From positions 17,682 to 81,681 of the forward strand of contig DATAUF010000077.1 in NCBI GenBank assembly GCA_036268405.1: a stretch of 64,000 bases of DNA, given 5' to 3'. Below are positions 1-64,000 of the stretch, in pieces. The stretch is from Mycobacteriales bacterium (GTDB taxonomy: Bacteria; Actinomycetota; Actinomycetes; JAFAQI01). A model generated the notes under the pieces. It was not told the origin of the DNA. It ran no database searches and saw only the letters and a list, made by a program, of their open reading frames with translations. The position numbers and the translations under genes are program-made. Positions within the stretch are counted from its first letter, which is position 1. Each line of letters opens with the position of its first letter.

Positions 1-914
1 TCGCGATCGCGCTGTTCGGCCACAACCTGGTGCACCTCTTCGAGCGGTATGCCTTCCCGTTGCTCGTCATCGCGTTCGGCCTTGGCGCGATCTGGACATT
101 CAAGGATGCGCACTACGGAGCAGCTCCGCCGTACCACGGCGGGATCGGGGGCTTCCTGATCTCGGTGGGCGCGACCTTCGGATACGCGTGCGGCTGGAAC
201 CCTTACGCCTCGGACTACACCCGTTACATGGCACCCGAGACGAGCAAGAAGGCGACGGCTTGGTGGAGCGGGTTCGGTGTCGCGCTGTCTTGCATCGTGC
301 TCGAGGTGGTCGGCGCGGCGTCAGCCACGATTTCAGGTGGTGCCGGCTTCGATGGTCCAGGCCCGTTCGTCTCGCCGTACCCACGCGTCATCCGCGACCT
401 CGTCCTGCTCTCGATCGCAGTTGGGGCCGTTGCCGCCAACGCGCTCAACATCTACTCCGGGGCGATCTCGTTCACGGCGCTCGGATTCAAGATCCCGCTG
501 AAGCTGCGGCGCGCGCTGATCGCGGGAGTATTCGGCGTCGCGGGCTTCGTCGTCGCGGCGCTCGGGATCAACAACATCGACAAGTACGAGAACTTCCTGC
601 TGATCATCGCGTACTGGATCGGACCCTGGCTTGCGGTCTACCTGGTGGATCAGCTGATCAATCCGGGCAACCACGCGGCGAAGCTGTTCGACCACAAACA
701 TGAGAACTGGGCCGGGCCCATCGCGATGGCAATCGGGATGGCGGTCTCAATCCCGTTGTTCTCCAACCAGACGAAGTTCGTCGCTTGGGTTCCTAAGCAT
801 CACCCCAAGTTCGGCGACCTGACCTTCGAGGTGGGCTTCGTGGTGGCCGCCGTCGTCTACTTCGTGCTCTTCAAGACTGGTATCGGCACGAAGAAGAAGG
901 CCGCAGCAGCCTGA
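1..914 (+). CDS. NCS1-family cytosine/purine permease (CodB-like), 5'-truncated at window edge
   Basis: Reading frame is open from the window start. The protein is a polytopic membrane protein with an NCS1-like C-terminal region, sitting directly upstream of cytosine deaminase and upp. Confidence 0.7.
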   Translation, partial: AIALFGHNLVHLFERYAFPLLVIAFGLGAIWTFKDAHYGAAPPYHGGIGGFLISVGATFGYACGWNPYASDYTRYMAPETSKKATAWWSGFGVALSCIVLEVVGAASATISGGAGFDGPGPFVSPYPRVIRDLVLLSIAVGAVAANALNIYSGAISFTALGFKIPLKLRRALIAGVFGVAGFVVAALGINNIDKYENFLLIIAYWIGPWLAVYLVDQLINPGNHAAKLFDHKHENWAGPIAMAIGMAVSIPLFSNQTKFVAWVPKHHPKFGDLTFEVGFVVAAVVYFVLFKTGIGTKKKAAAA

Positions 915-916
915 GG

Positions 917-1381
917 ATGACGCTCTCCTTCGACGACCGGCGCTGGCTCGGCGCGGCAATCGCCGAGGCCCGCGCCGGTCGCGACGAGGGGGGCATCCCG
1001 ATCGGCGGGGCACTGGTTGCCGACGGTGCGCTGCTGGCCGGCGGACACAACCGCCGCGTGCAGCACGGCAGCGCGATCCACCACGGCGAGACCAACGCGC
1101 TGGAGAACGCCGGACGCCAGCCGGCGAGTGTCTACCGGCGCTCCACGATGTACACCACGCTGTCGCCGTGCGACATGTGCTCCGGCGCGATCCTGCTCTA
1201 CGGCATCCCGCGGGTCGTGATCGGCGAGAACGTCACCTTCATGGGGGCGGAGGACCACCTTCGCAGCAGGGGGGTCGAGGTGATCGTCGCGGACGACGAG
1301 GAGTGCAAGACGCTGATGCGAGAGTTCATCTCCGCCAACCCCGAGTTGTGGAACGAGGACATCGGCGAGGAGGACAGTTGA
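917..1381 (+). CDS. cytosine deaminase, CDA-fold (yeast Fcy1-type) zinc deaminase
   Basis: The H-x-E motif (HHGETNALE) and the PC...C motif ([12 protein letters not shown]) of the cytidine/dCMP deaminase fold are present. The C-terminal region closely resembles Fcy1 ([10 protein letters not shown]...EDIGE). Start is 3 nt after the permease stop. Confidence 0.75.
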
Positions 1382-1421
1382 ACTCCGGCGAAGCCGGTTC
1401 AACTGTTGGCCGGCGGGCGGG

Positions 1422-2069
1422 GTGGAGGTCGTGAGGGTCACCGTGGTCGACCACCCTGTGGTTGCCGCCAAGCTCAGTGCGCTGCGCGACGAGTCCACGC
1501 CCTCTCCGTTCTTCCGGCGGCTCGTGGACGACCTGGTCACGCTGCTCGCCTACGAGGCCACTCGCGCCGTCTCCGTCGAGCCAATGCAGATCACGACGCC
1601 GATCACGACCACCACGGGAGTACGGCTGACCTCGCCGCCGCCGCTCGTCGTACCCGTCCTTCGGGCCGGCGTCGGCATGCTCGACGGGTTGACCCGGCTG
1701 CTTCCCGATGCCGAGGTCGGCTTTGCCGGCCTGGCGCGCGACGAGCGGACCGCGCAACCGTCGTGGTACGCCGACCGGCTGCCTGAGGACGCAGCCGGCC
1801 GTGACGTTTTCGTGCTTGATCCGATGCTGGCCACCGGCGGCACCCTGGTGGCGGTGGTCGAGGCGCTGCTCGCTCGCGGAGCCGAGAAGGTGACCTGCGT
1901 GTGTCTGCTCGCTGCCCCGGAGGGTGTGGCCCGCGTGCAGGCGGCGTTCCCCGGAGACAACGTCTCGCTGGTGGTGGCCGCCGTGGACGAGCGGCTCGAC
2001 GAGCGCTCCTACATCGTCCCGGGCCTGGGTGATGCGGGCGACCGCCTCTTCGGCAGCGCCCCCGCCTGA
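1422..2069 (+). CDS. upp: uracil phosphoribosyltransferase
   Basis: Classic UPRT motifs are present: [15 protein letters not shown] and [15 protein letters not shown]. Start could be the GTG at 1422 or the one at 1431. Confidence 0.9.
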
Positions 2070-2106
2070 CACTGCGCCCGCCTGACACTGCGCCCGCCTG
2101 ACACCA
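2057..2106. repeat. 3x tandem 16-bp repeat GCGCCCGCCTGACAC(T/C); first unit includes the upp stop codon
   Basis: Read directly in the sequence as cgcctgacactgcgcccgcctgacactgcgcccgcctgacacc. Confidence 0.8.
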
Positions 2107-2113
2107 TGGAGGC

Positions 2114-3295
2114 GTGCGGTACCCGCTGTTCCTTGACCTGACCGGCCGCCGGGTTGTCGTGGTCGGCGGCGGAGCGGTCGCGACGCGGCGGGTGGCCGAC
2201 CTTGTTGCCGCCGGCGCGCGCGTCGTCGTTGTCGCGCCAGCAGTGGCCGCGGAGATTGCCGCCTCCGGCGTCGAGGTCCGCGAACGGCCGTATGCCGACG
2301 GAGATCTGGCGCAGGCGTGGCTGGTGCTCGCCTGCACCGACGATCCGCGACTCAATGCCGAGATTGCCGCTGCGGCCGAAGCGATCGGCATCTGGTGCAT
2401 CCGGGCAGACGACGCGGACGGCTCCGCAGCCTGGCGCCCTGCGTCGACGGCCGTCGACGACCTGACGGTGGCTGTCTCCGCCGGCGGTGATCCCGGTCGT
2501 GCAGCCGAGCTGCGCGACGTGATCGGCAACGCACTGCGTAGCGGCGCGCTGGCTCCTCGACGTCACCGGCCCACGGACGGGCGCGTCACGCTCGTCGGCG
2601 GCGGCCCCGGAGACCCGGACCTGCTGACGTTGCGCGGCATGCGGGCGCTGCTCGACGCCGACGTCGTCGTCACAGATCGGCTGGCTCCGACCGGGTTGCT
2701 CGACTCGCTGTCGGCCGAGGTCGAGGTGGTCGACGTCGGGAAGACGCCCGGCGGTCATGCGGCGGAGCAGGCCGATATCAACGCCCTGCTGGTGGAGCGC
2801 GCGCAGGCCGGGCAGCGCGTCGTACGGCTCAAGGGCGGGGACTCATTCGTCCTGGGCCGGGGGAGCGAGGAGGTCGACGCCTGCCGCGCCGCGGGCGTCC
2901 CGGTCGAGGTTGTGCCCGGCGTGACGAGTGCCACCGCCGCCGCCGCACTCGCCGGGATTGCGCTCACCGAACGCGGTACGACCCAGCAGTTCGTGGTGGC
3001 GAGCGGACATGTCCCCCCCGGTGACGAACGGTCGACCGTCGACTGGGCGACGCTGGCCGCGACCGACGCCACGTTGGTGTTGCTCATGGCCGTCGGCAAC
3101 CTTGCGCCGATCGCGGAGACGCTGATCGCGGGCGGTCGCAGCGCGGACTGCGGGGCGGCCATCGTCGAGAACGCCTCGCTGCCGTCCCAGCGTGTCGTGC
3201 GCGGTCGGCTAGCGGAGATCGCGGAGATCGCGGAGCGAGAGTCCGTCGTCCCGCCGGCGGTCGTGATTGTTGGCAAGGTCGTCCGGCTGCCCTGA
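2114..3295 (+). CDS. cysG: siroheme synthase-like bifunctional protein (N-terminal precorrin-2 dehydrogenase Rossmann domain fused to uroporphyrinogen-III C-methyltransferase)
   Basis: The N-terminus (YPLFLDLTGRRVVVVGGGAVA) matches CysG-N. The C-terminal SUMT domain carries TLVGGGPGDPDLLTLRG and VVRLKGGDSFV. The GTG start sits very close to a GGAGG, so the exact start is uncertain. Confidence 0.75.
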   Translation: MRYPLFLDLTGRRVVVVGGGAVATRRVADLVAAGARVVVVAPAVAAEIAASGVEVRERPYADGDLAQAWLVLACTDDPRLNAEIAAAAEAIGIWCIRADDADGSAAWRPASTAVDDLTVAVSAGGDPGRAAELRDVIGNALRSGALAPRRHRPTDGRVTLVGGGPGDPDLLTLRGMRALLDADVVVTDRLAPTGLLDSLSAEVEVVDVGKTPGGHAAEQADINALLVERAQAGQRVVRLKGGDSFVLGRGSEEVDACRAAGVPVEVVPGVTSATAAAALAGIALTERGTTQQFVVASGHVPPGDERSTVDWATLAATDATLVLLMAVGNLAPIAETLIAGGRSADCGAAIVENASLPSQRVVRGRLAEIAEIAERESVVPPAVVIVGKVVRLP

Positions 3296-3409
3296 TCGGC
3301 ACGCAGTGTCGGATGCCTGACAGATCGGCATCGATTGAACCCGCTTCGGGCCGTGGGTCGGTCAACCTCGGTACAGCGACAGGAGTGTCGCGACGACCGA
3401 GGAGGCTGG

Positions 3410-3847
3410 ATGTACCACCGCATCGTCGTAGGTACGGACGGGTCATCCACCGCGGACTGTGCGGTCGACGTCGCGGGTGGCCTGGCGTTGTTGATGGGTG
3501 CCGCGATCCACGTCGTCTCGGCGTACCGCCCGGCGCGTGCCGCAGCCGTTCTCGCAGGCTCCGGTGGAGGGCTGCCGTGGTTCGGCGAGGAGGAGCGCAG
3601 CGATGCCGAGGCCGTCCTTGAGGGGGCGACGGCACGGCTGAGTCGGGTGTCTCTCGCAGTGTCGGCGGTCAGTCGGCTCGGTGACGCAGCGGACGTGTTG
3701 CTCGCGGTCGCCGAGGAGGTCGACGCCGACCTGATCGTCGTCGGCAACCGGGGGCTGACCGGCGTACGCCGCTATCTCCTTGGCGGCGTTGCCGACCGGG
3801 TAGCCCACCACGCGCCGTGCAGTGTCCACATCGTCCACGCCTGCTAG
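3410..3847 (+). CDS. universal stress protein (UspA family)
   Basis: The sequence contains HRIVVGTDGS ... LIVVGNRGLTGVRRYLLGGVADRVAHHAPCSVHIVH. A GGAGG lies 4 nt upstream of the ATG at 3410. Confidence 0.8.
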   Translation: MYHRIVVGTDGSSTADCAVDVAGGLALLMGAAIHVVSAYRPARAAAVLAGSGGGLPWFGEEERSDAEAVLEGATARLSRVSLAVSAVSRLGDAADVLLAVAEEVDADLIVVGNRGLTGVRRYLLGGVADRVAHHAPCSVHIVHAC

Positions 3848-3895
3848 CTCCGTGACATGATTTGCGGGGCCACTGAGCAGTATCCCGGGGGGACC

Positions 3896-4624
3896 ATGGC
3901 CGAGTCGGGTCGCGCAGGGCGGCGTCGCGAGTGGACGAGAGCCGAGCTCATCGAGATCTTCGGATCCGTCCTGCTCTTCAGCCGACTCCCTGGGCCGCAG
4001 CTAGAGGCGGTCGCGCTGGCGGCCGAGCGCCAGGCGTTTCGCCGCGGTGCGCTGATCATCCGGCAGGGCACTGAGGGCGATGGCCTCTACGTCGTGGCGA
4101 GCGGTTCGGTCCTCGTCAGTCGCGAGGCACGGTCGGGGTCGAAGCGCGCGCTGAATGTGATCGAGGCGCCGGGCTCATTCGGTGAGCTCGCGTTGCTCGA
4201 CAACCGCACCCGTTCCGCCTCGATCGAGGCGCTCGAGGACAGCGAGCTCTTCTGCATCTCCCGCGAGTCGTTCCTCGGGCTGTTGTCGAAGGATCCGCGG
4301 CTGGTCGACGGCCTGATCCGCGAACTCGGCCGCATGATCCGTCGGCTCAGCGATCAGGTGGCCGACGAGGGGCTGCTCGACCTTCCAAGCCGGGTGGCGA
4401 AGACGTTGCTCCGGCTGATCGATCACCAGGGGCCGCTCAAGTCCGGCGACCAGCCCGTGGTGGCGCTCACTCAGGGAAAGCTTGCCGACCTGGCAGGAGG
4501 CAGCCGCCAGAGTGTCAACGGGGCGCTGTCGTCATTCGTCGTGCGTGGTCTGATCCGGATCGAGACGCGTCAGATCGTCATCACCGATCTCGCCGGCTTG
4601 CGTGCCCGTGCGGGAGTGACCTAG
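3896..4624 (+). CDS. Crp/Fnr-family transcriptional regulator (cNMP-binding domain + C-terminal HTH)
   Basis: A cNMP-binding signature (GDGLYVVASGSV ... FGELALL) is followed by an HTH region (LTQGKLADLAGGSRQSVNGAL). The ATG at 3896 is preferred over the track start at 3857. Confidence 0.8.
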   Translation: MAESGRAGRRREWTRAELIEIFGSVLLFSRLPGPQLEAVALAAERQAFRRGALIIRQGTEGDGLYVVASGSVLVSREARSGSKRALNVIEAPGSFGELALLDNRTRSASIEALEDSELFCISRESFLGLLSKDPRLVDGLIRELGRMIRRLSDQVADEGLLDLPSRVAKTLLRLIDHQGPLKSGDQPVVALTQGKLADLAGGSRQSVNGALSSFVVRGLIRIETRQIVITDLAGLRARAGVT

Positions 4625-4650
4625 CCCCTCGTGGGTGCGGTTCATCGGAG

Positions 4651-4689
4651 CGATGCCGGACGGCCACGGGGGCAGCCGCCCGGCATCGC
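4651..4689 (+). terminator. GC-rich hairpin downstream of Crp-like gene (candidate intrinsic terminator)
   Basis: Inverted repeat cgatgccggacgg / ccgcccggcatcg with a 13-nt loop. No T-tract follows. Confidence 0.35.
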
Positions 4690-4833
4690 GTCAGGGAGCG
4701 TTGGCGCCGGATCCCCCCGCAGATCTCGGATCCGCACAGCGCTGATCTGTAGCGTGCCAGGCTGCGTGCGCGCCGTCCATAGGTACGGTCGGTGCGGATA
4801 GCGCATTCAGGTTAGGTCGAGAAAGGAACTGTC

Positions 4834-5040
4834 GTGGCTGACCAGACGTACGGCATCAGCGAGATCGTCGGGACCAGCCCGGAGAGCCTCGAGGCGGCAA
4901 TCCGAAATGGGGTCGCAAAAGCGTCGCAGACGGTGCGCAACCTGGACTGGGTCGAGGTGTCGTCGATTCGCGGTCAGCTCAAGGACGGCGCAGTCGCGCA
5001 CTTCCAGGTGCAGATGAAAGTCGGCTTCCGCATCGAGTAG
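4834..5040 (+). CDS. dodecin (flavin-binding/storage protein)
   Basis: A 68-aa protein that I recognise as the dodecin family (IEIVGTSP ... AHFQV.MKVGFR.E). GTG start with a GAAAGGAAC RBS. Confidence 0.85.
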   Translation: MADQTYGISEIVGTSPESLEAAIRNGVAKASQTVRNLDWVEVSSIRGQLKDGAVAHFQVQMKVGFRIE

Positions 5041-5046
5041 GACCAG

Positions 5047-5090
5047 TTGTCAGGCTCAGCACACGCCAGAGCGTGCGGAGAGCCTGACAA
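5047..5090. terminator. long hairpin between convergent genes (dodecin + / pmbA -); TGTCAGGC...GCCTGACA class
   Basis: TTGTCAGGCTC ... GAGCCTGACAA forms an 11-bp perfect stem, with an inner CACGC/GCGTG stem. Confidence 0.6.
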
Positions 5091-5096
5091 TCTCGC

Positions 5097-6530
5097 TCAG
5101 GATGCTTGGCTGACCGTGCTCATGTTGAAGTCGGCCACGCGTACGGCGGGCATCCGGGTCCGGGTGAAGTAGTCGCCGAACTCGCGGGCGAGCGTCTCAT
5201 CGGTGCGGCCGACCTCGATGACTCGTTTCAGCATGGCGACCGGGCTCTCATTGAACCGGAAGTTGTTGACCGCGCCGACCACCTCGCCGCCTTCGACAAG
5301 GAACACGCCGTCACGGGTCAGGCCGGTCAGCAACAGCGTCTGCGGATCGACCTCGCGGATGTACCAGAGGCAGGTCAGCAGCAGCCCGCGATCGGTCGAC
5401 GCGACCAGATCAGTGACCGACGCAGCGCCGCCGGGCGCCGTCATCTCGAGGTTGTCGATCCACGGGGTGAACGGCAGTCCGGTCAACGAAGCGGAGTGCC
5501 GAGTCTGGATCAGTGCGGCGAGCTCGCCGTCGCGGATCCAGTCGGTCGGCGCGACCGGCGCGCCGTTGTCGAATACCGATGCCATCCGGCTTGAGGAGCC
5601 CGCGACGACGAACGGCGTAGCTTCCTGACCCAGCATCGCCGGGTCACTGCGAAGTGTGAGCGGTACGTCGGTCAGCTGCTCGCCGACCCGCGTCCCTCCA
5701 CCGGCGCGCGAGAAGACCGACTGACCCTCGTGCGCATCGAGTGCGCCGGCAGTCCAGTACAGATAGACCATCAGGTCCGCGACGGCCGACGGCGGCAGGA
5801 TCGTCGGGTACCGGCCTGCCTCCAGCGCCACCTTCCGCTCGCCCCACGCGAGGCGTTGCGCGACATCGGCCTCGAGCGCCGCAAGATCGAGCGCGGCGAC
5901 GTCCGCGGCCCCCTGACCGCTCCAGGCCGACCTCGAGCCGTCAGCGGTGCGACCGGTCAGCTCGAGCCGCACACTTGGCTGCGCGTAGCGCAGTCGCAGA
6001 CCGGTGGACGTGCCGACGAAGGTCGTGTCGATCGAATGCTCGGCGTAGCCGAACCTGCCCTGCCCGGCACCGCGCGCCGAAGCAAAGATCTCGCCGAGCC
6101 AGGACGCGATGCCGCCGAGTGCAGCAACCGGCGCTTCGAGCGCCTGCGCGTCCCAGTCGCCGGACGACGCGCCTTGCAGCAGGGGAGCGGCGTCATCCGC
6201 CGCGGTCGAGGCACGCGCCGCTTCCTCGGCCTCGCGGACGAGGACGTCGACGTGGTCGGCGGAGGTGACGTTGCGGCTGACGGAGGCCGCCCGAGTGCCG
6301 TCGGTGCCGTTCACCGTCGCGACGACCGTGAGGTCGAGGGTCTCGGTGACGCCGTTGGTCGTCAGTGTGTTGTTGGCCCAGCGCAGATTGGTCGACGCGG
6401 TGTTGCTCGCAATCGCCACGCACCCATCGGTGCTGCTCGCGGCGAGCGCCCGCTCGATCGCCTCTTGCGGCGCCACGCCCCCTCTCACGTCCACGTCCCT
6501 GCCCGCCACCCAACGAAGGATGGCGGCCAT
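5097..6530 (-). CDS. pmbA: PmbA/TldE (TldD-partner) metalloprotease-family protein
   Basis: TldD/PmbA family architecture. It lies directly downstream of tldD on the same strand with a 10-bp gap. Confidence 0.8.
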   Translation of the reverse strand: MAAILRWVAGRDVDVRGGVAPQEAIERALAASSTDGCVAIASNTASTNLRWANNTLTTNGVTETLDLTVVATVNGTDGTRAASVSRNVTSADHVDVLVREAEEAARASTAADDAAPLLQGASSGDWDAQALEAPVAALGGIASWLGEIFASARGAGQGRFGYAEHSIDTTFVGTSTGLRLRYAQPSVRLELTGRTADGSRSAWSGQGAADVAALDLAALEADVAQRLAWGERKVALEAGRYPTILPPSAVADLMVYLYWTAGALDAHEGQSVFSRAGGGTRVGEQLTDVPLTLRSDPAMLGQEATPFVVAGSSSRMASVFDNGAPVAPTDWIRDGELAALIQTRHSASLTGLPFTPWIDNLEMTAPGGAASVTDLVASTDRGLLLTCLWYIREVDPQTLLLTGLTRDGVFLVEGGEVVGAVNNFRFNESPVAMLKRVIEVGRTDETLAREFGDYFTRTRMPAVRVADFNMSTVSQAS

Positions 6531-6540
6531 CGCCGCCAGC

Positions 6541-8046
6541 TCATTTTCCGGCCTCCTGCGTGGCGTTGAGGATGTTCACGCCTTGGAACAGGGCCGCCGG
6601 ACAGCCATGGCTCACTGCGGCGACCTGACCTGGCTGACCCTTGCCACAGTTGAATGCGCCGCCGAGAACGTAGGTTTGCGGACCGCCGACGGCCGCCATC
6701 GATCCCCAGAAGTCTGTGGTCATCGACTGGTACGCCGCATCGCGGACCTGCCCAGCGATCTTGCCGCCCTTGATCCGGAAGAAACGCTGTCCGGTGAACT
6801 GGAAGTTGTAACGCTGCATGTCGATCGACCACGACTTGTCGCCGACGACATAGAGCCCGTTCTCGACGCCTGCGATGAGCTCGTCGGTCGACGGGCCGCC
6901 TGACGCCGGTTGCAGGGACACGTTGGCCATTCTTTGGATCGGGACGTGCAAGGGGGAGTCGGAGAACGCGCAGCCGTTCGACCGTGCGATTCCCGACAGC
7001 GCCGCGGTGCGCCGGTCGAGCTGGTAGCCGACAAGAGTGCCGTCCTTCACGAGGTCCCAGGTCTGCGCCGCGACGCCTTCGTCGTCGAACGCCACCGACG
7101 ACAGCCCGTGCTCGGCTTGCCGGTCGCCCGTGACGTGCATGAGATCGCTGCCGTAGCGCAGCGTTCCCAGCTTGTCGGGAGTGGCGAACGACGTCCCCGC
7201 GTAGTTGGCCTCGTAGCCGAGCGCGCGATCCAGCTCGGTCGCATGCCCGATGGACTCGTGGATTGTGAGCCAGAGGTTGGACGGGTCGATCACCAGGTCG
7301 TATCGACCCGGCTCGACGGACGGCGCCTTCGCCTTCTCGGCCAGCCACTCCGGGACCTGCGCGAGCTCGGTGTCCCAGTCGTAGCCGTCCGTCATCCACT
7401 CCCAGCCGCGGCCCACCGGCGGTGCGATGGTGCGCATCGTCTCGAAGCGCCCGGAGGACTCATCGACCCACAGCACCGTGAGCTGGCACTGCATGCGCAC
7501 TCGCTGCTGCGTCGTGACCGTGCCCGCCAGATCGGCAAAGAACTTGTTCTCCCTGACCTGTTTCAGGCCGGCGTCCGCGTGCGTGACGATGTCCGCCGAG
7601 AGCAGTCGGCTCGACCAGTCGGCGAGCAAGGCGATGCGGTCGCCCTCGCCGATCGAGAACGGGTCGACGTCGTACGCCGACACCCACGTCTGCTCGCCGT
7701 GCGACGGCTCGGCGGCGAGCTCGATCCGCTCGCCGGTGACGGGCTTGGAGACCTTCGCGACCTCGACCGCGCGGTCGACGAGCGCACGCGCGGCGGAGGG
7801 ACCGATCACGGCGCCGCCCGCGAATCCCCATGTCCCGTCGTGCACGACTCGCACCGCGAGCCCGCTTTCGTCGTCGTCGTGGCTGGTCTCCAGGCGAGCG
7901 TCGTGCAGCGCGAGGTCGGCGGTGCGGATCCGCTCGACCCGGACGTCGGCATGCTCGAGCTTGAGCTCGCGGGCACGTTCGAGGACGGCGTCTGCGATCG
8001 CGCGGAGCGGTAGGGCGGTGAACTCAGGATCGATCGCGTGGACCAT
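6541..8046 (-). CDS. tldD: TldD metalloprotease
   Basis: The HESIGHATELD motif is present. Start is set at the ATG at 8046 (MVHAIDPEF), with GAGAGG upstream. The Arg-rich extension in the track is discarded. Confidence 0.85.
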   Translation of the reverse strand: MVHAIDPEFTALPLRAIADAVLERARELKLEHADVRVERIRTADLALHDARLETSHDDDESGLAVRVVHDGTWGFAGGAVIGPSAARALVDRAVEVAKVSKPVTGERIELAAEPSHGEQTWVSAYDVDPFSIGEGDRIALLADWSSRLLSADIVTHADAGLKQVRENKFFADLAGTVTTQQRVRMQCQLTVLWVDESSGRFETMRTIAPPVGRGWEWMTDGYDWDTELAQVPEWLAEKAKAPSVEPGRYDLVIDPSNLWLTIHESIGHATELDRALGYEANYAGTSFATPDKLGTLRYGSDLMHVTGDRQAEHGLSSVAFDDEGVAAQTWDLVKDGTLVGYQLDRRTAALSGIARSNGCAFSDSPLHVPIQRMANVSLQPASGGPSTDELIAGVENGLYVVGDKSWSIDMQRYNFQFTGQRFFRIKGGKIAGQVRDAAYQSMTTDFWGSMAAVGGPQTYVLGGAFNCGKGQPGQVAAVSHGCPAALFQGVNILNATQEAGK

Positions 8047-8080
8047 GCGCCGACGCACTACCTCTCTGGGGCCGGAGTGG

Positions 8081-9034
8081 CTAGCGGGTGACGTCGAGGA
8101 CGAGCTTGCCGGTCGACTTTCGTGCGCGGAGATCCTCGTGCGCGTTCCTGGCGTCGGCGAGGGCGTACGTCGTGCCGACCACCGGCGACAGCCTGCCTTC
8201 CGCAACGAGGTCGAGCATCTCGGCCATCGGCTCGTTGATCATGCCCGGACGCCCGATGCAGTTCGACAGCCAGTAGCCGACGATTGTCCGGCTGCCGATC
8301 ATCAGCGCGCGGGGCTCGACCGCTTTCGGCGGTACGCGGCCCGCCATCCCGTAGGTCGCGATCCGGCCGAATGGCGCGAGCGCCTCAAGGCTCGCGTCGA
8401 ACGCGTCGCCCCCGGTCATCTCAAGCACGATGTCGATGGGCTTTCCGCCGTTGGCGTCGTGGAGCGCGGCCTTCAAGTCCTCGGAGGCGCCGTCGACGGT
8501 GGCGTCGGCGCCGAGCCGTTCGGCCAGTGCTCGCTTCTCCGGCGAGGACGCCACCCCGATGACCCGGCCGGCCCCCCACAGCTTCGCGAGCTGGATCGCG
8601 AGAGTCCCGACGCCGCCCGCGGCGGCGTGAACCACCACCGACTCGCCGGCCGCCAGGTGCGTCGACGTCCGCAGCAGGTGCCACGCCGTGAGTCCCTGCA
8701 CCATCAGCGCCAACGCCTGGCCGTCGTCGACGGCATCCGGCAGCGCGAAGCTGAGGAACGAAGGAGCGAGTGCCCACTCGGCGTAGCCGCCGGCCCCGAC
8801 GAGGGAGGCGATTCGGCGACCGTCAGGCAGAGTTCCGACAACCTCGCTGCCGGGAACGAGCGGGAGGTTCGTCGCCGATATGTAGCTGTTCTCGGTCTGG
8901 TGGGTGTCGGCGTAGTTGATGCCGGAACTGCTCACCTTGACGAGGTCGAAGCCTTCGGACGGCGTGGGTTCGGGAAGCTCCGCAAGCGTCAGTACCTCAG
9001 GGCCGCCGTACTCCGTGATCTGGATTGCGCGCAC
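8081..9034 (-). CDS. NADPH:quinone oxidoreductase / zinc-type alcohol dehydrogenase-like (MDR superfamily)
   Basis: The sequence contains MRAIQITEYGGPEVL, GINYADTH and AAGGVGTLAIQLAK. The start codon is GTG. Confidence 0.8.
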   Translation of the reverse strand: MRAIQITEYGGPEVLTLAELPEPTPSEGFDLVKVSSSGINYADTHQTENSYISATNLPLVPGSEVVGTLPDGRRIASLVGAGGYAEWALAPSFLSFALPDAVDDGQALALMVQGLTAWHLLRTSTHLAAGESVVVHAAAGGVGTLAIQLAKLWGAGRVIGVASSPEKRALAERLGADATVDGASEDLKAALHDANGGKPIDIVLEMTGGDAFDASLEALAPFGRIATYGMAGRVPPKAVEPRALMIGSRTIVGYWLSNCIGRPGMINEPMAEMLDLVAEGRLSPVVGTTYALADARNAHEDLRARKSTGKLVLDVTR

Positions 9035-9070
9035 GATCCGACCCTACTGGCGGGACGCAGCGTTGCGGAC

Positions 9071-9928
9071 TCAGATCTCCGCGGGAACTGCCTCGGCGGC
9101 GAAGTGCGCGACCGCCGGCACCGGTTGGTGAGCGACGGGCGCCGGCGCAGGGTGAGCCCGGGGCGACCGGCCGACGGCCGGCGAGAGATAGACAGGCGCG
9201 AGATCCGCCTCGACGGGGGCGCATGCGACGCCCACTGGGGTGATGAACGCCGATGCGGCGACGAGTCCGCGCCCACGTACCCATGCCGGAACGTCGTCGA
9301 TCTCGACCGGCCGGCCGATGCCCAGGACCATTCCGACGGTGCGCACCATGATCCAGAGGTCCAGGCGCACCGAGGCGTGGCGCACGTAGAACAGGTCGAA
9401 CCTCGGCGCACCGGTCGCCACCGCGGATGTCGCCGTGCTGATCTGCCAGAGACCCGTGCAGCCCGGCCGTACCGCGCTGCGCAGCGTGTCGAAGTAGGCG
9501 TCGACCGCCTCGACAGCATCAGGAAGCCGCGGTCGCGGGCCGACGAGGGTCATGGAGCCGAACGGCACGAGGAACAACTGCGGCAGCTCGTCGAGATGCG
9601 TACGCCGCAGCAGCTCGCACAGGCGGGGAAGGCCCATCCCACCGAAGTCCAGCTCGAGCTTGCTGGCGTAGTGCGGGGTGGAGGGCGGCAGCGTGCGCAG
9701 CTTGAGGATGGTGAACGGCTTGCCGTTGCGGCCGGGTCGCGTCTGGGCGAAGAACGGGTTGGAACGCAGCAGGACTCCCAGCGCGATGGCCAGGAGCAAC
9801 ACCACGGGAAGGGCGGCAACGCTCAGCAGCGTTCCGACGATGACGTCGATGACACGCTTGCCTGCCGCGGTCGCGTGGCTCGTTGAAGTCCCCCCGCTCG
9901 TCCGGAGCGGCACGGCGCCCCTTCCCAT
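9071..9928 (-). CDS. bacterial sugar transferase (polyprenyl-phosphate glycosyl-1-phosphate transferase, WbaP/WcaJ C-terminal-domain type)
   Basis: The sequence KRVIDVIVG...PFFAQTRPGRNGKPFTILKLRTL with one TM segment matches this family. Start is ambiguous between ATG 9928 and GTG 9973. Confidence 0.65.
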   Translation of the reverse strand: MGRGAVPLRTSGGTSTSHATAAGKRVIDVIVGTLLSVAALPVVLLLAIALGVLLRSNPFFAQTRPGRNGKPFTILKLRTLPPSTPHYASKLELDFGGMGLPRLCELLRRTHLDELPQLFLVPFGSMTLVGPRPRLPDAVEAVDAYFDTLRSAVRPGCTGLWQISTATSAVATGAPRFDLFYVRHASVRLDLWIMVRTVGMVLGIGRPVEIDDVPAWVRGRGLVAASAFITPVGVACAPVEADLAPVYLSPAVGRSPRAHPAPAPVAHQPVPAVAHFAAEAVPAEI

Positions 9929-10097
9929 CAGGTCCAGAGGAATAGGCCAAACATGTCGATATGACCTGTGCACTATGGACCAAATAACGACTGGTGACTA
10001 GATCGGTTGCGCATGAGGCGCACTCGCTCACCCATTCGGCGTAGTCGGCCGGGCGCACGGACGAGCTGTGGTGAGACTTCTCGGGAAGTTTGAGTGG

Positions 10098-10532
10098 CTA
10101 GTGGTGGAAGCGGAACGGCTGGGGCGGCGGCCGCAGGTCAGCGCGGGGACATGAGGCGAGCGTGAGACTGCCGAAGCCGAAGGCCTCGTCGCACAGTGAC
10201 GTCACGGTGTAGCCCAGCTGCTGGCCCACTCGGGTGATCGTGGCGCGGAAGACGGTGATCTCGTAGCGCGTAGGCATCCCGTAGATGACTTGCATCGTGC
10301 CCAGCAGCTCCGCGGTACCCGGGCCACGGTCGGTGCCGTTCCAAGGCCGGTCGAAACGCTGCCACGTCGACGGCTCGGCCCACCAGAGCCCGCCCATCCG
10401 GACGTCGTGCAGCGTGAGGTGGACGAGGATCTGCCGCGCCGACTCCTCGGGGATCACCGCGGCAGGACGGATCACCTGGGTCACGACGCCGTCGTCGTAC
10501 GCCTCGCTGACGAGCTGCTCGAGCGCGTTCAT
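10098..10532 (-). CDS. hypothetical protein (144 aa, no recognised domain)
   Basis: Composition is not Arg/Pro-biased. A strong RBS (GGAGGAAACGTC) precedes the ATG. Confidence 0.55.
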   Translation of the reverse strand: MNALEQLVSEAYDDGVVTQVIRPAAVIPEESARQILVHLTLHDVRMGGLWWAEPSTWQRFDRPWNGTDRGPGTAELLGTMQVIYGMPTRYEITVFRATITRVGQQLGYTVTSLCDEAFGFGSLTLASCPRADLRPPPQPFRFHH

Positions 10533-10647
10533 GACGTTTCCTCCGCCGCCGAAATGGCCTCTTGTCAGTTGTCGGGCACGAGAGCCGAGTCGCGCATGAC
10601 ACGTTGTGACAGTTCCGGGACGGCGAATGGCGTAACGCGCCCCCCGG

Positions 10648-10965
10648 ATGGCGTACCTGATCCCGATATGGGCGGATTACGCTCGGCACGTGAGCGAGGT
10701 GGACACCGACGTACGGATCGTCGAGCGGCCCGACGTCCTGCCGACGCACGACGGGGATCACGAGCGATTCGCGCACTACGCAGATCGGGACAAGATCACC
10801 GAGGCGATGGTCACCGGTACGCCGGTCGTGGCGCTGTGCGGCAAGGTATGGGTCCCTACCCGCGATCCCAAGAAGTATCCGGTCTGCCCTGAGTGCAAGC
10901 GGCTGTTCGGATTGGGTCCCGAGGGCCGGATGCGGGATTGGCGCAAGCGCAACCCCGAGTCCTGA
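10648..10965 (+). CDS. DUF3039-family actinobacterial protein
   Basis: The pattern DHERFAHY...GTPVVALCGKVWVP.RDP..YPVCPECK is typical of DUF3039. Confidence 0.7.
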   Translation: MAYLIPIWADYARHVSEVDTDVRIVERPDVLPTHDGDHERFAHYADRDKITEAMVTGTPVVALCGKVWVPTRDPKKYPVCPECKRLFGLGPEGRMRDWRKRNPES

Positions 10966-10998
10966 CAACGGACGCCCCTCCGCGCCATAATCGAGGGC

Positions 10999-11760
10999 AT
11001 GGCTGACAAGTGGTTTCCGACGATGCCAAGCTTCGACTCGCTCGAGGACGAGCGTCAGCACCGCAAGGAGCGGCTCGCCGCCGGGTTCCGGCTCTTCGCG
11101 AAGTTCGGCTTCGAGGAGGGCGTCGCGGGTCACATCACCGCCCGTGACCCGATCGAGCCCAACACGTTCTGGGTGAACCCGTTCGCGGTGCCGTTCGCGC
11201 ATGTCTCGGTGAGCAAGCTGATCCGGGTCAACGACACCGGCCAGGTTGTCGAGGGCGACTACTACGTCAACGAGGCCGCGTTCTGCATCCACTCGCGGGT
11301 GCACGAAGCGCGACCGGACGTGGTCGCCGCCGCGCACAGCCACTCGACCTATGGGCGCGCGCTGTCGACACTCGGTGAGCTGCTTGAGCCGATCACGCAG
11401 GACGTCTGCGCCTTCTACGACGATCACTCGCTCTTCGATGACTACACCGGGGTGGTCACCGATCTCGAAGAGGGCAAGCGCATCGCGAAGGCGCTCGGCG
11501 AGAACAAAGCTGTGATCCTGCGCAACCACGGCCTGCTGACCGCCGGCACGACAGTCGACGCCGCCGTGTGGTGGTTCATCACCATGGAGCGTTCCTGTCA
11601 GGTCCAGCTGCTCGCCAAGGCCGCGGGCAAGGTCGTCCACATCGATCTCGACCAGGCGAAGAAGACGCACGAGGTCGTTGGCTCGGAGCTCGCGGGGTGG
11701 TTCTCCTTCCAGCCGCTCTACGAGAAGATCGTGCGGGAGCAGCCCGACCTGCTCGACTGA
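10999..11760 (+). CDS. class II aldolase/adducin-family protein
   Basis: Recognition rests on ITARDP ... HSHS ... NHGLLTAG. Confidence 0.85.
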   Translation: MADKWFPTMPSFDSLEDERQHRKERLAAGFRLFAKFGFEEGVAGHITARDPIEPNTFWVNPFAVPFAHVSVSKLIRVNDTGQVVEGDYYVNEAAFCIHSRVHEARPDVVAAAHSHSTYGRALSTLGELLEPITQDVCAFYDDHSLFDDYTGVVTDLEEGKRIAKALGENKAVILRNHGLLTAGTTVDAAVWWFITMERSCQVQLLAKAAGKVVHIDLDQAKKTHEVVGSELAGWFSFQPLYEKIVREQPDLLD

Positions 11761-11764
11761 TCAG

Positions 11765-11809
11765 GTGTCAGGCTTATCCGACGTCCCAACGTGCTGAGGG
11801 CCTGACAAG
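11765..11809. terminator. hairpin of TGTCAGGC...GCCTGACA class downstream of aldolase gene
   Basis: GTGTCAGGCTT ... GGGCCTGACAAG. It shares its stem sequence with the 5047-5090 hairpin. Confidence 0.5.
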
Positions 11810-12615
11810 TGGGCCCGGTGCTCGAGATTGACGACCCCGACGATCCGAGGCTGGCTGACTACCGCTCGCTGACCGACGTCGCGTTGCGTACCTCGTTCGA
11901 GCCGCCGAATGGGCTGTTCATCGCCGAAGGCGCTCTGGTCATCGAGCGCGCACTCGCCGCTGGCTACCGGCTGCGTTCGGCACTGATGACGCCGCAGTGG
12001 CTCGACCGCACGGCGTCATCGCTCGTCGCCTGCGACGCACCGGTCTATCTCGGGTCCGACGAGCTCCTGCGCGAGCTGACAGGCTTCCATGTGCACCGCG
12101 GTGCGCTGGCATCGGTCCATCGGCGCACACTTCTGTCCGTCGCTGAGGCGGTGGCGACGGCGCAGCGGCTCGTAGTGATCGAGGACATGGTCAACCACAC
12201 CAATCTCGGTGCGATCTTCCGAGCCGCGGCGGCACTCGGGATCGATGGCGTCGTCATCTCTCCGCAAGCTGCTGACCCGCTGTATCGGCGCGCCGTGCGG
12301 GTCTCGATGGGCGCCGTCTTCACCGTTCCGTACGCCCGCGCTGAGTCCTGGCCCGAGGTGTTGGGCGAGCTGAGAGCGGCCGGATTCCTGGTGGCAGCGC
12401 TGACGCCGCAGCCGGGGGCCGTGTCGCTCGGCGAGCTCCCGGTGCCCGATGGTTCGAGGGTCGCCATCGTCGTGGGAACCGAAGGCGCCGGGCTGACCCA
12501 GGCAGCAGTTGACCAGTGCGACGTGGCGGTGCAGATCCCGATGTCCGCGGGCATCGACTCGCTCAACGTCGCGACGGCCGCCGGGATCGCCTTCTGGGAG
12601 CTGCGCCACCGCTGA
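11809..12615 (+). CDS. TrmH/SpoU-family RNA 2'-O-methyltransferase
   Basis: SPOUT motifs are present (VIEDMVNHTNLGAIFRAAAALG ... IVVGTEGAGL ... IPMSAGIDSLNVATAAGIAF). Start could be GTG 11809 or GTG 11818. Confidence 0.8.
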   Translation: MGPVLEIDDPDDPRLADYRSLTDVALRTSFEPPNGLFIAEGALVIERALAAGYRLRSALMTPQWLDRTASSLVACDAPVYLGSDELLRELTGFHVHRGALASVHRRTLLSVAEAVATAQRLVVIEDMVNHTNLGAIFRAAAALGIDGVVISPQAADPLYRRAVRVSMGAVFTVPYARAESWPEVLGELRAAGFLVAALTPQPGAVSLGELPVPDGSRVAIVVGTEGAGLTQAAVDQCDVAVQIPMSAGIDSLNVATAAGIAFWELRHR

Positions 12616-12651
12616 CGGTTCCCCGCCTGATCGTTGGGGCAGGATCGGCCT

Positions 12652-13515
12652 ATGACGCAGACGGTGGAATCGGTCCACGCATCAGGCACGTTCTCGATCG
12701 GCGGAGACCTCGAGGTGCACCGGCTCGGCTTCGGTGCGATGCAGCTCACCGGTCAGGGCGTCTGGGGTGAGCCGCGAGACCGCGACGAGTGCATCCGCGT
12801 GCTGCGCCGCGCCGTGGATCTCGGCGTCGACCTGATCGATACCGCAGACTCATATGGTCCGTACGTCTCCGAGGACCTGATTCGCGAGGCGCTGCACCCT
12901 TATCCGGCCGGTCTGGTCATCGCGACCAAGGGCGGCCTGACGCGTGCCGGGCCGGGCGATTGGCGTCCGGTAGGTAGACCGGCGTACCTCCGCCAGTGCG
13001 TCGAGATGTCGTTGCGCCGCCTCGCCGTCGAGCGGATCGATCTCTACCAGCTGCACCGCGTCGATCCCGCGACCCCGATGGAGGAGTCCCTGGGTGAGCT
13101 GAAGGCGATGCGGGACGAAGGCAAGATCCGCCACATCGGCGTCTCGGAGGTCGACGTGGACACGGTCGAGACGATGCGCACGGTCGTCGACGTCGTCTCG
13201 GTCCAGAACCTCTACAACCTCACCGACCGGCATCACGAGGACGTGCTCGACTACTGCGAACGCGAGGGACTCGGCTTCATCCCGTGGTTCCCGCTGGCCA
13301 CCGGGTCGCTCGCCAAGGCAGGCGGGCCGCTGGCCACGATCGCGGAGAACCACCAGGCCTCGCCGTCGCAGCTCGCCCTCGCCTGGCTGCTGCAGAGGTC
13401 GCCGGTCATGTTGCCGATTCCAGGCACCTCGTCGGTCGCGCACCTCGAGGAGAACTGCGCCGCGGCCGACGTCGAGCTGACGGACGCGGAGTTCGAGCAG
13501 CTCGCCGCTGTCTGA
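12652..13515 (+). CDS. aldo/keto reductase
   Basis: The sequence contains [17 protein letters not shown] and LYQLHRVD. The ATG at 12652 has a GGGGCAGGA RBS. Confidence 0.85.
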
Positions 13516-13555
13516 AGCGCCGCGCCGACGCCGCCGATAGATAGGCTCCGGCACC

Positions 13556-15154
13556 GTGCCGGTCCTGCCTGATCGCGTCGATCGCGACGCGCCGGAGTTC
13601 GCGGCGCGGCGCGAGGCGCTGCTCGAGCTGCTCGCGGAGCACGAGCGCCAGCTCGCGCTGGCCAACGCCGGTGGCGGTGAGCGCAACGTCGAGCGTCACC
13701 ACAAGCGCGGGAAGCTGCTCCCGCGCGAGCGCATCGAGCTCTTGCTCGATCCCGATTCGCCGTTCCTCGAGCTGTCTCCGCTGTGCGCATGGGGGACCAG
13801 CTACACCGTCGGCGGAAGTGTCGTCACCGGCATCGGCATCGTCGAAGGCACCGAGGTGCTCGTCCAGGCGCACGACCCGACGGTGCGCGGCGGTGCGGTC
13901 AACCCGTTCGGTGCCAAGAAGCAGGGGCGCGCATCTCAGATCGCCAATGAGAACCGGCTTCCTGTGGTCAATCTTGTCGAGTCCGGCGGCGCCGACCTGC
14001 CGACGCAGAGCGAGATCTTCATTCCGGGTGGAGCGGGCTTCCGGGACCTGACGCGCAAGTCGGCCGCGGCCATCCCGACCATCGCGCTCGTCTTCGGCAA
14101 CTCCACGGCCGGTGGGGCCTACGTACCCGGCATGTCGGACTACATCGTGATGGTCGAAGGCCGGGCCAAGGTGTTCCTCGGTGGTCCTCCGCTGGTAAAG
14201 ATGGCGACCGGCGAGGTCTCCGACGACGAGGAGCTCGGCGGCGCCGAGATGCACGCGCGCATCAGTGGCTTGGCCGACTACCTCGCGGTCGACGAGTACG
14301 ACGCGATCCGCCTCGGCCGGCAGATCGTGCGCCGGCTCAACCGACGCAAGCTCGGGGGTACGCCGGCCGCGTCGTACGCCGAGCCGTGCTACGACATCGA
14401 TGACCTGATCGGCATCGTCCCGACCGACCTGCGCGAGCCGTTCGACCCTCGCGACGTGCTCGCCCGCATCCTCGACGGCAGCGAGTTCGACGAGTTCAAG
14501 CCGCTCTATGGGTCATCGCTCGTCACGGGCTTCGGTCAGCTGCACGGCTATCCCGTCGGAGTCCTCGCCAACGCGCGGGGCGTGCTGTTCGGCGAGGAGA
14601 GCGAGAAGGCGACACAGTTCATCCAGCTCGCCAACCAGAGTGATACGCCTCTGCTGTTCCTGCAGAACACCACCGGCTACATGGTGGGCAAGGAGTACGA
14701 GCAGCGCGGCATCATCAAGGCCGGCGCGCAGATGATCAACGCTGTCTCCAACAGCGACGTCCCGCACTTCACGATCAACATGGGTGCGTCGTACGGCGCA
14801 GGCAACTACGGCATGTGTGGCCGCGCCTATGACCCACGCTTCCTGTTCACCTGGCCCAACGCCAAGTCCGCCGTGATGGGACCGGCGCAGCTCGCCGGTG
14901 TGCTTTCGATCGTGGCGCGGGCGTCGGCCGAGGCGAAGGGACAGCCCTACGACGAAGAAGCCGACGCCGCGATGCGCGAGATGGTCGAGAACCAGATCGA
15001 GGCCGAGAGCAAGGCGCTGTTCCTCACCGCGCGCGTCTACGACGACGGCATCATCGACCCGCGTGACACGCGCACCGTGCTCGGCATGTCGCTGTCGGTC
15101 GCCCACAACAACCCCGTGCAGGGACGCCGCGGCTTCGGCGTCTTCCGGATGTAG
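13556..15154 (+). CDS. accD: acyl-CoA carboxylase carboxyltransferase (beta) subunit, methylcrotonyl-CoA carboxylase-like
   Basis: Carboxyltransferase domains are evident (GGAYVPGMSDYIVMV ... NAKSAVMGPAQ). Confidence 0.85.
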   Translation: MPVLPDRVDRDAPEFAARREALLELLAEHERQLALANAGGGERNVERHHKRGKLLPRERIELLLDPDSPFLELSPLCAWGTSYTVGGSVVTGIGIVEGTEVLVQAHDPTVRGGAVNPFGAKKQGRASQIANENRLPVVNLVESGGADLPTQSEIFIPGGAGFRDLTRKSAAAIPTIALVFGNSTAGGAYVPGMSDYIVMVEGRAKVFLGGPPLVKMATGEVSDDEELGGAEMHARISGLADYLAVDEYDAIRLGRQIVRRLNRRKLGGTPAASYAEPCYDIDDLIGIVPTDLREPFDPRDVLARILDGSEFDEFKPLYGSSLVTGFGQLHGYPVGVLANARGVLFGEESEKATQFIQLANQSDTPLLFLQNTTGYMVGKEYEQRGIIKAGAQMINAVSNSDVPHFTINMGASYGAGNYGMCGRAYDPRFLFTWPNAKSAVMGPAQLAGVLSIVARASAEAKGQPYDEEADAAMREMVENQIEAESKALFLTARVYDDGIIDPRDTRTVLGMSLSVAHNNPVQGRRGFGVFRM

Positions 15155-15159
15155 CGGCA

Positions 15160-17124
15160 ATGGCCACCATTCGTCGCATCCTCGTCGCCAACCGTGGCGA
15201 GATCGCCCGCCGGGTTTTCCGCACGGCCCGCGAGATGGGGATCGCAACTGTCGCCGTCTACAGCGAAGCCGACGTCGATGCGCCGTTCGTCCACGAGGCG
15301 GACGCAGCGGTGCTACTGCCCGGGAACACTCCGGCAGAGACGTACCTGCGTGGCGACCTCGTGGTTGCGGCTGCGCAGGCGACCGGCGCGGATGCCGTCC
15401 ACCCGGGCTACGGCTTCCTGTCGGAGAACGCAGGCTTTGCCCGACTGGTGATCGATGCCGGCCTGACCTGGATCGGACCGCCGCCGGATGCGATCGAGGC
15501 GATGGGCTCGAAGCTCGGCGCAAAGCGCATGATGCGTGACGCCGGGGTGCCGACACTGCCGTGGTCCGAGACCGCCGAGGGCGCCGCCGAGGTCGGCTTT
15601 CCGCTGCTCGTGAAGGCGTCCGCGGGCGGCGGCGGGCGCGGAATGCGGATCGTGCGCGAGGAATCCGGGCTCGCCGAGGCGATCGAGGCCGCGAGCCGCG
15701 AGGCGGCAGGTGCATTCGGCGACGCAACCGTGTTCTGCGAGCGCTATCTCGAGGCACCGCGCCACATCGAGGTTCAGGTCTTCGCGGACACCCACGGCAA
15801 CGTCGTCTCGTTGTTCGAGCGTGAGTGCTCGATCCAACGCCGCCACCAGAAGATCGTCGAGGAGGCGCCGTCCCCCGCAGTGACGCCTGAGCTGCGCGCG
15901 AGCCTCGGGGAGGCAGCGGTCGCGGCGGCGCGCGCGGTCGGTTACGTCGGCGCGGGCACCGTCGAGTTCGTGATGGCGCCGGACTCGTCCTACGCGTTCC
16001 TGGAGATGAACACCCGACTGCAGGTCGAGCACCCGGTGACCGAGCTCATCACCGGCCTGGATCTCGTGCGCCTGCAGATTCTCGTCGCGTCAGGTGAGCC
16101 GCTGCCCGCAGCCGCGCTCTCGCCGTCGATCGACGGCCACGCGATCGAGGTGCGTCTCTACGCCGAGGATGCGACGAACGGCTTCCTTCCGGTGACCGGG
16201 ACGCTCCGCGCCTTCGAGATCACCCCCGGAGTGCGCGTCGACTCAGGCGTCGAGTCAGCCAGCGCGGTCTCGCCGTACTACGACGCGATGATCGCCAAGG
16301 TTGTCGCGCATGCGCCAAGTCGCGCCGAGGCCGCAGCACGCCTTGCTACGTCGTTGAGCACGTCGCGGGTGCACGGTGTGACGACGAACCGCGACCTGCT
16401 CGTCCGAATCCTTCGCGAGTCGGAGTTCCTCGCCGGTGCCACCGACACGGGCTACCTGGACCGTCACGACCCCGCTGTTCTCGGTGCGGCACTGCTCGAC
16501 ACCGACGAAGCTCGACGCCAGCATGCCGCGCTTGCCGCGCTTGCTCTGCAGTCGGAACACCGTGCTGCCGCGGCGACGTGGGGGCGCCTGCCGAGCGGCT
16601 GGCGCAACAACCCGTCAACCACACAGCGGCTCGTCATCAGCGATGGGACGGCGGATCGGGTCGTGACCTATGCCCTCGACCGCCGCGGCTCGGTGAGCCT
16701 GTGGGTTGATGGCGAGAGTGTCGCGGTCGAGCTGCACTCGGTCTCGCCGACAGGCATTGACGCGACCATCGACGGGGTACGACGCCGGGCGCACGTCGCG
16801 GTCTCGCCCGACCGGCGGACGATCGACATCGACTCCGCACTCGGTGCGTCGTCGTACCTAGTCGTGCCGCGCTTCACCGACCCCTCGGATTCCGTCGCCG
16901 CCGGATCCCTCGTCGCGCCGATGCCGGGCGCTGTCGTACGAGTCCTCGTGGCGGCCGGTGCGACTGTCGCGAAGGGCGACCCGCTCGTCGTGCTCGAGGC
17001 GATGAAGATGGAGCACACCGTCGCGAGTCCGGCCGACGGGACCGTCGGCGAGGTGCGCGTCACCGCCGGGCAGCAGGTCTATGCAGGGGCGGTGCTTGTG
17101 GTCGTCGATTCAGGTGCGGAGTAG
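15160..17124 (+). CDS. accA: acyl-CoA carboxylase alpha subunit (biotin carboxylase + biotin carboxyl carrier domain)
   Basis: The ATP-grasp biotin carboxylase region is followed by a C-terminal EAMKMEH biotinyl-lysine motif. Confidence 0.85.
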   Translation: MATIRRILVANRGEIARRVFRTAREMGIATVAVYSEADVDAPFVHEADAAVLLPGNTPAETYLRGDLVVAAAQATGADAVHPGYGFLSENAGFARLVIDAGLTWIGPPPDAIEAMGSKLGAKRMMRDAGVPTLPWSETAEGAAEVGFPLLVKASAGGGGRGMRIVREESGLAEAIEAASREAAGAFGDATVFCERYLEAPRHIEVQVFADTHGNVVSLFERECSIQRRHQKIVEEAPSPAVTPELRASLGEAAVAAARAVGYVGAGTVEFVMAPDSSYAFLEMNTRLQVEHPVTELITGLDLVRLQILVASGEPLPAAALSPSIDGHAIEVRLYAEDATNGFLPVTGTLRAFEITPGVRVDSGVESASAVSPYYDAMIAKVVAHAPSRAEAAARLATSLSTSRVHGVTTNRDLLVRILRESEFLAGATDTGYLDRHDPAVLGAALLDTDEARRQHAALAALALQSEHRAAAATWGRLPSGWRNNPSTTQRLVISDGTADRVVTYALDRRGSVSLWVDGESVAVELHSVSPTGIDATIDGVRRRAHVAVSPDRRTIDIDSALGASSYLVVPRFTDPSDSVAAGSLVAPMPGAVVRVLVAAGATVAKGDPLVVLEAMKMEHTVASPADGTVGEVRVTAGQQVYAGAVLVVVDSGAE

Positions 17125-17209
17125 CTCGGTCGCCACCGATCCATGGACTGACCGGAACCAACCAACCTGCTGCGGCGTCTCACCACCAGTCAATGTTGGG
17201 GAGAGCATC

Positions 17210-18289
17210 ATGCGGCTCGGGCAGCGTGCACGTGTAACTCTGATCGGGACCTGCGCGGTCCTCGTCGTGCTGATCGCCATCGCGTTCGCCGTTGGCGGCT
17301 CCGGATCAAGCACCACTGAGTCCGCCGGGTCGGCGAGCAGCACCTCTGGCCGAGCCGGGGGGCTAAGTTTGGCGCCCGCCGGAGTGCCCTCCGCAGCGAA
17401 CGGTCCCACCGAGGACTACAGCTATGCGGCGGGGAAGGTCGCGACGCAGAACGCGGTGCGTGGTGCGCTGCCCACTGTCGCGGCACCGCCAGGGGCTGCG
17501 GCAAGCGGCAGCGGCGGAGGTGCGACCGCCTTGCATTCGACCGCCGGTGGTGTCGCGCCGAGCGCCGCCACGGTGAGCGATGCGTCCTCGGTGGATGCGA
17601 CCCGCATCGTCAAGACCGGTGAGCTCACGGTGCGAGTGCAGAAGAACAAGGTCCAGACGGCGACCCAGTCGTTGACCACGCTCGCCGCGTCGCAAGGCGG
17701 CTACGTGTCGAGCAGCAGCAGCGACCTCGGCGCCGGCGAGCCTTCGAGCGAGGTCGTGCTGCGGATCCCCGTTGCCCACTTCGACGACGCGGTCACCAAG
17801 GCAGAGGCACTCGGTCATGTCGTGTCGATCACGACGTCGGCGGACGACGTCACCGGCAAGTATGTCGATCTCAACGCCAAGGAGCACGCGCTCGAGCGAT
17901 CGCGCTCGACCTACCTGTCGATCCTGTCGCGTGCCAGCACGATCGGCGCGACACTCTCGGTGCAGCAGCGCATCGATGACATCCAGCAGCAGATCGACTC
18001 GCTGCACGGCCAGATCAAGCTGCTCGGCAACCAGTCGTCGTACTCGACACTCACCGTGGACGTGGTGCCGGTCGGCGTGAATGTCTTCGTGACGCCGCAC
18101 CACAGTCGTCATGGCATTGGCAAGGCGTGGCACGACTCGTGGAGCCGGTTCAGCCGTGGCATTGACGCGCTGGTCGGGGCGATTGGACCGATCGTGTTCG
18201 CCTTGCTGTTGCTGGCCCTGATCGGCGCGGTGGGACTGGTCGGATACCGAGGAGTCCGTCGCGTCACCGGCCCGCCCCAGGCTCCGTGA
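17210..18289 (+). CDS. DUF4349-domain membrane-anchored protein
   Basis: An N-terminal TM segment is followed by a coiled region (LNAKEHALERSRSTYLSILSRA ... IDSLHGQIKLLGNQSSYSTLTVDV) and a C-terminal TM. The ATG has a GGGGAGAG RBS. Confidence 0.6.
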   Translation: MRLGQRARVTLIGTCAVLVVLIAIAFAVGGSGSSTTESAGSASSTSGRAGGLSLAPAGVPSAANGPTEDYSYAAGKVATQNAVRGALPTVAAPPGAAASGSGGGATALHSTAGGVAPSAATVSDASSVDATRIVKTGELTVRVQKNKVQTATQSLTTLAASQGGYVSSSSSDLGAGEPSSEVVLRIPVAHFDDAVTKAEALGHVVSITTSADDVTGKYVDLNAKEHALERSRSTYLSILSRASTIGATLSVQQRIDDIQQQIDSLHGQIKLLGNQSSYSTLTVDVVPVGVNVFVTPHHSRHGIGKAWHDSWSRFSRGIDALVGAIGPIVFALLLLALIGAVGLVGYRGVRRVTGPPQAP

Positions 18290-18322
18290 GCGGAGACGCT
18301 CTCCGAACCGTATTCTGCCCGC

Positions 18323-19468
18323 ATGCAGAAGGACCTCTACACCGCTGACCACGAGGCGTTCCGCGACACCGCGCGTGGGTTCGTGGAGCGCTACATCGCT
18401 CCGCACCACGACGAGTGGGAGACGGAGGGCGTGGTCGACCGCGGGGTCTGGGTTGAGGCCGGCAAGCACGGCCTGCTCGGCTTCGAGATCGAGGAGCAGT
18501 ACGGCGGCGGCGGGGTTCTCGATTTTCGCTACAACGCGGTCCTCGCCGAGGAGACCATCCGTGCCGGTGCGAGCGGCATTGGCTTCGGCCTGCACAACGA
18601 CGTGGTGGCGCCGTACTTCGGCCGCCTGGCGACTGATGAGCAGAAGGCACGGTGGCTGCCAGGCTTCTGCAGCGGCGAGCTGATCACCGCCATCGCCATG
18701 ACCGAACCGGCAGCGGGCTCGGACCTTCAGGGCATCAAGACCACCGCGGTGCGCGACGGCGATGACTGGATCCTCAACGGCCAGAAGACGTTCATCACCA
18801 ATGGCATCAACTCCGACCTCGTGATCGTGGTGGCCAGGACTGATCCGGACGCGAAGGCGGCGCAGGGCACCTCGCTGCTGGTCGTCGAGCGAGACATGCC
18901 GGGCTTCGACCGGGGCCGCAACCTCCACAAGGTCGGCATGAAGGCGCAGGACACCGCCGAGCTCTTCTTCACCAACGTGCGGGTGCCGGGCAAGAACCTC
19001 CTGGGCGAGGAGAACCGCGGCTTCATCCACCTGATGGAGAACCTGCCGCAGGAGCGGTTGTCGATCGCGGTCGGTGCGGTCGCCTCGGCTGAGCAGGTCC
19101 TGGCGTCGACGATCGAGTACTGCAAGACGCGTACCGCGTTCGGCAAGCCGATCGGGTCGTTCCAGAACTCTCGCTTCGTCCTTGCCGAGATGGCGACCGA
19201 GGTCGAGATCGCTCGGGTCTACCTGGACAAGTCGATCACCGAGCACAACGAGGGACGCTTCTCGGCAGTGGACGCAGCGATGGCGAAATGGTGGACCACG
19301 GAGCTGCAGAAACGCGTGATCGACTCGTGTCTGCAGCTGCATGGGGGCTACGGCTACATGCTGGAGTACCCGGTCGCCAAGGCGTTCATCGACAGCCGCG
19401 TGCAGACGATCTACGGCGGCACCACCGAGATCATGAAAGAGATCGTCGGCAGATCGCTGGGAGTTTGA
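18323..19468 (+). CDS. acyl-CoA dehydrogenase (isovaleryl-CoA dehydrogenase-like)
   Basis: ACAD fold is evident (TEPAAGSDL ... YGG.TEIM). It is co-located with the MCC subunits. Confidence 0.85.
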   Translation: MQKDLYTADHEAFRDTARGFVERYIAPHHDEWETEGVVDRGVWVEAGKHGLLGFEIEEQYGGGGVLDFRYNAVLAEETIRAGASGIGFGLHNDVVAPYFGRLATDEQKARWLPGFCSGELITAIAMTEPAAGSDLQGIKTTAVRDGDDWILNGQKTFITNGINSDLVIVVARTDPDAKAAQGTSLLVVERDMPGFDRGRNLHKVGMKAQDTAELFFTNVRVPGKNLLGEENRGFIHLMENLPQERLSIAVGAVASAEQVLASTIEYCKTRTAFGKPIGSFQNSRFVLAEMATEVEIARVYLDKSITEHNEGRFSAVDAAMAKWWTTELQKRVIDSCLQLHGGYGYMLEYPVAKAFIDSRVQTIYGGTTEIMKEIVGRSLGV

Positions 19469-21099
19469 AGATCGCGCCGACCTTTACGAAGAGGGCGATT
19501 AGAGCGCCTTATGACGCCTCCTTCGTAAGGCTCGCCGAGAAGCATCGCGCCGGGGCCTTGCTTCTCTGCGTCGTTGCGCTTTTGGGTCTAGCGGTGCCGG
19601 CCGCTGCGTTGACGTCTGCCGCTGCGCCGAGTCCGGTTGGCGGCCTTGTCCAGGTCTGCTACGACGGGTTCGGGCATCCGATCGACACCCCGAAGTACGC
19701 CGTCTGCCGCGGCTTCCAGGCGGCGGTAGACGCGGTTTCCTCGTTGTGCCGAATGCCGCTGCGCGACCTGCCGGACCCGGCGGCCACGCAGGACTGCGAT
19801 CTGGTCGACGGCCGGACGATCAGCGAGGCGCAGGTCGCGGCGTACCGCAAGACCTGGGTGTCGAGGGCACTTTCGCTGCAGAATGCGATCACCCGCCGCG
19901 CATCGCTTTACGAGGTGCAGCTGCCAGGCACGCACAACTCGTTCAACGCGTCGTCGTACCTCGTGCCCCTCGATGGGAAGCCCGTGCAGTACTTCCCGTC
20001 GCTGACCAACCAGGACCCCAACCAGGTCTACTCGATCACCGACCAGCTGCAGATGGGGATCCGGGCGCTCGAGATCGACCTGCACTGGGTGCCCAGCATC
20101 TTCGGCAACCTCGGCACCGGTGGCTACTGGGTGGACGTGTGTCACGGACAGTCGACCGCGATCCCGGACACGGGTCTTTCGGTGCACGTCGGCTGCACGA
20201 TTGACCGCTCACTGCAGAACACGCTCGCCGAGGTCCGGGTGTGGTTGAAAGCCCATCCCCATCAGTTCCTGCTCGTATATCTGGAGAACCAGCTCGACAA
20301 CAAGCTGCAGGCACACGACATCGCGGCATCGCTTCTCACGAATGGTCTCGGCAAGCTGGTCTACCGTCCGCCCGCGTCGTTGAAGGCGGGGCAGTGCGCC
20401 TCGATGCCGTACCGAAAGAGCGAGGTGGCGATGGCGCGGACGGGTGCCCGGGTCCTCCTCGTCGGCAACTGCGGCCCGGGCGACGCCTGGAACCACCTGG
20501 TCTTCACCCGTGGCCCCAAGTGGAACGAAGGCGGCAACCCGACGACGTACGGCGCGGCCGACTGCGCCGCTGACCGCAAGGCGCGCGACAGTCACTCGAC
20601 ATTTCGTCGCTGGTACGAGGAGAGCCCGTTCCTCGAAGCGCTGATGGAAGGTAGTCAGACGCTGACCGCGGACGCGACGCGGAAGATGGTGCGCTGCGGG
20701 GTCAACCTGACGGGGTTCGACCAGCTGGAGCCATTCGACGGTCGATTGCGCGCGTTCGTCTGGAGCTGGGCGGCGGGGGAGCCGGGCGCTCGCGCAGGTT
20801 GCGCCTATCAGGACCGCGCAGGAAGGTTCCGCGCCGGGCCATGTGACGTGGAGCGGCACGCGGCCTGCGTCGACGCTCATGATCACTGGACGGTGAGCTC
20901 TGCTGTCGGGCCGGAGCGGGCCGGTCCGCGGCTGTGCGCGGCGCAGTACCCAGGCAGCCGTTTCGGCGTACCGGCCAACGGGCTACGCAATGCACAGCTG
21001 CGCGCGGCTCGACCGTCACACCAGGCGACGGTGTGGCTCGACTACGCGAAGGTGAACGGTCACTGGCAGGTCGGAGGGGTGTCGACGCCGGTTGGGTAG
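19465..21099 (+). CDS. secreted PI-PLC X-domain-like phosphodiesterase with C-terminal Cys-containing extension
   Basis: A signal-peptide-like segment (AGALLLCVVALLGLAVPAAALTSAAAP) is followed by GTHNSF and EIDLHW motifs of PLC-like phosphodiesterases. Start is uncertain; the TTG at 19465 overlaps the ACAD stop. Confidence 0.5.
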   Translation: MKIAPTFTKRAIRAPYDASFVRLAEKHRAGALLLCVVALLGLAVPAAALTSAAAPSPVGGLVQVCYDGFGHPIDTPKYAVCRGFQAAVDAVSSLCRMPLRDLPDPAATQDCDLVDGRTISEAQVAAYRKTWVSRALSLQNAITRRASLYEVQLPGTHNSFNASSYLVPLDGKPVQYFPSLTNQDPNQVYSITDQLQMGIRALEIDLHWVPSIFGNLGTGGYWVDVCHGQSTAIPDTGLSVHVGCTIDRSLQNTLAEVRVWLKAHPHQFLLVYLENQLDNKLQAHDIAASLLTNGLGKLVYRPPASLKAGQCASMPYRKSEVAMARTGARVLLVGNCGPGDAWNHLVFTRGPKWNEGGNPTTYGAADCAADRKARDSHSTFRRWYEESPFLEALMEGSQTLTADATRKMVRCGVNLTGFDQLEPFDGRLRAFVWSWAAGEPGARAGCAYQDRAGRFRAGPCDVERHAACVDAHDHWTVSSAVGPERAGPRLCAAQYPGSRFGVPANGLRNAQLRAARPSHQATVWLDYAKVNGHWQVGGVSTPVG

Positions 21100-21108
21100 G
21101 GTCGCCCC

Positions 21109-22071
21109 GTGACTGATCGTTACGGCATCACCTTCCCCTTCGACGACATCTCGCTGCCCGACCAGCGGGGAATCGTCGAGTCGCTCGCGGACCTGGGGTA
21201 CACCGACCTGTGGTCCGCAGAGTCCAACGGCTACGACGGGTTCACCCCGCTCGCCCTGGCGAGTGTCTGGGCGCCGACACTGCGGCTCGGCGTCGCGATC
21301 ATCCCGGTCTACACGCGCGGGCCCGCAACGCTCGCGATGTGCGCCGGCACGCTGGCAGCGGCGGCGCCGGGACGGTTCGTGCTCGGGATCGGGACGTCGT
21401 CCAACGTGATCGTCGAGAAGTGGAACAGCACGCCGTTCGAGGCGCCGTACGCCAAGGTCCGCGACACGCTCGCGTTTCTGAAGGCCGCGATGGGCGGCGA
21501 GAAGGTCAGCGAGAAGTACGAGACCTTCGAGGTGAGCGGCTTCCGGATGGGATTCACTCCTCCCGTCCCTCCGACGGTCCTCGTCGCCGCGCTGCGTCCG
21601 GGAATGCTGAAGCTCGCCGGTCGCGAGGCCGATGGCGCGATCACCAACTGGCTCGCCCCGAAAGACGTGCCCGCGGTTGCGGGGGCGCTCGCCGAAGGTG
21701 GCGACGGCAAGGAGCTCGCGGCGCGGATCTTCGTGGCGCCGACCGATGACGTCGACATGGCGCGCGCGGTCGGCAGGTTCGCCATTGCGGCGTACCTCAC
21801 CGTGCCGGTCTACCGCGCCTTCCACGAGTGGCTTGGTCGTGGCGAGCTGATGGCGCCGATGCAGGAGGCGTGGGCAGCGGGTGACCGCAAGGGCGCGCTG
21901 GCCGCGATCCCCGACGAGCTGGTCGACGACCTTGTCGTGCATGGCGCGCCGGCCGCTTGTCGCGAACGCATCGGGGAGTACGTCGCAAACGGCATCACGA
22001 CACCCGTCCTTGCGGTGCTGCCGGTCGGGGTGGAAGCACCGGCCGCGGTCCGAGAACTCGCCCCCCGATGA
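21109..22071 (+). CDS. LLM-class (luciferase-like) F420-dependent oxidoreductase
   Basis: The sequence contains DLGYTDLWSAESNGYDGF ... LGIGTSS. Confidence 0.8.
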   Translation: MTDRYGITFPFDDISLPDQRGIVESLADLGYTDLWSAESNGYDGFTPLALASVWAPTLRLGVAIIPVYTRGPATLAMCAGTLAAAAPGRFVLGIGTSSNVIVEKWNSTPFEAPYAKVRDTLAFLKAAMGGEKVSEKYETFEVSGFRMGFTPPVPPTVLVAALRPGMLKLAGREADGAITNWLAPKDVPAVAGALAEGGDGKELAARIFVAPTDDVDMARAVGRFAIAAYLTVPVYRAFHEWLGRGELMAPMQEAWAAGDRKGALAAIPDELVDDLVVHGAPAACRERIGEYVANGITTPVLAVLPVGVEAPAAVRELAPR

Positions 22072-22856
22072 CCTTTACCGAGATGAGCGAGGTCGTCATC
22101 TACGCCGTCGAGGATGGCGTCGCCATCATCACGCTCAACCGCCCCGAGGCGCTCAACGCCTGGACGTTCGACATGGGCGTGCAATATCTGAGTCGGCTGG
22201 ACGAGGCGGCCGCCGACACCGCCGTCAAGGCGGTGATCGTCACCGGCGCCGGACGTGGCTTCTGTGCCGGCGCGGATATGGGCATGCTCAAACAGCTGAT
22301 CGGTGGTGAGCTGCCCCCGGCGGGGGGCGTACGCGACGACTTTGCGACCGAGCCCGCGGTGCCGAAGCCGGTGATCGCCGCGATCAACGGCCCGTGCGTC
22401 GGTCTCGGGCTCGCCCGCGCCCTCTACTGCGACGTCCGGTTCCTCGCCCGAGGAACCAAGCTGTCGACCGCGTTCGCGCGCCGGGGCCTGCCGGCCGAGG
22501 ACGGGCTGGCGTGGTTGATCCCGCGGATCGTCGGCTGGTCGCGGGGGCTGGACCTGCTGCTCTCGGCGCGAACCATCACCGACAGCGAGGCGCTCTCGCT
22601 CGGCCTCGTCACGCATGTCGTCGACGATGCGCTGGCGGCGGCGAAGGACTACGCGCGAGAGATGGTCGAGAACTGCTCGCCCGCCTCGCTTCGCGAGATC
22701 AAGGACCAGATCTGGGGCGGATCGAGCGCAACGCTGCAGGAAGCGAACACCAGGGCCGACGCGCTGCTGCTCGCGGCGTTCGAGCGCCCCGACCTCGCCG
22801 AAAGCGTCGCGGCGTACCTGGAGAAGCGCCCCCCGAGCTTCCCGCCCCTGACGTAG
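22068..22856 (+). CDS. enoyl-CoA hydratase/isomerase (crotonase family)
   Basis: The sequence contains ITLNRPEALNAW and GAGRGFCAGADM. Its start overlaps the upstream gene's stop as ATGA. Confidence 0.8.
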   Translation: MTFTEMSEVVIYAVEDGVAIITLNRPEALNAWTFDMGVQYLSRLDEAAADTAVKAVIVTGAGRGFCAGADMGMLKQLIGGELPPAGGVRDDFATEPAVPKPVIAAINGPCVGLGLARALYCDVRFLARGTKLSTAFARRGLPAEDGLAWLIPRIVGWSRGLDLLLSARTITDSEALSLGLVTHVVDDALAAAKDYAREMVENCSPASLREIKDQIWGGSSATLQEANTRADALLLAAFERPDLAESVAAYLEKRPPSFPPLT

Positions 22857-22859
22857 CAC

Positions 22860-22922
22860 GTCGAGGCCAACCTTCTTGGTCTCTCGCGGGGGTCTGAAAG
22901 ACCCAAAAGGTTGGCCTCGACG
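22860..22922. repeat. palindromic intergenic repeat, copy A (GTCGAGGCCAACC...GGTTGGCCTCGAC)
   Basis: A 63-bp imperfect palindrome with an inner GGTCTGAAAGACC hairpin. It lies between convergent genes. Confidence 0.85.
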
Positions 22923-22927
22923 ATGCT

Positions 22928-23893
22928 TTAGCGGGCGGTCTCGAACCAGCGGCGGGGGTTGTCGACCAGCAGCGTGTCGATCTGAGCATCGGTGACGCCC
23001 AGATCCCGCAGCGCTGGAAGCACATCCTTGCTGATGTGCAGGAAGTTCCAGTTCGGCGCTGCTTCGAGCATGCTCGGCTCGACCCAGTCGAAGTAGCAGG
23101 ACGCGTCGTGGGCAAGCGCCATCCGCTCGCCGTAGCCGCGGCGGATCAGCTCCGCGACCATCTCGACGCGCTTCTCGAACGGCAGGTACATGTCGACGCC
23201 GAAGCGGTCCATGCCCAGCAGATAGCCGAGGTCGGCGAGGTGCGAGAGGTGGTCCGGGTCGCCTGAGTCGCCGCTGTGAGCCAGGCACACCGCACTCGGG
23301 ACGACGCCCTCCTCCTGCAGCACCTTGTGGACCTCGAGACCACGCTCGGTCCCGGGATGCGTGTGCACCATGATCGGCGCACCGGTACGCAGATGCGCCT
23401 TGGCGACGGCTCGCAGGATCCGCTCGACGCCGGGCAGCATTCCCGGCTCATCGATCGCGCACTTGAGGAAGGCCGCCCGTACACCGGTGTCGCCGATGCC
23501 CGCGGTGATGTCGGTCACGAACATGTCGACCATCGGGTCCGGCCGGTCCAACCCCATGAAGGGCCCGCGCAGCGTGAAGTACTTGGGCAGGTCGTTGTAG
23601 GTGTAGACACCTGTCGCGACCACGATGTTGAGGTCGATCTGCTTGGCGATCTCGACGATTCGCGGGATGTAACGGCCCAGCCCGACCACCGTCGGATCGG
23701 CGATCGTGTCGATTCCGGCTTCCTTCAGCGCCGTCAGCTTGGCGATTGCGTCGGTGACGTTGCGCTCTTCGTCCCAGTCGGTCTTGAAGTTCGCCTGCAC
23801 CTCCGTCGTCATGACGAAGACGTGCTCGTGGATCAAAGTGCGACCGAGGGCCCCGGTGTCGATGGGGCCCCCGGCCGTGGGGATCTCAGGCAA
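22928..23893 (-). CDS. phosphotriesterase-family protein (PTE-like lactonase/aryldialkylphosphatase-related)
   Basis: The N-terminal GPIDTGALGRTLIHEHVF metal-binding HxH motif defines the family. The start codon is TTG. Confidence 0.75.
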   Translation of the reverse strand: MPEIPTAGGPIDTGALGRTLIHEHVFVMTTEVQANFKTDWDEERNVTDAIAKLTALKEAGIDTIADPTVVGLGRYIPRIVEIAKQIDLNIVVATGVYTYNDLPKYFTLRGPFMGLDRPDPMVDMFVTDITAGIGDTGVRAAFLKCAIDEPGMLPGVERILRAVAKAHLRTGAPIMVHTHPGTERGLEVHKVLQEEGVVPSAVCLAHSGDSGDPDHLSHLADLGYLLGMDRFGVDMYLPFEKRVEMVAELIRRGYGERMALAHDASCYFDWVEPSMLEAAPNWNFLHISKDVLPALRDLGVTDAQIDTLLVDNPRRWFETAR

Positions 23894-23896
23894 ATA

Positions 23897-24502
23897 TCAC
23901 CGCGCTAGTGGAAGGGTCGGAAGGATCGATCGGTTGAACGTCGAGTTCGTCACGCCGGCGAAGGATGCGTACCAGGCTGCTGCTGCCGTTGCGACACCGA
24001 TCCAACCACCGATGTGGGTGATGTGCGCACTTGCATGGAACGCGCCGATCGTCAGGAACACAAAGGTGATCGTCAGCAGCGCGAACACGGCCAGCACAGC
24101 GCCGCTGACTCGCATCGCCGCGATCGTCATGTACGCCGTGAAGATCGCCCAGGCGAGGAAGAAAGTGCCGAACAGCGCCTCCGTGCCCGGTGCGCCCGGC
24201 ACGATCTTGCCGACCTGCACGATGAAGAAGACCGCGATCCAGAATCCGCCGTACGAAGAGAACGCGGTTGCGCCGAAGGTGTTGCCTCGCTTGAACTCCC
24301 ACATCCCGGCGAGCAGCTGCACGCTTCCGCCGTAAGCAATGGCCGTGTAGACCGCGGCTGCCGCCGCGGACGGGTAAACGTTGGCGTTGGCCAGACTCAG
24401 GATGAACGTGGTCAGGGCGAAGGCGGCGAGCCCGAGCGGCGCGGGGTCGGCGACGTCGGGTACAGGGGCCGGGACTGGTCGTTCGGATGTCGTCGTTGAC
24501 AT
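23897..24502 (-). CDS. satP: GPR1/FUN34/YaaH-family acetate/succinate transporter
   Basis: The family motif (D)PAPLGLAAFALTTF is present, with six TM helices. Confidence 0.85.
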   Translation of the reverse strand: MSTTTSERPVPAPVPDVADPAPLGLAAFALTTFILSLANANVYPSAAAAAVYTAIAYGGSVQLLAGMWEFKRGNTFGATAFSSYGGFWIAVFFIVQVGKIVPGAPGTEALFGTFFLAWAIFTAYMTIAAMRVSGAVLAVFALLTITFVFLTIGAFHASAHITHIGGWIGVATAAAAWYASFAGVTNSTFNRSILPTLPLAR

Positions 24503-24504
24503 TC

Positions 24505-26475
<1,971 letters not shown>

Positions 26476-26626
26476 GTCTGCTGCCTTTCCGCAGGTGTCG
26501 TGACGGGCCGTGCCCAGATTCTGATCAGACCACACTCGCCCTCTACCCCGCGAACCATCCAAAAAGTCGCAATCGGCTCCGCCGGCGCGACGGCACTCCG
26601 CGTCCTTTGCGGCATGCTTGTCGGAC

Positions 26627-27994
26627 ATGGCGCTGATGTCGTTGCAGGACGCGGCCTTCCTGCTGCCCGAAACCCGCGAGCAGCCGATGCACGTCGGCGG
26701 CCTCCAGCTGTTCACGACGCCAGTGGGCGCCGACCGCGACTACCTCAAGAACGTGTACGCCGAGCTGGTTGCGGTCGACGAGATCGCGCCGCTGTTCCGG
26801 CAGCGTGCCCATCGCTCTCTGGGCACGCTGGGCCAGTGGGCCTGGCAGGAGGACAAGGAGCTCGACCTCGAGCACCATGTCCGGCACTCCGCTTTGCCGC
26901 GTCCCGGCCGAATCCGCGAGTTGCTCGCGCTGGTCTCTCGGCTGCACAGCACGCTGCTCGACCGCCAGCGGCCGCTGTGGGAGATGCACCTCATCGAGGG
27001 ACTGGACGACGGACGGTTCGCGATCTACTTCAAGTCCCACCACGCGGTCATGGACGGCGTCTCGGGCCTGCGGCTGATGCAGAGCTCGCTGTCCACGGAC
27101 GCCGACGACCGCAGCCTGTGTGCGCCGTACCTGCCGAGAGAAAGCCATCGCGACCACGCGGGCGGCGGTTTCTCGGCCGGCGCGCTGGCCGGCATGGCAC
27201 GCGGTGCCTTCAACGAGACGGTCGCCCTCGGGCCCCTCGTCTATCGCGCGGCCGACCGGCTGATCCGCGAGCAGGCAGCCGCCCTGCCGAGTGCGGCGCC
27301 GCGCACGATCCTCAACGGTCCGATCACGGGCTCACGGCGATTCGCGGCGCAGTCGTGGCCGTTGGAGCGGCTGCACGCCATCCGGCGGTCGGCCGGCGTG
27401 ACGCTGAACGATGTCGTCCTCGCATTGTGCTCAGGCGCTCTCCGCACCTATCTCGACGAGCAGCACGCGTTGCCCGATGCTTCGCTCGTTGCGATGGTTC
27501 CGGTGCATCTGAGCAGCATCGGCAAAGGAGGGAGCGCCGGCAACAACGTCGGTGCGATCCTGACGAGCCTCGGTACCGACCAGACCGATCCGGCGCGGCG
27601 ACTCGAGACGATCGTCGCGTCGATGCAGCAGGGCAAGGACCTGCTCGGCAGCCTCAGTCGCCTGCAAGCGGTCGCGATGTCCGCCGTTTCCATGGCACCG
27701 CTTGCGATGAGCTCGTTGTTCGGCATCAACCGACTGTTGCCGCCGCCGTTCAACCTGGTGATCTCCAACGTTCCCGGCCCGAAGGTCCCGTTGTGGATGC
27801 AGGGAGCCCGTCTCGACGCGTTCTACCCGCTGTCGATTCCCACGGTGGGGCAGGCGCTCAACATCACCGTGACGAGCTACGTCGACAACCTGGAGTTCGG
27901 GCTCACGGGCTGCCGTCGTCACGTCCCGCATCTGCAGCGACTGCTGACCCACATCGACGCCTCGCTGGACGAGCTCGAGGCTGCTGTCGGCTGA
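26627..27994 (+). CDS. wax ester synthase/diacylglycerol acyltransferase (WS/DGAT)
   Basis: The HHAVMDGVS catalytic motif is present, with a MALMSLQDAAFL N-terminus. Confidence 0.85.
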   Translation: MALMSLQDAAFLLPETREQPMHVGGLQLFTTPVGADRDYLKNVYAELVAVDEIAPLFRQRAHRSLGTLGQWAWQEDKELDLEHHVRHSALPRPGRIRELLALVSRLHSTLLDRQRPLWEMHLIEGLDDGRFAIYFKSHHAVMDGVSGLRLMQSSLSTDADDRSLCAPYLPRESHRDHAGGGFSAGALAGMARGAFNETVALGPLVYRAADRLIREQAAALPSAAPRTILNGPITGSRRFAAQSWPLERLHAIRRSAGVTLNDVVLALCSGALRTYLDEQHALPDASLVAMVPVHLSSIGKGGSAGNNVGAILTSLGTDQTDPARRLETIVASMQQGKDLLGSLSRLQAVAMSAVSMAPLAMSSLFGINRLLPPPFNLVISNVPGPKVPLWMQGARLDAFYPLSIPTVGQALNITVTSYVDNLEFGLTGCRRHVPHLQRLLTHIDASLDELEAAVG

Positions 27995-28066
27995 TCTGTC
28001 GACGCTGAACCACGAGCCGACCGACGCCGTACTAAACATCGTGGGACAGGTGAGCTCGTGGGCACG

Positions 28067-28594
28067 GGGATGATGGTCGCCGTGGACCGAGCGGATGAGA
28101 CTGCGCTGCGCGAGTTGTACGACGCGCATGCCGGTGCGCTGCTCGCGTACTCGATCAGGCTGACGGGTGGCGATCGCGGGCGCGCCGAAGATGTCGTGCA
28201 AGAGACGATGTTGCGGGCATGGCGGCACCGGGACTCCCTCGACGAGTCCAAGGGCCCGATCCGTCCGTGGTTGTTCACGGTTGCCCATCGCGTAGCGATT
28301 GACGCGTATCGGGCGCGGGCGGCGCGCCCCACTGAGGTCGGGGACAGCGTGCTCGAGTCCATCCCGCGTGCGGACGACATCGACGCCCGGCTCGACCGGC
28401 TGCTGATCAGCGACGCCATGCTGGCGCTGTCCGCCGAGCACCGCAGCGTTCTCGTCGAGACCTACTACCGCGGCCGGTCGGTCGCTGAGGCTGCCGAGGT
28501 GCTTGGCGTCCCCGCCGGAACGGTCAAGTCGCGGACGTTCTACGCGCTTCGCGCCCTCAAGCTTGCGCTTGCCGAGAGAGGAGTGACCACATGA
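28067..28594 (+). CDS. ECF (sigma-70 family) RNA polymerase sigma factor
   Basis: Region 2 (VVQETMLRAWRH) and region 4 (SVAEAAEVLGVPAGTVKSR) are both present. Confidence 0.8.
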   Translation, partial: GMMVAVDRADETALRELYDAHAGALLAYSIRLTGGDRGRAEDVVQETMLRAWRHRDSLDESKGPIRPWLFTVAHRVAIDAYRARAARPTEVGDSVLESIPRADDIDARLDRLLISDAMLALSAEHRSVLVETYYRGRSVAEAAEVLGVPAGTVKSRTFYALRALKLALAERGVTT

Positions 28595-29286
28595 TCTGTT
28601 CCGACGCCACTATCGCGCTCGGCGCATACGTGCTGGGCACGCTCGACGGGCACGAGCGCTCAGAGGTCGACGCCCACCTGCGTGGCTGTGTCGACTGCCG
28701 CGCGGCGCTCGACGAGCTCGCGGCCCTCCCGGCATTGCTCGAGCGGCTGAGCCTGCAGGATCTCGGCGAGGCGATCCCGCTTGCGGATGCCCCCGAGGAG
28801 CTGTTTGCCAAGGTCGCGGCACAAGCGCGCGCCGAACACGACCGCTCCGAGTCGGCCGCACCTGTCTCCGCTGTCGTCCTGCCATTCCATCGTCGTCGGC
28901 GGGTGCAGCTCGCATCGGCGGCGGCGGCGGTCGTGCTCATCGCGGGGGCGACCACGACCGTGGCGCTCGTCGGCTCCTCGGGTCCGGACCGCCCCGGTGT
29001 GCAGGTGGTCGCAGGCGCGCAGGGACCGGTCCACATGAGGGTGGCGCTGTCGTCCCAGACGGCCGGAACGGCCCTGCGGGTATCGGTGTCAGGGCTGCCC
29101 AAGGATGAGCGCTGCCGGCTGGTGGCCATCGCCGACGACGGCACCAGGGACTACGTCGGCCGGTGGTATGCGACGTACTCAGGTGACGCCCAGGTGACCG
29201 GCTCGACGTCGATCGCGACCGGGCAGCTTGCACAGCTCGTGCTGCTCGGCACCGATGGCAAGAAGCTGGTGAGCGTCCCGATCTGA
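28591..29286 (+). CDS. anti-sigma factor (zinc-finger, membrane-spanning)
   Basis: An HxxxCxxC motif (HLRGCVDCRAA) is followed by a central TM segment. Its start overlaps the sigma factor stop as ATGA. Confidence 0.65.
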   Translation: MICSDATIALGAYVLGTLDGHERSEVDAHLRGCVDCRAALDELAALPALLERLSLQDLGEAIPLADAPEELFAKVAAQARAEHDRSESAAPVSAVVLPFHRRRRVQLASAAAAVVLIAGATTTVALVGSSGPDRPGVQVVAGAQGPVHMRVALSSQTAGTALRVSVSGLPKDERCRLVAIADDGTRDYVGRWYATYSGDAQVTGSTSIATGQLAQLVLLGTDGKKLVSVPI

Positions 29287-29456
29287 TGCTGGTGACCGTG
29301 CCGACCTGATCGTGGCGGGGGCGCCCGTTCGCACCGGGCTGTACGGCCATTCGGCCTAGTCTCGTGTGGCATTTGCCTCGGCCACCTGCGGGGTTCGTTC
29401 CCTCCCGATTTCGGGCAGTATCCGGATATCCGCCTGTCGGACCAGGAGTCTTCCCC

Positions 29457-29834
29457 ATGCAGAGCGCCACACGAGAGGTCCTGACGCTCACGGCATCCCG
29501 CCGAGCGCCGGCTCAGGCGCGCCGTGCGGTCCACGACTTCGCCGCGGCTGTGTCGCCCGCGTCCGCGCGCACGGCTGAGCTGCTCGCCTCGGAGCTGGTG
29601 ACCAACGCCGTCACCCACGGTCGCGGGCCGGTACGCGTGCTCATGGAGTACGACGCGAGGGGGCTCGCGGTGACGGTCTCTGATGATGAGTCGGCGGCAC
29701 CGGTGGTCGCCGATGCGCCGCCGACCGCGACCGGCGGTCGTGGGATGCGGCTGGTCGACGTGCTCTCGACGTCCTGGGGTGTGACCCCTGACCGGCCCGG
29801 GCCGGGAAAGGGCGTGTGGTTCCGCCTCGGATGA
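29457..29834 (+). CDS. HATPase_c-type ATP-binding regulatory protein (RsbW-like anti-sigma factor / serine kinase family)
   Basis: LASELVTNAVTHG (N-box) and ATGGRGMRLV (G-box) are present. Confidence 0.6.
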   Translation: MQSATREVLTLTASRRAPAQARRAVHDFAAAVSPASARTAELLASELVTNAVTHGRGPVRVLMEYDARGLAVTVSDDESAAPVVADAPPTATGGRGMRLVDVLSTSWGVTPDRPGPGKGVWFRLG

Positions 29835-29869
29835 CTCGGAGCGACGTAGGGCGCTGACTGTGGCAGGCC

Positions 29870-30043
29870 TTAGCGGTGTCCCGACACCGGATTCGCTTCA
29901 CGATCGGCGGCCGCGGGGACACGGCAGACTTGCGGGGCGCCGTCACAGCAGGGCTCGTAGTAGAGGCAGCTCGGACATCGGTTGTGTGCCTGTTCGGCGT
30001 ACATCTGGGTTCCGCAGTTGGGACAAGGCAGATCAAGCGCCAT
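29870..30043 (-). CDS. small CPxCG zinc-ribbon protein (57 aa), not in the ORF track
   Basis: The reverse-complement translation is MALDLPCPNCGTQMYAEQAHNRCPSCLYYEPCCDGAPQVCRVPAAADREANPVSGHR. It is divergent from imuA', with the LexA box in the shared 74-bp intergenic region. Confidence 0.4.
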   Translation of the reverse strand: MALDLPCPNCGTQMYAEQAHNRCPSCLYYEPCCDGAPQVCRVPAAADREANPVSGHR

Positions 30044-30091
30044 CGGGCCATGATGAGCGAAGGAATCACCCGGAACCCGTATTGACTTGAT

Positions 30092-30107
30092 TCGAACATA
30101 CGTTCGA
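30092..30107. promoter_or_regulatory. LexA (SOS) box, actinobacterial Cheo-box type TCGAAC-N4-GTTCGA
   Basis: The exact palindrome tcgaacatacgttcga lies 11 bp upstream of the imuA' ATG. A TTGACT -35-like hexamer sits immediately upstream. Confidence 0.8.
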
Positions 30108-30117
30108 TGATGGCCGG

Positions 30118-30846
30118 ATGGTCGACACGGCAGTCCGGTCGCTAGCCCGCACTCTCGAGCTGCAGTCGGCCGTGCAGCCTGCCGCTGTTGCAGGGACCCG
30201 GTCGCCCGCGCTCTCCGTGCTTCCTGCGCTGCAGTCCCTGCTCCCGGACGGGCTGCGGCGTGGCAGCACTGTCAGCGTCAGCGGATCGACGTCGTTGCTG
30301 TTGGCGTTGCTTGCCGCGGCATCGGCCGAGGGTGCGTGGTGTGTGCTGGTCGACCTGCCGTTCGGCGGCGGCGCGGCCCAGCTGTCGGCAGAGGCGGCGG
30401 AGGACTACGGGATCGACCTGGCGAGGCTTCCGCTGGTGCCCTGTGCCGGGAAGAGCTGGACGACCGTCGTCGGAGCTCTGCTCGACGCGTTCGACGTTGT
30501 CGCGGCCCGCCCACCCACGCGATTGCCCGACGGCGATCTGCGCCGGCTCGCGGCCCGAGCCCGGGCCAGGCAGTCGGTGCTCGTGCCGGTCCTCGCGTCG
30601 GGCGGGCGTTGGCCGACGGCTGACCTGCGCCTGGCCGCCGAGCCCGGTGAGTGGGTCGGCATCGGGGACGGCTACGGCCGGTTGTCTCGTCGGCAGGTGA
30701 GGGTGGTCGTCGACGGTCGCGGACAGTCCGCTGGGGGTCGCTCGGCAACCTTGTGGCTACCCGATGCTCGCGGGGGCGTGACACCCGAGGAGACCGAGTC
30801 GGTCGCACCTGTGGTGAAGCTGTCCGAGGCACGATTCAGTGGCTAG
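30118..30846 (+). CDS. imuA': ImuA' (RecA/SulA-like mutasome accessory protein)
   Basis: It is the first gene of a LexA-box-controlled cassette followed by imuB and dnaE2, with a degenerate RecA-like fold. Confidence 0.7.
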   Translation: MVDTAVRSLARTLELQSAVQPAAVAGTRSPALSVLPALQSLLPDGLRRGSTVSVSGSTSLLLALLAAASAEGAWCVLVDLPFGGGAAQLSAEAAEDYGIDLARLPLVPCAGKSWTTVVGALLDAFDVVAARPPTRLPDGDLRRLAARARARQSVLVPVLASGGRWPTADLRLAAEPGEWVGIGDGYGRLSRRQVRVVVDGRGQSAGGRSATLWLPDARGGVTPEETESVAPVVKLSEARFSG

Positions 30847-30855
30847 TGGCCGTAC

Positions 30856-30943
30856 CGATCGACCCGGCGTGGATAGACCCTGTGCGGATAGACCCAGCGT
30901 GGATAGACCCTGTGCGGATAGACCCAGCGCGGATCTACCCAGG
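30856..30943. repeat. 15/30-bp tandem repeat (GGATAGACCCTGTGC GGATAGACCCAGCGT) x about 2.5-5.5 at imuA'/imuB junction
   Basis: Read directly in the sequence. The unit length is a multiple of 3. Confidence 0.85.
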
Positions 30944-30952
30944 ATTGCGACG

Positions 30953-32494
30953 GTGTGGTGCCCCGACTGGCCAGTCGTCGCGGCGGGCAACGCCGCTGCC
31001 GTTGATGCCCTGGACGTCCCGGTCGCGGTCCTCGTGGCCAATCGGGTGGTCGCCTGCTCGAACCGGGCACGCGGGATCGGCGTACGGCGGGGGATGCGAC
31101 GACGCGAGGCGCAGGCGCGTTGTCCCGAGCTGATCGCGCTCGTTCGCGACGAAGCAATCGAGGCACGGTATTTCGAGCCGGCGATCCGCGCCGTCGAGAC
31201 GGTGGTGTCGGGCGTGGAGGTGGTGAGGCCCGGGCTGCTCACGCTGGCGGCGCGGGGCCCGGCTCGCCATCTCGGCGGGGAGCCGGCGCTGGTGACAACG
31301 CTCGAAGAGGCGGTCAGCTGGATGGCGCCCGAGGTGGCGGTGGGGGTCGCCGACGGTGCCTTCGCTGCCGAACAGGCGGCTCGGCAGCGAGTCGTGGTCC
31401 CGGCGGGTGGCTCGGCGGCGTTTCTTGCCGACCTGCCGGTCGGGACGCTCGATGCGTTCGGCGGCTCGGCGCTGGTGGACGTGTTGCGCCGGCTGGGGAT
31501 CTGGACCCTCGGTGGCTTCGCCGCGTTGCCGGCGAAGGACGTCGCTGCCCGGTTCGGTCCGACGGGGGCCTGGGCGCACCGGCAAGCCGGTGGCCGCGAC
31601 GCGAGGCCGGTAGTGATCCGAGAGCCACCGGTCGACTGCTCGGTGACCGTGGACCTCGATCCGCCGGTTGACCGGGTCGACGTCGTCGCGTTCTCCGCCC
31701 GAGGTGCGGTCGAGACGTTCATCGCCAATCTCTCGTCGCGTGGCCTGGCGTGTTCCTGTGTCGAGCTCGAGGTCGCCTCCGAAGCGGGAGAGCGCGCGGC
31801 CCGGCGATGGCGGGCAAGCGGTGTGCTGTCAGCGAGTGACGTCATCGACCGAATCCGCTGGCAGATCGAGGGCTGGCTGCACGCCGCAGACGGCGAACCG
31901 CGGCTCACCGCCGGAATCACCGCGCTTCGGATCGTGCCGGTCGAGACCGTGCCGACCGGGGCACACCAGCAGGCCTTGTGGGGCGGTGACGGAGAGTCGG
32001 GCGAGCGCGCCCGCCGGGCGCTGGCCCGGGTGCAGACCATGCTCGGTTTCGATGGCGTGGTCGCTCCATCAGTAGTGGGCGGCCGCGGTCCGGTGCAGCG
32101 CAACGGGCTCACGGCATGGGGCGAGGAGCGGCCTGTCTCGCGTCGCGCCGACGAGCCATGGCCGGGTCATCTGCCCTCTCCTGCGCCCAGCCTGGTGCTC
32201 GACCCGCCCACTCCGGTGCGGCTGCTCGACGCCTCTGGTCGGTCGGTGGTGGTGGGTGAGCGGGGAGCGATCGTGCGCCCGCCCAGCGTGCTGGGGCTGC
32301 GGGCGGACCCTCCGGTCGCGGTGATCTCGTGGGCCGGTCCGTGGCCGGCGGACGAGCGGTGGTGGGACCCGGCGAGTGCAGTCCGGGTGGCCCGGATGCA
32401 GCTCGTAGACGACCGAGGCCGCGCATATCTGGTGGCGGGCGAGATGTGCAGCGGGGCAGAGCCCCGCTGGCACCTAGAAGGCATCTATGACTAA
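30953..32494 (+). CDS. imuB: ImuB (Y-family polymerase-like, catalytically inactive mutasome scaffold)
   Basis: The conserved N-terminal (L)WCPDWP motif and the Y-family fold place it between imuA' and dnaE2. An alternative GTG start at 30839 overlaps the imuA' stop by 8 nt and would add a (DRPxx)n N-terminal extension encoded by the tandem repeat. Confidence 0.75.
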   Translation: MWCPDWPVVAAGNAAAVDALDVPVAVLVANRVVACSNRARGIGVRRGMRRREAQARCPELIALVRDEAIEARYFEPAIRAVETVVSGVEVVRPGLLTLAARGPARHLGGEPALVTTLEEAVSWMAPEVAVGVADGAFAAEQAARQRVVVPAGGSAAFLADLPVGTLDAFGGSALVDVLRRLGIWTLGGFAALPAKDVAARFGPTGAWAHRQAGGRDARPVVIREPPVDCSVTVDLDPPVDRVDVVAFSARGAVETFIANLSSRGLACSCVELEVASEAGERAARRWRASGVLSASDVIDRIRWQIEGWLHAADGEPRLTAGITALRIVPVETVPTGAHQQALWGGDGESGERARRALARVQTMLGFDGVVAPSVVGGRGPVQRNGLTAWGEERPVSRRADEPWPGHLPSPAPSLVLDPPTPVRLLDASGRSVVVGERGAIVRPPSVLGLRADPPVAVISWAGPWPADERWWDPASAVRVARMQLVDDRGRAYLVAGEMCSGAEPRWHLEGIYD

Positions 32495-32512
32495 CGCCGA
32501 GGCTATGACTAA

Positions 32513-32576
32513 CGCCGAGGCCAACCTTTTGGGTCTTTCAGAGGGGTCTGAAAGACCATTTACGTTGGCCTCGACG
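32513..32576. repeat. palindromic intergenic repeat, copy B (CGCCGAGGCCAACC...GTTGGCCTCGACG)
   Basis: It shares the GAGGCCAAC/GTTGGCCTC arms and the GGGGTCTGAAAGACC centre with copy A. It is preceded by an 18-bp tandem duplication, ctatgactaacgccgagg x2. Confidence 0.85.
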
Positions 32577-32578
32577 TA

Positions 32579-35500
32579 ATGGGGTGGGAGAACCCGCCAG
32601 TTCCTTGGCGGGAGCTGGAGGCTCGCTTGTCGGGCAGAGTGCCCGACAAGCCTCGTGCCGAGGGCGAGGGTGATGGGGGAGATGCGGCCGGCTGGTCGAG
32701 ACACCGGCCGGCGTACGAGCCCAAGCCGATTCCTCGCCCGGTCAAGGCGGTGCCCTATGCCGAGCTGCATGCCCACTCCTCCTTCAGCCACCTCGACGGC
32801 GCGAGCCTGCCGGAGGAGCTGGTCGAGGAGGCCGTCCGGCTCGGCCTGACCGGGCTCGCACTCACCGACCACAACGGGATGTACGGCGTCCCTCGCTTCG
32901 CGGAGGCCGCGGGAGTCGTCGAGCTGCCGACGATCTACGGCGCCGAGCTGTCGCTCGACCTCCCGATGCCCCGGACGGCATCGCAGCGCGCGACCGGCGC
33001 CCGGTCCGGGAGGCCCGACCCGTCGGGGCGGCATCTGCTGGTGCTGGCGCGTGGTCCGTCCGGCTACTCCCTGCTGTGCCGGGCGATGAGCGTCGCGCAT
33101 CGCCGCGGCGGCGCGAAGGGTCATCCGGTCTACGACCTTGACGAGCTGACCGAAGCTGCGGGCGGTCACTGGCTGGTACTGACCGGCTGCCGCAAGGGGT
33201 TGTTGCGCACGGCGCTGGAGTCCGGTGACTACGGGACGTTCGGGCTCGACCCGGCGCGGCGCGCCCTCGACGAGCTGGTGGCGCGATTCGGTCGCGACAA
33301 CGTCGCGGTGGAGCTGTCCTACGCACGCGACCCGCTCGCCGACGAGCGGTACGACGCACTGTCGCTGCTCGCCGAGGAGGCGGGGTTGGTGTGTGTCGCC
33401 ACGACCGGCGCGCACTACCACGGTCCACCGCGACGGCCGCTGGCCACCGCGATGGCGGCGGTGCGGGCACGACGCAGCCTGGACGAGATCGACGGCTGGC
33501 TACCGGCCTGGGCTGACGCGCACCTTCGCAGCGGCGAGGAGATGGCGCAGCGGCTCGCCCGCTGGCCGGGCGCGGTCGAGGCATCGGTGCGGCTGGGCGC
33601 CGAGCTGGCGTTCCCGATCGGGCTGATCGCCCCCAAGCTGCCACCGTTCCCCGCGCCGGCCGGCCACACGGAGATGACGTACCTGCGCAAGCTCTCGTTC
33701 GAGGGCGCCGAGCGCCGTTACGGCCCGCGTCGCAAAGAGTCGGAGAAGGCGTACGCCCGGATCGAGCACGAGCTGAAGGTGATCGAGGAGCTGAAGTTCC
33801 CCGGCTACTTCCTCGTGGTCTGGGAGATCGTCGCCTTCGCGCGGTCGCAGGGCATCCTCTGCCAGGGCCGCGGGTCGGCGGCGTCCTCGGCGGTCTGTTA
33901 CGCGCTGGAGATCACGTCCATCGACCCGGTCTTCTACGACCTGGTATTCGAGCGGTTCCTCGCCGCGGCGCGCAACGAGCCGCCGGACATCGACGTCGAC
34001 TTCGAGTCGGGACGCCGCGAGGAGGTCATCCAGCACGTCTACTCCACCTACGGGCGCGACCACACCGCGCAGGTCGCCAACGTCATCACCTACCGGCCGC
34101 GGTCGGCGGTCCGCGACGTCGCCAAGGCGCTCGGCTATCCGACCGGCACGCAGGACGCGTGGAGCAAGCAGATCGACAGCGCCCATCGGGTCGACCTCGC
34201 CGAGGTGCACGGCGTACCGCAGCAGGTCCTGGACCTGGCCGACGAGCTGCGTGATGCGCCCCGCCATCTCGGCATCCACTCCGGCGGCATGGTGATCTGC
34301 GACCGGCCGATCGTCGAGGTCTGTCCGGTGGAGTGGGGGCGGATGCCCGGCCGGACCGTCCTGCAGTGGGACAAGGACGACTGCGCCGCCATCGACCTGG
34401 TGAAGTTCGACCTGCTGGGGCTCGGGATGCTCTCCGCGTTGCGCTACAGCTTCGAGCTGATCGAGGACTGGTACGGCGTGCACTACGACCTGGCGACGAT
34501 TCCCCGAGAGCAGCCGTGCGTCTACGACATGGTCTGCAAGGCCGACACCGTCGGGGTGTTCCAGATCGAGTCACGTGCCCAGATGGCGACGTTGCCGCGG
34601 CTGCGTCCCCGCAACTTCTACGACCTGGTGATCGAGGTCGCGCTGATCCGGCCCGGGCCGATCCAGGGCGACTCGGTGCATCCCTACATCCGCCGCCGTC
34701 ACGGTCGCGAGCCAGTGACCTATCTGCACGAGAAGATGAAGTCGGCTCTGGAGCGAACGCTCGGCGTCCCGCTGTTCCAGGAGCAGATGATGCAGCTCGC
34801 GGTCGGCGTCGCCAACTTCACACCCAACGAGGCCGACCAGCTGCGGCGCGCGATGGGATCGAAGCGGTCCATGGCCAGGATCGATGCGCTGCAGCAACGG
34901 CTCTACGACGGGATGGCGGACAACGGGATCACCGGCGCTGAGGCCGACACCATCGTGGACAAGATCCGGGCGTTCGCGTCGTTCGGCTTTGCCGAAAGCC
35001 ACGCGATCTCCTTCGCGCTGCTGGTCTACGCGTCGTCGTGGCTGAAGCTGCACCACCCGGCGGCGTTCTGCGCCGCGTTGATCAACGCGCAGCCGATGGG
35101 TTTCTACTCACCGCAGTCGCTGGTCGCCGATGCGCGGCGGCACGGGATCACCACGCGCGGGCCCGACATCAATGTCTCCGCCGCCGCTTGCACCCTCGAG
35201 GCGGATGACGGCCCCTCACAGTGTCCGTGTCTCGATGCGCCGCAACCCGCCGTGCGGCTCGGGCTCTCTGAGGTGCGCACCGTCGGGGACGACCTCGCCG
35301 CGCGAATCGTCGAGATCCGCAAGGCCGACGGCCCGTATTTGTCGATAACCGACCTCGCCCACCGCGTGGGTCTGTCGACCGACCACCTCGAGGCGCTGGC
35401 CACTGCAGGTGCGTTCGACGGGTTCGGTGTCACCCGGCGGGATGCGCTGTGGGTGGCGGGCGCAGCGGCGGCGGTGAAGCCGGGCCAGCTCGAGCTGCCG

Positions 35501-35950
35501 ATCGTCGACGAGCGTGACGCGCCAGAGCTGCCGGTCATGACCTCCCCCGAGCAGATGTACGCCGACCTGTGGGCGACCGGGGTGACGCCGGAGCTCTACC
35601 CGACCGCGCTGTCCCGGGACCGGATGGATGCGCTCGGCGTCGTGACCGCTGCGGGCCTGCGGCTGCTCGAGGACCACACGCGGGTGCTGGTCGGGGGAGT
35701 GGTGACCCACCGGCAGCGGCCGGTCACCGCACGCGGGGTCACGTTCGTCAACCTCGAGGACGAGACCGGGATGATCAACGTGATCTGCTCCAAGGAGATC
35801 TGGGCGCGCTACCGAAAGGTCGCGCAGGGCTCCGCGGCGCTGCTGATCCGCGGCATGCTGCAGCACACCGACAACGTCGTGAACGTCATGGCCGAGCGAA
35901 TCCAGCCACTGCCCCTCGGCGTACGCCCGTCAGCCCGCGACTTCCGCTGA
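32579..35950 (+). CDS. dnaE2: error-prone DNA polymerase DnaE2 (PolIII alpha C-family paralogue)
   Basis: A 1123-aa protein with a PHP domain (HAHSSFS...DG), a PolIIIa core and an OB fold. Its position after imuA'-imuB matches the known cassette. Confidence 0.9.
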   Translation: MGWENPPVPWRELEARLSGRVPDKPRAEGEGDGGDAAGWSRHRPAYEPKPIPRPVKAVPYAELHAHSSFSHLDGASLPEELVEEAVRLGLTGLALTDHNGMYGVPRFAEAAGVVELPTIYGAELSLDLPMPRTASQRATGARSGRPDPSGRHLLVLARGPSGYSLLCRAMSVAHRRGGAKGHPVYDLDELTEAAGGHWLVLTGCRKGLLRTALESGDYGTFGLDPARRALDELVARFGRDNVAVELSYARDPLADERYDALSLLAEEAGLVCVATTGAHYHGPPRRPLATAMAAVRARRSLDEIDGWLPAWADAHLRSGEEMAQRLARWPGAVEASVRLGAELAFPIGLIAPKLPPFPAPAGHTEMTYLRKLSFEGAERRYGPRRKESEKAYARIEHELKVIEELKFPGYFLVVWEIVAFARSQGILCQGRGSAASSAVCYALEITSIDPVFYDLVFERFLAAARNEPPDIDVDFESGRREEVIQHVYSTYGRDHTAQVANVITYRPRSAVRDVAKALGYPTGTQDAWSKQIDSAHRVDLAEVHGVPQQVLDLADELRDAPRHLGIHSGGMVICDRPIVEVCPVEWGRMPGRTVLQWDKDDCAAIDLVKFDLLGLGMLSALRYSFELIEDWYGVHYDLATIPREQPCVYDMVCKADTVGVFQIESRAQMATLPRLRPRNFYDLVIEVALIRPGPIQGDSVHPYIRRRHGREPVTYLHEKMKSALERTLGVPLFQEQMMQLAVGVANFTPNEADQLRRAMGSKRSMARIDALQQRLYDGMADNGITGAEADTIVDKIRAFASFGFAESHAISFALLVYASSWLKLHHPAAFCAALINAQPMGFYSPQSLVADARRHGITTRGPDINVSAAACTLEADDGPSQCPCLDAPQPAVRLGLSEVRTVGDDLAARIVEIRKADGPYLSITDLAHRVGLSTDHLEALATAGAFDGFGVTRRDALWVAGAAAAVKPGQLELPIVDERDAPELPVMTSPEQMYADLWATGVTPELYPTALSRDRMDALGVVTAAGLRLLEDHTRVLVGGVVTHRQRPVTARGVTFVNLEDETGMINVICSKEIWARYRKVAQGSAALLIRGMLQHTDNVVNVMAERIQPLPLGVRPSARDFR

Positions 35951-35957
35951 CTACTCC

Positions 35958-36019
35958 GCCGAGGCCAACGATCTTGGTCCTTCGCGGCCCTTGAGGGACC
36001 CAAAAGGTTGGCCTCGACG
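35958..36019. repeat. palindromic intergenic repeat, copy C
   Basis: GCCGAGGCCAACGATCTTGGTCC ... GGGACCCAAAAGGTTGGCCTCGACG. It starts immediately after the dnaE2 stop codon. Confidence 0.85.
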
Positions 36020-36034
36020 CGAGAAGATCGCGAG

Positions 36035-37267
36035 GTGCGCCGGTCACTCGTCCTTCTGGTCATTGCCGCTCTTTGGTGTGCCGGCAGCGCCGCAGCGGAA
36101 CCGCGGCCCCACGCGGCGGTGGCGGGACCGCGGCTGGTCACGATCACGATTCCGGCGCGCCACGCCAGCATCCCGCCGAAATGGCTGGGCCATGCCGGTC
36201 CGCCGATGGCCGATGTGCTGCTGCCGGCCGGCTACGACGCGCACAAGCGGTATCCGCTGCTGTTCCTGCTGCACGGCCTCGGTGGCAGCTACCAGTTCTA
36301 CGTTCAGCAAGGCCTGCTGCCGGATCTCTACGGCCTCAACGCCATCGTCGTGATGCCCGACGGTGGGCCCGCCGGCTGGTACGCCGACTGGTGGAACGAC
36401 GGGGAGCGTGGGACGCCGGGCTGGGAAACGTACGAGCTCGACGACGTGTTGCCGGCGGTCCTGGCCCGGTATCCGATCTTGCCGCAGCGTCGCTATCACG
36501 CGATCGCGGGCATCTCGATGGGTGGCCTAGGGGCCGGCTATCTGGGCGGCAGGCTGCCCGGCTTCTTCGGAACGGTGGCGTCGCTGTCGGGCTTCGTCGA
36601 CCCGCAACTTCTCGGGACCGCCGTCCAGCCGGCGATGGCGGCCGTGACCAACGGCTTCGTCCCGGGCCCGCTCAGTCGCCGCGATCATGATCCGGTGCCG
36701 ATCTACGGCCCGCCGAGCGGCTTCTACGCCGACGGTCACAACCCATCGCAACTGGCCGTCAACCTGCGGCAGTCGCGGGTGTACGTCACCACCGGGACCG
36801 GTATCCCGAACGTCGCCAGCGTCGGCGTTGTCGTGGCCGGATTCGCCGAGGAGATCGCGGATGCGACCTGGGAGGAGGCCGGGCTGATCTATCCGATGAG
36901 CGAGCGCTACTACAACGCGCTCAATGCCGCCGGTGTCAACGTGACCTACCAGGTGCATTCCGGCGGTCATGATCTCCCGTCGTTCCACAAGGAGCTCCAG
37001 GCGCTGCTGAGCTGGGGTTTGTTCAAGCCCGTTCCCACGCGACCGTCGTCGTGGACCAACAAGACCGTCGCGACCAGCGGCCACCTGTGGGACGTCGCCT
37101 ACCGCTTCGCAAGCCCGCCGACCGCGGTTGTTCAGCTCCGAAGGTCAGGGACCGAGCTGTCGATCAGCGCGGCAGGCACGCCGGTCACGATCACGACCGC
37201 TGGCGGATGCGCCATTCGCACCGCCACGCCAGGCACCATCCGAATCCCGTCAGGCCGCTGCGGCTAG
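36035..37267 (+). CDS. secreted esterase-family alpha/beta hydrolase (PF00756-like, Ag85/S-formylglutathione hydrolase-type fold)
   Basis: A signal peptide is followed by YPLLFLLHGLGG and GISMGGLGA (GxSxG). The GTG start at 36035 is placed after the repeat element; the track's TTG at 36008 lies inside the element. Confidence 0.7.
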   Translation: MRRSLVLLVIAALWCAGSAAAEPRPHAAVAGPRLVTITIPARHASIPPKWLGHAGPPMADVLLPAGYDAHKRYPLLFLLHGLGGSYQFYVQQGLLPDLYGLNAIVVMPDGGPAGWYADWWNDGERGTPGWETYELDDVLPAVLARYPILPQRRYHAIAGISMGGLGAGYLGGRLPGFFGTVASLSGFVDPQLLGTAVQPAMAAVTNGFVPGPLSRRDHDPVPIYGPPSGFYADGHNPSQLAVNLRQSRVYVTTGTGIPNVASVGVVVAGFAEEIADATWEEAGLIYPMSERYYNALNAAGVNVTYQVHSGGHDLPSFHKELQALLSWGLFKPVPTRPSSWTNKTVATSGHLWDVAYRFASPPTAVVQLRRSGTELSISAAGTPVTITTAGGCAIRTATPGTIRIPSGRCG

Positions 37268-37360
37268 TGCGCCCGGTTGGGGAGCGACGTTTTCTGCGTT
37301 CTGTGGGAGGCACATCTCAAGCGACCGAGATCTGACCCTCCCAGTGAAGGAGTGCCTGGC

Positions 37361-37531
37361 ATGAGTGGCATGGACAAGGCGAAGAACGCCGCGGAATCCG
37401 CCAAGGGCAAGGCGAAGGAAGGCATGGGGGAGGCGGTCGGTAACGAGGCGATGCAGGCCGAGGGCAAGGTGGACAAGGCAAAGGGCAACCTCAAGCAGGC
37501 CGGCGAGAAGGTGAAGGACGCGGTCCGCTAA
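37361..37531 (+). CDS. csbD: CsbD-family general stress protein
   Basis: KGKAKEGMGEAVGNEAMQAEGKVDKAKGNLKQAGEKVKDA is a typical CsbD sequence. The ATG at 37361 has a GAAGGAG RBS. Confidence 0.8.
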   Translation: MSGMDKAKNAAESAKGKAKEGMGEAVGNEAMQAEGKVDKAKGNLKQAGEKVKDAVR

Positions 37532-37548
37532 GCCGCAGTGGTCGGCGG

Positions 37549-38745
37549 TCAGCCGCGGGGGAGCACGACGTCGGGGAGCGGGTGGCGGTAGAGCGCCGCG
37601 GCGTTCTCGCTGCAGATCATCCGGAGCTCGTTCGCGGGCAGATGTCCCCACGCGTGCTCGATGACGTCCTGGGTGTCCGGCCAGGTGCTGTCACCATGCG
37701 GGTAGTCGACCTCGACCATGATGTTCTCCACGCCGATCCGGTACCGCGTGTCGATCGTCGACGGGTCGTCGATCGTGCAGAACCAGAAGTTGCGCTTCAG
37801 CACCTCGGACGGGCGGAGCTCCCAACCCAGCCCGTAGCCGGAGCGATCGACGATGTTGTCGAGCCGGTCGAGCAGCATCGCGACCCAGCCGATCCCGCCC
37901 TCACTCATCGCGATCTTGAGGTCCGGGTGGCGCAGCGGGTGCTCCGACCACAGCCACTCCGCGCATGCCCCGAGCGACTGTTGCCCGAACATCGTCGCCG
38001 AGAGCTGGACGGCGGGGGAGCCCGGCGGCAGGTCGGGCATCCCCGAGCTGCCGACGTGCAGCGAGATCACGGTGTCGGTCTCGACGCAAGCCGCGATGAT
38101 CGGGTCCCAGTGCGTCCGGTCCCACAGTGACGGCAGCCCGATCTCGTGCGGGCGCTCCGGGAACGTCACCGACGTGAAGCCACGGTCGGCGTTGCGACGA
38201 ATCTCCGCGACGGCCAGGGCGGGATCGGTCAGGTAGGTGATGCCCAGCGGGATGATCCGGGTCGGATGCGCGGAGTACCACTCCTCGTAGAGCCAGTCAT
38301 TCCAGGCTCGAAGACAGGCGAGGCCGAGCTCTCGGTCTGTCGCGTCGAAGAACACCCGTCCGCAGAACCCGCTGATCTGCGACGGGAAGTTCAGCGACGC
38401 CCATACGCCGTTCAGGTCCATGTCGCGGATCCGGGCATCTACGTCGTAGCAGCCGGGCCGCATCTGGTCGAACCGGAATGGCTCCATCGAGACGGTCTCG
38501 GGTCGCCGGCCCGCGACGGCGTTCATGCCGATCTGGCTGTACTTTCGGCCCTCGAACTCCCAGACCTGGTAGCCGCGTGACGTCTCGACGATTCGCGGTG
38601 CGCTGTCCGCCAGCGTGTCAGGTACCCGTCCGATGAACATGTGCGCCGGCTCGACGACGTGGTCGTCGACGGAGATGACGGTGTAGCGGACCGCGCGCTG
38701 TTCGGGGTCCGGAAGGAACAGCTCGTCGTTGAGCGCCGCCGTCAT
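37549..38745 (-). CDS. amidohydrolase-2 family (PF04909) metal-dependent hydrolase/decarboxylase-like
   Basis: TIM-barrel amidohydrolase-2 pattern (ISVDDHVVEP ... DYPHGDSTWP). The ATG at 38745 has an AGGAG RBS. Confidence 0.75.
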   Translation of the reverse strand: MTAALNDELFLPDPEQRAVRYTVISVDDHVVEPAHMFIGRVPDTLADSAPRIVETSRGYQVWEFEGRKYSQIGMNAVAGRRPETVSMEPFRFDQMRPGCYDVDARIRDMDLNGVWASLNFPSQISGFCGRVFFDATDRELGLACLRAWNDWLYEEWYSAHPTRIIPLGITYLTDPALAVAEIRRNADRGFTSVTFPERPHEIGLPSLWDRTHWDPIIAACVETDTVISLHVGSSGMPDLPPGSPAVQLSATMFGQQSLGACAEWLWSEHPLRHPDLKIAMSEGGIGWVAMLLDRLDNIVDRSGYGLGWELRPSEVLKRNFWFCTIDDPSTIDTRYRIGVENIMVEVDYPHGDSTWPDTQDVIEHAWGHLPANELRMICSENAAALYRHPLPDVVLPRG

Positions 38746-38752
38746 CGCACTC

Positions 38753-39655
38753 CTAGCTCGTCTGCGGTGTCGCCGTCTCGTCCGTGGACGCCTGCCAGGG
38801 TCTCGCAGTCGCGAACCATGCCACGAATCCTGCGAACAGTACGCCGACCAGAGTCCAGCCGAGCTCGGTCGTGCCGACACCGACGTACTTCAGCCCGGAG
38901 GCGAGAATCACGAACGTGATGGCGGGGCGGATGTAACGGTCCGGTGCGCGAGAGGACAGGAACGACCCGACAAGGACGGCCGGGACGCTGCCGATGATCA
39001 GCGAGGTCGTCACGCCGAAGGACACGTTGCCGAACGCGAGCGCGCCAAGCGCAGCCGCTCCGGTAAGCGGAAGTGCCTGGCTCAGGTCGGTTCCGACCAG
39101 CTGGTTGGCACCGATCATCGGGTAGAGGAACAGCAGAAGGACGATCATCAGCGAGCCCGAGCCGACCGACGTCATGCCGACGACGATCCCGCCGACCATC
39201 CCGATCGCGATCGTGCGCAGCGGGTGCACGTGGATGTCGGTGACCACGCCCTGGCGACGGTTGCCCGCTCGCTGGTCGAGGACGAACCGCAGCACCATCG
39301 CCGCGGCGCCCAGCAACAGGGCGCTGCCGAGCAACCGCTCGACGTTGGTCTGAGCGTCGGAGGAGTCCCCGAGCCGGTGCAGCAGGTAGGACCCCAGGAA
39401 CGCCATGGGCACCGAGCCCACTGACATCAGCCAGACCAGCCGCAGGTTGACCGTTCCCTTGCTGAGGTGGACCAGTGCGCCAAGCGGTCGCATCACGACG
39501 GCGGCGACGAGGTCGCTGGAGATCGCCTTGTCGGGCTGGACGTTGAACAGCAGGATCAGCATCGGCGTCATGAGCGCGCCCCCACCCGCTCCGGTCGTGC
39601 CGACGAGGATGCCGATGATCGCGCTGCCCAGAACGATGTAGGGGTCGACATGCAT
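38753..39655 (-). CDS. TauE/SafE (DUF81) family sulfite/anion exporter
   Basis: A 300-aa membrane protein with 8 TM helices and two Gly-rich repeats. A GAGAGG RBS precedes the start. Confidence 0.8.
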   Translation of the reverse strand: MHVDPYIVLGSAIIGILVGTTGAGGGALMTPMLILLFNVQPDKAISSDLVAAVVMRPLGALVHLSKGTVNLRLVWLMSVGSVPMAFLGSYLLHRLGDSSDAQTNVERLLGSALLLGAAAMVLRFVLDQRAGNRRQGVVTDIHVHPLRTIAIGMVGGIVVGMTSVGSGSLMIVLLLFLYPMIGANQLVGTDLSQALPLTGAAALGALAFGNVSFGVTTSLIIGSVPAVLVGSFLSSRAPDRYIRPAITFVILASGLKYVGVGTTELGWTLVGVLFAGFVAWFATARPWQASTDETATPQTS

Positions 39656-39834
39656 GCGGAGTGCCTCTCGCCGCCGGGTGAGGCGCCCAAACTACACAAA
39701 TCCGATCGACAATCCTTTCGGCGGATGCCGCGCCGCTCGCCCGTAAATAGTCCTTTCGGACCAGCGCGTGGACAGAGGAAATCCCGCGGAGGTCCATCTA
39801 GAGTGGAGATAGTCCCGCTGTTGAGGAGGATGCC

Positions 39835-41199
39835 GTGAAGACCTTCACGCCTGGCCGGGTCGCACCGGAAGATGTCCGCGACAGCCTCGGCCGCCACTTG
39901 CTGGTCGACGGCTTCCGGCTCGTGGTCGATCTCGAGCGAAGCCACGGCAGCTGGCTGGTCGACGCGCGGGACGGCCGCGCGTACCTCGACCTCTACACGT
40001 TCTTCGCCTCCGCGCCGCTCGGCGCCAATCCGCGTGGGCTGGCGGATGACGCGGACTTCATGCGGCTGCTTGCCGAGGTCGCTGCCCACAAGCCGGCCAA
40101 CCCGGACACCTATACGACGCATCTCGCAGAGTTCGTGGCGACGTTCGTCCGCGTGTTGGGCGACCCTGCGCTCCCGCACCTGTTCTTCGTCGAGGGTGGC
40201 GCGCTCGCGGTGGAGAACGCGCTGAAGACCGCCTTCGACTGGAAGAGCCGACGCAACGAGGCGGCCGGGCGCTCGCCGGCCCTCGGGACGAAGGTCCTGC
40301 ATCTCACGCGGGCGTTTCACGGCAGGTCCGGCTACACGCTGTCGCTGACCAACACGGACCCGGTCAAGACCGATCGGTTCCCGAAGTTCGACTGGCCGAG
40401 AGTCGACGTGCCGGCCGTGCGTTTCCCGCTGCCCGCCCACCTCTCCGAGGTCGAGGAGGCCGAGCGGCGCGCGCTCGCGCAGGCGACGGAGGCGTTCGAA
40501 GCGCACCCTCACGACATCGCGTGCTTCCTTGCCGAGCCGATCCAGGGCGAGGGCGGTGACAACCACTTGCGCGCGGAGTTCCTTCAGGCGATGCAGGCAC
40601 TGTGCCACCGCTACGACGCGCTGTTCATTCTCGACGAGGTGCAGACCGGGATGGGCTTGACCGGTACGCCCTGGTGCTACCAGCAGCTCGGCCTCGAGCC
40701 CGATGTGGTGGCGTTCGCGAAGAAGCTGCAGGTGGGCGGGCTCATGGCAGGACGACGCGTCGATCTGGTGCCCGACAACGTCTTCACCGTGTCCGGCAGG
40801 ATCAGCTCGACGTGGGGCGGCGGGCTGGTGGACATGGTTCGTGCCCGCCGGCTGCTCGAGATCATCGAGGCGGAGGGCCTGTTCGACGCTGCCGCACGCG
40901 CTGGTGACCTGCTGCTGGCGTTGTTGCATGACCTCGGTCGCCGCCACGCCGGAGTCGTTTCCAACGTGCGCGGACGCGGCCTCATGTGTGCGATCGACCT
41001 GCCGGACGCGCGGGTGCGGGACAGCGTCGTAACCGGCCTTCGCGACGAGGGCGTCCTTGCGCTGCCATGCGGCGAGCAATCCGTGCGCTTCCGTCCGGCG
41101 CTGTCGGTGACCGAAGATGAGCTTCGGATCGGTGTTGCGGCGCTTGACCGGGTGCTTGTCCGCGGCGCCGTAGCCACGCAAGATCGGGAGTCGGCATGA
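39835..41199 (+). CDS. lat: L-lysine 6-(epsilon)-aminotransferase, class-III PLP aminotransferase
   Basis: The N-terminal region resembles Lat (LLVDGFRLVVDLERSHGSWLVDARDGRAYLDLYTFFAS), with a PLP fold. GTG start with a GAGGAGGA RBS. Confidence 0.8.
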   Translation: MKTFTPGRVAPEDVRDSLGRHLLVDGFRLVVDLERSHGSWLVDARDGRAYLDLYTFFASAPLGANPRGLADDADFMRLLAEVAAHKPANPDTYTTHLAEFVATFVRVLGDPALPHLFFVEGGALAVENALKTAFDWKSRRNEAAGRSPALGTKVLHLTRAFHGRSGYTLSLTNTDPVKTDRFPKFDWPRVDVPAVRFPLPAHLSEVEEAERRALAQATEAFEAHPHDIACFLAEPIQGEGGDNHLRAEFLQAMQALCHRYDALFILDEVQTGMGLTGTPWCYQQLGLEPDVVAFAKKLQVGGLMAGRRVDLVPDNVFTVSGRISSTWGGGLVDMVRARRLLEIIEAEGLFDAAARAGDLLLALLHDLGRRHAGVVSNVRGRGLMCAIDLPDARVRDSVVTGLRDEGVLALPCGEQSVRFRPALSVTEDELRIGVAALDRVLVRGAVATQDRESA

Positions 41200-42755
41200 C
41201 GCGCACGATCGCTTCGATAGTGGCCGGTATCACTGCCGTTGACACTCCCGGTGGCGTCATCGACGACCGCAACCCGGCACGCTTGGACGACGTGCTCTGT
41301 CAGGTCGCGCTCGGTGACGCCGGAACCTTCGCGGCCGCGTGTGCGGCCGCCCGAGAAGCCCAGCGGTCGTGGGCCGATGTGCCGGCACCGGTGCGCGGTC
41401 GAGCGATTGCACACATCGGTCGTACCGTCGAAGCCAACGCGGAGCGGCTCGCGCGGCTCGTGACGCGGGAGATCGGCAAGCCCTACGCCGAGGCGCTCGG
41501 CGAGGTTCGCGAGATCGTCGACACCTGCGACTTCTTCCTCGGTGAAGGACGTCGCCTCTACGGCCAGACCATCCCGAGCGAGATGGCTGACAAGCAGCTT
41601 TTCACCTTCCGCAACCCGGTCGGCGTCGTCGCAGTCATCACTGCGGGCAACTTCCCGGTTGCGGTGCCTGCGTGGTACCTCATCCCCGCATTGCTGTGCG
41701 GTAACGCGGTGGTGTGGAAGCCGGCCGACTACTCACCGGCATGTGGCGAGGCGCTCTTCGAGCTGCTCGTCCGCGGCGGTGGCCTACCGGACGGTGTCCT
41801 CAACCTGGTGCTCGCCGACGGTCAGGCGACGTACGACGGATTGGCCGAGGCACTCGAAGCCGGCACCGTCGACAAGGTCGGCTTCACCGGGTCCAGTGAG
41901 GTCGGCTCGAAGATCGGGGAGCTGACCGGGCGTCACCTGCAGTCGGCGTGTCTCGAGCTCGGTGGCAAGAACCCGATGGTGGTGACGCCGTCCGCCGACC
42001 TCGACCTCGCGGCCGAGGCGGCGCTGTTCTCGGGGTTTGGCACCGCCGGTCAACGCTGCACCTCGCTGGGTACGGTCATCGTGCACGAGAGCGTGCACGA
42101 TGACTTCGTGGCACGGTTCGACAAGCTGACGCGGGACGCGCCAATCGGCGACCCGGCGACCGATGTCGTGTACGGACCGATGCTGGACGAGAAGTTCGGA
42201 ACCCGCTTCGCGGACTACCTCGACTGGCTCCAGCCGCATCACAAGGTCCTTGGGTCATCCGCGACCGGGCGGATCACTGCCGCAAACCCTCGCGACGGCT
42301 TCGTCGGCGATCCCGAAGCAGGCGTCTACTTCCACCCGGTGATCGCCGACGGCGTCCGTGAGGACGACGCGGTCTTCCTGAACGAGACCTTCGGCCCGCT
42401 CGTCGGCGTGACGACGTACGACGACCTGGATGACGCGATCAGGCTGGCGAATCTGCCCGGCTACGGGCTGTCGTCCGCGATCTACACGACAGATCCCGAT
42501 GAGGCGTTTCGGTTCCGCCGGGGCATCTCGGCCGGAATGGTCAGCGTCAACAACTCGACGTCGGGTGCCGAGGCCCACCTCCCATTCGGCGGAAACGGCA
42601 AGTCCGGCAACGGTTCTCGGCAGTCGGGCATCTGGGTGCTCGACCAGTTCACCCGCTGGCAGGCCGTCAACTGGGACTACTCAGGCCGGCTTCAGAAGGC
42701 TCAGATGGACGTGACGGAGCTGACGCCCGACGAGTCGTTCCGTCTTTCCGACTGA
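41196..42755 (+). CDS. pcd: piperideine-6-carboxylate (alpha-aminoadipic semialdehyde) dehydrogenase, ALDH family
   Basis: ALDH motifs are present (ELGGKNP, catalytic Cys region GQRCTS). Its ATGA start overlaps the lat stop. Confidence 0.8.
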   Translation: MTRTIASIVAGITAVDTPGGVIDDRNPARLDDVLCQVALGDAGTFAAACAAAREAQRSWADVPAPVRGRAIAHIGRTVEANAERLARLVTREIGKPYAEALGEVREIVDTCDFFLGEGRRLYGQTIPSEMADKQLFTFRNPVGVVAVITAGNFPVAVPAWYLIPALLCGNAVVWKPADYSPACGEALFELLVRGGGLPDGVLNLVLADGQATYDGLAEALEAGTVDKVGFTGSSEVGSKIGELTGRHLQSACLELGGKNPMVVTPSADLDLAAEAALFSGFGTAGQRCTSLGTVIVHESVHDDFVARFDKLTRDAPIGDPATDVVYGPMLDEKFGTRFADYLDWLQPHHKVLGSSATGRITAANPRDGFVGDPEAGVYFHPVIADGVREDDAVFLNETFGPLVGVTTYDDLDDAIRLANLPGYGLSSAIYTTDPDEAFRFRRGISAGMVSVNNSTSGAEAHLPFGGNGKSGNGSRQSGIWVLDQFTRWQAVNWDYSGRLQKAQMDVTELTPDESFRLSD

Positions 42756-42765
42756 GGCTGTTCAC

Positions 42766-44982
42766 GTGTCCGACCTGTTGCCCGAGGACGAGCTCGACGC
42801 CCAGTTGCGCGTCGGGCTCGCCGGACTGGAGGCATCGCCGCGCGAGCCGCGCGTTGGAGACCGTCTCGATGCCTCGACAGCGATGTCGATATTCGATGCG
42901 CAGATCGGTAGCCGCGCTTTGGACATCGCGGCGCGGCGGCTGCGGGCATCCGGTGCCGGCTACTACACGATCGGATCTGCCGGGCACGAGGCCAACGCGA
43001 TGGTCGCGGCTGCGCTGCGCCCGACCGACCCCGCGTTGCTGCACTATCGCTCCGGCGCGTTCTACCTCGCCCGTGCGGCGCAGGTCCCCGGGACCACTGC
43101 CGTGATGGATGTCCTTCTGGGTCTCGTGGCCGCAGCCGACGAGCCCATTGCCGGTGGGCGACACAAGGTGCTCGGCAGTGCCGACCTCGCCGTGATCCCG
43201 CAGACCTCGACGATCGCTTCCCACCTTCCGCGCGCGATGGGTGTGGCCTTCGCCATCGATCGTGCCGCCAAGCTCAACGTGACGTGTGCGTGGCCGTCCG
43301 ACGCGATCGCGGTCGCGAGCTTCGGCGACGCCTCTGCCAACCACTCGACGGCAACTGGCGCGATCAATGCCGCCAGCCACGTGGCATATCGGGGACTGCC
43401 GATGCCGTTGCTTCTCGTATGTGAGGACAACGGGCTGGGCATCAGCGTGCCGACGCCCGATGGCTGGATTGCTGCGGCGTACGGCGACCGGCCGGGACTC
43501 ACATACGTCGGCGCGGACGGGTACGACGCTCCTGCCTGCTTCGAAGCTGTGTGTTCGGCCGTCGAGCACGTGCGGGCGACACGGTCGCCGGTCTTCCTGC
43601 ACCTGAAGACGGTTCGATACATGGGCCACGCAGGAACCGATGGTGAGCTCGGATACCGAAGTCGCCACGAGATCGCCGCCGACTACGGCCGCGACCCGAT
43701 CGTGGGACTTGCCCGCCACCTCGTGACGTCCGGCGCGACGACTGCCGCACAACTGCTGGACCGCTATGACTCGCGGCTTGCCGAGGTGACGGCGGAGGCG
43801 GAGGCGCTCGCTGGGGCACGGCGGCTGTCCAGTGCGGAGGAGATCATCGCGCCGCTCTCGCCTCGCAGTCCGGACGCGGTGGCGCGCGACGCAGCGCGTG
43901 CCGCGGATCCCGAGGCACGATCAGCGGCGTTCGCAGACCGGCTTCCGGAAATGGGAGAGGCACTCACTCTCGCCGACAGCATCAACCGGGCGCTCGCCGA
44001 CGCGCTCGCGCGCTATCCCGATGTGCTGGTCTTCGGGGAGGACGTCGGCCGCAAGGGCGGCGTCTACGGCGTCACGCGGGGCCTCGCCAAGCGCTTTGGC
44101 GCCGGACGGGTCTTCGACACCCTCCTCGACGAACAGTCGGTCCTCGGGCTTGCGCTGGGCGCCGGGGTATCGGGACTGCTGCCGGTTCCCGAGATCCAGT
44201 ACCTCGCCTACCTCCACAACGCGGAGGACCAGCTTCGCGGGGAGGCCGCAAGCCTTTCGTACTTCTCCAACGGCCAGTACCGCAACCCGATGATGCTGCG
44301 TGTTGCCGGCCTCGCCTACCAGGAGGGGTTCGGCGGGCACTTTCACAACGACAACGCGGTGGCCGTTCTGCGCGACATCCCCGGTGTTGTCGTCGCCGTC
44401 CCGGCGTCGCCAGCCGATGCGCCCGCCCTGCTGCGGACCTGCTTGGCGGCGGCTTCGGTGGACGGGACGGTCAGCGTCTTTCTCGAGCCGATCGCGCTGT
44501 ACCACGCACGCGATCTCCACACCGCGGGCGACAACGAGTGGACGGCGCCGTACGCCGGTCCGAATGACTGGGCACAACAGCACATCCCCATCGGATCGGG
44601 CCGCACGTACGGCGAAGGCGCCGACCTGACGATCGCGACGTTCGGCAACGGCGTACCGATGTCACTGCGAGTGGCGCGACGCCTGGCCGACTCAGGGGTT
44701 CAGGCAAGGGTGCTCGATCTCCGATGGCTTGCGCCGTTGCCTATCGACGACCTCATCCGCGAGGCACGCGCGACCGGCGCGATCCTGATCGCTGACGAGA
44801 CGCGGTCGTCGGGCGGCGTCTCCGAAGGTGTGATGGCGGCACTCGTCGATGCCGGCTTCGACGGTCGGCTCGCCCGGGTCAGCTCTGAGGACACGTTCAT
44901 CCCGCTGGGTCCGGCCGCCGACCTGGTGCTGCTGTCCGAGACCGCGATCGAGAAAGCCGCGCTCCTGATCCTCGCCAGTTGA
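42766..44982 (+). CDS. TPP-dependent 2-oxoacid dehydrogenase E1 component, fused alpha+beta subunits
   Basis: An N-terminal E1-alpha TPP-binding region (YRGLPMPLLLVCEDNGLGISVP) is fused to a C-terminal E1-beta/transketolase-like region. Confidence 0.75.
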   Translation: MSDLLPEDELDAQLRVGLAGLEASPREPRVGDRLDASTAMSIFDAQIGSRALDIAARRLRASGAGYYTIGSAGHEANAMVAAALRPTDPALLHYRSGAFYLARAAQVPGTTAVMDVLLGLVAAADEPIAGGRHKVLGSADLAVIPQTSTIASHLPRAMGVAFAIDRAAKLNVTCAWPSDAIAVASFGDASANHSTATGAINAASHVAYRGLPMPLLLVCEDNGLGISVPTPDGWIAAAYGDRPGLTYVGADGYDAPACFEAVCSAVEHVRATRSPVFLHLKTVRYMGHAGTDGELGYRSRHEIAADYGRDPIVGLARHLVTSGATTAAQLLDRYDSRLAEVTAEAEALAGARRLSSAEEIIAPLSPRSPDAVARDAARAADPEARSAAFADRLPEMGEALTLADSINRALADALARYPDVLVFGEDVGRKGGVYGVTRGLAKRFGAGRVFDTLLDEQSVLGLALGAGVSGLLPVPEIQYLAYLHNAEDQLRGEAASLSYFSNGQYRNPMMLRVAGLAYQEGFGGHFHNDNAVAVLRDIPGVVVAVPASPADAPALLRTCLAAASVDGTVSVFLEPIALYHARDLHTAGDNEWTAPYAGPNDWAQQHIPIGSGRTYGEGADLTIATFGNGVPMSLRVARRLADSGVQARVLDLRWLAPLPIDDLIREARATGAILIADETRSSGGVSEGVMAALVDAGFDGRLARVSSEDTFIPLGPAADLVLLSETAIEKAALLILAS

Positions 44983-45019
44983 GCACCGATAAACGTTTCC
45001 TGATTCAGCAACGGCTTCC

Positions 45020-46510
45020 TCAACCGGTTCCTGCCCTGACCGGTCCGCCGGCGTCCCGCCGGACACGGGTCCGCCGGTATCGCCACCAGCCCAGGATCCT
45101 GGTGCGAAGCCAGTACTCGCCTGCGCTGTAGGGCAGCTGAGTGACGTTCTTCCCGCTGGCGATCGCGAAGTAGTTGGAGCAGCCAGCGCTCCAGACCTTT
45201 CCGTCCATGGCGGCCTGCACTTTGTCGTTGTAGCGGTGCATCACGTCGGGGCGTACGTCTATCGCCCCGATTCGCCACCGGCGCATCATGCGAAGCGCGC
45301 GGACGACGAGATGTGCCTGGGCCTCATGGATGAACAGGATGGAGTTCACGCCGTTGGTGTTCGGCCCATAGAGGGTGAAGAAGTTCGGGAATCCGCTCAC
45401 TGTGGTCCCGAGATATGCCTCGGCGCCGTCGGCCCACGCATCACGAAGCAGCTGACGGTCCCGCCCGGTGATCTCGACGGTGGTGAGGTACTCGTTGGCC
45501 CGGAACCCGGTCCCGAAGATGATGGTGTCGACCTCGTGCGTCTCGCCGTCCGCGGTGCGCACTCCACTCGGAGTGATCTCGGTGATCGGCGACGTCACGA
45601 GCGAGACGTTCGGGCGAGTGAGCGTGGGCAGCCAGGTCCGCGAGGTCAGTGGCCGCTTGCAACCGACCGGGTAGTCCGGTGTGAGCAGCGTTCGCAGTCC
45701 GGGTTCGGTGATCTTGCGCTCGAGATAGGACTGTGCGAACGCGGTCTGCGCCTGTGTGAACGGGTGCGAGGTGTCGAACGATGCCCGCTGATAGGTCCGG
45801 AAGATCGCCCAGCGGTGCCGCTTCGCCGCTAGCCGACTGCGGGCGAAGCGTTGCCTCTGCTCCTCGGTGTACTCGTTGTCGAACCGCGGCGAGACCCAGA
45901 TCGGCGAGCGCTGGAACACGTCGAGATGGGCAACGTCTTTCGCGATCTCCGGTACGTACTGGATGGCGCTTGCGCCGGTACCGATCGACGCGACTCGCTC
46001 GCCGGCGAGCGGGCGGCTGTGGTCCCACTGCGACGAGTGGAACGACCTTCCCCGAAACGTGTCGCGGCCCGGGATCGCAGGGATCACGGGGACGTTGAGC
46101 ATGCCGAGGCCGCTGACGAGTGCGTGGGCGGCGAAGGCCTCGCCGCCCGCAGCCGTCAGGTTCCACTGCTGGGCGTCGTCGTCCCACACGGCGGACCGAA
46201 TGGATGTACCGGTGCGGATATGTGGCCGCAGGCCGAACTCGTCGGCGCAACGCTCGAGATAGGCGAGGATCTCGGGTTGCGTTGCGAAGGTCCGCGTCCA
46301 GTCCGGGTTGGGGGCGAAGGAGAACGAGTAGAGGTGCGACGGCACGTCGCACGCGGCACCGGGGTACGTGTTGTCGCGCCAGGTGCCGCCGACGCCATCG
46401 CTCTTCTCATAGATCGTGAAGTCGAAGCCCGCGCGCTTGAGTGCGATGCCCATCGCAAGGCCGCCCGCGCCGGCGCCGAGGATCGCCACGGTCGGAACGC
46501 GGCTCGTCAT
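45020..46510 (-). CDS. flavin-containing (Baeyer-Villiger-type) monooxygenase
   Basis: The FAD GxGxxG (VAILGAGAGG), a second NADP-binding GTGASA and FMO-like motifs are present. The ATG at 46510 overlaps the upstream VOC gene's stop (ATGA). Confidence 0.8.
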   Translation of the reverse strand: MTSRVPTVAILGAGAGGLAMGIALKRAGFDFTIYEKSDGVGGTWRDNTYPGAACDVPSHLYSFSFAPNPDWTRTFATQPEILAYLERCADEFGLRPHIRTGTSIRSAVWDDDAQQWNLTAAGGEAFAAHALVSGLGMLNVPVIPAIPGRDTFRGRSFHSSQWDHSRPLAGERVASIGTGASAIQYVPEIAKDVAHLDVFQRSPIWVSPRFDNEYTEEQRQRFARSRLAAKRHRWAIFRTYQRASFDTSHPFTQAQTAFAQSYLERKITEPGLRTLLTPDYPVGCKRPLTSRTWLPTLTRPNVSLVTSPITEITPSGVRTADGETHEVDTIIFGTGFRANEYLTTVEITGRDRQLLRDAWADGAEAYLGTTVSGFPNFFTLYGPNTNGVNSILFIHEAQAHLVVRALRMMRRWRIGAIDVRPDVMHRYNDKVQAAMDGKVWSAGCSNYFAIASGKNVTQLPYSAGEYWLRTRILGWWRYRRTRVRRDAGGPVRAGTG

Positions 46511-46980
46511 CCCCATTGCGCGTAGTAAGGCCGCTCCGGACGCGACTTCTCGACGAGGATGAAGACCACCCCCCACGGGTCGGCGAACCACGTCGTGCGC
46601 ACCCGCGCGACGTCGGCAATGCCCGAGACGACGAACATCACGCCCTTTGCCTCGAGGTCTCGCCGGGTCGCCGCGATGTCGTCGCACAGCAACGCGACGT
46701 GGCTCAAGCCTGGGTCGACGAGCGACCGCTGGTGCGGGGTGCCCGCGACGCCGGGGTACTCGAGCACCTCCAGCACACGGTCGCCGTCCGCGGCGAAGCC
46801 GAGGATCGCGGCCTTCAGCCGCGGCTGGGGGATCAGCTCGCCCATGTCGGCGGCAATCGCATCGCCCTCCATGAGGTACGGCGGCGACAGGACGGTGAGA
46901 CCGAGCATGTCGCGGTACCACGCGACCGCGGCGTCAAGGTCCGGGACGCAGATCCCCGTGTGGGCGAGGCCGGTGATCAT
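46507..46980 (-). CDS. VOC-family (glyoxalase/bleomycin-resistance/dioxygenase fold) protein
   Basis: The sequence contains MITGLAHTGICVPDLDAAVAWY ... HVALLCDDI. Confidence 0.75.
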   Translation of the reverse strand: MITGLAHTGICVPDLDAAVAWYRDMLGLTVLSPPYLMEGDAIAADMGELIPQPRLKAAILGFAADGDRVLEVLEYPGVAGTPHQRSLVDPGLSHVALLCDDIAATRRDLEAKGVMFVVSGIADVARVRTTWFADPWGVVFILVEKSRPERPYYAQWG

Positions 46981-46993
46981 CGGCGCTCCATCG

Positions 46994-47947
46994 CTAACCG
47001 CCCACGGCCCGGCGCAGCGCGTCGCAGTACTCCGCCGTGGTGCGCTTGCCGATGTGGGAGGGCAGGCCGTCGAAGCCGTGGAAGGTGCCGGGCACGACGT
47101 GAAGCTCAACCTGTACGCCCGCGGCCATCAGGGCGACCGCGTAGGCGATGTCCTCATCGCGCAGCGGGTCGAGCTCGCACGCGAGGATGTACGCCGATGG
47201 CAGGTCGGACAGCCCGCGAGGTGACTCGGCGGCTCGAGCGGGCGCGGCGTACGGCGAAACGATCCCGCGGCTCTCGACAGGACCGAGGTAGTGCTCCCAC
47301 ATCAGCCGGCTGCTCGGCGCATCCCACATCGGCGCATCGACGAGCTCCTGGACGGACCGAGTCACGAGGCTGTCGTCGATCACCGGATACAGCAGCTGTT
47401 GGTAGGCGATTGCCGGGCCGTTGCGGTCTCGTGCCGCGATGGCAACCGAGGCGGCGAGGGCTCCACCGGCGCTCTCGCCACCGACGGCGAGCCTGGTGAC
47501 GTCGATCTCGAGGTCGGCAGCACTGGTGACGGTCCATTCCAACGCCGTGTAACAGTCCTCGAAGCCGACCGGGAACGGATGCTCGGGAGCCAACCGGTAG
47601 TCGACATCGACCACGAGCAGGTTGGTGGTGTCGGCGATTCGGCCCGCGAGGCCTTCGCTGATGTCAAGGTCGCCCGCGATGAACGCGCCGCCGTGGAAGT
47701 GGACCATCGCCCCCCGCGGAGTCGCGCCGACGATCGGTCGGTAGACCCGCGCTGGGATCAGGTATCCGTCTGCAGCCGGGATCGAGGCGTGCTCGATGCT
47801 CACCCGCTCCGTCCACGAAGGCGGCCGCGCCCCGCGAGGCGTGGCGAAGACGTCGCGGATCCGCTGTCGTGCAGCGAGCGGATCTGACACGTCGGCCTGA
47901 GGAAGGTGCGGCAGCATCGCCGCCAGCTCGGGGTCCACGCTGTTCAT
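46994..47947 (-). CDS. alpha/beta-hydrolase fold-3 esterase/lipase (HSL-like)
   Basis: The HGGAF oxyanion motif (HFHGGAFIAGD) and the nucleophile elbow GESAGG are present. Confidence 0.8.
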   Translation of the reverse strand: MNSVDPELAAMLPHLPQADVSDPLAARQRIRDVFATPRGARPPSWTERVSIEHASIPAADGYLIPARVYRPIVGATPRGAMVHFHGGAFIAGDLDISEGLAGRIADTTNLLVVDVDYRLAPEHPFPVGFEDCYTALEWTVTSAADLEIDVTRLAVGGESAGGALAASVAIAARDRNGPAIAYQQLLYPVIDDSLVTRSVQELVDAPMWDAPSSRLMWEHYLGPVESRGIVSPYAAPARAAESPRGLSDLPSAYILACELDPLRDEDIAYAVALMAAGVQVELHVVPGTFHGFDGLPSHIGKRTTAEYCDALRRAVGG

Positions 47948-47973
47948 CTTGACGGAGGCTGGACTGCGACGGC

Positions 47974-48741
47974 TCAGAGCATCCGGTTCGCGGCCCACTG
48001 AGGCAGGTGCGAGGCGACCACCTGGCTTCGCCCTCTCCTCGGCAGGACGACACGCGACTTGTCTCTCCGGCAAGCCATGACGATGGCGGTCGCGACTTCT
48101 TCGGGTTCCAGCATCCGCAGCGTGCCCAGGCGCAGCATGCGGTTGAACGCGTCTGCGCATGGCTGGTAGCCCTCGATCTCGCCGTACATCTCGGTGTGGA
48201 TCGGTCCGAGCTCGGCAGTGGTCACGCCGATTGCGCTGTTGCTGAGGTCGCGGCGCAGACCCTCGGCGAACTGCGAGACCGCGGCTTTCGTCGCGGAGTA
48301 CGCCGTCAGCCCGGGCAGCGACACCTGCGCGGAGAGCGATGAGACGAACACCAGACGCGCGATTGCCCTGTGACGTAGCGCAGGCAGCACCAGCCGCGTG
48401 AGCTCCGCGGGAACCAAGGCATTGAGCGTGAACAGTGCTCGTAGCTGCTCGCTCGACAGGTCCTCTACGGCGCTGGGAAGTCCCAGTCCCGCGTTGTTGA
48501 CGAGGATGTCGATCGGCGCGACGGCGGTCATCCGGCTGACCAGTGCGGGCAGGGCGTCGAGGTCCAGGAGGTCCGCAGCGAGATAGCCCCCGCCGCAAGC
48601 CGAGGCGGCCTTGGCAAGTTGCGTCTCGTTGCGTGCGACGAGCGTCACCCGCGCTCCCGCTGCGGCAAAAGCCGCCCCGATCGCCGCGCCGACACCGCGG
48701 GAACCGCCGGTGACGACGACGTGGCGATCGTTCAGCTCCAC
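47974..48741 (-). CDS. SDR-family oxidoreductase
   Basis: VVVTGGSRGVGAAIG ... NNAG ... YSATKAA are the SDR hallmarks. A GTG start at 48741 is inferred; the long N-terminal extension in the track is rejected. Confidence 0.7.
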   Translation of the reverse strand: MELNDRHVVVTGGSRGVGAAIGAAFAAAGARVTLVARNETQLAKAASACGGGYLAADLLDLDALPALVSRMTAVAPIDILVNNAGLGLPSAVEDLSSEQLRALFTLNALVPAELTRLVLPALRHRAIARLVFVSSLSAQVSLPGLTAYSATKAAVSQFAEGLRRDLSNSAIGVTTAELGPIHTEMYGEIEGYQPCADAFNRMLRLGTLRMLEPEEVATAIVMACRRDKSRVVLPRRGRSQVVASHLPQWAANRML

Positions 48742-48842
48742 GCTCGGATCGTCGCACGCTCGCCATCCGCCGTTGCGGGAGGATTGGCCCGAAAGCCTGT
48801 CGAACTTGGATATCGCGGGAAAAAACTGGACAATCTGTAGTG

Positions 48843-49856
48843 ATGAGGACGATGACCGAGTACGACCGCAACGGGTCGCACGGCACCGAGCCATATGTGC
48901 ACGACCGTGCGGCCAGGCAACGGATGTTCTGGAAGCGCCGGCTTGCCGTAGGCGTGCCGTTTGCGCTCGCGCTGGCCCTGATCGTGACGCTGGTGGTCGC
49001 GGCGGTCGGACCTGGCGCGACGGCACCGTCTGCCGCCGGCGTCTCCAACTCGGCTGCCTCCAACGCGAGGCTCGCCTCCTTGTTGCTGCCCAACAGTGGC
49101 TCGCCGAGCCGCTCGTCGACGGTCGTACGCCAGTCCGCGAGCTCACATGCCGTCGCCGTCACATCGAGCGGCGGTGCGGTCGCGCATCACGGCTCAGCCG
49201 GCAGCGCCGAGCGCTCTCGCTCGGCCACCGAGTCCGACCTCGCGATGGTGCCGACACGTCAGGTTGTCGCGCATCTCGAGCACAGCACCGCGGGTTACCC
49301 GGGCCGCACCGCACTGATGAAGAACCGCACGGTGCCGGGCTCGTGGTACGGATATCCCTCGATCCTTCCGGTGATCGCCAAGACGCGGGACCGGCTCGAA
49401 GTCCGCCTCGCGCAGCGGCCGGACGAGGCAACGACCTGGATCAAGCGCAGCGCGGCCGTGCTGACCGTGACCCACTGGGCGATTCTCGTGAACATCTCTC
49501 AGCACTGGCTCTACGTCTTCCACGACGGGATCCAGCAGGCATCGTTCCCGGTCGGCAACGGCGCCACCAACACGCCGACCCCGACCGGCACCTACTTCGT
49601 TGCGTTCCACGCGCCTCCGACCAACTCCGGCTACGGCTCGGTGATGATGGAGACGTCGGCGCACTCGCGGGCGATCGAGCACTTCGAGGGCGGCAACGAC
49701 GCCATCATTGCGATCCACGGACCGGTCGGATCCGACGCGCAGATCGGCAACCATGGAGCCGCCATCTCCAACGGCTGCATCCGGATGCACGACTGGGACC
49801 TGAACCAGGTCAAGCACGTGCCCAACGGTGCGCCGGTCATCCTCACTCCTTACTAA
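48843..49856 (+). CDS. L,D-transpeptidase (YkuD domain) with N-terminal membrane anchor
   Basis: The catalytic motif HGPVGSDAQIGNHGAAISNGCIRM is present. Confidence 0.75.
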   Translation: MRTMTEYDRNGSHGTEPYVHDRAARQRMFWKRRLAVGVPFALALALIVTLVVAAVGPGATAPSAAGVSNSAASNARLASLLLPNSGSPSRSSTVVRQSASSHAVAVTSSGGAVAHHGSAGSAERSRSATESDLAMVPTRQVVAHLEHSTAGYPGRTALMKNRTVPGSWYGYPSILPVIAKTRDRLEVRLAQRPDEATTWIKRSAAVLTVTHWAILVNISQHWLYVFHDGIQQASFPVGNGATNTPTPTGTYFVAFHAPPTNSGYGSVMMETSAHSRAIEHFEGGNDAIIAIHGPVGSDAQIGNHGAAISNGCIRMHDWDLNQVKHVPNGAPVILTPY

Positions 49857-51456
49857 CGCCAGGCGCCGGGGCGCGCTCGCGGTAGTCGGGGGAGCGGCAT
49901 TAGCGCTTGCGTTCGCTGCGCCGGGCGATGCGAATGCCTCCCACCGCGCGTCCGTCGCGCGGCGACCGGTCACGATCCCCGCCCTACAACGGTGGAGCCC
50001 GTCGCGCGGCGATTGGCGACTGGGGGCAGGCACCAGGATCGTCGTCCCTCACGAGACACCGGTGACTTTGCGAGCCAGTGTGCAAGAGGCTCAGAAGCTC
50101 GCGCACGATCTCGCGGCGTCCCTCGACGCCCCGATCCCCGTGGTCGTCGATGCGGTGGCCGAGCCCGGGGACATCGAGATGCGCCTTACGGGACCGAGCG
50201 CACGACTTGGGCGCGAGGGCTACCGGCTCGACGTAGGCGGGACGCTCACGATCTCCGCACCGACCGCCACCGGGCTGTTCTACGGCGGCCGGACTGTGCT
50301 TCAGCTGTTGCACCAGAGTCGATCGATCCCGAGCGGAGTGGCGCGCGACTGGCCGCGCTACCCCCAGCGCGGGCTGATGGTCGACGCATCGCGGACGGTC
50401 TACTCGACGTCGTGGGTGCTCCGCGAGATCCGGCGGCTGGCTGCCCTCAAGCTCAACGTCCTGCACCTGCACCTGACCGATGACCAGCGTTGGGCGATCA
50501 CGAGCCGGGCGTTCCCTGACATCGTCGGGTCGCATCCGTTCACCGTCGGCGACATCCACCGGATCCTGCGCCTCGCCCACCGCGATCACGTCACCGTGAT
50601 TCCTGAAATCGAGATGCCGGGCCACATGGCGGCATTCCTGAAGAAGCACCCGGGGCTCATCCTCAAGCCCACCGGACTCGTCCCTCCCTCCACGTCCGCG
50701 ACCTACACGACGGACAAGCTCGACATCACCGCGCCGGCAGCGCTCGCAGCGATGCGGAGGGTCCTCGAGGAGTACCTGCCACTGTTTCCCGGGAAGTACT
50801 GGGACATGGGGACTGATGAGTACCTCAGCCCGGCCGAGTATCCGATCTTCCCGCAGCTCGCGACGTACGCGATCGCGAAGTACGGCGCCGGCGCAACACC
50901 GGCGGACGCGATCCATGGCTTCATCAACTGGGTCGATGGCATCGTTCGCTCACACGGCAAGACGTTGCGGATCTGGAACGACCAGGTCGGCGGAACCGGC
51001 CGGGTGCCGGTCAACCGCGATGTCGTCATCGAGTGGTGGGACTCGTTCTCGCCGTTCGGCGACACCGTCACCGTCTCGCCGGAGACGCTGATCGCCCACG
51101 GCTACCGGGTGTTGAACGCAGGCTGGTACCCGAACTACTACACGTCTGCGATCGGACCGGTTTCCGGCAAGGCAAGCCTGCCCGGCGTCTACACCGGCTG
51201 GCAGGTCAACGAGTTCGACGGCAACGAGTTCGGAAAGCTCGTCAGCAGCATGCAGAAGGTGCCGGCGAGCAGTCCGGGCCTGCTCGGCTCGGCGCTGAGC
51301 ATCTGGGGTCCGCTTGACGAGACGGCTGCACAGACCGCAAGCGGGATCGAGCCGCACCTCGCGGTGCTTGCGCAGAAGACGTGGGGCAGCCCGCCGCCCG
51401 CGACGGCGTACTCGGGATTCACCCGCGATGCACGGCGGGTGGGCCTGCCCTCCTGA
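49828..51456 (+). CDS. secreted glycoside hydrolase family 20 beta-N-acetylhexosaminidase
   Basis: A signal peptide is followed by YPQRGLMVDASR, HLHLTDDQ and IPEIEMPGH. The GTG start overlaps the ldt end by 29 nt, so the start is tentative. Confidence 0.75.
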   Translation: MRRSSSLLTNARRRGALAVVGGAALALAFAAPGDANASHRASVARRPVTIPALQRWSPSRGDWRLGAGTRIVVPHETPVTLRASVQEAQKLAHDLAASLDAPIPVVVDAVAEPGDIEMRLTGPSARLGREGYRLDVGGTLTISAPTATGLFYGGRTVLQLLHQSRSIPSGVARDWPRYPQRGLMVDASRTVYSTSWVLREIRRLAALKLNVLHLHLTDDQRWAITSRAFPDIVGSHPFTVGDIHRILRLAHRDHVTVIPEIEMPGHMAAFLKKHPGLILKPTGLVPPSTSATYTTDKLDITAPAALAAMRRVLEEYLPLFPGKYWDMGTDEYLSPAEYPIFPQLATYAIAKYGAGATPADAIHGFINWVDGIVRSHGKTLRIWNDQVGGTGRVPVNRDVVIEWWDSFSPFGDTVTVSPETLIAHGYRVLNAGWYPNYYTSAIGPVSGKASLPGVYTGWQVNEFDGNEFGKLVSSMQKVPASSPGLLGSALSIWGPLDETAAQTASGIEPHLAVLAQKTWGSPPPATAYSGFTRDARRVGLPS

Positions 51457-51526
51457 TCCGAAAGCCGGGGGCCGGCGACGGGCGTGGCACCTTGCCCCGC
51501 GGCGGGGGGCTCCGGATGATCAGGTT

Positions 51527-52651
51527 GTGGACTACGACTACTTCGCGAATCCTGGGCGGGCGCCCGTGGCGAAGCCGGTCAATGCTCCGCAGCCGTCTCC
51601 GGACGGCCAACCGTCGACGCCGGGCTGGACGCCTCCGCCGGATGACATTGCCACGGTGCTGCCGCAGCAGACCGTGCCTGCCGTGGATATGGGCACGGTG
51701 CTGCCGCAGCAGACCGCACCTTCCGAGCCGCCACGGATCTCGGCCTACGAGCGAACGTTGCTCGCGGGTAGCGCGGCGACGTCGTACGAGCACATGCAGG
51801 ATGCCCCGAGCGCGTACCGTCGCGGCTCCAAGCTCGGTCTCTTCGGCAGCATTCGGGTCGGCTTCCAGCTGATCCCGGTGTGCTGGTCGGTGCTGATGCA
51901 GGAGCTTTCGTTGCTGATCGTCCCGCTGGTCGTGTTGCTGCTCGGCACGCTTTTGCTGCTCGGCTACTCGGCGGGGTTCGGCGGAGTCGATGGACTCGTC
52001 GGCGCCAACAAGGTTGATACCGCCGCGCGGATCTTTCCGATTCTCGTCGTCCTGATGATCCTTAGCGTGGTCGGTCAAGCAGTGATCGTCGCCGCGTCCA
52101 CGGCGATCCTTGACGGCGACCGCAGCTCGCCCGGCACGGCGTGGATGGCTGCACTCAACCAGCTTCCCAAGCTGGCAGGGTTCGGGGTCGTGTACGCCTG
52201 CGAGCGCACGCTCACCGGACTACTCCGCGGACGACGAAGGTGGTCGCCCACGACGATCGCGGCGAACGCCCTTGACCGAGCGTGGGACTTTGCGACGTTC
52301 CTCGCGATCCCGGTCCTGCTCTACGAGAATGTCGGCGTGTTCGAGGCGGTCAAGCGATCGGGCAGGCTCGTTGCGCAGCGCTGGGGCGTACAGCTCACCG
52401 CTCGGTCGGTGCTCGGGTTGGCACTGTTCGTCGCTGCTCTGCCGCTGCTGGTCATCGGCCTGCTCGTTGCAGTCGGGGTATCCGCCGTGCTGGGGATCGT
52501 CCTGATCCTCATTGTCCTGCTTGGCCAGATCGCGTTGGCGGGTGCCCTGACCGGAGTGCTCTCTGCGGCGCTCTACCACTTCGGTACCACCGGGCTGGTC
52601 GCACCGGGCTTCACCGAGGCCGACATGTGGGCGGCCTTCGACCAGAGCTAG
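51527..52651 (+). CDS. integral membrane protein with Pro/Gln-rich N-terminal region (unknown function)
   Basis: About 6 TM helices follow a PQPSPDGQPSTPGWTPPPDD segment. The start is uncertain. Confidence 0.5.
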   Translation: MDYDYFANPGRAPVAKPVNAPQPSPDGQPSTPGWTPPPDDIATVLPQQTVPAVDMGTVLPQQTAPSEPPRISAYERTLLAGSAATSYEHMQDAPSAYRRGSKLGLFGSIRVGFQLIPVCWSVLMQELSLLIVPLVVLLLGTLLLLGYSAGFGGVDGLVGANKVDTAARIFPILVVLMILSVVGQAVIVAASTAILDGDRSSPGTAWMAALNQLPKLAGFGVVYACERTLTGLLRGRRRWSPTTIAANALDRAWDFATFLAIPVLLYENVGVFEAVKRSGRLVAQRWGVQLTARSVLGLALFVAALPLLVIGLLVAVGVSAVLGIVLILIVLLGQIALAGALTGVLSAALYHFGTTGLVAPGFTEADMWAAFDQS

Positions 52652-52691
52652 CGGCAGGAAACCATCGCGCTTCACCGAATCCCAGGGTGTG

Positions 52692-55034
52692 ATGCGGTGG
52701 GTGGCGGGCGGCGCCGCTTCACTGCTGCTCGCCATGGCGGTACCGGCGCTCGGGGCGACGCCAGGCTCGTCCGGCCTCGCGCAGGCGGCAGTCACCTCGG
52801 GAGCGTCCCTCGCCGGCCTGGTGGACACCCGCTCGGGCTCGCTCGGACCGGGCTTCGTGACGGTTGCCGCGGGAGTGCCGTTCGGGATGGTCACACCCGG
52901 CCCCGCCACGACCACCCCGCTCGGCGACGACCCACTCGACTACGTGGGCTACTCCTATCAGGACCCGGAGATCCGGGGCTTCGCGCTTACCCACTTCTCC
53001 GGGGCCGGCATCCACATCGGCGGCGAGCTTCCGGTGATGCCGTCGACCGGCGCAGTCACCAGCCAGCAGCCCAGCAGCTGGGCCAGTCCTTTCACGCACG
53101 TCACCGAGACCGCGCAGCCCGGTTATTACGCGACAACGTTGCTGCGAACCGGCGTGCGCGCGGAGCTCACCTCGACGCTGCGCACCGCTGTCGAGCGCTT
53201 CACCTTCCCGTCGACCTCCCGGGCGAACCTGATCTTCGACGTCACCCGCGACAACGACAGCAACCAGGACGGCGGGACCCAGACCGGCGCCTTCCGGGTC
53301 CTCGGAGATCGAATGGTGCGCGGCGAAGTTCTGGTGCCCGACTCGGGTGGCGTGTCGATCTGGTTCGCCGCGCGGTTCAACCGTCCGTTCGACAGCCACG
53401 GCACCTGGACGGCGAAGGGCATCTCGGCGGGTAACCGATTGGCATCGGGCCGTGGCGCCGGCGGATGGATCAGCTTCGACGCGACCAAGGTGCGTCAGGT
53501 GCAGGCGGACATCGCGCTGAGCTACACCTCCGCCATGGAGGCGGTCCGCAACCTCGGCGCCGACACCGCGGGATCGCCGTCCTTCGACACCGTGCGGGCT
53601 GCGGCGCAACGGGCGTGGAACGCGAGACTGGCAAGCCTCGCCGTAACTGGCGGCACGACACGCAGCCACCGGACGTTCGAGACGAATCTCTATCGCGCGC
53701 TCGAGATGCCGACCACGTTTGACGACGTTGACGGGCGTTACCGCGGATTCGACAACCGGGTGCATCGTGTGACGCCAGGCCATCATCACTACACGGATCT
53801 CTCCCTCTGGGACACCTACCGGACGCAGACGCCGCTGCTCACTCTTGTCGCGCCGAGCGTCGCGCACGACCTTGGAATCTCGCTGCTCGCCGACACCGCG
53901 CAGAACGCCGGAGTCATTCCCCGATGGGTTCGGGGCAACCGCGACTACGGGATCATGGGCGGCGACTCCGGCACGGCCACTCTGGCAACGCTGGTGACCA
54001 GCGGTGCGTTGCGCGGTGCCGATGCACGGCGGGCGTACGTCGACGTCGTCCGGCAGGGCACGGCGTTGCCATCGGTGGCCCCACGTTCGGGCCTCTACAG
54101 CTATTTGAAGCTTGGGTTCATCCCGCTGCAAGTCAGTGACCGAGGTGCCGCCGTGACCCTCGAGTACGCCATCGACGACGCGTCGGTTGCCGCCCTTGCC
54201 AAGCAGTTCCACGACGCCAGGCGACTGTCGGTCTTCCGTCGCCGCTCCGGCTATTGGCGCCATCTTTTCGACGCCAAGGACCGGTTCCTGCGGCCCCGCA
54301 TGGTCGACGGTTCTTGGGCCACGCCGACCAGCCTGGGCGTCACGAAGGTCTTCAACCCGATCTTCGCCGACGGTTGGCAGGAAGGCACCGGCTGGCAGTA
54401 CCTGTGGCTGGTGCCGCAGGATGTGCGGGGTCTGTCGGAGGCCATCGGTCACGGCACGATGTTGAAGCGGCTCGACCGCTTCTTCACGGCGGCATTGGAC
54501 CGACAGGCCGCACCCGTCGTACCCGAAGTACAAGCGGACTCTTCACTGTTCGGCATCGTCTACATCGGCAACCAGTACACGCCGGCAAATGAGACCGACC
54601 TCGAGGCCCCATGGCTCTATGACTGGCTCGGGGAGCCCTGGCGCACCGCTCAGATCGTGCACGCCGAGGCGGGCGTCTACAGCCCGGGGCCACTTGGCCT
54701 GCCCGGCAACGACGACGCCGGCACGATGTCGGCCGGCTACGTCCTCTCGGCCATCGGGATGTACCAGGCACAGCCTGGTTTCGACGCGTGGGAACTCACG
54801 GCACCGATGTTCACATCGGTGAAGATCGGTCACCGCTTCGAGATCGACGCCGCCGGGGCCGGAGCGCTTCACCCCGACATCGCGTCGGCGAGGCTGAACG
54901 GCCACGCGCTCAAGAAGGTCTGGCTGACCGACGAGCAACTACACGGGACGCTCAGCTACAGCATGTCGGCCAGCCGCAGCGCATGGGGAAGCAATCCAGC
55001 GGCGGCGCCACCCAGCCTCAACTCTGCGAGCTGA
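52692..55034 (+). CDS. secreted glycoside hydrolase family 92 (alpha-mannosidase-like)
   Basis: About 780 aa with a signal peptide and GH92-like motifs (HFSGAGI, LYRALEMP, YTDLSLWDTYRT, GNDDAGTMSA). Confidence 0.7.
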   Translation: MRWVAGGAASLLLAMAVPALGATPGSSGLAQAAVTSGASLAGLVDTRSGSLGPGFVTVAAGVPFGMVTPGPATTTPLGDDPLDYVGYSYQDPEIRGFALTHFSGAGIHIGGELPVMPSTGAVTSQQPSSWASPFTHVTETAQPGYYATTLLRTGVRAELTSTLRTAVERFTFPSTSRANLIFDVTRDNDSNQDGGTQTGAFRVLGDRMVRGEVLVPDSGGVSIWFAARFNRPFDSHGTWTAKGISAGNRLASGRGAGGWISFDATKVRQVQADIALSYTSAMEAVRNLGADTAGSPSFDTVRAAAQRAWNARLASLAVTGGTTRSHRTFETNLYRALEMPTTFDDVDGRYRGFDNRVHRVTPGHHHYTDLSLWDTYRTQTPLLTLVAPSVAHDLGISLLADTAQNAGVIPRWVRGNRDYGIMGGDSGTATLATLVTSGALRGADARRAYVDVVRQGTALPSVAPRSGLYSYLKLGFIPLQVSDRGAAVTLEYAIDDASVAALAKQFHDARRLSVFRRRSGYWRHLFDAKDRFLRPRMVDGSWATPTSLGVTKVFNPIFADGWQEGTGWQYLWLVPQDVRGLSEAIGHGTMLKRLDRFFTAALDRQAAPVVPEVQADSSLFGIVYIGNQYTPANETDLEAPWLYDWLGEPWRTAQIVHAEAGVYSPGPLGLPGNDDAGTMSAGYVLSAIGMYQAQPGFDAWELTAPMFTSVKIGHRFEIDAAGAGALHPDIASARLNGHALKKVWLTDEQLHGTLSYSMSASRSAWGSNPAAAPPSLNSAS

Positions 55035-55041
55035 GGGTCGG

Positions 55042-55497
55042 TCAACTTCGAGGCACGTCCCCTCGCCACGCGCCCGTCTCGCTGCCGCGCTTCTCGATGA
55101 ACTGCTTGAAGCGCTTCAGATCGCCCTTGGCGTTCGCGTTGGTCAGGCCGATGGCGTCGCCGACCTTCTCGACAACGCCCTCCGGCTTGGTGTCGATCTG
55201 CAACGCAACCCGGGTGTGCGCGTCGTCCAGCTTGTGGAACGTCACGACTCCCGCGTGCGCCGCACCGTCGACCGAGCGCCACGCGATTCGCTCATCCGGG
55301 TGCTGCTCGGTGATCTCAGCGTCGAACTCGCGCTTGACGCCGCCGATGGAGATCTTCCAGTGCGTCATGGTGTCGGTTTTCTGGCTCACTTCGTCGACGC
55401 CGTCCATGAACTCCGGGTACGACTCGAACTGGGTCCACTGGTTGTAGGCAACCGTGACCGGAACGTCGACCTCAATGGTCTGTGTCATGTCAGTCAT
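55042..55497 (-). CDS. SRPBCC-superfamily (polyketide cyclase/dehydrase-like) protein
   Basis: Fold-typical composition (QWTQFESYPEFMDGV ... WRSVDG). About 150 aa. Confidence 0.7.
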   Translation of the reverse strand: MTDMTQTIEVDVPVTVAYNQWTQFESYPEFMDGVDEVSQKTDTMTHWKISIGGVKREFDAEITEQHPDERIAWRSVDGAAHAGVVTFHKLDDAHTRVALQIDTKPEGVVEKVGDAIGLTNANAKGDLKRFKQFIEKRGSETGAWRGDVPRS

Positions 55498-55559
55498 AGG
55501 CAACTACCTACCCGGGCTCACGCCCGGGTATCCACCCGTCGGACGGGTAAGCCGATTGC

Positions 55560-55949
55560 ATGCCGACCGCATCCTTCGACTTCCGGTTCAGTGCGGCGTA
55601 CCGGCTCGGTGGCCTCCCGTTCGGCGTCACGCCGTGGACGGCTCGCGTCGAGCTCGAGTTCGGTGAGCTGTCCGCGAGGTTTGGTCCTTGGCGTCTCCAG
55701 ACGCCGCTCTCGAACGTCAGGACAGCGCTGGCCACGGGTCCATACGGCTATCTGAAAACGGTCGGGCCACCACATCTTTCTTTCGCGGACCGCGGGCTGA
55801 CCTTCGCGACGAACCGCGACGCGGGGGTGTGCATCCAGTTCGCCGAGCCCGTGCCGGCCATCGATCCGTTCGGCCGGATCCGCCACCCTGCGGTCACCGT
55901 GACGGTGGCCGACATCGAGGGCCTTCAAGCGGCGCTCGCGGCAGGCTAG
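55560..55949 (+). CDS. hypothetical protein (129 aa, no recognised domain)
   Basis: Unbiased composition in a gap between flanking genes. There is no homology evidence. Confidence 0.4.
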   Translation: MPTASFDFRFSAAYRLGGLPFGVTPWTARVELEFGELSARFGPWRLQTPLSNVRTALATGPYGYLKTVGPPHLSFADRGLTFATNRDAGVCIQFAEPVPAIDPFGRIRHPAVTVTVADIEGLQAALAAG

Positions 55950-55974
55950 GGACCGAGACCGTAAGGTCCGGTGC

Positions 55975-56766
55975 ATGCAGAGGGAAGAGCTTGCCGGAAA
56001 GGTGGCCATCGTCACCGGGGGCGCCGGCGGAATCGGCCGCGCCACCGCTCACGCGTTGGTGGCCGAAGGCGCGAGCGTGGTGATCGCAGATATCGATGCG
56101 GAGGCGGGCGAGGCCCTATGCGCAGAGCTGGGTGACGCCGCAGCGTTTCTACGGGCCGACGTCAGCGACCTCGAGGAGGTGCAGGCACTTGTCGACTTCG
56201 CGGTCACCCGCTTCGGCGGGCTGGACATCATGTTCAACAACGCGGGGGTCGGCAGCGCGTTGACTCGACTGCTCGACGACGACCTCTCGGACTTTCACCG
56301 GATCATGAACATCAACCTCTTCGGCGTCATAGCCGGATCGCAGCGCGCGGCTCGCCACATGCGAGACAACGGCGGTGGCGTGATCATCAATAACGCATCG
56401 ATCGCGGCCATCAACGCGGGGGCGGGCATGATCGCGTACCGGTCGTCGAAGGCGGCCATCGCACACGCGACAAAGTGCATGGCGGTCGATCTCGCGCCTT
56501 ACGGGATCCGCGTCAACTGCCTCACGCCGGCCCACATCCGGACCGGGATCACGACCTATGACATGGGTCCGGTGCTGAAGTACATGCAGCCGCTCGAACG
56601 TGAGGCGCAGCCCGAGGACGTGGCGAACGCCGTCGTGTTTCTTGCCAGCGATCGCGCCGCGCAGGTGACCGGCGTGATCCTCCCGATCGACGGCGGCACG
56701 GCCGCCGGCAACTCCATGGCGCAGACCAGGCTGATCATGTCGACCGCCAAGCCGTCGGTGCCGTAG
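55975..56766 (+). CDS. SDR-family oxidoreductase
   Basis: The sequence contains VAIVTGGAGGIGRA ... NNAG ... YRSSKAA ... PIDGG. Confidence 0.85.
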   Translation: MQREELAGKVAIVTGGAGGIGRATAHALVAEGASVVIADIDAEAGEALCAELGDAAAFLRADVSDLEEVQALVDFAVTRFGGLDIMFNNAGVGSALTRLLDDDLSDFHRIMNINLFGVIAGSQRAARHMRDNGGGVIINNASIAAINAGAGMIAYRSSKAAIAHATKCMAVDLAPYGIRVNCLTPAHIRTGITTYDMGPVLKYMQPLEREAQPEDVANAVVFLASDRAAQVTGVILPIDGGTAAGNSMAQTRLIMSTAKPSVP

Positions 56767-56769
56767 CGG

Positions 56770-58038
56770 TCAGCTGATCTCGAGATAGAGCTTCTTCAGG
56801 CCGCGCAGAAAGAAGGTCGGCAGGTAGGCGTACCGGCGGTCATCAGCCGGTCCGTGATGAGCGTCTGAGATCGAGATGTTGTTGGTGCGCTCGATGAATC
56901 GCTCGAGGGTGACCCGGCCCTCTGTGCGGGCGAGTGGTGCGCCCGCACAGGTGTGGATGCCGTGACCGAAGGCGATGTGCTGGCGGGCGTTGGCTCGACG
57001 GATGTCGAAATCGTGAGGGTTCTCGAAGGTCTTGGGATCGCGATTGCAAGCGCCGGGCAGCAACATGACCGTGCCACCGGCGGGGATCTCGACGCCACCC
57101 AAAGTCGTCTTGACGCGAGCCATCCGGAACTGGCTGCGCAATGGGCTTTCGAGGCGCAGCGTCTCCTCGACGAAGTTCGGCACAAGCTCCCGCTCGTCCC
57201 GGACGACCTTCTGCAGGTCCTGGCGCTCACCGAGCATGCGCAGCGCGAAACCGAGCAGCCGGACGGTCGTCTCCTGCCCGCCGACGAAGAGGTTGGCGGC
57301 GATGAGGGCCGCGTCCTTCACTTCCGGTGTCGAGCCGTCGGGGAACACCGCAGTCGCAAGGCCCGTGAGGACATCGTCGCGAGGCTCGCGCCGGCGGTCC
57401 TCGACGTAGGCGGCGAACTGCTCGTAGAGAAACTCCAGCGGCTTGTGTGCCAGCGCGTCGGAGACGGTTGAGAGCTGGTCGCGGAACTTGTCGTGGTCGG
57501 ACTCGGGCACCCCTTCGAGATCCGCGATCACCGTGAGGGTGAACGGCTCCGCGTACTGCGCGATCAGCTCGCAGTTGCCGTCGTCGAGGAACACGTCAAG
57601 CAGTGAGTCGGCGTAGCGCCACATGAACTCTTCGTTGGCGCGTAGCCGCCCGGGGGTGATGAGGCGCATCAACAGGAAGCGCTGATCGGTGTGGTACGGC
57701 GGGTCGAACGAAGGGATCTGGTCGCTGAACGGCAGCTCGTGGCGATGCTTCACGATCAGCTCGGTGATGTCGTCGCCGTCGACCGATTCGGAGAACTTCA
57801 CGAACGGCCCGCTGACCGCGTTGCAGGACGAGTAGGTGCCGGAGGCGGCCTCGTGCTCCGGAAAGGTGGCCGGGTCGCGGTAGATCTCCTTCGCCTCCGC
57901 ATGGCCGGTGACCATGAAGGCGCCGTAGTTCGGCTCCTGCCACACCGGGTTCTGCTCGCGCACCCAGTCGAAGTAGGGATAGGGGTCGGCCTGGATCTCC
58001 GCGTCCTTGAAGAAGTTGACCTGGGAGAACTCCGTCAC
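56770..58038 (-). CDS. cytochrome P450
   Basis: The heme-binding loop FGHGIHTCAGAPLAR is present, with ETLRL (K-helix ExxR) and VGGQETT. The GTG start at 58038 overlaps the upstream gene's stop (GTGA), with a GGGAAGG RBS. Confidence 0.85.
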   Translation of the reverse strand: MTEFSQVNFFKDAEIQADPYPYFDWVREQNPVWQEPNYGAFMVTGHAEAKEIYRDPATFPEHEAASGTYSSCNAVSGPFVKFSESVDGDDITELIVKHRHELPFSDQIPSFDPPYHTDQRFLLMRLITPGRLRANEEFMWRYADSLLDVFLDDGNCELIAQYAEPFTLTVIADLEGVPESDHDKFRDQLSTVSDALAHKPLEFLYEQFAAYVEDRRREPRDDVLTGLATAVFPDGSTPEVKDAALIAANLFVGGQETTVRLLGFALRMLGERQDLQKVVRDERELVPNFVEETLRLESPLRSQFRMARVKTTLGGVEIPAGGTVMLLPGACNRDPKTFENPHDFDIRRANARQHIAFGHGIHTCAGAPLARTEGRVTLERFIERTNNISISDAHHGPADDRRYAYLPTFFLRGLKKLYLEIS

Positions 58039-59789
58039 GAGGCTGCCTTCCCAGTCGCGTGCCGTGCCGCGACGAATCCGAAGATCATGCTGTTGGCGAT
58101 GCTGCCGCCGGGGCCGAGGTAGTGGCGGCCCATGACCGTGGCCGTCGCGTTGCCGGTGGCATAGAGGCCCGCGATCGGCTGGTCTGCCTTGCCGATCACT
58201 CGGGCGTGCTCGTCGGTGATCATTCCGCCACAGGTCCCGACATCGCCGGGGACGACGTCGCACGCGTAGAAGGGCCCTTCCTCGATCGGCTCGATGCACG
58301 GGTTCTTCACCTTGCGATGCGGATCGCCGAGCGCCTTGTTGTACGCCGACTCACCGCGGCCGTACTCCGGGTCCTTGCCGTCGATCGCGTGCCGGTTGAA
58401 CTGCTCGACGGTCTCGACCAGCCCATCAGGATCGATCCCGCACAGCTCAGCGAGCTCGCGCAGCGTCGCCGCCTTCTTGATCTTGCCGCTTTCCAGGACG
58501 GCCTTCGGAAATCGTCCGGGGGAGGAGCGCACGTGGGCGTACCGCTTGCGGTAGCGGTCGTCGAAGATGAGCCAACAGGGCACTGCCTTGCTGGTCCTGT
58601 CACGCTCGTACATCGCCTTGCCGACCTCCATGTAGGAGTTCGACTCGTTCACGAACCGCTTGCCCGCCGCATCGACGTAGATCGTGCGAGGCCGTTGCCG
58701 CGCCTGATCGAGGGTGTTCTGCCCGAACTTGCCGGATCGCGGCGACGGCAGCCACCACGCTTCGTTCATGAAGTCGGTCTTGGCGCCGAGCGCGATCGCG
58801 GTACGAATGGCTTCACCCGTGTCACCCATGTTCGCCATCGACCACTTCGCCTGGTTCGGCTGGTCGCCACTGAACTCCGCGCGCATCTCTCGGTTCTGTG
58901 CGAACCCACCGGTCGACAGCAGCACGCCCTTACGCGCCTGCACGTTGACGACGGCGCCGTCACGGGTCACTCGAACCCCGACGACGCGACCCTGCTCGAC
59001 GATCAGGTCTTCGAGCGGTGCATCGGTCCAGACCATCACGCCCTTGGCCAGTGCGATCTTCAGCACCTGGCCGATGAACGATGCGCCGTTGGTCAGCAGA
59101 TCCTGCCGCCGGACCCTTGCCCAGGTGGTTCGCATCGCGACCCGCGCCGAGGTCACGAATGCCTTGATGCTGCGGTTGTAGTGCGAGAGATAGCGCGCTT
59201 CGTTAGTCATGACAGCGAGGCCGAGGTGCTTGGCCATGCCGAGCTGCACCTTGCCGGACCACTCGCCGAGCTGATGGCCGTCCCAGGGCACCGGCTCGAC
59301 ACCGCGGCCGATGTCGCTACCGCCCTTCGCGTCGGAGTAGTAGTCGCTGTAGCCGGGGCAGTAGACGAACTTGACGCCCTCTGCCTCGAGGAACTCGATC
59401 ATCTCCGGCCCCGCCGTGCAGAACGCGTGCCGACGTTCGTGGGTCGAGGCCGGACCCACCTCGCCGACGACGGCGTCGAAGTAGGCCATTCCGTCCTCAT
59501 AGGAGTCGGCCACCCCGGCGCGCTTCATGACCGCGTTGTTGGGGACCCACGCCATGCCGCCGGACATCGCCGTCGATCCGCCGATCAAAGACTGCTTTTC
59601 GACCACGAGCGCGCTGGCGCCCGCATCCGCGGCAGCGAGCGCGGCGACCATGCCACCGCCGCCGGAACCGACGGCGACGAAGTCGAAGGTGTGGTCCCAT
59701 GCCACGTCCACCGCCTGACACACCACCCTTCGAAGGTGCCGGCTCTTGCCGGCGCTGCTCATCGGATCCAACCAGATTTCATTGACCAT
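58035..59789 (-). CDS. FAD-dependent oxidoreductase (3-ketosteroid-delta1-dehydrogenase / fumarate-reductase flavoprotein-like)
   Basis: FDFVAVGSGGGGMVAALAAADAGASALVVEK (FAD dinucleotide fold) and C-terminal GLYATGN are present. The start is ATG 59789 or ATG 59762. Confidence 0.75.
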   Translation of the reverse strand: MVNEIWLDPMSSAGKSRHLRRVVCQAVDVAWDHTFDFVAVGSGGGGMVAALAAADAGASALVVEKQSLIGGSTAMSGGMAWVPNNAVMKRAGVADSYEDGMAYFDAVVGEVGPASTHERRHAFCTAGPEMIEFLEAEGVKFVYCPGYSDYYSDAKGGSDIGRGVEPVPWDGHQLGEWSGKVQLGMAKHLGLAVMTNEARYLSHYNRSIKAFVTSARVAMRTTWARVRRQDLLTNGASFIGQVLKIALAKGVMVWTDAPLEDLIVEQGRVVGVRVTRDGAVVNVQARKGVLLSTGGFAQNREMRAEFSGDQPNQAKWSMANMGDTGEAIRTAIALGAKTDFMNEAWWLPSPRSGKFGQNTLDQARQRPRTIYVDAAGKRFVNESNSYMEVGKAMYERDRTSKAVPCWLIFDDRYRKRYAHVRSSPGRFPKAVLESGKIKKAATLRELAELCGIDPDGLVETVEQFNRHAIDGKDPEYGRGESAYNKALGDPHRKVKNPCIEPIEEGPFYACDVVPGDVGTCGGMITDEHARVIGKADQPIAGLYATGNATATVMGRHYLGPGGSIANSMIFGFVAARHATGKAAS

Positions 59790-59835
59790 TGCTACGACAC
59801 CGAAGTAATCTCCGGCCACACGCCGAGGAGGCCTG

Positions 59836-61032
59836 ATGTCCGCTGGCTCGACCACAGTGACGTACCCACGCGACGGGTTCGGAGCGCCGAAGGACCGCGA
59901 GCTGCCGCCCCTCGTCGACGTGGGACTGCCGGCCGGGACGCAGGTGTTCTCGGCCGACAACCACATCTCGCTTTCCGAGGACATCTTCTTCGAGAACTTC
60001 CCTGAAGACATGAGGGACCAGGCTCCGCGCGTGACCAACGAGGACGGCGGCTGGGTCCTCGCGGTCGGCGGCAAGTCGGTGCTCGTCAAGGAGTTCATCG
60101 ACGTCCTCACGCAGTACGACCCCGTGCCGGGCTCGCACACCGGCGACATCGCGGCGCGTCTCGCCGCGCTCGAGTCCGAAGGGGTCCATGCGGAGCTCGC
60201 CTTCCCCAACTCGATCCTGGCGTTGTTTGGCTGGCCCGACAAAGCCGTCCGCGAGCGCTGCTTCCGGATCTACAACGAGCACATCGCCGGTGTGCAGGAA
60301 CGCTCGGGCAACCGCATCTACGGAGTCGGCCTCATCAACTGGTGGGATGCCGACGGGGCGCGCCGTACCCTCACCGAGCTCAAGGAGCTCGGGCTGAAGA
60401 CGTTCCTGATGCCGTTGGTCCCCGGCAAGGACGATGATAAGAAGCCGATCGACTACTGCGCGTCGTCGATGGACGGCGTGTGGGACGCGATTGAGGAGTC
60501 GGGCATTCCGGTCTCACACCACATCGGCGAGAACCCGCCGCAGACCCCCATCGAGTTCAACGCGCTTCAGGTCGGCATGTTCCAAGCCGTCGCGCCGTTC
60601 CGCGACACGTTCGGAAAGTACGTCCTGGGCGGCATTCTCGACCGGCATCCGGGCTTGCGGATCGGCTACTTCGAAGGTGGCATCAACTGGGTGCCGTCGG
60701 CGATCCAGGATGCGCAACACATCGCCGCGTCGTTCCGGCACATGCAGGACACCGAGATCAAGCTCGATCCGCAGGAGTACTGGGACAAGCACATGTATGC
60801 GTCGTTCATGGTGGACCCGCTGGGCCTGTCGATGGTCGACCGGATCGGCGTGGAGAAGGTCATGTGGTCAACCGACTTCCCGCACAACGAGAGCACCTAC
60901 GGCTACAGCAACTCATCACTGGCGAGCGTTGTGGAGATGGTGGGTCCGGAGGCGGGCAAGGCGATCGCCAGCGACAACGCGAAACGGTTCCTCGGACTCG
61001 AGACCGGATTGCGAGCGGAGCTCGACGTATGA
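59836..61032 (+). CDS. amidohydrolase-2 family (PF04909) metal-dependent hydrolase/decarboxylase-like
   Basis: The sequence contains FSADNHISLSEDIF, HHIGENPP and STDFPHNEST. The ATG has a GAGGAGG RBS. Confidence 0.8.
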   Translation: MSAGSTTVTYPRDGFGAPKDRELPPLVDVGLPAGTQVFSADNHISLSEDIFFENFPEDMRDQAPRVTNEDGGWVLAVGGKSVLVKEFIDVLTQYDPVPGSHTGDIAARLAALESEGVHAELAFPNSILALFGWPDKAVRERCFRIYNEHIAGVQERSGNRIYGVGLINWWDADGARRTLTELKELGLKTFLMPLVPGKDDDKKPIDYCASSMDGVWDAIEESGIPVSHHIGENPPQTPIEFNALQVGMFQAVAPFRDTFGKYVLGGILDRHPGLRIGYFEGGINWVPSAIQDAQHIAASFRHMQDTEIKLDPQEYWDKHMYASFMVDPLGLSMVDRIGVEKVMWSTDFPHNESTYGYSNSSLASVVEMVGPEAGKAIASDNAKRFLGLETGLRAELDV

Positions 61033-62255
61033 CCGCTGGTCTCATGGAGGCGCGGCCGACGCGCTTCCCGGCTCGGCCGGACCTGGCGCGGATGCGCCTG
61101 GATCGCACGGACCGGGTGCGCGCCGTCATGCGCGAGCAGGGCATCGATGCGCTCGTGCTGTCGGGCAACACCAACGTCGTCTACGCGACCGGCGCGATCT
61201 GGCCGTTCGCAGACGAGAGCCGCACGACGTTCGAGCGGCCGGTTGCGGTGGTGCTCGCCGAGGACGCCGTGCCCCATCTGTTCACGCCGATCCGCAGCGA
61301 CGACCGGCTGCGTGCGGGACTGCCGGAGGACCACGTTCACGGTCCGGCGCACCTCGACTTCGACGAGGGCGTTGTGCTGTTTCTGCCGAAGCTCAGCGAG
61401 CTGCTCCCGGCCGAAGCGGTCGTGGCGTACGACGAATGGACGCACTCGTTGCGCCGTACCGAGCTGTTTCTCGGGCCCAGCGGAGCGCCGACGGACGCGG
61501 GTCGCATCATCAGCCGGGCAAAGCTGCACAAGACGCCGGACGAGCTGTCCTGCCTTCGCGAGGGTCTGCGGATCATGGAGCTCGGCATCGCCGACGTGCA
61601 GGCCAAGCTCGCTCCTGGAGTGCGACAGGTCGACCTGACTGCGACGTTCCTGCGGACGATCTTCGACGCCGGCGCGGACGCCAACATCCTCGACCCGATC
61701 TGGCAGGTGATGCCCAACAGCATCGCTGAAGGACCGTGGACCACGACCGGGGACTTGGCGTTGCCGCTCCTGTCGACCGAACGGGAGCTCGCTGCAGGTG
61801 ACGTGCTGTGGGTCGACCTGGGCCTCAGCTATGAGGGGATGCACACCGACTTCGGCCGGACGTGGGTTGTGGGAAACGAGCCCAATGCGGTCCAGCGGGC
61901 GCAGTTCGACCGTTGGCGAGCGATCCTCGATGCCACGCTCGCGGTCACTCGAGCGGGTGCCAGGAACTCCGAACTCCTCGATGCGGCGACCGAGGCCAAC
62001 GACGGCAGCAAGCCATGGCTGCCGCACTTCTACCTCGGCCATGGGCTCGGCATCGACAGCGCAGAGATGCCGTTCGTCGGCAGCGACATCGGTGAGGCGT
62101 TCGATGCGTCCTACGTGCTCGAGGCCGGCATGGTGCTCGTCCTTGAGCCGGTGGTCTGGGAGGACGGCCAATGCGGCTATCGCTCCGAGGAGGTCGTCCT
62201 CATCACGGAGGACGGCTGGGAGCCGTTGACCGACTACCCGTACGACCCGTTCTGA
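61029..62255 (+). CDS. M24-family metallopeptidase/creatinase-fold hydrolase (Xaa-Pro peptidase-like)
   Basis: Creatinase N-terminal and pita-bread C-terminal domains are present (HTDFGRTW ... GHGLGIDSAEMPF ... VLEP). Its ATGA start overlaps the upstream stop. Confidence 0.8.
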   Translation: MTAGLMEARPTRFPARPDLARMRLDRTDRVRAVMREQGIDALVLSGNTNVVYATGAIWPFADESRTTFERPVAVVLAEDAVPHLFTPIRSDDRLRAGLPEDHVHGPAHLDFDEGVVLFLPKLSELLPAEAVVAYDEWTHSLRRTELFLGPSGAPTDAGRIISRAKLHKTPDELSCLREGLRIMELGIADVQAKLAPGVRQVDLTATFLRTIFDAGADANILDPIWQVMPNSIAEGPWTTTGDLALPLLSTERELAAGDVLWVDLGLSYEGMHTDFGRTWVVGNEPNAVQRAQFDRWRAILDATLAVTRAGARNSELLDAATEANDGSKPWLPHFYLGHGLGIDSAEMPFVGSDIGEAFDASYVLEAGMVLVLEPVVWEDGQCGYRSEEVVLITEDGWEPLTDYPYDPF

Positions 62256-62262
62256 GGACGCT

Positions 62263-63408
62263 GTGACAGACACCGAAGTGCGTCCTGACGCCGCCACGCT
62301 GCGAGCTGCGCGCCGTGAGCGCGTGCTCACCGAGATGAAAGACCGCGGGATCGACATCTTCATCTCGGGCCGTGAGCCCAACGCCCGCTACATCGCGGGT
62401 GTGCCCCGGCTCTGGATCAACGGGTCGCGCCCGTTCGGTCCGGGCTGCGTTCTCTCGTCAAGCGGTGCGATCGACATCGTCAGCACCTGGGACGATGGCG
62501 TGCCCGACGACATTCCCCACGAGAACCTGCACGGAATCACGTTCAACGGTGCCACCACGCTCGCCTGGCTGACCAAGGTCGAGGGAGCAGCGACGGCCAG
62601 GACGGTGGCCACCGATGGGCTGATGCCCTCGACGATCGCACTGGTTCGCAAGGCATTCCCAGCCGCGGACCTGGTCGACGGCGAGCAGATGATGCGCCGC
62701 GTCCGTGCCGTGAAGATGCCGGACGAGGTCGACGCGATCCGGCGTGCGGTGGAGATCGCCGAGGGCGCGCTCGTTGTTGCGGAGGAGGCGCTCCGGGTCG
62801 GCGTCACCGAGCGTCAGCTCACCGGGATCTTCATGGAACACATGGCCGAAGCCGGGGTGACGACGCCGAGCACCCAGGACGTCGTGTGGATCACCTCGCG
62901 GAGCGACGCCTGGTCGCGGACCAGCCGGGACACTGCCGTCACGGCCGACGACTTGGTGGCGCTCGACGGCGGCGTGATCGCCCGCGGCTATGTCGGTGAG
63001 GTGGGCTGGACCGCCGCGGTCGACGGCGCCGAACGCGTCGCCGGCTCGCTGGCAGGCAGCTGGGATGCGTTGTGGGACCGGCTGCTCGATGCCTGCCGCC
63101 CCGGCGGCCCCGCGTCCGGTCTTCTTGCGGCATATGAGGCAGTAGGTGTTGCCGTGCCGCCGATGCCGGTGGCCCGGGGCCTGGGCAACGGCAACGACGT
63201 CCCGTTGGTGATGGCGAGCCTGCCCAGGACCGCTGCCGAGCTTCGACTCGAGGCCGGGATGGTGCTCGCGGTCACGGCGTACGTCTGGCGCGAAGGCGTC
63301 GGCGGTCTCTACGGCAAGGCGCCCGTCCTGCTCACCGACGCCGGACCTGAGCTCCTGTCGACCAGACCGCTGCGCGGAGGCGCCCATGTCGACAGCGGAA
63401 GGAGCTGA
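62263..63408 (+). CDS. second M24/creatinase-fold family protein (divergent)
   Basis: Same two-domain layout with weaker metal-ligand conservation. GTG start with a GAGGACG RBS. Confidence 0.65.
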   Translation: MTDTEVRPDAATLRAARRERVLTEMKDRGIDIFISGREPNARYIAGVPRLWINGSRPFGPGCVLSSSGAIDIVSTWDDGVPDDIPHENLHGITFNGATTLAWLTKVEGAATARTVATDGLMPSTIALVRKAFPAADLVDGEQMMRRVRAVKMPDEVDAIRRAVEIAEGALVVAEEALRVGVTERQLTGIFMEHMAEAGVTTPSTQDVVWITSRSDAWSRTSRDTAVTADDLVALDGGVIARGYVGEVGWTAAVDGAERVAGSLAGSWDALWDRLLDACRPGGPASGLLAAYEAVGVAVPPMPVARGLGNGNDVPLVMASLPRTAAELRLEAGMVLAVTAYVWREGVGGLYGKAPVLLTDAGPELLSTRPLRGGAHVDSGRS

Positions 63409-63411
63409 CCG

Positions 63412-64000
63412 GTGACCGACGTCCCGTCGCCCGAGGAGATCATCCTCTACTCCAAGGATCCGCAGACCCGAATCGCAACGATCACGTTCAACCGCCCAGA
63501 CCACATCAACGCGCCGACAATCGGCGCGCGCAAGCGATACGGCGACCTGATCTTCAAGGCCAGCCTCGACGACGACGTGAAGGTGCTGGTCGTGCGCGGT
63601 GAGGGGGAGCACCTCGGAACCGGCGCGGACCTCGACGAGCTGATGGCCAAGCGCAAGGGCGGCGTCGCCATGCAGGAGGAGTTCGGGATCGAGGACGACG
63701 AGGACGTCACGATGCCCGGGCGCCACAACTACCGAAACGGCGCGTCCCTCGTGCACTGGTACGCCGACCCGCGCTCGGGCAACCGGTCACTGGCGGACTT
63801 CAAGAAGATCAGCATCCTCGAGGTCAAGGGCTATTGCTACGGCTGGCACTTCTACCAAGCTGCCGACGCTGACCTGGTGATCTCCTCAGACGACGGGCTG
63901 TTCGGCCATCCGGCATTTCGGTATGTCGGCTACGCGCCGCGAATGTGGCAGTGGGCGACGATCATGGGGCTGCGCAAGTTCCAGGAGATGGTCTTCACCG
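63412..64000 (+). CDS. enoyl-CoA hydratase/isomerase (crotonase) family protein, 3'-truncated at window edge
   Basis: GTG start with a GAAGGAG RBS. The sequence contains ITFNRPDHINA ... VLVVRGEG.HLGTGADL ... GYCYGWHF. No stop codon is reached before the window ends. Confidence 0.7.
   Translation, partial: MTDVPSPEEIILYSKDPQTRIATITFNRPDHINAPTIGARKRYGDLIFKASLDDDVKVLVVRGEGEHLGTGADLDELMAKRKGGVAMQEEFGIEDDEDVTMPGRHNYRNGASLVHWYADPRSGNRSLADFKKISILEVKGYCYGWHFYQAADADLVISSDDGLFGHPAFRYVGYAPRMWQWATIMGLRKFQEMVFT

Follow-up and report, generated by a model that had tools for sequence, protein, structure and literature searches.

A tandem repeat at the imuA'/imuB junction of a Mycobacteriales bacterium: a probable local amplification of the first codons of imuB

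The window, by which we mean the whole 64-kb stretch of DNA that was analysed, contains an imuA'-imuB-dnaE2 mutasome cassette. All three members were recognised by profile searches and by the names of their homologues, and they lie on the + strand, as do all other features described here. imuA' (30118-30846 in the list of open reading frames) encodes 242 aa ending in ...SEARFSG, with TAG 30844-30846 as its stop codon. Its product matched NCBIfam NF058630 (ImuA') at 4e-44, and its C-terminus aligned with those of relatives. imuB in its long reading (30839-32494) is an open reading frame of 551 aa including a repeat-encoded tail; ImuB matched PF00817 and had 4488 homologues, many of which bear this name. 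The third gene of the cassette, dnaE2 (32579-35950), encodes an error-prone DNA polymerase (NF004225, 1448 bits). Relatives keep the identical order of the genes for ImuA', the Y-family protein ImuB and DnaE2. Upstream of imuA' lies a putative LexA-type SOS box, TCGAACATACGTTCGA (30092-30107), an exact match to TCGAAC-N4-GTTCGA, which we take to be the actinobacterial consensus. It is the sole exact occurrence of this motif within the 64-kb window and sits within a promoter-like site (TTGACT-18-GATGAT) returned by a promoter scan. The block that carries the SOS-box-like sequence upstream of imuA' is kept in 7 of 7 relatives.

From 30839 the start region of imuB reads GTG GCT AGT GGC CGT ACC, and repeat units follow. 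The first of them (U1, 30857-30871, GATCGACCCGGCGTG) is the degenerate 5' edge of the array; it reads GAT CGA CCC GGC GTG (D R P G V) and thus carries an in-frame GTG at 30869. The core of the array (30872-30931) comprises four 15-bp units, which begin at 30872 (U2, GATAGACCCTGTGCG), 30887 (U3, GATAGACCCAGCGTG), 30902 (U4, GATAGACCCTGTGCG, as U2) and 30917 (U5, GATAGACCCAGCGCG). They encode DRPCA DRPSV DRPCA DRPSA and carry a further in-frame GTG at 30899. In other words, the core consists of two 30-bp units with a single difference at 30930 (T/C). U6 (from 30932, GATCTACCCAGGATT) is the degenerate 3' edge. The array therefore has four core and two degenerate edge units, and not about five units plus a degenerate one, as the original prediction had it. 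With a period of 15, TRF reported 5.7 copies at 30857-30942 (80% matches), and with a period of 30 it reported 2.6 copies at 30857-30934 (93% matches, score 135). This was the top score of any TRF array across the 64-kb window, whereas the maximum in 40 dinucleotide-preserving shuffles of the window was 70, so the tandem repeat at the junction is real. From GTG 30839 onwards the imuB frame reads MASGRTDRPGVDRPCADRPSVDRPCADRPSADLPRIATVWCPDWP and is open, with no stop between 30839 and 32492. The array, with units of 15 and 30 nt, is a multiple of three and open in the imuB frame, like a coding minisatellite. It stays in frame because its unit is 15 nt long without a stop in the imuB frame. The open frame is nevertheless weak evidence of coding, since a 15-nt unit keeps the frame automatically and only one of the three forward frames is closed.

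The 10-mer GGATAGACCC occurs in four exact copies, all of them in the array, and no further copy was found in the 64-kb window when one mismatch was allowed. For the 15-mer unit at up to three mismatches, matches outside the array were at chance level in the same window. Both the 10-mer and the 15-mer units were absent from 39 of 39 other loci examined. With units confined to a single locus in the window and absent from these 39 loci, the array does not belong to a dispersed repeat family. A search of genome and metagenome contig collections with the pattern GGATAGACCC-N5-GGATAGACCC gave 28 loci, all in unrelated organisms and none at imuB.

It might be asked whether a mobile repeat, such as a MIRU-like element, has inserted itself at the start codon of imuB, or whether the units are iterons that bind a protein. 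MIRUs form a dispersed, apparently mobile family, and Supply et al. are said to have described units of roughly 40-100 bp. Each MIRU has its own short open reading frame, which is coupled to the downstream gene at -4 spacing (PMC12548453). A comparison with MIRU-VNTRs had been drawn from the sequence, and there are likenesses: the host belongs to the Mycobacteriales, the tandem array occupies a start codon within an operon, a position that resembles MIRU insertion sites (PMC12548453), and an overlap of stop and start on the upstream side ties its frame to the neighbouring genes. The direct repeats are also regularly spaced. However, unit size, dispersal and stop/start architecture all defeat the comparison. 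The units measure 15 and 30 bp, there is no other copy in 64 kb, and the two collection scans gave unrelated loci only. The array is fused in frame to imuB; it lacks an internal stop overlapping the start of the gene that follows, and no TGA, TAA or TAG overlaps GTG 30953. Moreover, its last unit is imuB's own conserved coding sequence, from which the other units would derive (see below), and its absence from all relatives speaks against a conserved regulatory role. An inserted element or iterons are thus highly improbable.

The array is missing from 7 of 7 distinct orthologous imuA'/imuB junctions (ImuB identity 79-86%). Compared with these relatives the window has a 78-nt (26-codon) insertion between the imuA' stop and the codons for LPRIATV, and a DRP tract was present in none of 120 + 62 homologues, among the matches listed. 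The original prediction had named, as what would speak against it, orthologues lacking any repeat together with a conserved start at WCPDWP. The repeat was indeed absent from all seven junctions, but conservation begins earlier than WCPDWP, at L/P-P-R-I/M-A-T-V. The segment LPRIATV (codons 30935-30955) is a conserved part of the ImuB N-terminus and the start of strand β1. Its amino acids are identical in eight sequences, whose codons differ by about 10 synonymous changes and by no non-synonymous one; such an all-synonymous pattern has a chance of about 3e-5 if some 35% of single changes are taken as synonymous. A PDB search gave no solved ImuB structure and only distant matches to Pol eta and Pol IV. 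In the AlphaFold model of ImuB (mean pLDDT 79.6) strand β1 comprises residues 35-40. Because R35 is invariant across 65 ImuBs and β1 is placed at residues 35-40, alignment and model together indicate that the stretch ahead of GTG 30953 codes for protein.

The same segment is the key to the origin of the array. The last unit (30929-30943) corresponds to native 5' codons of imuB, GCG GAT CTA CCC AGG (A D L P R), and is homologous to GCG GTG GAC CTT CCC CGG (S-A-V-D-L-P-R) in L002, the closest relative. It matches the core unit in register at 12 of 15 positions, a match with a per-position chance of about 2.6e-5 (from 3.29 expected matches per window, both strands). The units are thus homologous to adjoining unique native sequence, as in coding minisatellites. 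Because the 3'-most "degenerate unit" is native coding sequence, the array would have arisen when the first codons of imuB itself were duplicated in tandem. This local amplification, suggested by the sequence comparison, is a point absent from the original prediction. The ancestor may have read ...GTG GCT AG(imuA' stop)... AGC GCG (GTG) GAT CTN CCC NGG ATC..., giving the protein M-A-S-...-S-A-(V)-D-L-P-R-I. A 15-nt piece (S-A/V-D-L-P) would have been duplicated several times in tandem by replication slippage, which is the mechanism we infer, or by unequal exchange. The upstream copies would then have drifted (CTA to CGA to AGA, that is Leu to Arg; AGC GTG versus TGT GCG), and in the latest step the 30-bp double unit would have been duplicated once more. 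The template copy may still be recognisable because selection on the protein holds it.

The array is probably, in our opinion, a young, lineage-specific coding minisatellite, duplicated from the first codons of imuB by slippage or unequal exchange and read from GTG 30839 as a near-neutral tail. It shares with in-frame coding minisatellites a unit that is a multiple of three, an open host frame and the copying of adjoining native sequence. As in these, the inner units are the most similar and the edge units degenerate, and the array is absent from orthologues and falls where the protein is unconserved and predicted to be disordered. Unlike them, it includes the initiation region and multiplies in-frame GTGs, so that the start becomes ambiguous.

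The start proposed for imuB, GTG 30839-30841 within GTGGCTAG, is in frame with imuB and overlaps the imuA' stop (TAG 30844-30846) by 8 nt, exactly as claimed. A Shine-Dalgarno-like GAGG (30826-30829) can be read 9 nt 5' of it. The publicly annotated start is GTG 30953-30955, here read as internal Val39. It is followed, again as described, by TGG TGC CCC GAC TGG CCA, and the annotated protein (P0001, 513 aa, 100% identical) accordingly begins with MWCPDWP. Upstream of 30935, after the in-frame stop TGA 30815-30817, the only in-frame ATG, GTG or TTG codons are those at 30839, 30869 and 30899. The start should lie upstream of GTG 30953, because initiation at 30953 would cut into LPRIATV and β1. 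With only three in-frame GTGs upstream and LPRIATV coding, at least 12 repeat codons would therefore be translated. The calculated anti-SD duplex is strongest at GTG 30839 (-6.8 kcal/mol, the best candidate) and weaker at GTG 30953 (-4.4). Shine-Dalgarno strength was rejected as a deciding criterion: it ranks 30839 first, but the values of all candidate starts lie within the background distribution.

Relatives are more informative. GTGGCTAG is also found in frame with imuB in the closest relative (L002-L005), and the arrangement GGAG-9 nt-GTGGCTAG in L002 corresponds to GAGG-9 nt-GTGGCTAG in the window. In 7 of 7 relatives imuB starts 9-13 nt past a Shine-Dalgarno sequence in the 3' end of imuA' and abuts or overlaps the imuA' stop. 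In the relatives whose frame is bounded by a stop further upstream (L001, L035, L037 and L038), imuB starts at or before L33. In other words, the comparative evidence places the ImuB start in this clade just before L/P-P-R and coupled to the imuA' stop. The junction in the window resembles other coupled actinobacterial imuA'-imuB junctions in both respects, with an imuB start that abuts or overlaps the imuA' stop and a Shine-Dalgarno sequence in the 3' end of imuA', and is unlike them in having 26 extra codons between the start and the conserved body of ImuB. The arrangement for translational coupling, as read from the sequence, therefore appears to be present.

There is a different way to read the junction. 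The array could be an untranslated spacer within the operon, which puts 106 nt between the stop of imuA' and the start of imuB and uncouples the two genes; ImuB would start at GTG 30953 using AGGA 30941-30944, and the LPRIAT codons would be a relic. Several observations fit. The public record of P0001 starts at GTG 30953, and AGGA, 8 nt 5' of this codon, was made by a window-specific change from CGG ATC to AGG ATT. The sequence ACGGAGA, the canonical Shine-Dalgarno sequence in most relatives, has become ACGATTC in the window. The codons of the tract and of LPRI (CTA, AGG, ATT) are rare; AGA, which accounts for 2.3% of Arg codons, is used four times in the tract, and the in-frame GC3 of the tract is 0.50, compared with 0.875 in genes. 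This poor codon usage would fit a recent origin and equally well non-coding DNA. On the other hand, a start at 30953 deletes an arginine invariant in 65 ImuBs and four of the six β1 residues, the window-specific changes in LPRIATV are all synonymous, anti-SD pairing is weaker at 30953 than at 30839, and no relative starts at this Val where an upstream stop bounds the frame. We consider an untranslated spacer rather unlikely. The original prediction had offered both alternatives, and of the two an intergenic VNTR with a start at 30953 is weakened by the loss of the arginine and most of β1. A start at GTG 30839 with a translated repeat extension gains from the conservation upstream of 30953 and from the SD-9 nt-GTGGCTAG arrangement common to the closest relative.

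We thus favour GTG 30839, on the sequence evidence, as the true start. From the coding status of LPRIATV, R35, β1 and the positions of the in-frame starts we infer that the repeat tract is translated. Ribosomes would start at GTG 30839, and initiation may be coupled to the termination of imuA'. Reading through the array would give ImuB a 26-residue insertion, GRTDRPGVDRPCADRPSVDRPCADRP, in a variable and unstructured N-terminal leader, and this insertion would precede the conserved LPRIATVWCPDWP strand. The N-terminal leaders of ImuBs show no conservation and are between 0 and 23 residues long. In the AlphaFold model residues 1-29 have pLDDT <50 and show no secondary structure. ImuB tagged N-terminally with EGFP retains its mutagenic function in M. 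smegmatis (PMC10421592). The tail is thus probably neutral or nearly so.

Two other roles for the tract were considered and rejected. The first is a pentapeptide-repeat fold. The tract shares with pentapeptide-repeat proteins (PF00805, A(D/N)LXX) a five-residue period, and the native unit is A-D-L-P-R. Its central residue is Arg in five of the six units, however, and not Leu or Phe, and there are only six units. The PF00805 profile did not match the ImuB tract up to E = 10, and the model is disordered here. The second is a structured RNA: there was no Rfam match near the array, and a 201-nt fold over the array was no more stable than shuffles (z = +0.83).

Tandem repeats at the start of a gene raise the question of contingency. 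The array could be a functional VNTR whose expansion and contraction tune the amount or the N-terminus of ImuB, and hence mutasome activity. The 30-bp units differ at one base, which suggests a recent last duplication and an array prone to slippage, and the in-frame GTGs 30869 and 30899 would duplicate along with the unit. Arrays of this kind do vary: in an unrelated 15-bp array whose unit is similar, copy number differs between two assemblies, with 7.1 copies in L011 and 10.1 in L031. Against this, polymorphism is undocumented. A single assembly of the organism was found, with no other in the collections searched; the protein cluster of P0001 has one member, and a search with the first 90 ImuB residues returned no protein covering the repeat tract. 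All relatives do without the array, there is no sign of RNA structure at z = +0.83, and the tail is predicted to be disordered in an unconserved region. With a start upstream of the array a change in copy number would alter the length of the tail and not the geometry of coupling, and initiation at 30839 would therefore be independent of copy number. A functional VNTR of this kind seems improbable. A more specific form, in which a heritable, slippage-prone amplification of the imuB initiation region would shift GTG choice or tail length with copy number, alter ImuA':ImuB stoichiometry or mutasome assembly and so set the inducible mutation rate, is still less credible. An effect of the tail, or of its copy number, on the working of the mutasome would be of interest for how induced mutagenesis is regulated, but nothing here points in that direction.

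The array is also very unlikely to be an artefact of assembly. The sequence comes from a short-read metagenome-assembled genome, and repeats can be mis-assembled. However, the units are non-identical, the 86-nt array is shorter than a typical read, its edges merge gradually into unique sequence and native codons, and the reading frame is unbroken.

The array is thus a real yet ordinary feature, and its chief practical consequence concerns annotation. The public start at GTG 30953 is, to judge from sequence and model, probably wrong, and the annotated MWCPDWP start probably truncates ImuB, which would lose the invariant arginine and the greater part of strand β1. The imuB locus would also be a clean small example of how a gene grows at its 5' end when its first codons are duplicated in tandem.

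Comparable repeats were seen elsewhere. Emticicia IF-2 carries (QDRPG)n in a disordered N-terminal region and is the only convincingly coding case among the unrelated arrays. "DRP" frames in the others were not accepted as coding, as the long open frames that run across several of these arrays are for the most part shadow frames of GC-rich DNA. Small duplications in tandem are frequent in this region, and two others cross the stop codons of adjacent genes. The imuB gene of L006 contains an in-frame 27-bp duplication within the gene.

An in-frame minisatellite that is real, lineage-specific and recently expanded from the start region of imuB lies at the imuA'/imuB junction. The upstream gene product matched ImuA' (NF058630, 4e-44), the product of imuB matched PF00817 with homologues that carry the name ImuB, and DnaE2 matched NF004225. 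The public ImuB record of the source organism (P0001) has 513 aa and starts at GTG 30953. The sequence of the region was exactly as the original prediction had given it, including an 8-nt overlap between GTG 30839 and the imuA' stop (TAG, 30844-30846) as well as the motif WCPDWP directly after GTG 30953. Read from the sequence, GTG GCT AGT GGC CGT ACC (30839-30856) is followed by six 15-nt units: a degenerate U1 at 30857 (GATCGACCCGGCGTG), the four core units U2 at 30872 (GATAGACCCTGTGCG), U3 at 30887 (GATAGACCCAGCGTG), U4 at 30902 (GATAGACCCTGTGCG) and U5 at 30917 (GATAGACCCAGCGCG), and a degenerate U6 at 30932 (GATCTACCCAGGATT). TRF counted 5.7 copies at period 15 and 2.6 copies at period 30 (93% matches, score 135), and the 30-bp units U2+U3 and U4+U5 differed in one base (30930). 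This was the top score among all arrays of the window, whereas 40 dinucleotide-preserving shuffles reached a maximum of 70. The repeat unit had no second site in the window or in any fetched locus, and pattern scans of genome and metagenome collections returned unrelated loci only; the source organism is metagenome-assembled and was represented once across everything searched. Neither an RNA family nor unusual RNA stability was found at the array.

Seven distinct imuA'/imuB junctions of relatives with an ImuB identity of 79-86% were aligned with the window (L001, L002, L006, L035, L036, L037 and L038; L002 is identical to L003-L005 and L038 to L039). The repeat was absent from all seven, so orthologues without any repeat, which the original prediction had regarded as evidence against it, do exist. 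Compared with these relatives the window has 78 nt (26 codons) more, inserted after the imuA' stop and before the codons for LPRIATV. In every relative the start codon lies 9-13 nt 3' of a GGAG inside the last imuA' codons. In four of them an in-frame stop stands immediately before it (TAG GTG, TAG GTG, TAG TAG ATG and TGA ATG), so that the start of ImuB is unambiguous, at or just before Leu33 in the numbering of the 551-aa product read from GTG 30839. The closest junction, that of L002, reads GGAG-tgcgtcgca-GTG GCT AGC AGC GCG GTG GAC CTT CCC CGG ATC (M-A-S-S-A-V-D-L-P-R-I), and the window reads GAGG-cacgattca-GTG GCT AGT ...[array]... AGC GCG GAT CTA CCC AGG ATT (M-A-S-[26 residues]-S-A-D-L-P-R-I).

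A conserved start at WCPDWP had been considered, but in the N-termini of 120 homologues and an alignment of 65 sequences conservation begins five to seven residues earlier, where the closest clade has LPRIATVWCPDWP and more distant homologues have PPRMATLWCPDWP or PPRMIAVWCPDWP. Arg35 is invariant (65/65 sequences), and the leaders ahead of it comprise 0-23 unconserved residues. The window has the LPRIATV codons, in frame, at 30935-30955, 5' of the annotated GTG and including it. This segment is under protein-level selection, because in eight sequences its seven variable nucleotide sites, with about 10 substitutions, are all synonymous; by our own count about 35% of single changes in the segment are synonymous, which gives the pattern a chance of about 3e-5.

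In an AlphaFold model of the long ImuB (65-sequence alignment as input, mean pLDDT 79.6) residues 1-29 are disordered (pLDDT <50) and the first β-strand comprises residues 35-40 (RIATVW). The annotation pipeline assumed a start at GTG 30953, which would make the array a spacer. Such a start, at Val39, would leave ImuB without the invariant Arg and with only two of the six β1 residues. The in-frame codons at 30902-30952 include no ATG, GTG or TTG and only an ATT at 30944; if LPRIATV is translated, the candidate starts are therefore GTG 30899, GTG 30869 and GTG 30839, and translation includes 12 or more repeat codons. Three points favour GTG 30839: L002 has the same geometry in frame (SD, 9 nt, GTG overlapping the stop), the distance from the SD fits every relative, and the anti-SD pairing is the best among the candidates (-6.8 kcal/mol versus -3.3 to -5.1, all unremarkable against background). 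An N-terminal extension is tolerated in M. smegmatis, where EGFP-ImuB keeps its mutagenic function (PMC10421592). The codons of the array are poor, which fits a spacer and a recent origin equally: AGA occurs four times although it accounts for 2.3% of Arg codons, GAT and TGT are also minor, and GC3 in frame is 0.50 compared with 0.875 in genes. Rare codons likewise encode L, R and I in the window's own sequence (CTA, AGG, ATT), and AGG ATT creates an AGGA 8 nt 5' of GTG 30953 that might serve an independent start. Nor does the open frame demand coding, since a 15-nt unit preserves frame automatically and two of the three forward frames are open. With codon usage, the AGGA and the automatic frame on the other side, we consider it only rather probable that the array is translated, with initiation at 30839 or at one of the internal GTGs; that it is a spacer seems unlikely. 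Most likely the array gives ImuB a DRPxx tail, disordered in the model, and the deposited start of P0001 (MWCPDWP; 30953-32494) probably truncates the protein. Several database homologues, among them P0010, P0017, P0019, P0091 and the MATLW/MIAVW forms, also seem to have been shortened by gene callers. By-products of the comparison are a corrected ImuB start for the clade and a clear view of the coupled imuA'-imuB junction.

The last unit, originally described as degenerate, is native imuB 5' coding sequence, because the L002 and window junctions align in frame. In register, 12 of its 15 positions are identical to the core unit GCGGATAGACCCAGC (for matches at this level in the window the expectation is 3.29 per 128,000 positions). 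Both points argue that the array is an amplification of the first codons of imuB itself (S-A/V-D-L-P). Copies 5' of the functional one have drifted (from CTA, with CGA in U1 and AGA in U2-U5). AGC GTG alternates with TGT GCG, a pattern that presumably arose first and was followed by the nearly perfect 30-bp duplication; the two features together suggest this order.

The proposed resemblance to MIRUs breaks down in three respects: the length of the unit, dispersal, and the short ORF that defines MIRUs by its -4 coupling to the following gene (PMC12548453) and that the array lacks. A pentapeptide-repeat protein (PF00805) was rejected: the family gave no match, and Arg takes the central position in place of Leu or Phe. 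Tandem 15-bp arrays whose unit, GGATAGACCCGGTC(N), closely resembles that of the window occur in unrelated bacteria (L011, L031, L013 and L017-L019). This recurrence across phyla may reflect ascertainment bias, since the search pattern itself favours period-15 arrays. The copy number at one Noviherbaspirillum locus differs between assemblies, 7.1 in L011 (2754-2860) and 10.1 in L031 (2118-2269), so that this locus is a true VNTR. The array of Emticicia fluvialis (L017, 3790-3989) is coding: its product, (QDRPG)n, belongs to the disordered N-terminal part of a protein of 1097 aa that has an IF-2 GTPase motif (GHVDHGKTSLLD). This sets a precedent for disordered segments that tolerate DRPxx pentapeptide repeats.

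In this part of the genome, gene ends often carry small tandem duplications. A perfect 18-bp duplication (CTATGACTAACGCCGAGG x2.1, 32485-32521) spans the imuB stop codon and leaves ImuB unchanged because the first copy retains the stop; relatives read ...atctatgacTGA CGCCGAGGCCAACG there, without the duplication. Counting the array, imuB of this lineage thus has a tandem duplication at each end. A further one (29265-29310; 23 bp, 86% identical), which brings the gene-end duplications to three in 3.3 kb, spans the stop TGA (29284-29286) of an anti-sigma factor gene (zf-HC2, 28591-29286). A perfect 16-bp repeat (CCCGCCTGACACTGCG x2.8) lies at 2061-2104. Inside imuB of L006 there is an in-frame 27-bp x2.2 duplication (3762-3823), which, judged by gene position, corresponds roughly to the low-confidence linker of the window ImuB (residues about 417-454).

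Directly 5' of imuA', between TTGACT and GATGAT hexamers (30082-30111), lies TCGAACATACGTTCGA (30092-30107), an exact match to the actinobacterial consensus of LexA-type boxes (a putative SOS box). The whole block TTGAC(T/A)(T/G)GATTCGAACATACGTTCGATGATGG is conserved in 7/7 relatives. A divergent ORF on the minus strand (29870-30043; 57 aa and so outside our list of ORFs of at least 80 aa) encodes a Cys-rich product, MALDLPCPNCGTQMYAEQAHNRCPSCLYYEPCCDGAPQVC..., that looks like a zinc ribbon. It may share the putative SOS-controlled region, because its DNA is strongly conserved 5' of imuA' in all relatives. The imuB-dnaE2 spacer contains a nested inverted repeat (32516-32574), possibly an attenuator or a structure conserved at the RNA or DNA level. 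Its outer arms are CGAGGCCAAC (32516-32525) and GTTGGCCTCG (32565-32574), and its inner 11-bp hairpin, GGTCTTTCAGA-GGGG-TCTGAAAGACC (32532-32557), was flagged as terminator-like. In L001, L002 and L038 the outer arms are similar (…CCAACGTAAG…CGTTGG…) and the inner sequence is different.

Follow-up and report, generated by a model that had tools for sequence, protein, structure and literature searches.

A set of genes for an SDR, a CYP150-type P450, a KstD-like flavoprotein, a PF04909 protein, two M24 proteins (M24a and M24b) and a crotonase is a real functional unit that is common to many uncultured soil actinobacteria. The set recurs in about 80 loci, which are genomes and MAGs of uncultured Mycobacteriales, Frankiales and Acidimicrobiia and represent two classes. 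Synteny comparison showed that gene order and content are constant while the flanks vary, and the association is more than chance, because about 80 independent loci have these genes in one and the same order. The initial annotation had regarded the genes as one cluster that no named pathway fits, a view to be refuted by a lack of co-conservation. The neighbourhood comparison showed the genes to be co-conserved and so did not refute it, none of the core enzymes reached an NCBIfam equivalog threshold and no paper describing this gene combination was found in the searched literature. The mechanistic hints given along with it, on PF04909, M24 and an amidated substrate, were not supported.

Layout, regulation and distribution of the cluster

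All domain calls for the gene set at 55975–64000 of the analysed stretch of DNA (the window, 64 kb) were borne out by Pfam (Table 1), including the earlier calls of P450, KstD-like, amidohydrolase-2, two M24 and crotonase domains. The gene junctions also read as first described. On the minus strand, the stop codon of the flavoprotein gene overlaps the GTG start of the P450 gene (GTGA at 58035–58038, CTCGTGACGG), and on the plus strand the stop codon of the oxygenase gene overlaps the start of M24a (ATGA at 61029–61032, GTATGACC). M24b starts with GTG at 62263 after a gap of 7 nt, the crotonase with GTG at 63412 after 3 nt, and a 3-nt gap separates the convergent SDR and P450 genes. Such tight spacing by itself is widespread among high-GC actinobacteria. 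The ATG of the oxygenase gene at 59836 is preceded by a strong Shine-Dalgarno sequence (GAGGAGG). Start candidates of the flavoprotein are GTG 59708, GTG 59723 and ATG 59763, with orthologues called at 557–558 aa.

Table 1 Features of the cluster in the analysed window
Feature	Position	Strand	Evidence or remark
SDR, 263 aa	55975..56766	+	Pfam adh_short/adh_short_C2, 1e-52 to 1e-58
Cytochrome P450, CYP150 type, 422 aa	56770..58038	-	Pfam p450
KstD/AcmB-like FAD flavoprotein, ~557-576 aa	58035..59723, start uncertain	-	FAD_binding_2, 1e-79
Possible promoter	59782..59811	+	TTGACC 59782-59787, TAATCT 59806-59811; overlapped by palindrome
22-bp imperfect palindrome, ATTGCTACG-N4-CGAAGTAAT	59788-59809		Candidate MarR operator of divergent operons
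Predicted amidohydrolase-related dinuclear oxygenase (ARO), PtmU3/DitZ type, 398 aa	59836..61032	+	Pfam Amidohydro_2
M24a, 408 aa	61029..62255	+	Pfam Creatinase_N + Peptidase_M24
M24b, 381 aa	62263..63408	+	Pfam Creatinase_N + Peptidase_M24
Atypical crotonase-fold protein	63412..64000, first 196 of ~321 aa, gene cut by window end	+	ECH_1

In the orthologous loci, the crotonase gene is followed by genes for a two-domain CoA-transferase and a MarR regulator. Since orthologous clusters continue in this way, the chemistry of the cluster probably takes place on CoA thioesters. Three loci (L069, L075 and L079) carry all nine genes colinearly on one strand. Most loci include an SDR orthologue (68–85% identity) near these genes, in varying position and strand.

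The 22-bp palindrome, which lies in the intergenic region between the divergent operons, has a single occurrence in the window. Each of 78 related loci, Acidimicrobiia included, likewise has it once, always about 30–60 nt ahead of the oxygenase gene. The palindrome is perfect in L077 and L082, and L077 has a second copy ahead of a CoA-ligase/VOC/Rieske operon. We propose that it is a MarR operator conserved across classes. The assignment of the promoter is tentative, as a generic sigma-70 scan called none at this site.

A variant surrounds the gene of orphan CYP105Q4/Fdx9 in Mycobacterium marinum (Mmar_4756–4765). It shares the five-gene core of ARO, M24a, M24b, crotonase and two-domain CoA-transferase in the same order, but the core proteins are only about 53–60% identical to those of the window. 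It also has a ferredoxin and a P450 encoded upstream and SDRs on its flanks; this P450 is of the CYP105Q4 type (8swl, 7e-231) instead of CYP150, and TetR usually takes the place of MarR as regulator. The variant was also found in M. heckeshornense, M. riyadhense and M. branderi, and the CYP105Q4 neighbourhood has been reported for M. ulcerans, M. smegmatis, M. vanbaalenii and M. gilvum. The mycobacterial variants compared have neither a KstD-like flavoprotein nor the 22-bp operator. The P450/SDR/KstD-like module is dispensable in these variants.

Predicted properties of the proteins

The D-x-H and D-x-P-H-x-E motifs define amidohydrolase-related dinuclear oxygenases, and no characterised hydrolase or decarboxylase of PF04909 has the C-terminal D-x-P-H-x-D/E motif (PMC13154177). 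Active-site inspection of the PF04909 protein revealed both motifs. D41-x-H43, E120, H228/H229, E280 and D347-x-P-H350-x-E352, following a published list of metal ligands (PMC7782822), are invariant in 69 orthologues. Comparison with the PDB yielded PtmU3 (3.4e-33) and DitZ (9e-24), with all further matches at 1e-6 or weaker. Since the closest solved relatives are oxygenases and the metal-ligand motifs are invariant, the “amidohydrolase-2” is a predicted amidohydrolase-related dinuclear oxygenase. The complete ligand set and the kinship with PtmU3 and DitZ speak against a decarboxylase or hydrolase, at which the initial annotation had hinted.

M24a has an intact binuclear metal site (D263, D274, H338, E373 and E387, invariant in 49 orthologues) and is 63–87% identical across two bacterial classes. 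Its AF2 model (pLDDT 70.6) scored about equally in Foldseek against prolidase, DddP, creatinase and DoeA, with the highest query-normalised TM-score for DddP (0.71–0.73). NCBIfam scores fall far below the cut-offs for DoeA (27–35 bits, cut-offs 575–613) and DddP (52 of 600 bits), and the suggested affinity to DoeA or creatinase was not substantiated. M24b, which adjoins M24a in every one of the about 80 loci compared, is a paralogue with 27% identity that has lost four of the five metal ligands and thus the metal site; its ligand positions read D/E235, E246, R305, T/S338 and Q/K352 (64 orthologues). The N-terminal domain is the more conserved one in M24b, whereas the reverse applies to M24a. 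Invariant ligands in M24a, lost ligands in M24b and the reversed domain conservation suggest a heteromer with one active site, in which we propose M24a as catalytic subunit and M24b as non-catalytic partner.

The crotonase fragment shares 91% identity with the full-length orthologue of L002, and its motifs GYCYGWHFY and LFGHPAFRY are invariant among orthologues. In our reading against the motif of rat enoyl-CoA hydratase, the positions of the catalytic Glu residues are occupied by Tyr and Ala. Both canonical catalytic glutamates thus seem to be missing from the protein, and we propose an acyl-CoA lyase or hydrolase instead of a hydratase. The CoA-transferase of the orthologous loci, whose gene lies outside the window, consists of tandem CoA_transf_3 domains (771–817 aa). 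A catalytic Asp is present only in the C-terminal domain (Asp526, invariant), for which benzylsuccinate CoA-transferase is the best solved match. A FadD3/CasG-like CoA ligase replaces the CoA-transferase in one variant locus, and the ligase of L077 resembles FadD3, CasG and cyclohexanecarboxylate ligases.

The P450 shows the motifs GGQETT, ExxR and FGHGIHTCAG, and among solved structures it is closest to M. marinum CYP150A6 (6dcd, E = 4.5e-138, full length); CYP150A5 is known to oxidise beta-ionone. The SDR exceeded the cut-off of PRK07231 (252 versus 215 bits), with weaker matches to ChcB1/ChcB2. The flavoprotein matched the 3-oxosteroid 1-dehydrogenase AcmB (7p18, 2e-107) and KstD (4c3x, 2e-82), and remained just below the cut-off of PRK12844 (764 versus 789 bits), with further matches to ChcC1/ChcC2.

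Proposed function and alternatives

We tentatively favour, with a confidence somewhat short of probable, a MarR-repressed module of two divergent operons that would degrade, as its CoA thioester, a bulky alicyclic carboxylic acid, most likely one similar to terpenoids or steroids. Such ring-acid breakdown would follow a previously undescribed route. The conservation of the ten-part unit and the protein families are established, while the individual steps are inferred. The P450 would hydroxylate a ring carbon, the SDR would oxidise the alcohol to the ketone and the flavoprotein would desaturate next to it to yield an enone, following the logic of ChcA/B/C or 3-ketosteroid modules. The carboxylate may be activated by the CoA-transferase or, in the one variant locus, the CoA ligase. 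The ARO would then perform an O2-dependent hydroxylation of an unactivated C–H bond, beyond ordinary beta-oxidation and parallel to that by PtmU3 on a diterpenoid-CoA. The hydroxylated intermediate may be cleaved or opened by the glutamate-less crotonase and the M24 proteins in a retro-aldol, retro-Claisen or hydrolytic reaction, with the M24 heteromer providing one binuclear active site that is probably capped by the N-domain of M24b. Of all steps, that of the M24 pair is the least certain. Such a pair would not be expected from the scheme, since we know of no precedent for it in terpenoid, steroid or acyl-CoA catabolism.

A hydrophobic substrate is indicated by the relatives of the P450 (CYP150) and of the flavoprotein (KstD/AcmB), by the FadD3/CasG-like ligase, by MmpL/MmpS next to the M. 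branderi variant and by the gene neighbours of a related ARO on Sphingomonas pJE1 (see below). Several observations count against the alicyclic acid. Some components also have relatives acting on small zwitterions, namely DddD, DddP, CaiD, GbcA-like Rieske, SfbO and AibH2; PtmU3 and CYP105 enzymes are mainly familiar from biosynthesis rather than catabolism; and the KstD-like protein is just below its NCBIfam cut-off and wholly missing from the mycobacterial variants. In addition, an extensive substrate screen of CYP105Q4 found no compound shifting the spin state, and neither a ferredoxin nor a reductase is encoded in the window.

Tailoring or remodelling of an endogenous terpenoid, lipid or cofactor, comparable to platensimycin A-ring processing by PtmU3 and partners, is an unlikely alternative to nutrient catabolism. 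It would agree with the role of CYP105 enzymes, typically in secondary metabolism, with the MmpL/MmpS transporters beside the M. branderi variant and with the retention of the variant by numerous mycobacteria, among them the genome-reduced M. ulcerans. However, no terpene synthase, PKS or NRPS family is recurrent in the 10-kb flanks of 80 loci, where the recurrent accessory genes encode P450s, Rieske oxygenases, transporters and aldehyde dehydrogenase. The core is fixed while these flanks vary, and a repressor, divergent operon, CoA-transferase or ligase and crotonase form the usual catabolic layout.

Hydrolytic breakdown of a cyclic amidine or amide (ectoine-, creatine- or lactam-like), with PF04909 as hydrolase or decarboxylase and M24 proteins as key C–N hydrolases, is improbable. 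In its favour, the Creatinase_N + M24 architecture is found in both M24 proteins, M24a has creatinase and DoeA as structural neighbours besides others, and M24b lacks metal ligands like creatinase. This reading is opposed by the retained metal site of M24a, which creatinase does not have, by the low DoeA scores, and by the oxygenase ligand set of the PF04909 protein, whose strong solved relatives are oxygenases only. P450, KstD-like flavoprotein, crotonase and CoA-transferase have no role in known ectoine or creatine routes, and no positive evidence was obtained for the amidated substrate considered initially, or for an amidine.

We consider catabolism of a small zwitterionic onium compound or sulfonate (DMSP-, carnitine- or betaine-like) very improbable. 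It would use a DddD-like CoA-transferase/lyase, a DddP-like M24 lyase, a crotonase of the CaiD type and a Rieske oxygenase resembling GbcA. DddP indeed has the highest query-normalised TM-score to the M24a model, a lone Rieske alpha subunit that often adjoins the cluster matches GbcA best, and some AROs, SfbO and AibH2, take small polar substrates. A second ARO gene adjoins a TauE exporter gene in the window and also beside the cluster in L002. Nevertheless, the matches are far below family cut-offs (GbcA 118 of 670 bits, CaiB 118 of 413 bits, DddP as given above), the ARO is much closer to PtmU3/DitZ than to the SfbO type (1e-33 versus 1e-6) and the relatives named above indicate hydrophobic substrates. 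Chance juxtaposition of neighbours from separate, unrelated pathways, for which nothing speaks except the absence of a named pathway, has practically no probability left and is refuted by the synteny analysis (constant order and content in two classes despite variable flanks), along with start codons that overlap stop codons, an operator conserved among the loci and the existence of versions that are colinear throughout.

Comparison with known systems

The cluster ARO shares with PtmU3 (platensimycin biosynthesis) and DitZ (abietane diterpenoid hydroxylase), both of the high-potential ARO type, the TIM-barrel PF04909 scaffold, all seven ligand positions and a CoA-activating enzyme encoded near the gene. 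The D-x-P-H-x-E motif ends in Glu as in PtmU3, while the central residue of D-x-H is hydrophilic Asn, compared to Ser in PtmU3 and Asp in DitZ. PtmU3 is a beta-hydroxylase that uses CoA-ligated diterpenoids (PMC7782822) and the substrate of DitZ is dehydroabietic acid (PMC13154177). Their substrates are not transferable to the cluster ARO, since its identity to both is only roughly 25–35%, a value estimated from alignments and not computed. Its gene is translationally coupled to the M24 pair, whereas no such pair is known for PtmU3 or DitZ, and its setting looks catabolic, not biosynthetic. A 37%-identical ARO of Sphingomonas pJE1 is accompanied by a P450, an SDR, a thiolase, 3-hydroxyacyl-CoA dehydrogenases and an acyl-CoA ligase.

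Like ChcA-B-C in cyclohexanecarboxylate aromatisation, the cluster unites P450, SDR and KstD-like families, with a proposed order of hydroxylation, oxidation and desaturation, but NCBIfam scores of 186–324 bits are far below the ChcB/ChcC cut-offs (350–1000). Unlike the KstD/AcmB steroid systems, it is not accompanied by Ksh or Hsa steroid-core genes. The CoA-transferase lacks the adjacent PtmA3-like ligase of the thioacid cassette and has no DMSP context.

M24a and M24b share the Creatinase_N + M24 two-domain architecture with prolidase/aminopeptidase P, creatinase, DoeA and DddP. The D, D, H, E, E binuclear site of prolidase and DddP is retained in M24a, and M24b resembles creatinase in having no metal site. 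To our knowledge, the known M24B pita-bread enzymes are homo-oligomers. In contrast, the cluster always pairs an active with a degenerate paralogue, and the partners of this pair are an oxygenase and acyl-CoA enzymes instead of a peptide or amidine context.

Gene content and conservation of the cluster

The cluster occupies the right end of the window, which has a G + C content of about 68% (Table). All domain calls of the initial annotation for the cluster genes were upheld by Pfam, and its gene junctions were exact. The P450 and flavoprotein genes share a GTGA stop/start overlap (58035–58038, minus strand), an ATGA overlap (61029–61032) joins the genes of the PF04909 protein and M24a, and gaps of 7 nt and 3 nt separate M24a, M24b and the crotonase-fold protein. 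The genes upstream of the SDR (GH20, DUF6159, GH92 and SRPBCC) are unrelated and are not kept beside the cluster in other loci.

Table. Features of the window, with coordinates as window positions
Feature	Position	Strand	Source	Remark
SDR	55975–56766	+	Pfam
P450	56770–58038	-	Pfam
FAD_binding_2 flavoprotein	58035–59723	-	Pfam
Candidate operator (22-bp repeat)	59788–59809
PF04909 (Amidohydro_2) protein	59836–61032	+	Pfam	398 aa
M24a (Creatinase_N + Peptidase_M24)	61029–62255	+	Pfam	408 aa
M24b (Creatinase_N + Peptidase_M24)	62263–63408	+	Pfam	381 aa
Crotonase-fold protein	63412 to window end	+	Pfam	first 196 residues
Second ARO-type PF04909 gene	37549–38745	-
TauE/SafE exporter	38753–39655	-
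Acetyl-CoA-synthetase-like	24505–26739	-		unrelated to cluster
WS/DGAT wax-ester synthase	26525–27994			unrelated to cluster
zf-HC2 anti-sigma-like	28489–29286			unrelated to cluster
DNA polymerase III alpha (DnaE-type)	32552–35950			1132 aa, unrelated to cluster
GH20 and GH92 glycosidases, on either side of the DUF6159 gene	49828–55034			unrelated to cluster

Relatives of M24a with 63–87% identity were found in 182 of 185,579 species genomes scanned. The best 80 of these 182 all stem from MAGs, which belong to Mycobacteriales, Frankiales/Frankiaceae, Acidimicrobiaceae, Microthrixaceae and other Acidimicrobiia. Synteny was assessed by a tblastn survey of these best 80 loci and from called genes in two of them. 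The near-constant set comprises an SDR, a P450, often a small 3Fe/4Fe ferredoxin and a KstD-like flavoprotein, while the divergent arm encodes the PF04909 protein, M24a, M24b, the crotonase, a protein of 771–817 aa with two CoA_transf_3 domains and a MarR regulator. Often, a second P450 gene and the gene of an isolated Rieske alpha subunit lie close by, and the farther flanks are variable. Three loci from Actinomycetota MAGs (L069, L075 and L079) carry nine genes on one strand, in the order PF04909 protein, M24a, M24b, crotonase, CoA-transferase, flavoprotein, P450, SDR and MarR. In these three loci, a second P450 gene lies immediately upstream of the PF04909 gene, like in the mycobacterial variant described below.

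Since the same set recurs nearly everywhere and is colinear in three loci, the cluster genes constitute one co-conserved unit across the approximately 80 loci compared. A lack of co-conservation, named in the initial annotation as grounds for rejecting its reading, was thus not observed, and chance adjacency of the genes is refuted. The remainder of the crotonase gene and the genes of the CoA-transferase and MarR must lie just past the window end, because the closest loci (L004–L011) carry them. The related MAGs derive from Danish (MFD) soil samples. The module belongs to the few multi-gene traits that uncultured soil Acidimicrobiia and Mycobacteriales have in common with a protein identity of about 70%, which hints at a common, abundant soil substrate or at recent gene transfer.

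Comparison of the 7.2-kb region with plasmids by megablast yielded no match. An exact-protein look-up found the PF04909 protein solely on one 2.7-kb soil metagenome contig and returned no record for M24b, probably due to a differing called start. A protein of 701 aa from an ENA contig (P0042) was considered as a natural M24a–M24b fusion and rejected: its ORF runs from M24a into the N-domain of M24b and continues as frameshifted sequence, probably the result of a long-read assembly error.

The PF04909 protein and its partner enzymes

The initial annotation hinted at a decarboxylase or hydrolase function of the PF04909 protein. Its strong solved relatives are solely PtmU3 (E = 3.4e-33) and DitZ (9e-24); decarboxylases and hydrolases of PF04909 match it no better than 1e-5. 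Dehydroabietic acid is the substrate of the diiron hydroxylase DitZ (PMC13154177), and PtmU3 is a diiron beta-hydroxylase that takes CoA-ligated diterpenoids (PMC7782822). The hallmarks of such amidohydrolase-related dinuclear oxygenases (AROs) are an N-terminal D-x-H and a C-terminal D-x-P-H-x-D/E motif, the latter loop being reported as missing from all characterised PF04909 hydrolases and decarboxylases (PMC13154177). The remaining ligands are a mid-barrel His and a bridging Glu, corresponding to His211 and Glu265 of AibH2 (PMC7782822).

The complete motif set is present in the cluster protein and invariant in 69 orthologues. D-x-H occurs as SADNH (D41, H43), aligned with SADSH of PtmU3 and SIDDH of DitZ, and D-x-P-H-x-D/E as TDFPHNE (D347, P349, H350, E352), aligned with SDYPHLE of PtmU3. 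H229 (HIG, as in PtmU3) and E280 (YFEGG, compared to AEAG of PtmU3) are likewise invariant, as are E120 and H228. Given these motifs and PtmU3 and DitZ as the only strong relatives, the decarboxylase/hydrolase reading is not supported; judged by its ligand motifs, the protein is a predicted dinuclear oxygenase and not an amidohydrolase, and would use two redox-active metal ions for O2-dependent C–H hydroxylation. The x of D-x-H is Asn, hydrophilic as are Ser in PtmU3 and Asp in DitZ, and is by our own reading the gamma-1 position. Together with the terminal Glu, it appears to resemble the diiron (high-potential) subclass, the hydrophilic residue again by our own reading of PMC13154177. Marks of this subclass are a hydrophilic gamma-1 residue and the lack of a Rieske ferredoxin nearby. 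A small Rieske ferredoxin was looked for in the cluster among the surveyed loci and none was found.

A second ARO-type PF04909 gene of the window encodes DitZ-like motifs (VISVDDHVVEP, VDYPHGD) in a protein with 23% identity to the cluster ARO, and is followed by the gene of a TauE/SafE exporter. Two related loci (L002 and L005) show a similar arrangement approximately 3 kb from the cluster, consisting of a PF04909 gene (about 24% identical to the cluster ARO), TauE and a Baeyer-Villiger-type monooxygenase. The second ARO/TauE pair may belong to an extended regulon of the cluster, with kinship of the pairs in the window and in L002/L005 presumed.

M24a and M24b, which share 27% identity, both contain the pita-bread domain (PF00557) and a Creatinase_N domain (PF01321) according to Pfam. 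The metal ligands of M24a (D263, D274, H338, E373 and E387) are all kept and invariant in 49 orthologues. At the corresponding positions, M24b features D/E235, E246, R305, T/S338 and Q/K352 (64 orthologues); the five-ligand set is not retained, and on these predicted ligand positions M24b should not be classed as a metallopeptidase. Nevertheless, M24b is never missing and is under selection, 122 of its residues being near-invariant. Conservation in M24a is higher in the catalytic C-domain (0.89) than in the N-domain (0.76), and M24b shows the reverse (N-domain 0.80, C-domain 0.73). In dimers of the creatinase and prolidase type, each active site is closed by the N-domain of the partner subunit. 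Taken together with the opposite domain conservation, the simplest inference is a putative M24a/M24b heteromer with a single active site, formed by the C-domain of M24a and capped by the N-domain of M24b. To our knowledge, there is no precedent for an intact and a degenerate M24 protein that are obligately paired next to an oxygenase and acyl-CoA enzymes.

The ectoine hydrolase DoeA and creatinase had been named in the initial annotation among the M24-fold enzymes. M24a is about as far in sequence from prolidase as from creatinase, DddP and DoeA. An AF2 model of M24a (pLDDT 70.6, active-site loops of low confidence) was compared to the PDB with Foldseek and matched the same four alike (probability 1.00, TM-scores 0.65–0.73), giving no discrimination among them. 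The scores for named M24 equivalogs of NCBIfam are below the cut-offs for DoeA (27–35 bits vs 575–613), DddP (52 vs 600), PepQ (54 vs 630) and PRK09795 (60 vs 393). The reaction cannot be read from homology, and the pair could carry pita-bread enzymology beyond C–N hydrolysis and the lyase reaction of DddP.

The P450 features the motifs FGHGIHTCAG, GGQETT and ExxR and matches CYP150A6 of M. marinum with E = 4.5e-138 (464 bits, 419 residues). The nomenclature rule for the family is an identity of at least 40% to a named CYP150 member. The bit score implies an identity estimated at well above 40%, and on this basis the enzyme is probably of the CYP150 type. The only CYP150 activity found in the literature search is 4-hydroxylation of beta-ionone by CYP150A5 (PMC6237146). 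The flavoprotein is closest to the cholest-4-en-3-one delta-1-dehydrogenase AcmB (2e-107) and to KstD (2e-82), and scores 764 bits against the NCBIfam model PRK12844 ('KstD', cut-off 789) and 537 against PRK07843 (cut-off 788). It also matches the cyclohexanone-carboxylate desaturases ChcC1/ChcC2 (NCBIfam), with weaker matches of the SDR to ChcB1/ChcB2. In its RHYLGPGG motif, the spacing resembles that of the catalytic Tyr487/Gly491 by eye only. By analogy, P450, SDR and KstD-like desaturase would hydroxylate, oxidise and desaturate alicyclic rings in a familiar order.

The crotonase has the ECH fold (ECH_1) with invariant GYCYGWHFY and LFGHPAFRY motifs. We provisionally take Tyr and Ala to occupy the positions of Glu144 and Glu164 of rat ECH, by comparison with its motif. 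As both catalytic Glu positions appear replaced, the protein is unlikely to be a plain enoyl-CoA hydratase. The CoA-transferase, analysed in the orthologous loci, has tandem halves with 31% identity, an invariant catalytic Asp (D526) in the C-domain and E166 at the equivalent position of the N-domain. Its best solved match is benzylsuccinate CoA-transferase, and it falls in the two-domain type III class, of which DddD and PtmU4 are the sole characterised members. A racemase role for the N-domain, considered in view of a ligase and VOC replacement in locus L077, was rejected as it found no support in NCBIfam. A search for named pathways yielded no NCBIfam equivalog for any core enzyme.

Candidate operator and regulation

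Alignment of the divergent intergenic regions across loci yielded a block of non-coding conservation. Its core is a 22-bp imperfect inverted repeat, ATTGCTACG-N4-CGAAGTAAT, with the full sequence ATTGCTACGACACCGAAGTAAT. TTGACC is located directly 5' of the repeat, which overlaps the hexamer TAATCT. The 64-kb window contains a single copy of the repeat, and so does each of 78 related loci of both classes; in L077 and L082 it is a perfect palindrome, ATTACTACG-N4-CGTAGTAAT. Behind the CoA-transferase gene, a MarR orthologue was detected in about 70 of the approximately 80 loci. The repeat looks like a dimeric MarR operator overlapping a promoter and is a putative binding site. It was recognised only through the cross-locus alignment, an inverted-repeat finder being negative on the intergenic region. 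The assignment of TTGACC/TAATCT as promoter is tentative, because a generic sigma-70 scan of this region called none.

Candidate starts of the flavoprotein gene (minus strand) are GTG at 59708, GTG at 59723 and ATG at 59763. The closest orthologue (in L004) has a short N-terminus (MTTWD...), and the ATG would put the gene start just 25 nt from the operator.

The rearranged locus L077 (Acidimicrobiales chromosome OZ244202.1) is devoid of crotonase and CoA-transferase. A second copy of the operator precedes another operon there (region 15698–19731). This operon encodes an acyl-CoA ligase of FadD3/CasG/long-chain-like type together with a small VOC protein and a Rieske alpha subunit plus a SnoaL-like small subunit. 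The CoA-transferase is thus replaceable by a CoA ligase, which supports carboxylic-acid activation as part of the pathway and points to modular exchange of the CoA-activating step under one regulator.

Proposed pathway and relation to known systems

From the gene identities and their conserved linkage we infer the following pathway. MarR would release the palindromic operator once it binds the substrate or an intermediate formed early. In the left arm, the P450 would hydroxylate a ring carbon, the SDR would oxidise the product to a ketone and the KstD-like flavoprotein would convert it to an enone. On the right side, the two-domain CoA-transferase (the ligase in L077) would form the acyl-CoA and the ARO, comparable to PtmU3, would hydroxylate a carbon that is unactivated, probably tertiary or in beta position, and stands in the way of ordinary beta-oxidation. 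Finally, the atypical crotonase and the M24a/M24b heteromer would cleave or open the product.

The substrate may well be a bulky alicyclic, terpenoid-like acid, which we propose tentatively, since enzymes related to the P450, the flavoprotein, the ARO and the ligase all have terpenoid, steroid or alicyclic substrates and MmpL transporters flank one variant of the cluster. The weakest part of the scheme is the M24 step, as an M24 enzyme is not known from any terpenoid or acyl-CoA pathway. It is more doubtful that ARO, M24a/M24b heteromer and glutamate-less crotonase represent an undescribed opening of acyl-CoA/hydroxy-acid intermediates with quaternary or otherwise blocked carbons, in which the M24 enzyme acts on a terpenoid-like intermediate other than as a peptidase, for instance by cleaving a C–C, C–O or thioester bond or as a lyase. 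If true, uncultured soil Acidimicrobiia and Mycobacteriales as well as M. marinum and M. smegmatis would consume abundant plant or microbial alicyclic acids in this way.

PtmU3 and PtmU4 act in platensimycin biosynthesis, and the cluster could accordingly serve an endogenous tailoring or remodelling pathway. This is unlikely: the flanks show no recurrent core genes of biosynthesis, and regulation is laid out as in catabolic clusters. The hydrolytic amidine/amide route of the initial annotation is improbable, being contradicted by the oxygenase identity of the PF04909 protein and by the CoA enzymes. The catabolic cluster that it described was confirmed and its interpretation partly upheld, while the key enzymology required correction. 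Distant likeness to DddD, DddP, CaiD, GbcA and SfbO raised the idea of a small onium or sulfonate substrate, which is more improbable still, as every such similarity is far below the family thresholds and the strong matches point the opposite way.

Compared to the cluster of terpenoid-like acid degradation proposed here, relatives in cultured mycobacteria form a variant with a five-gene core (ARO, M24a, M24b, crotonase and two-domain CoA-transferase). M. branderi carries it on an 864-kb replicon, with core proteins about 53–60% identical to those of the window, and M. heckeshornense and M. riyadhense share the layout. The variant differs in having a ferredoxin and a different P450 ahead of the core, SDRs on the flanks and usually a TetR regulator, and in the absence of the KstD-like gene and the 22-bp operator. 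Its P450 is CYP105Q4 (8swl, E = 7e-231). In M. marinum, Mmar_4756–4765 encode an oxidoreductase, acyl-CoA transferase, EchA4_1, aminopeptidase, dipeptidase, a protein of unknown function, CYP105Q4, Fdx9, a regulator and an SDR (PMC6237146 supplement). This neighbourhood was reported to be conserved in M. ulcerans, M. vanbaalenii, M. gilvum and M. smegmatis, and none of the compounds tested shifted the spin state of CYP105Q4 (PMC6237146). A literature search (PtmU3/DitZ/ARO, CYP150A6, CYP105Q, M24 heterodimers, MMAR_4759–4765) found no functional study of the cluster; the module had been seen as an unexplained gene neighbourhood and never interpreted.

In M. branderi, the variant (L084 and L089; pJCM12687, a linear 864-kb 'plasmid', approximately 546–641 kb) lies beside MmpL/MmpS genes. 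Within 100 kb there are genes for six or more P450s and many SDRs, as well as for an epoxide hydrolase, a TauD-type dioxygenase and cyclases, which looks like a large oxidative catabolic or tailoring island. A CYP150-like paralogue on this replicon was rejected as cluster counterpart, its context being unrelated. Sphingomonas plasmid pJE1 encodes an ARO with 37% identity together with a P450, an SDR, a thiolase, 3-hydroxyacyl-CoA dehydrogenases and an acyl-CoA ligase. Such sphingomonad-plasmid relatives were not accepted as the same cluster, as the M24 pair is missing.

AROs are a newly recognised oxygenase superfamily with about 17,000 sequences and only a handful of known functions. One subfamily now gains fixed partners as well as a defined operator and a regulator that likely responds to a ligand, by which the substrate of this subfamily can be found experimentally. 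CYP105Q4 of the variant and CYP150A6, from the probable family of the window P450, are orphan P450s of M. marinum crystallised without known substrate, for which the cluster context suggests CoA thioesters or hydroxylated alicyclic acids as substrates to try. The superfamily of each protein was known, and actinobacteria commonly carry catabolic clusters of such a general type. New are the fixed link of an ARO with an active/degenerate M24 pair, a crotonase apparently lacking both glutamates and a two-domain CoA-transferase, the protein identity of about 70% and conserved operator across two actinobacterial classes, and the tie to two orphan crystallised mycobacterial P450s.
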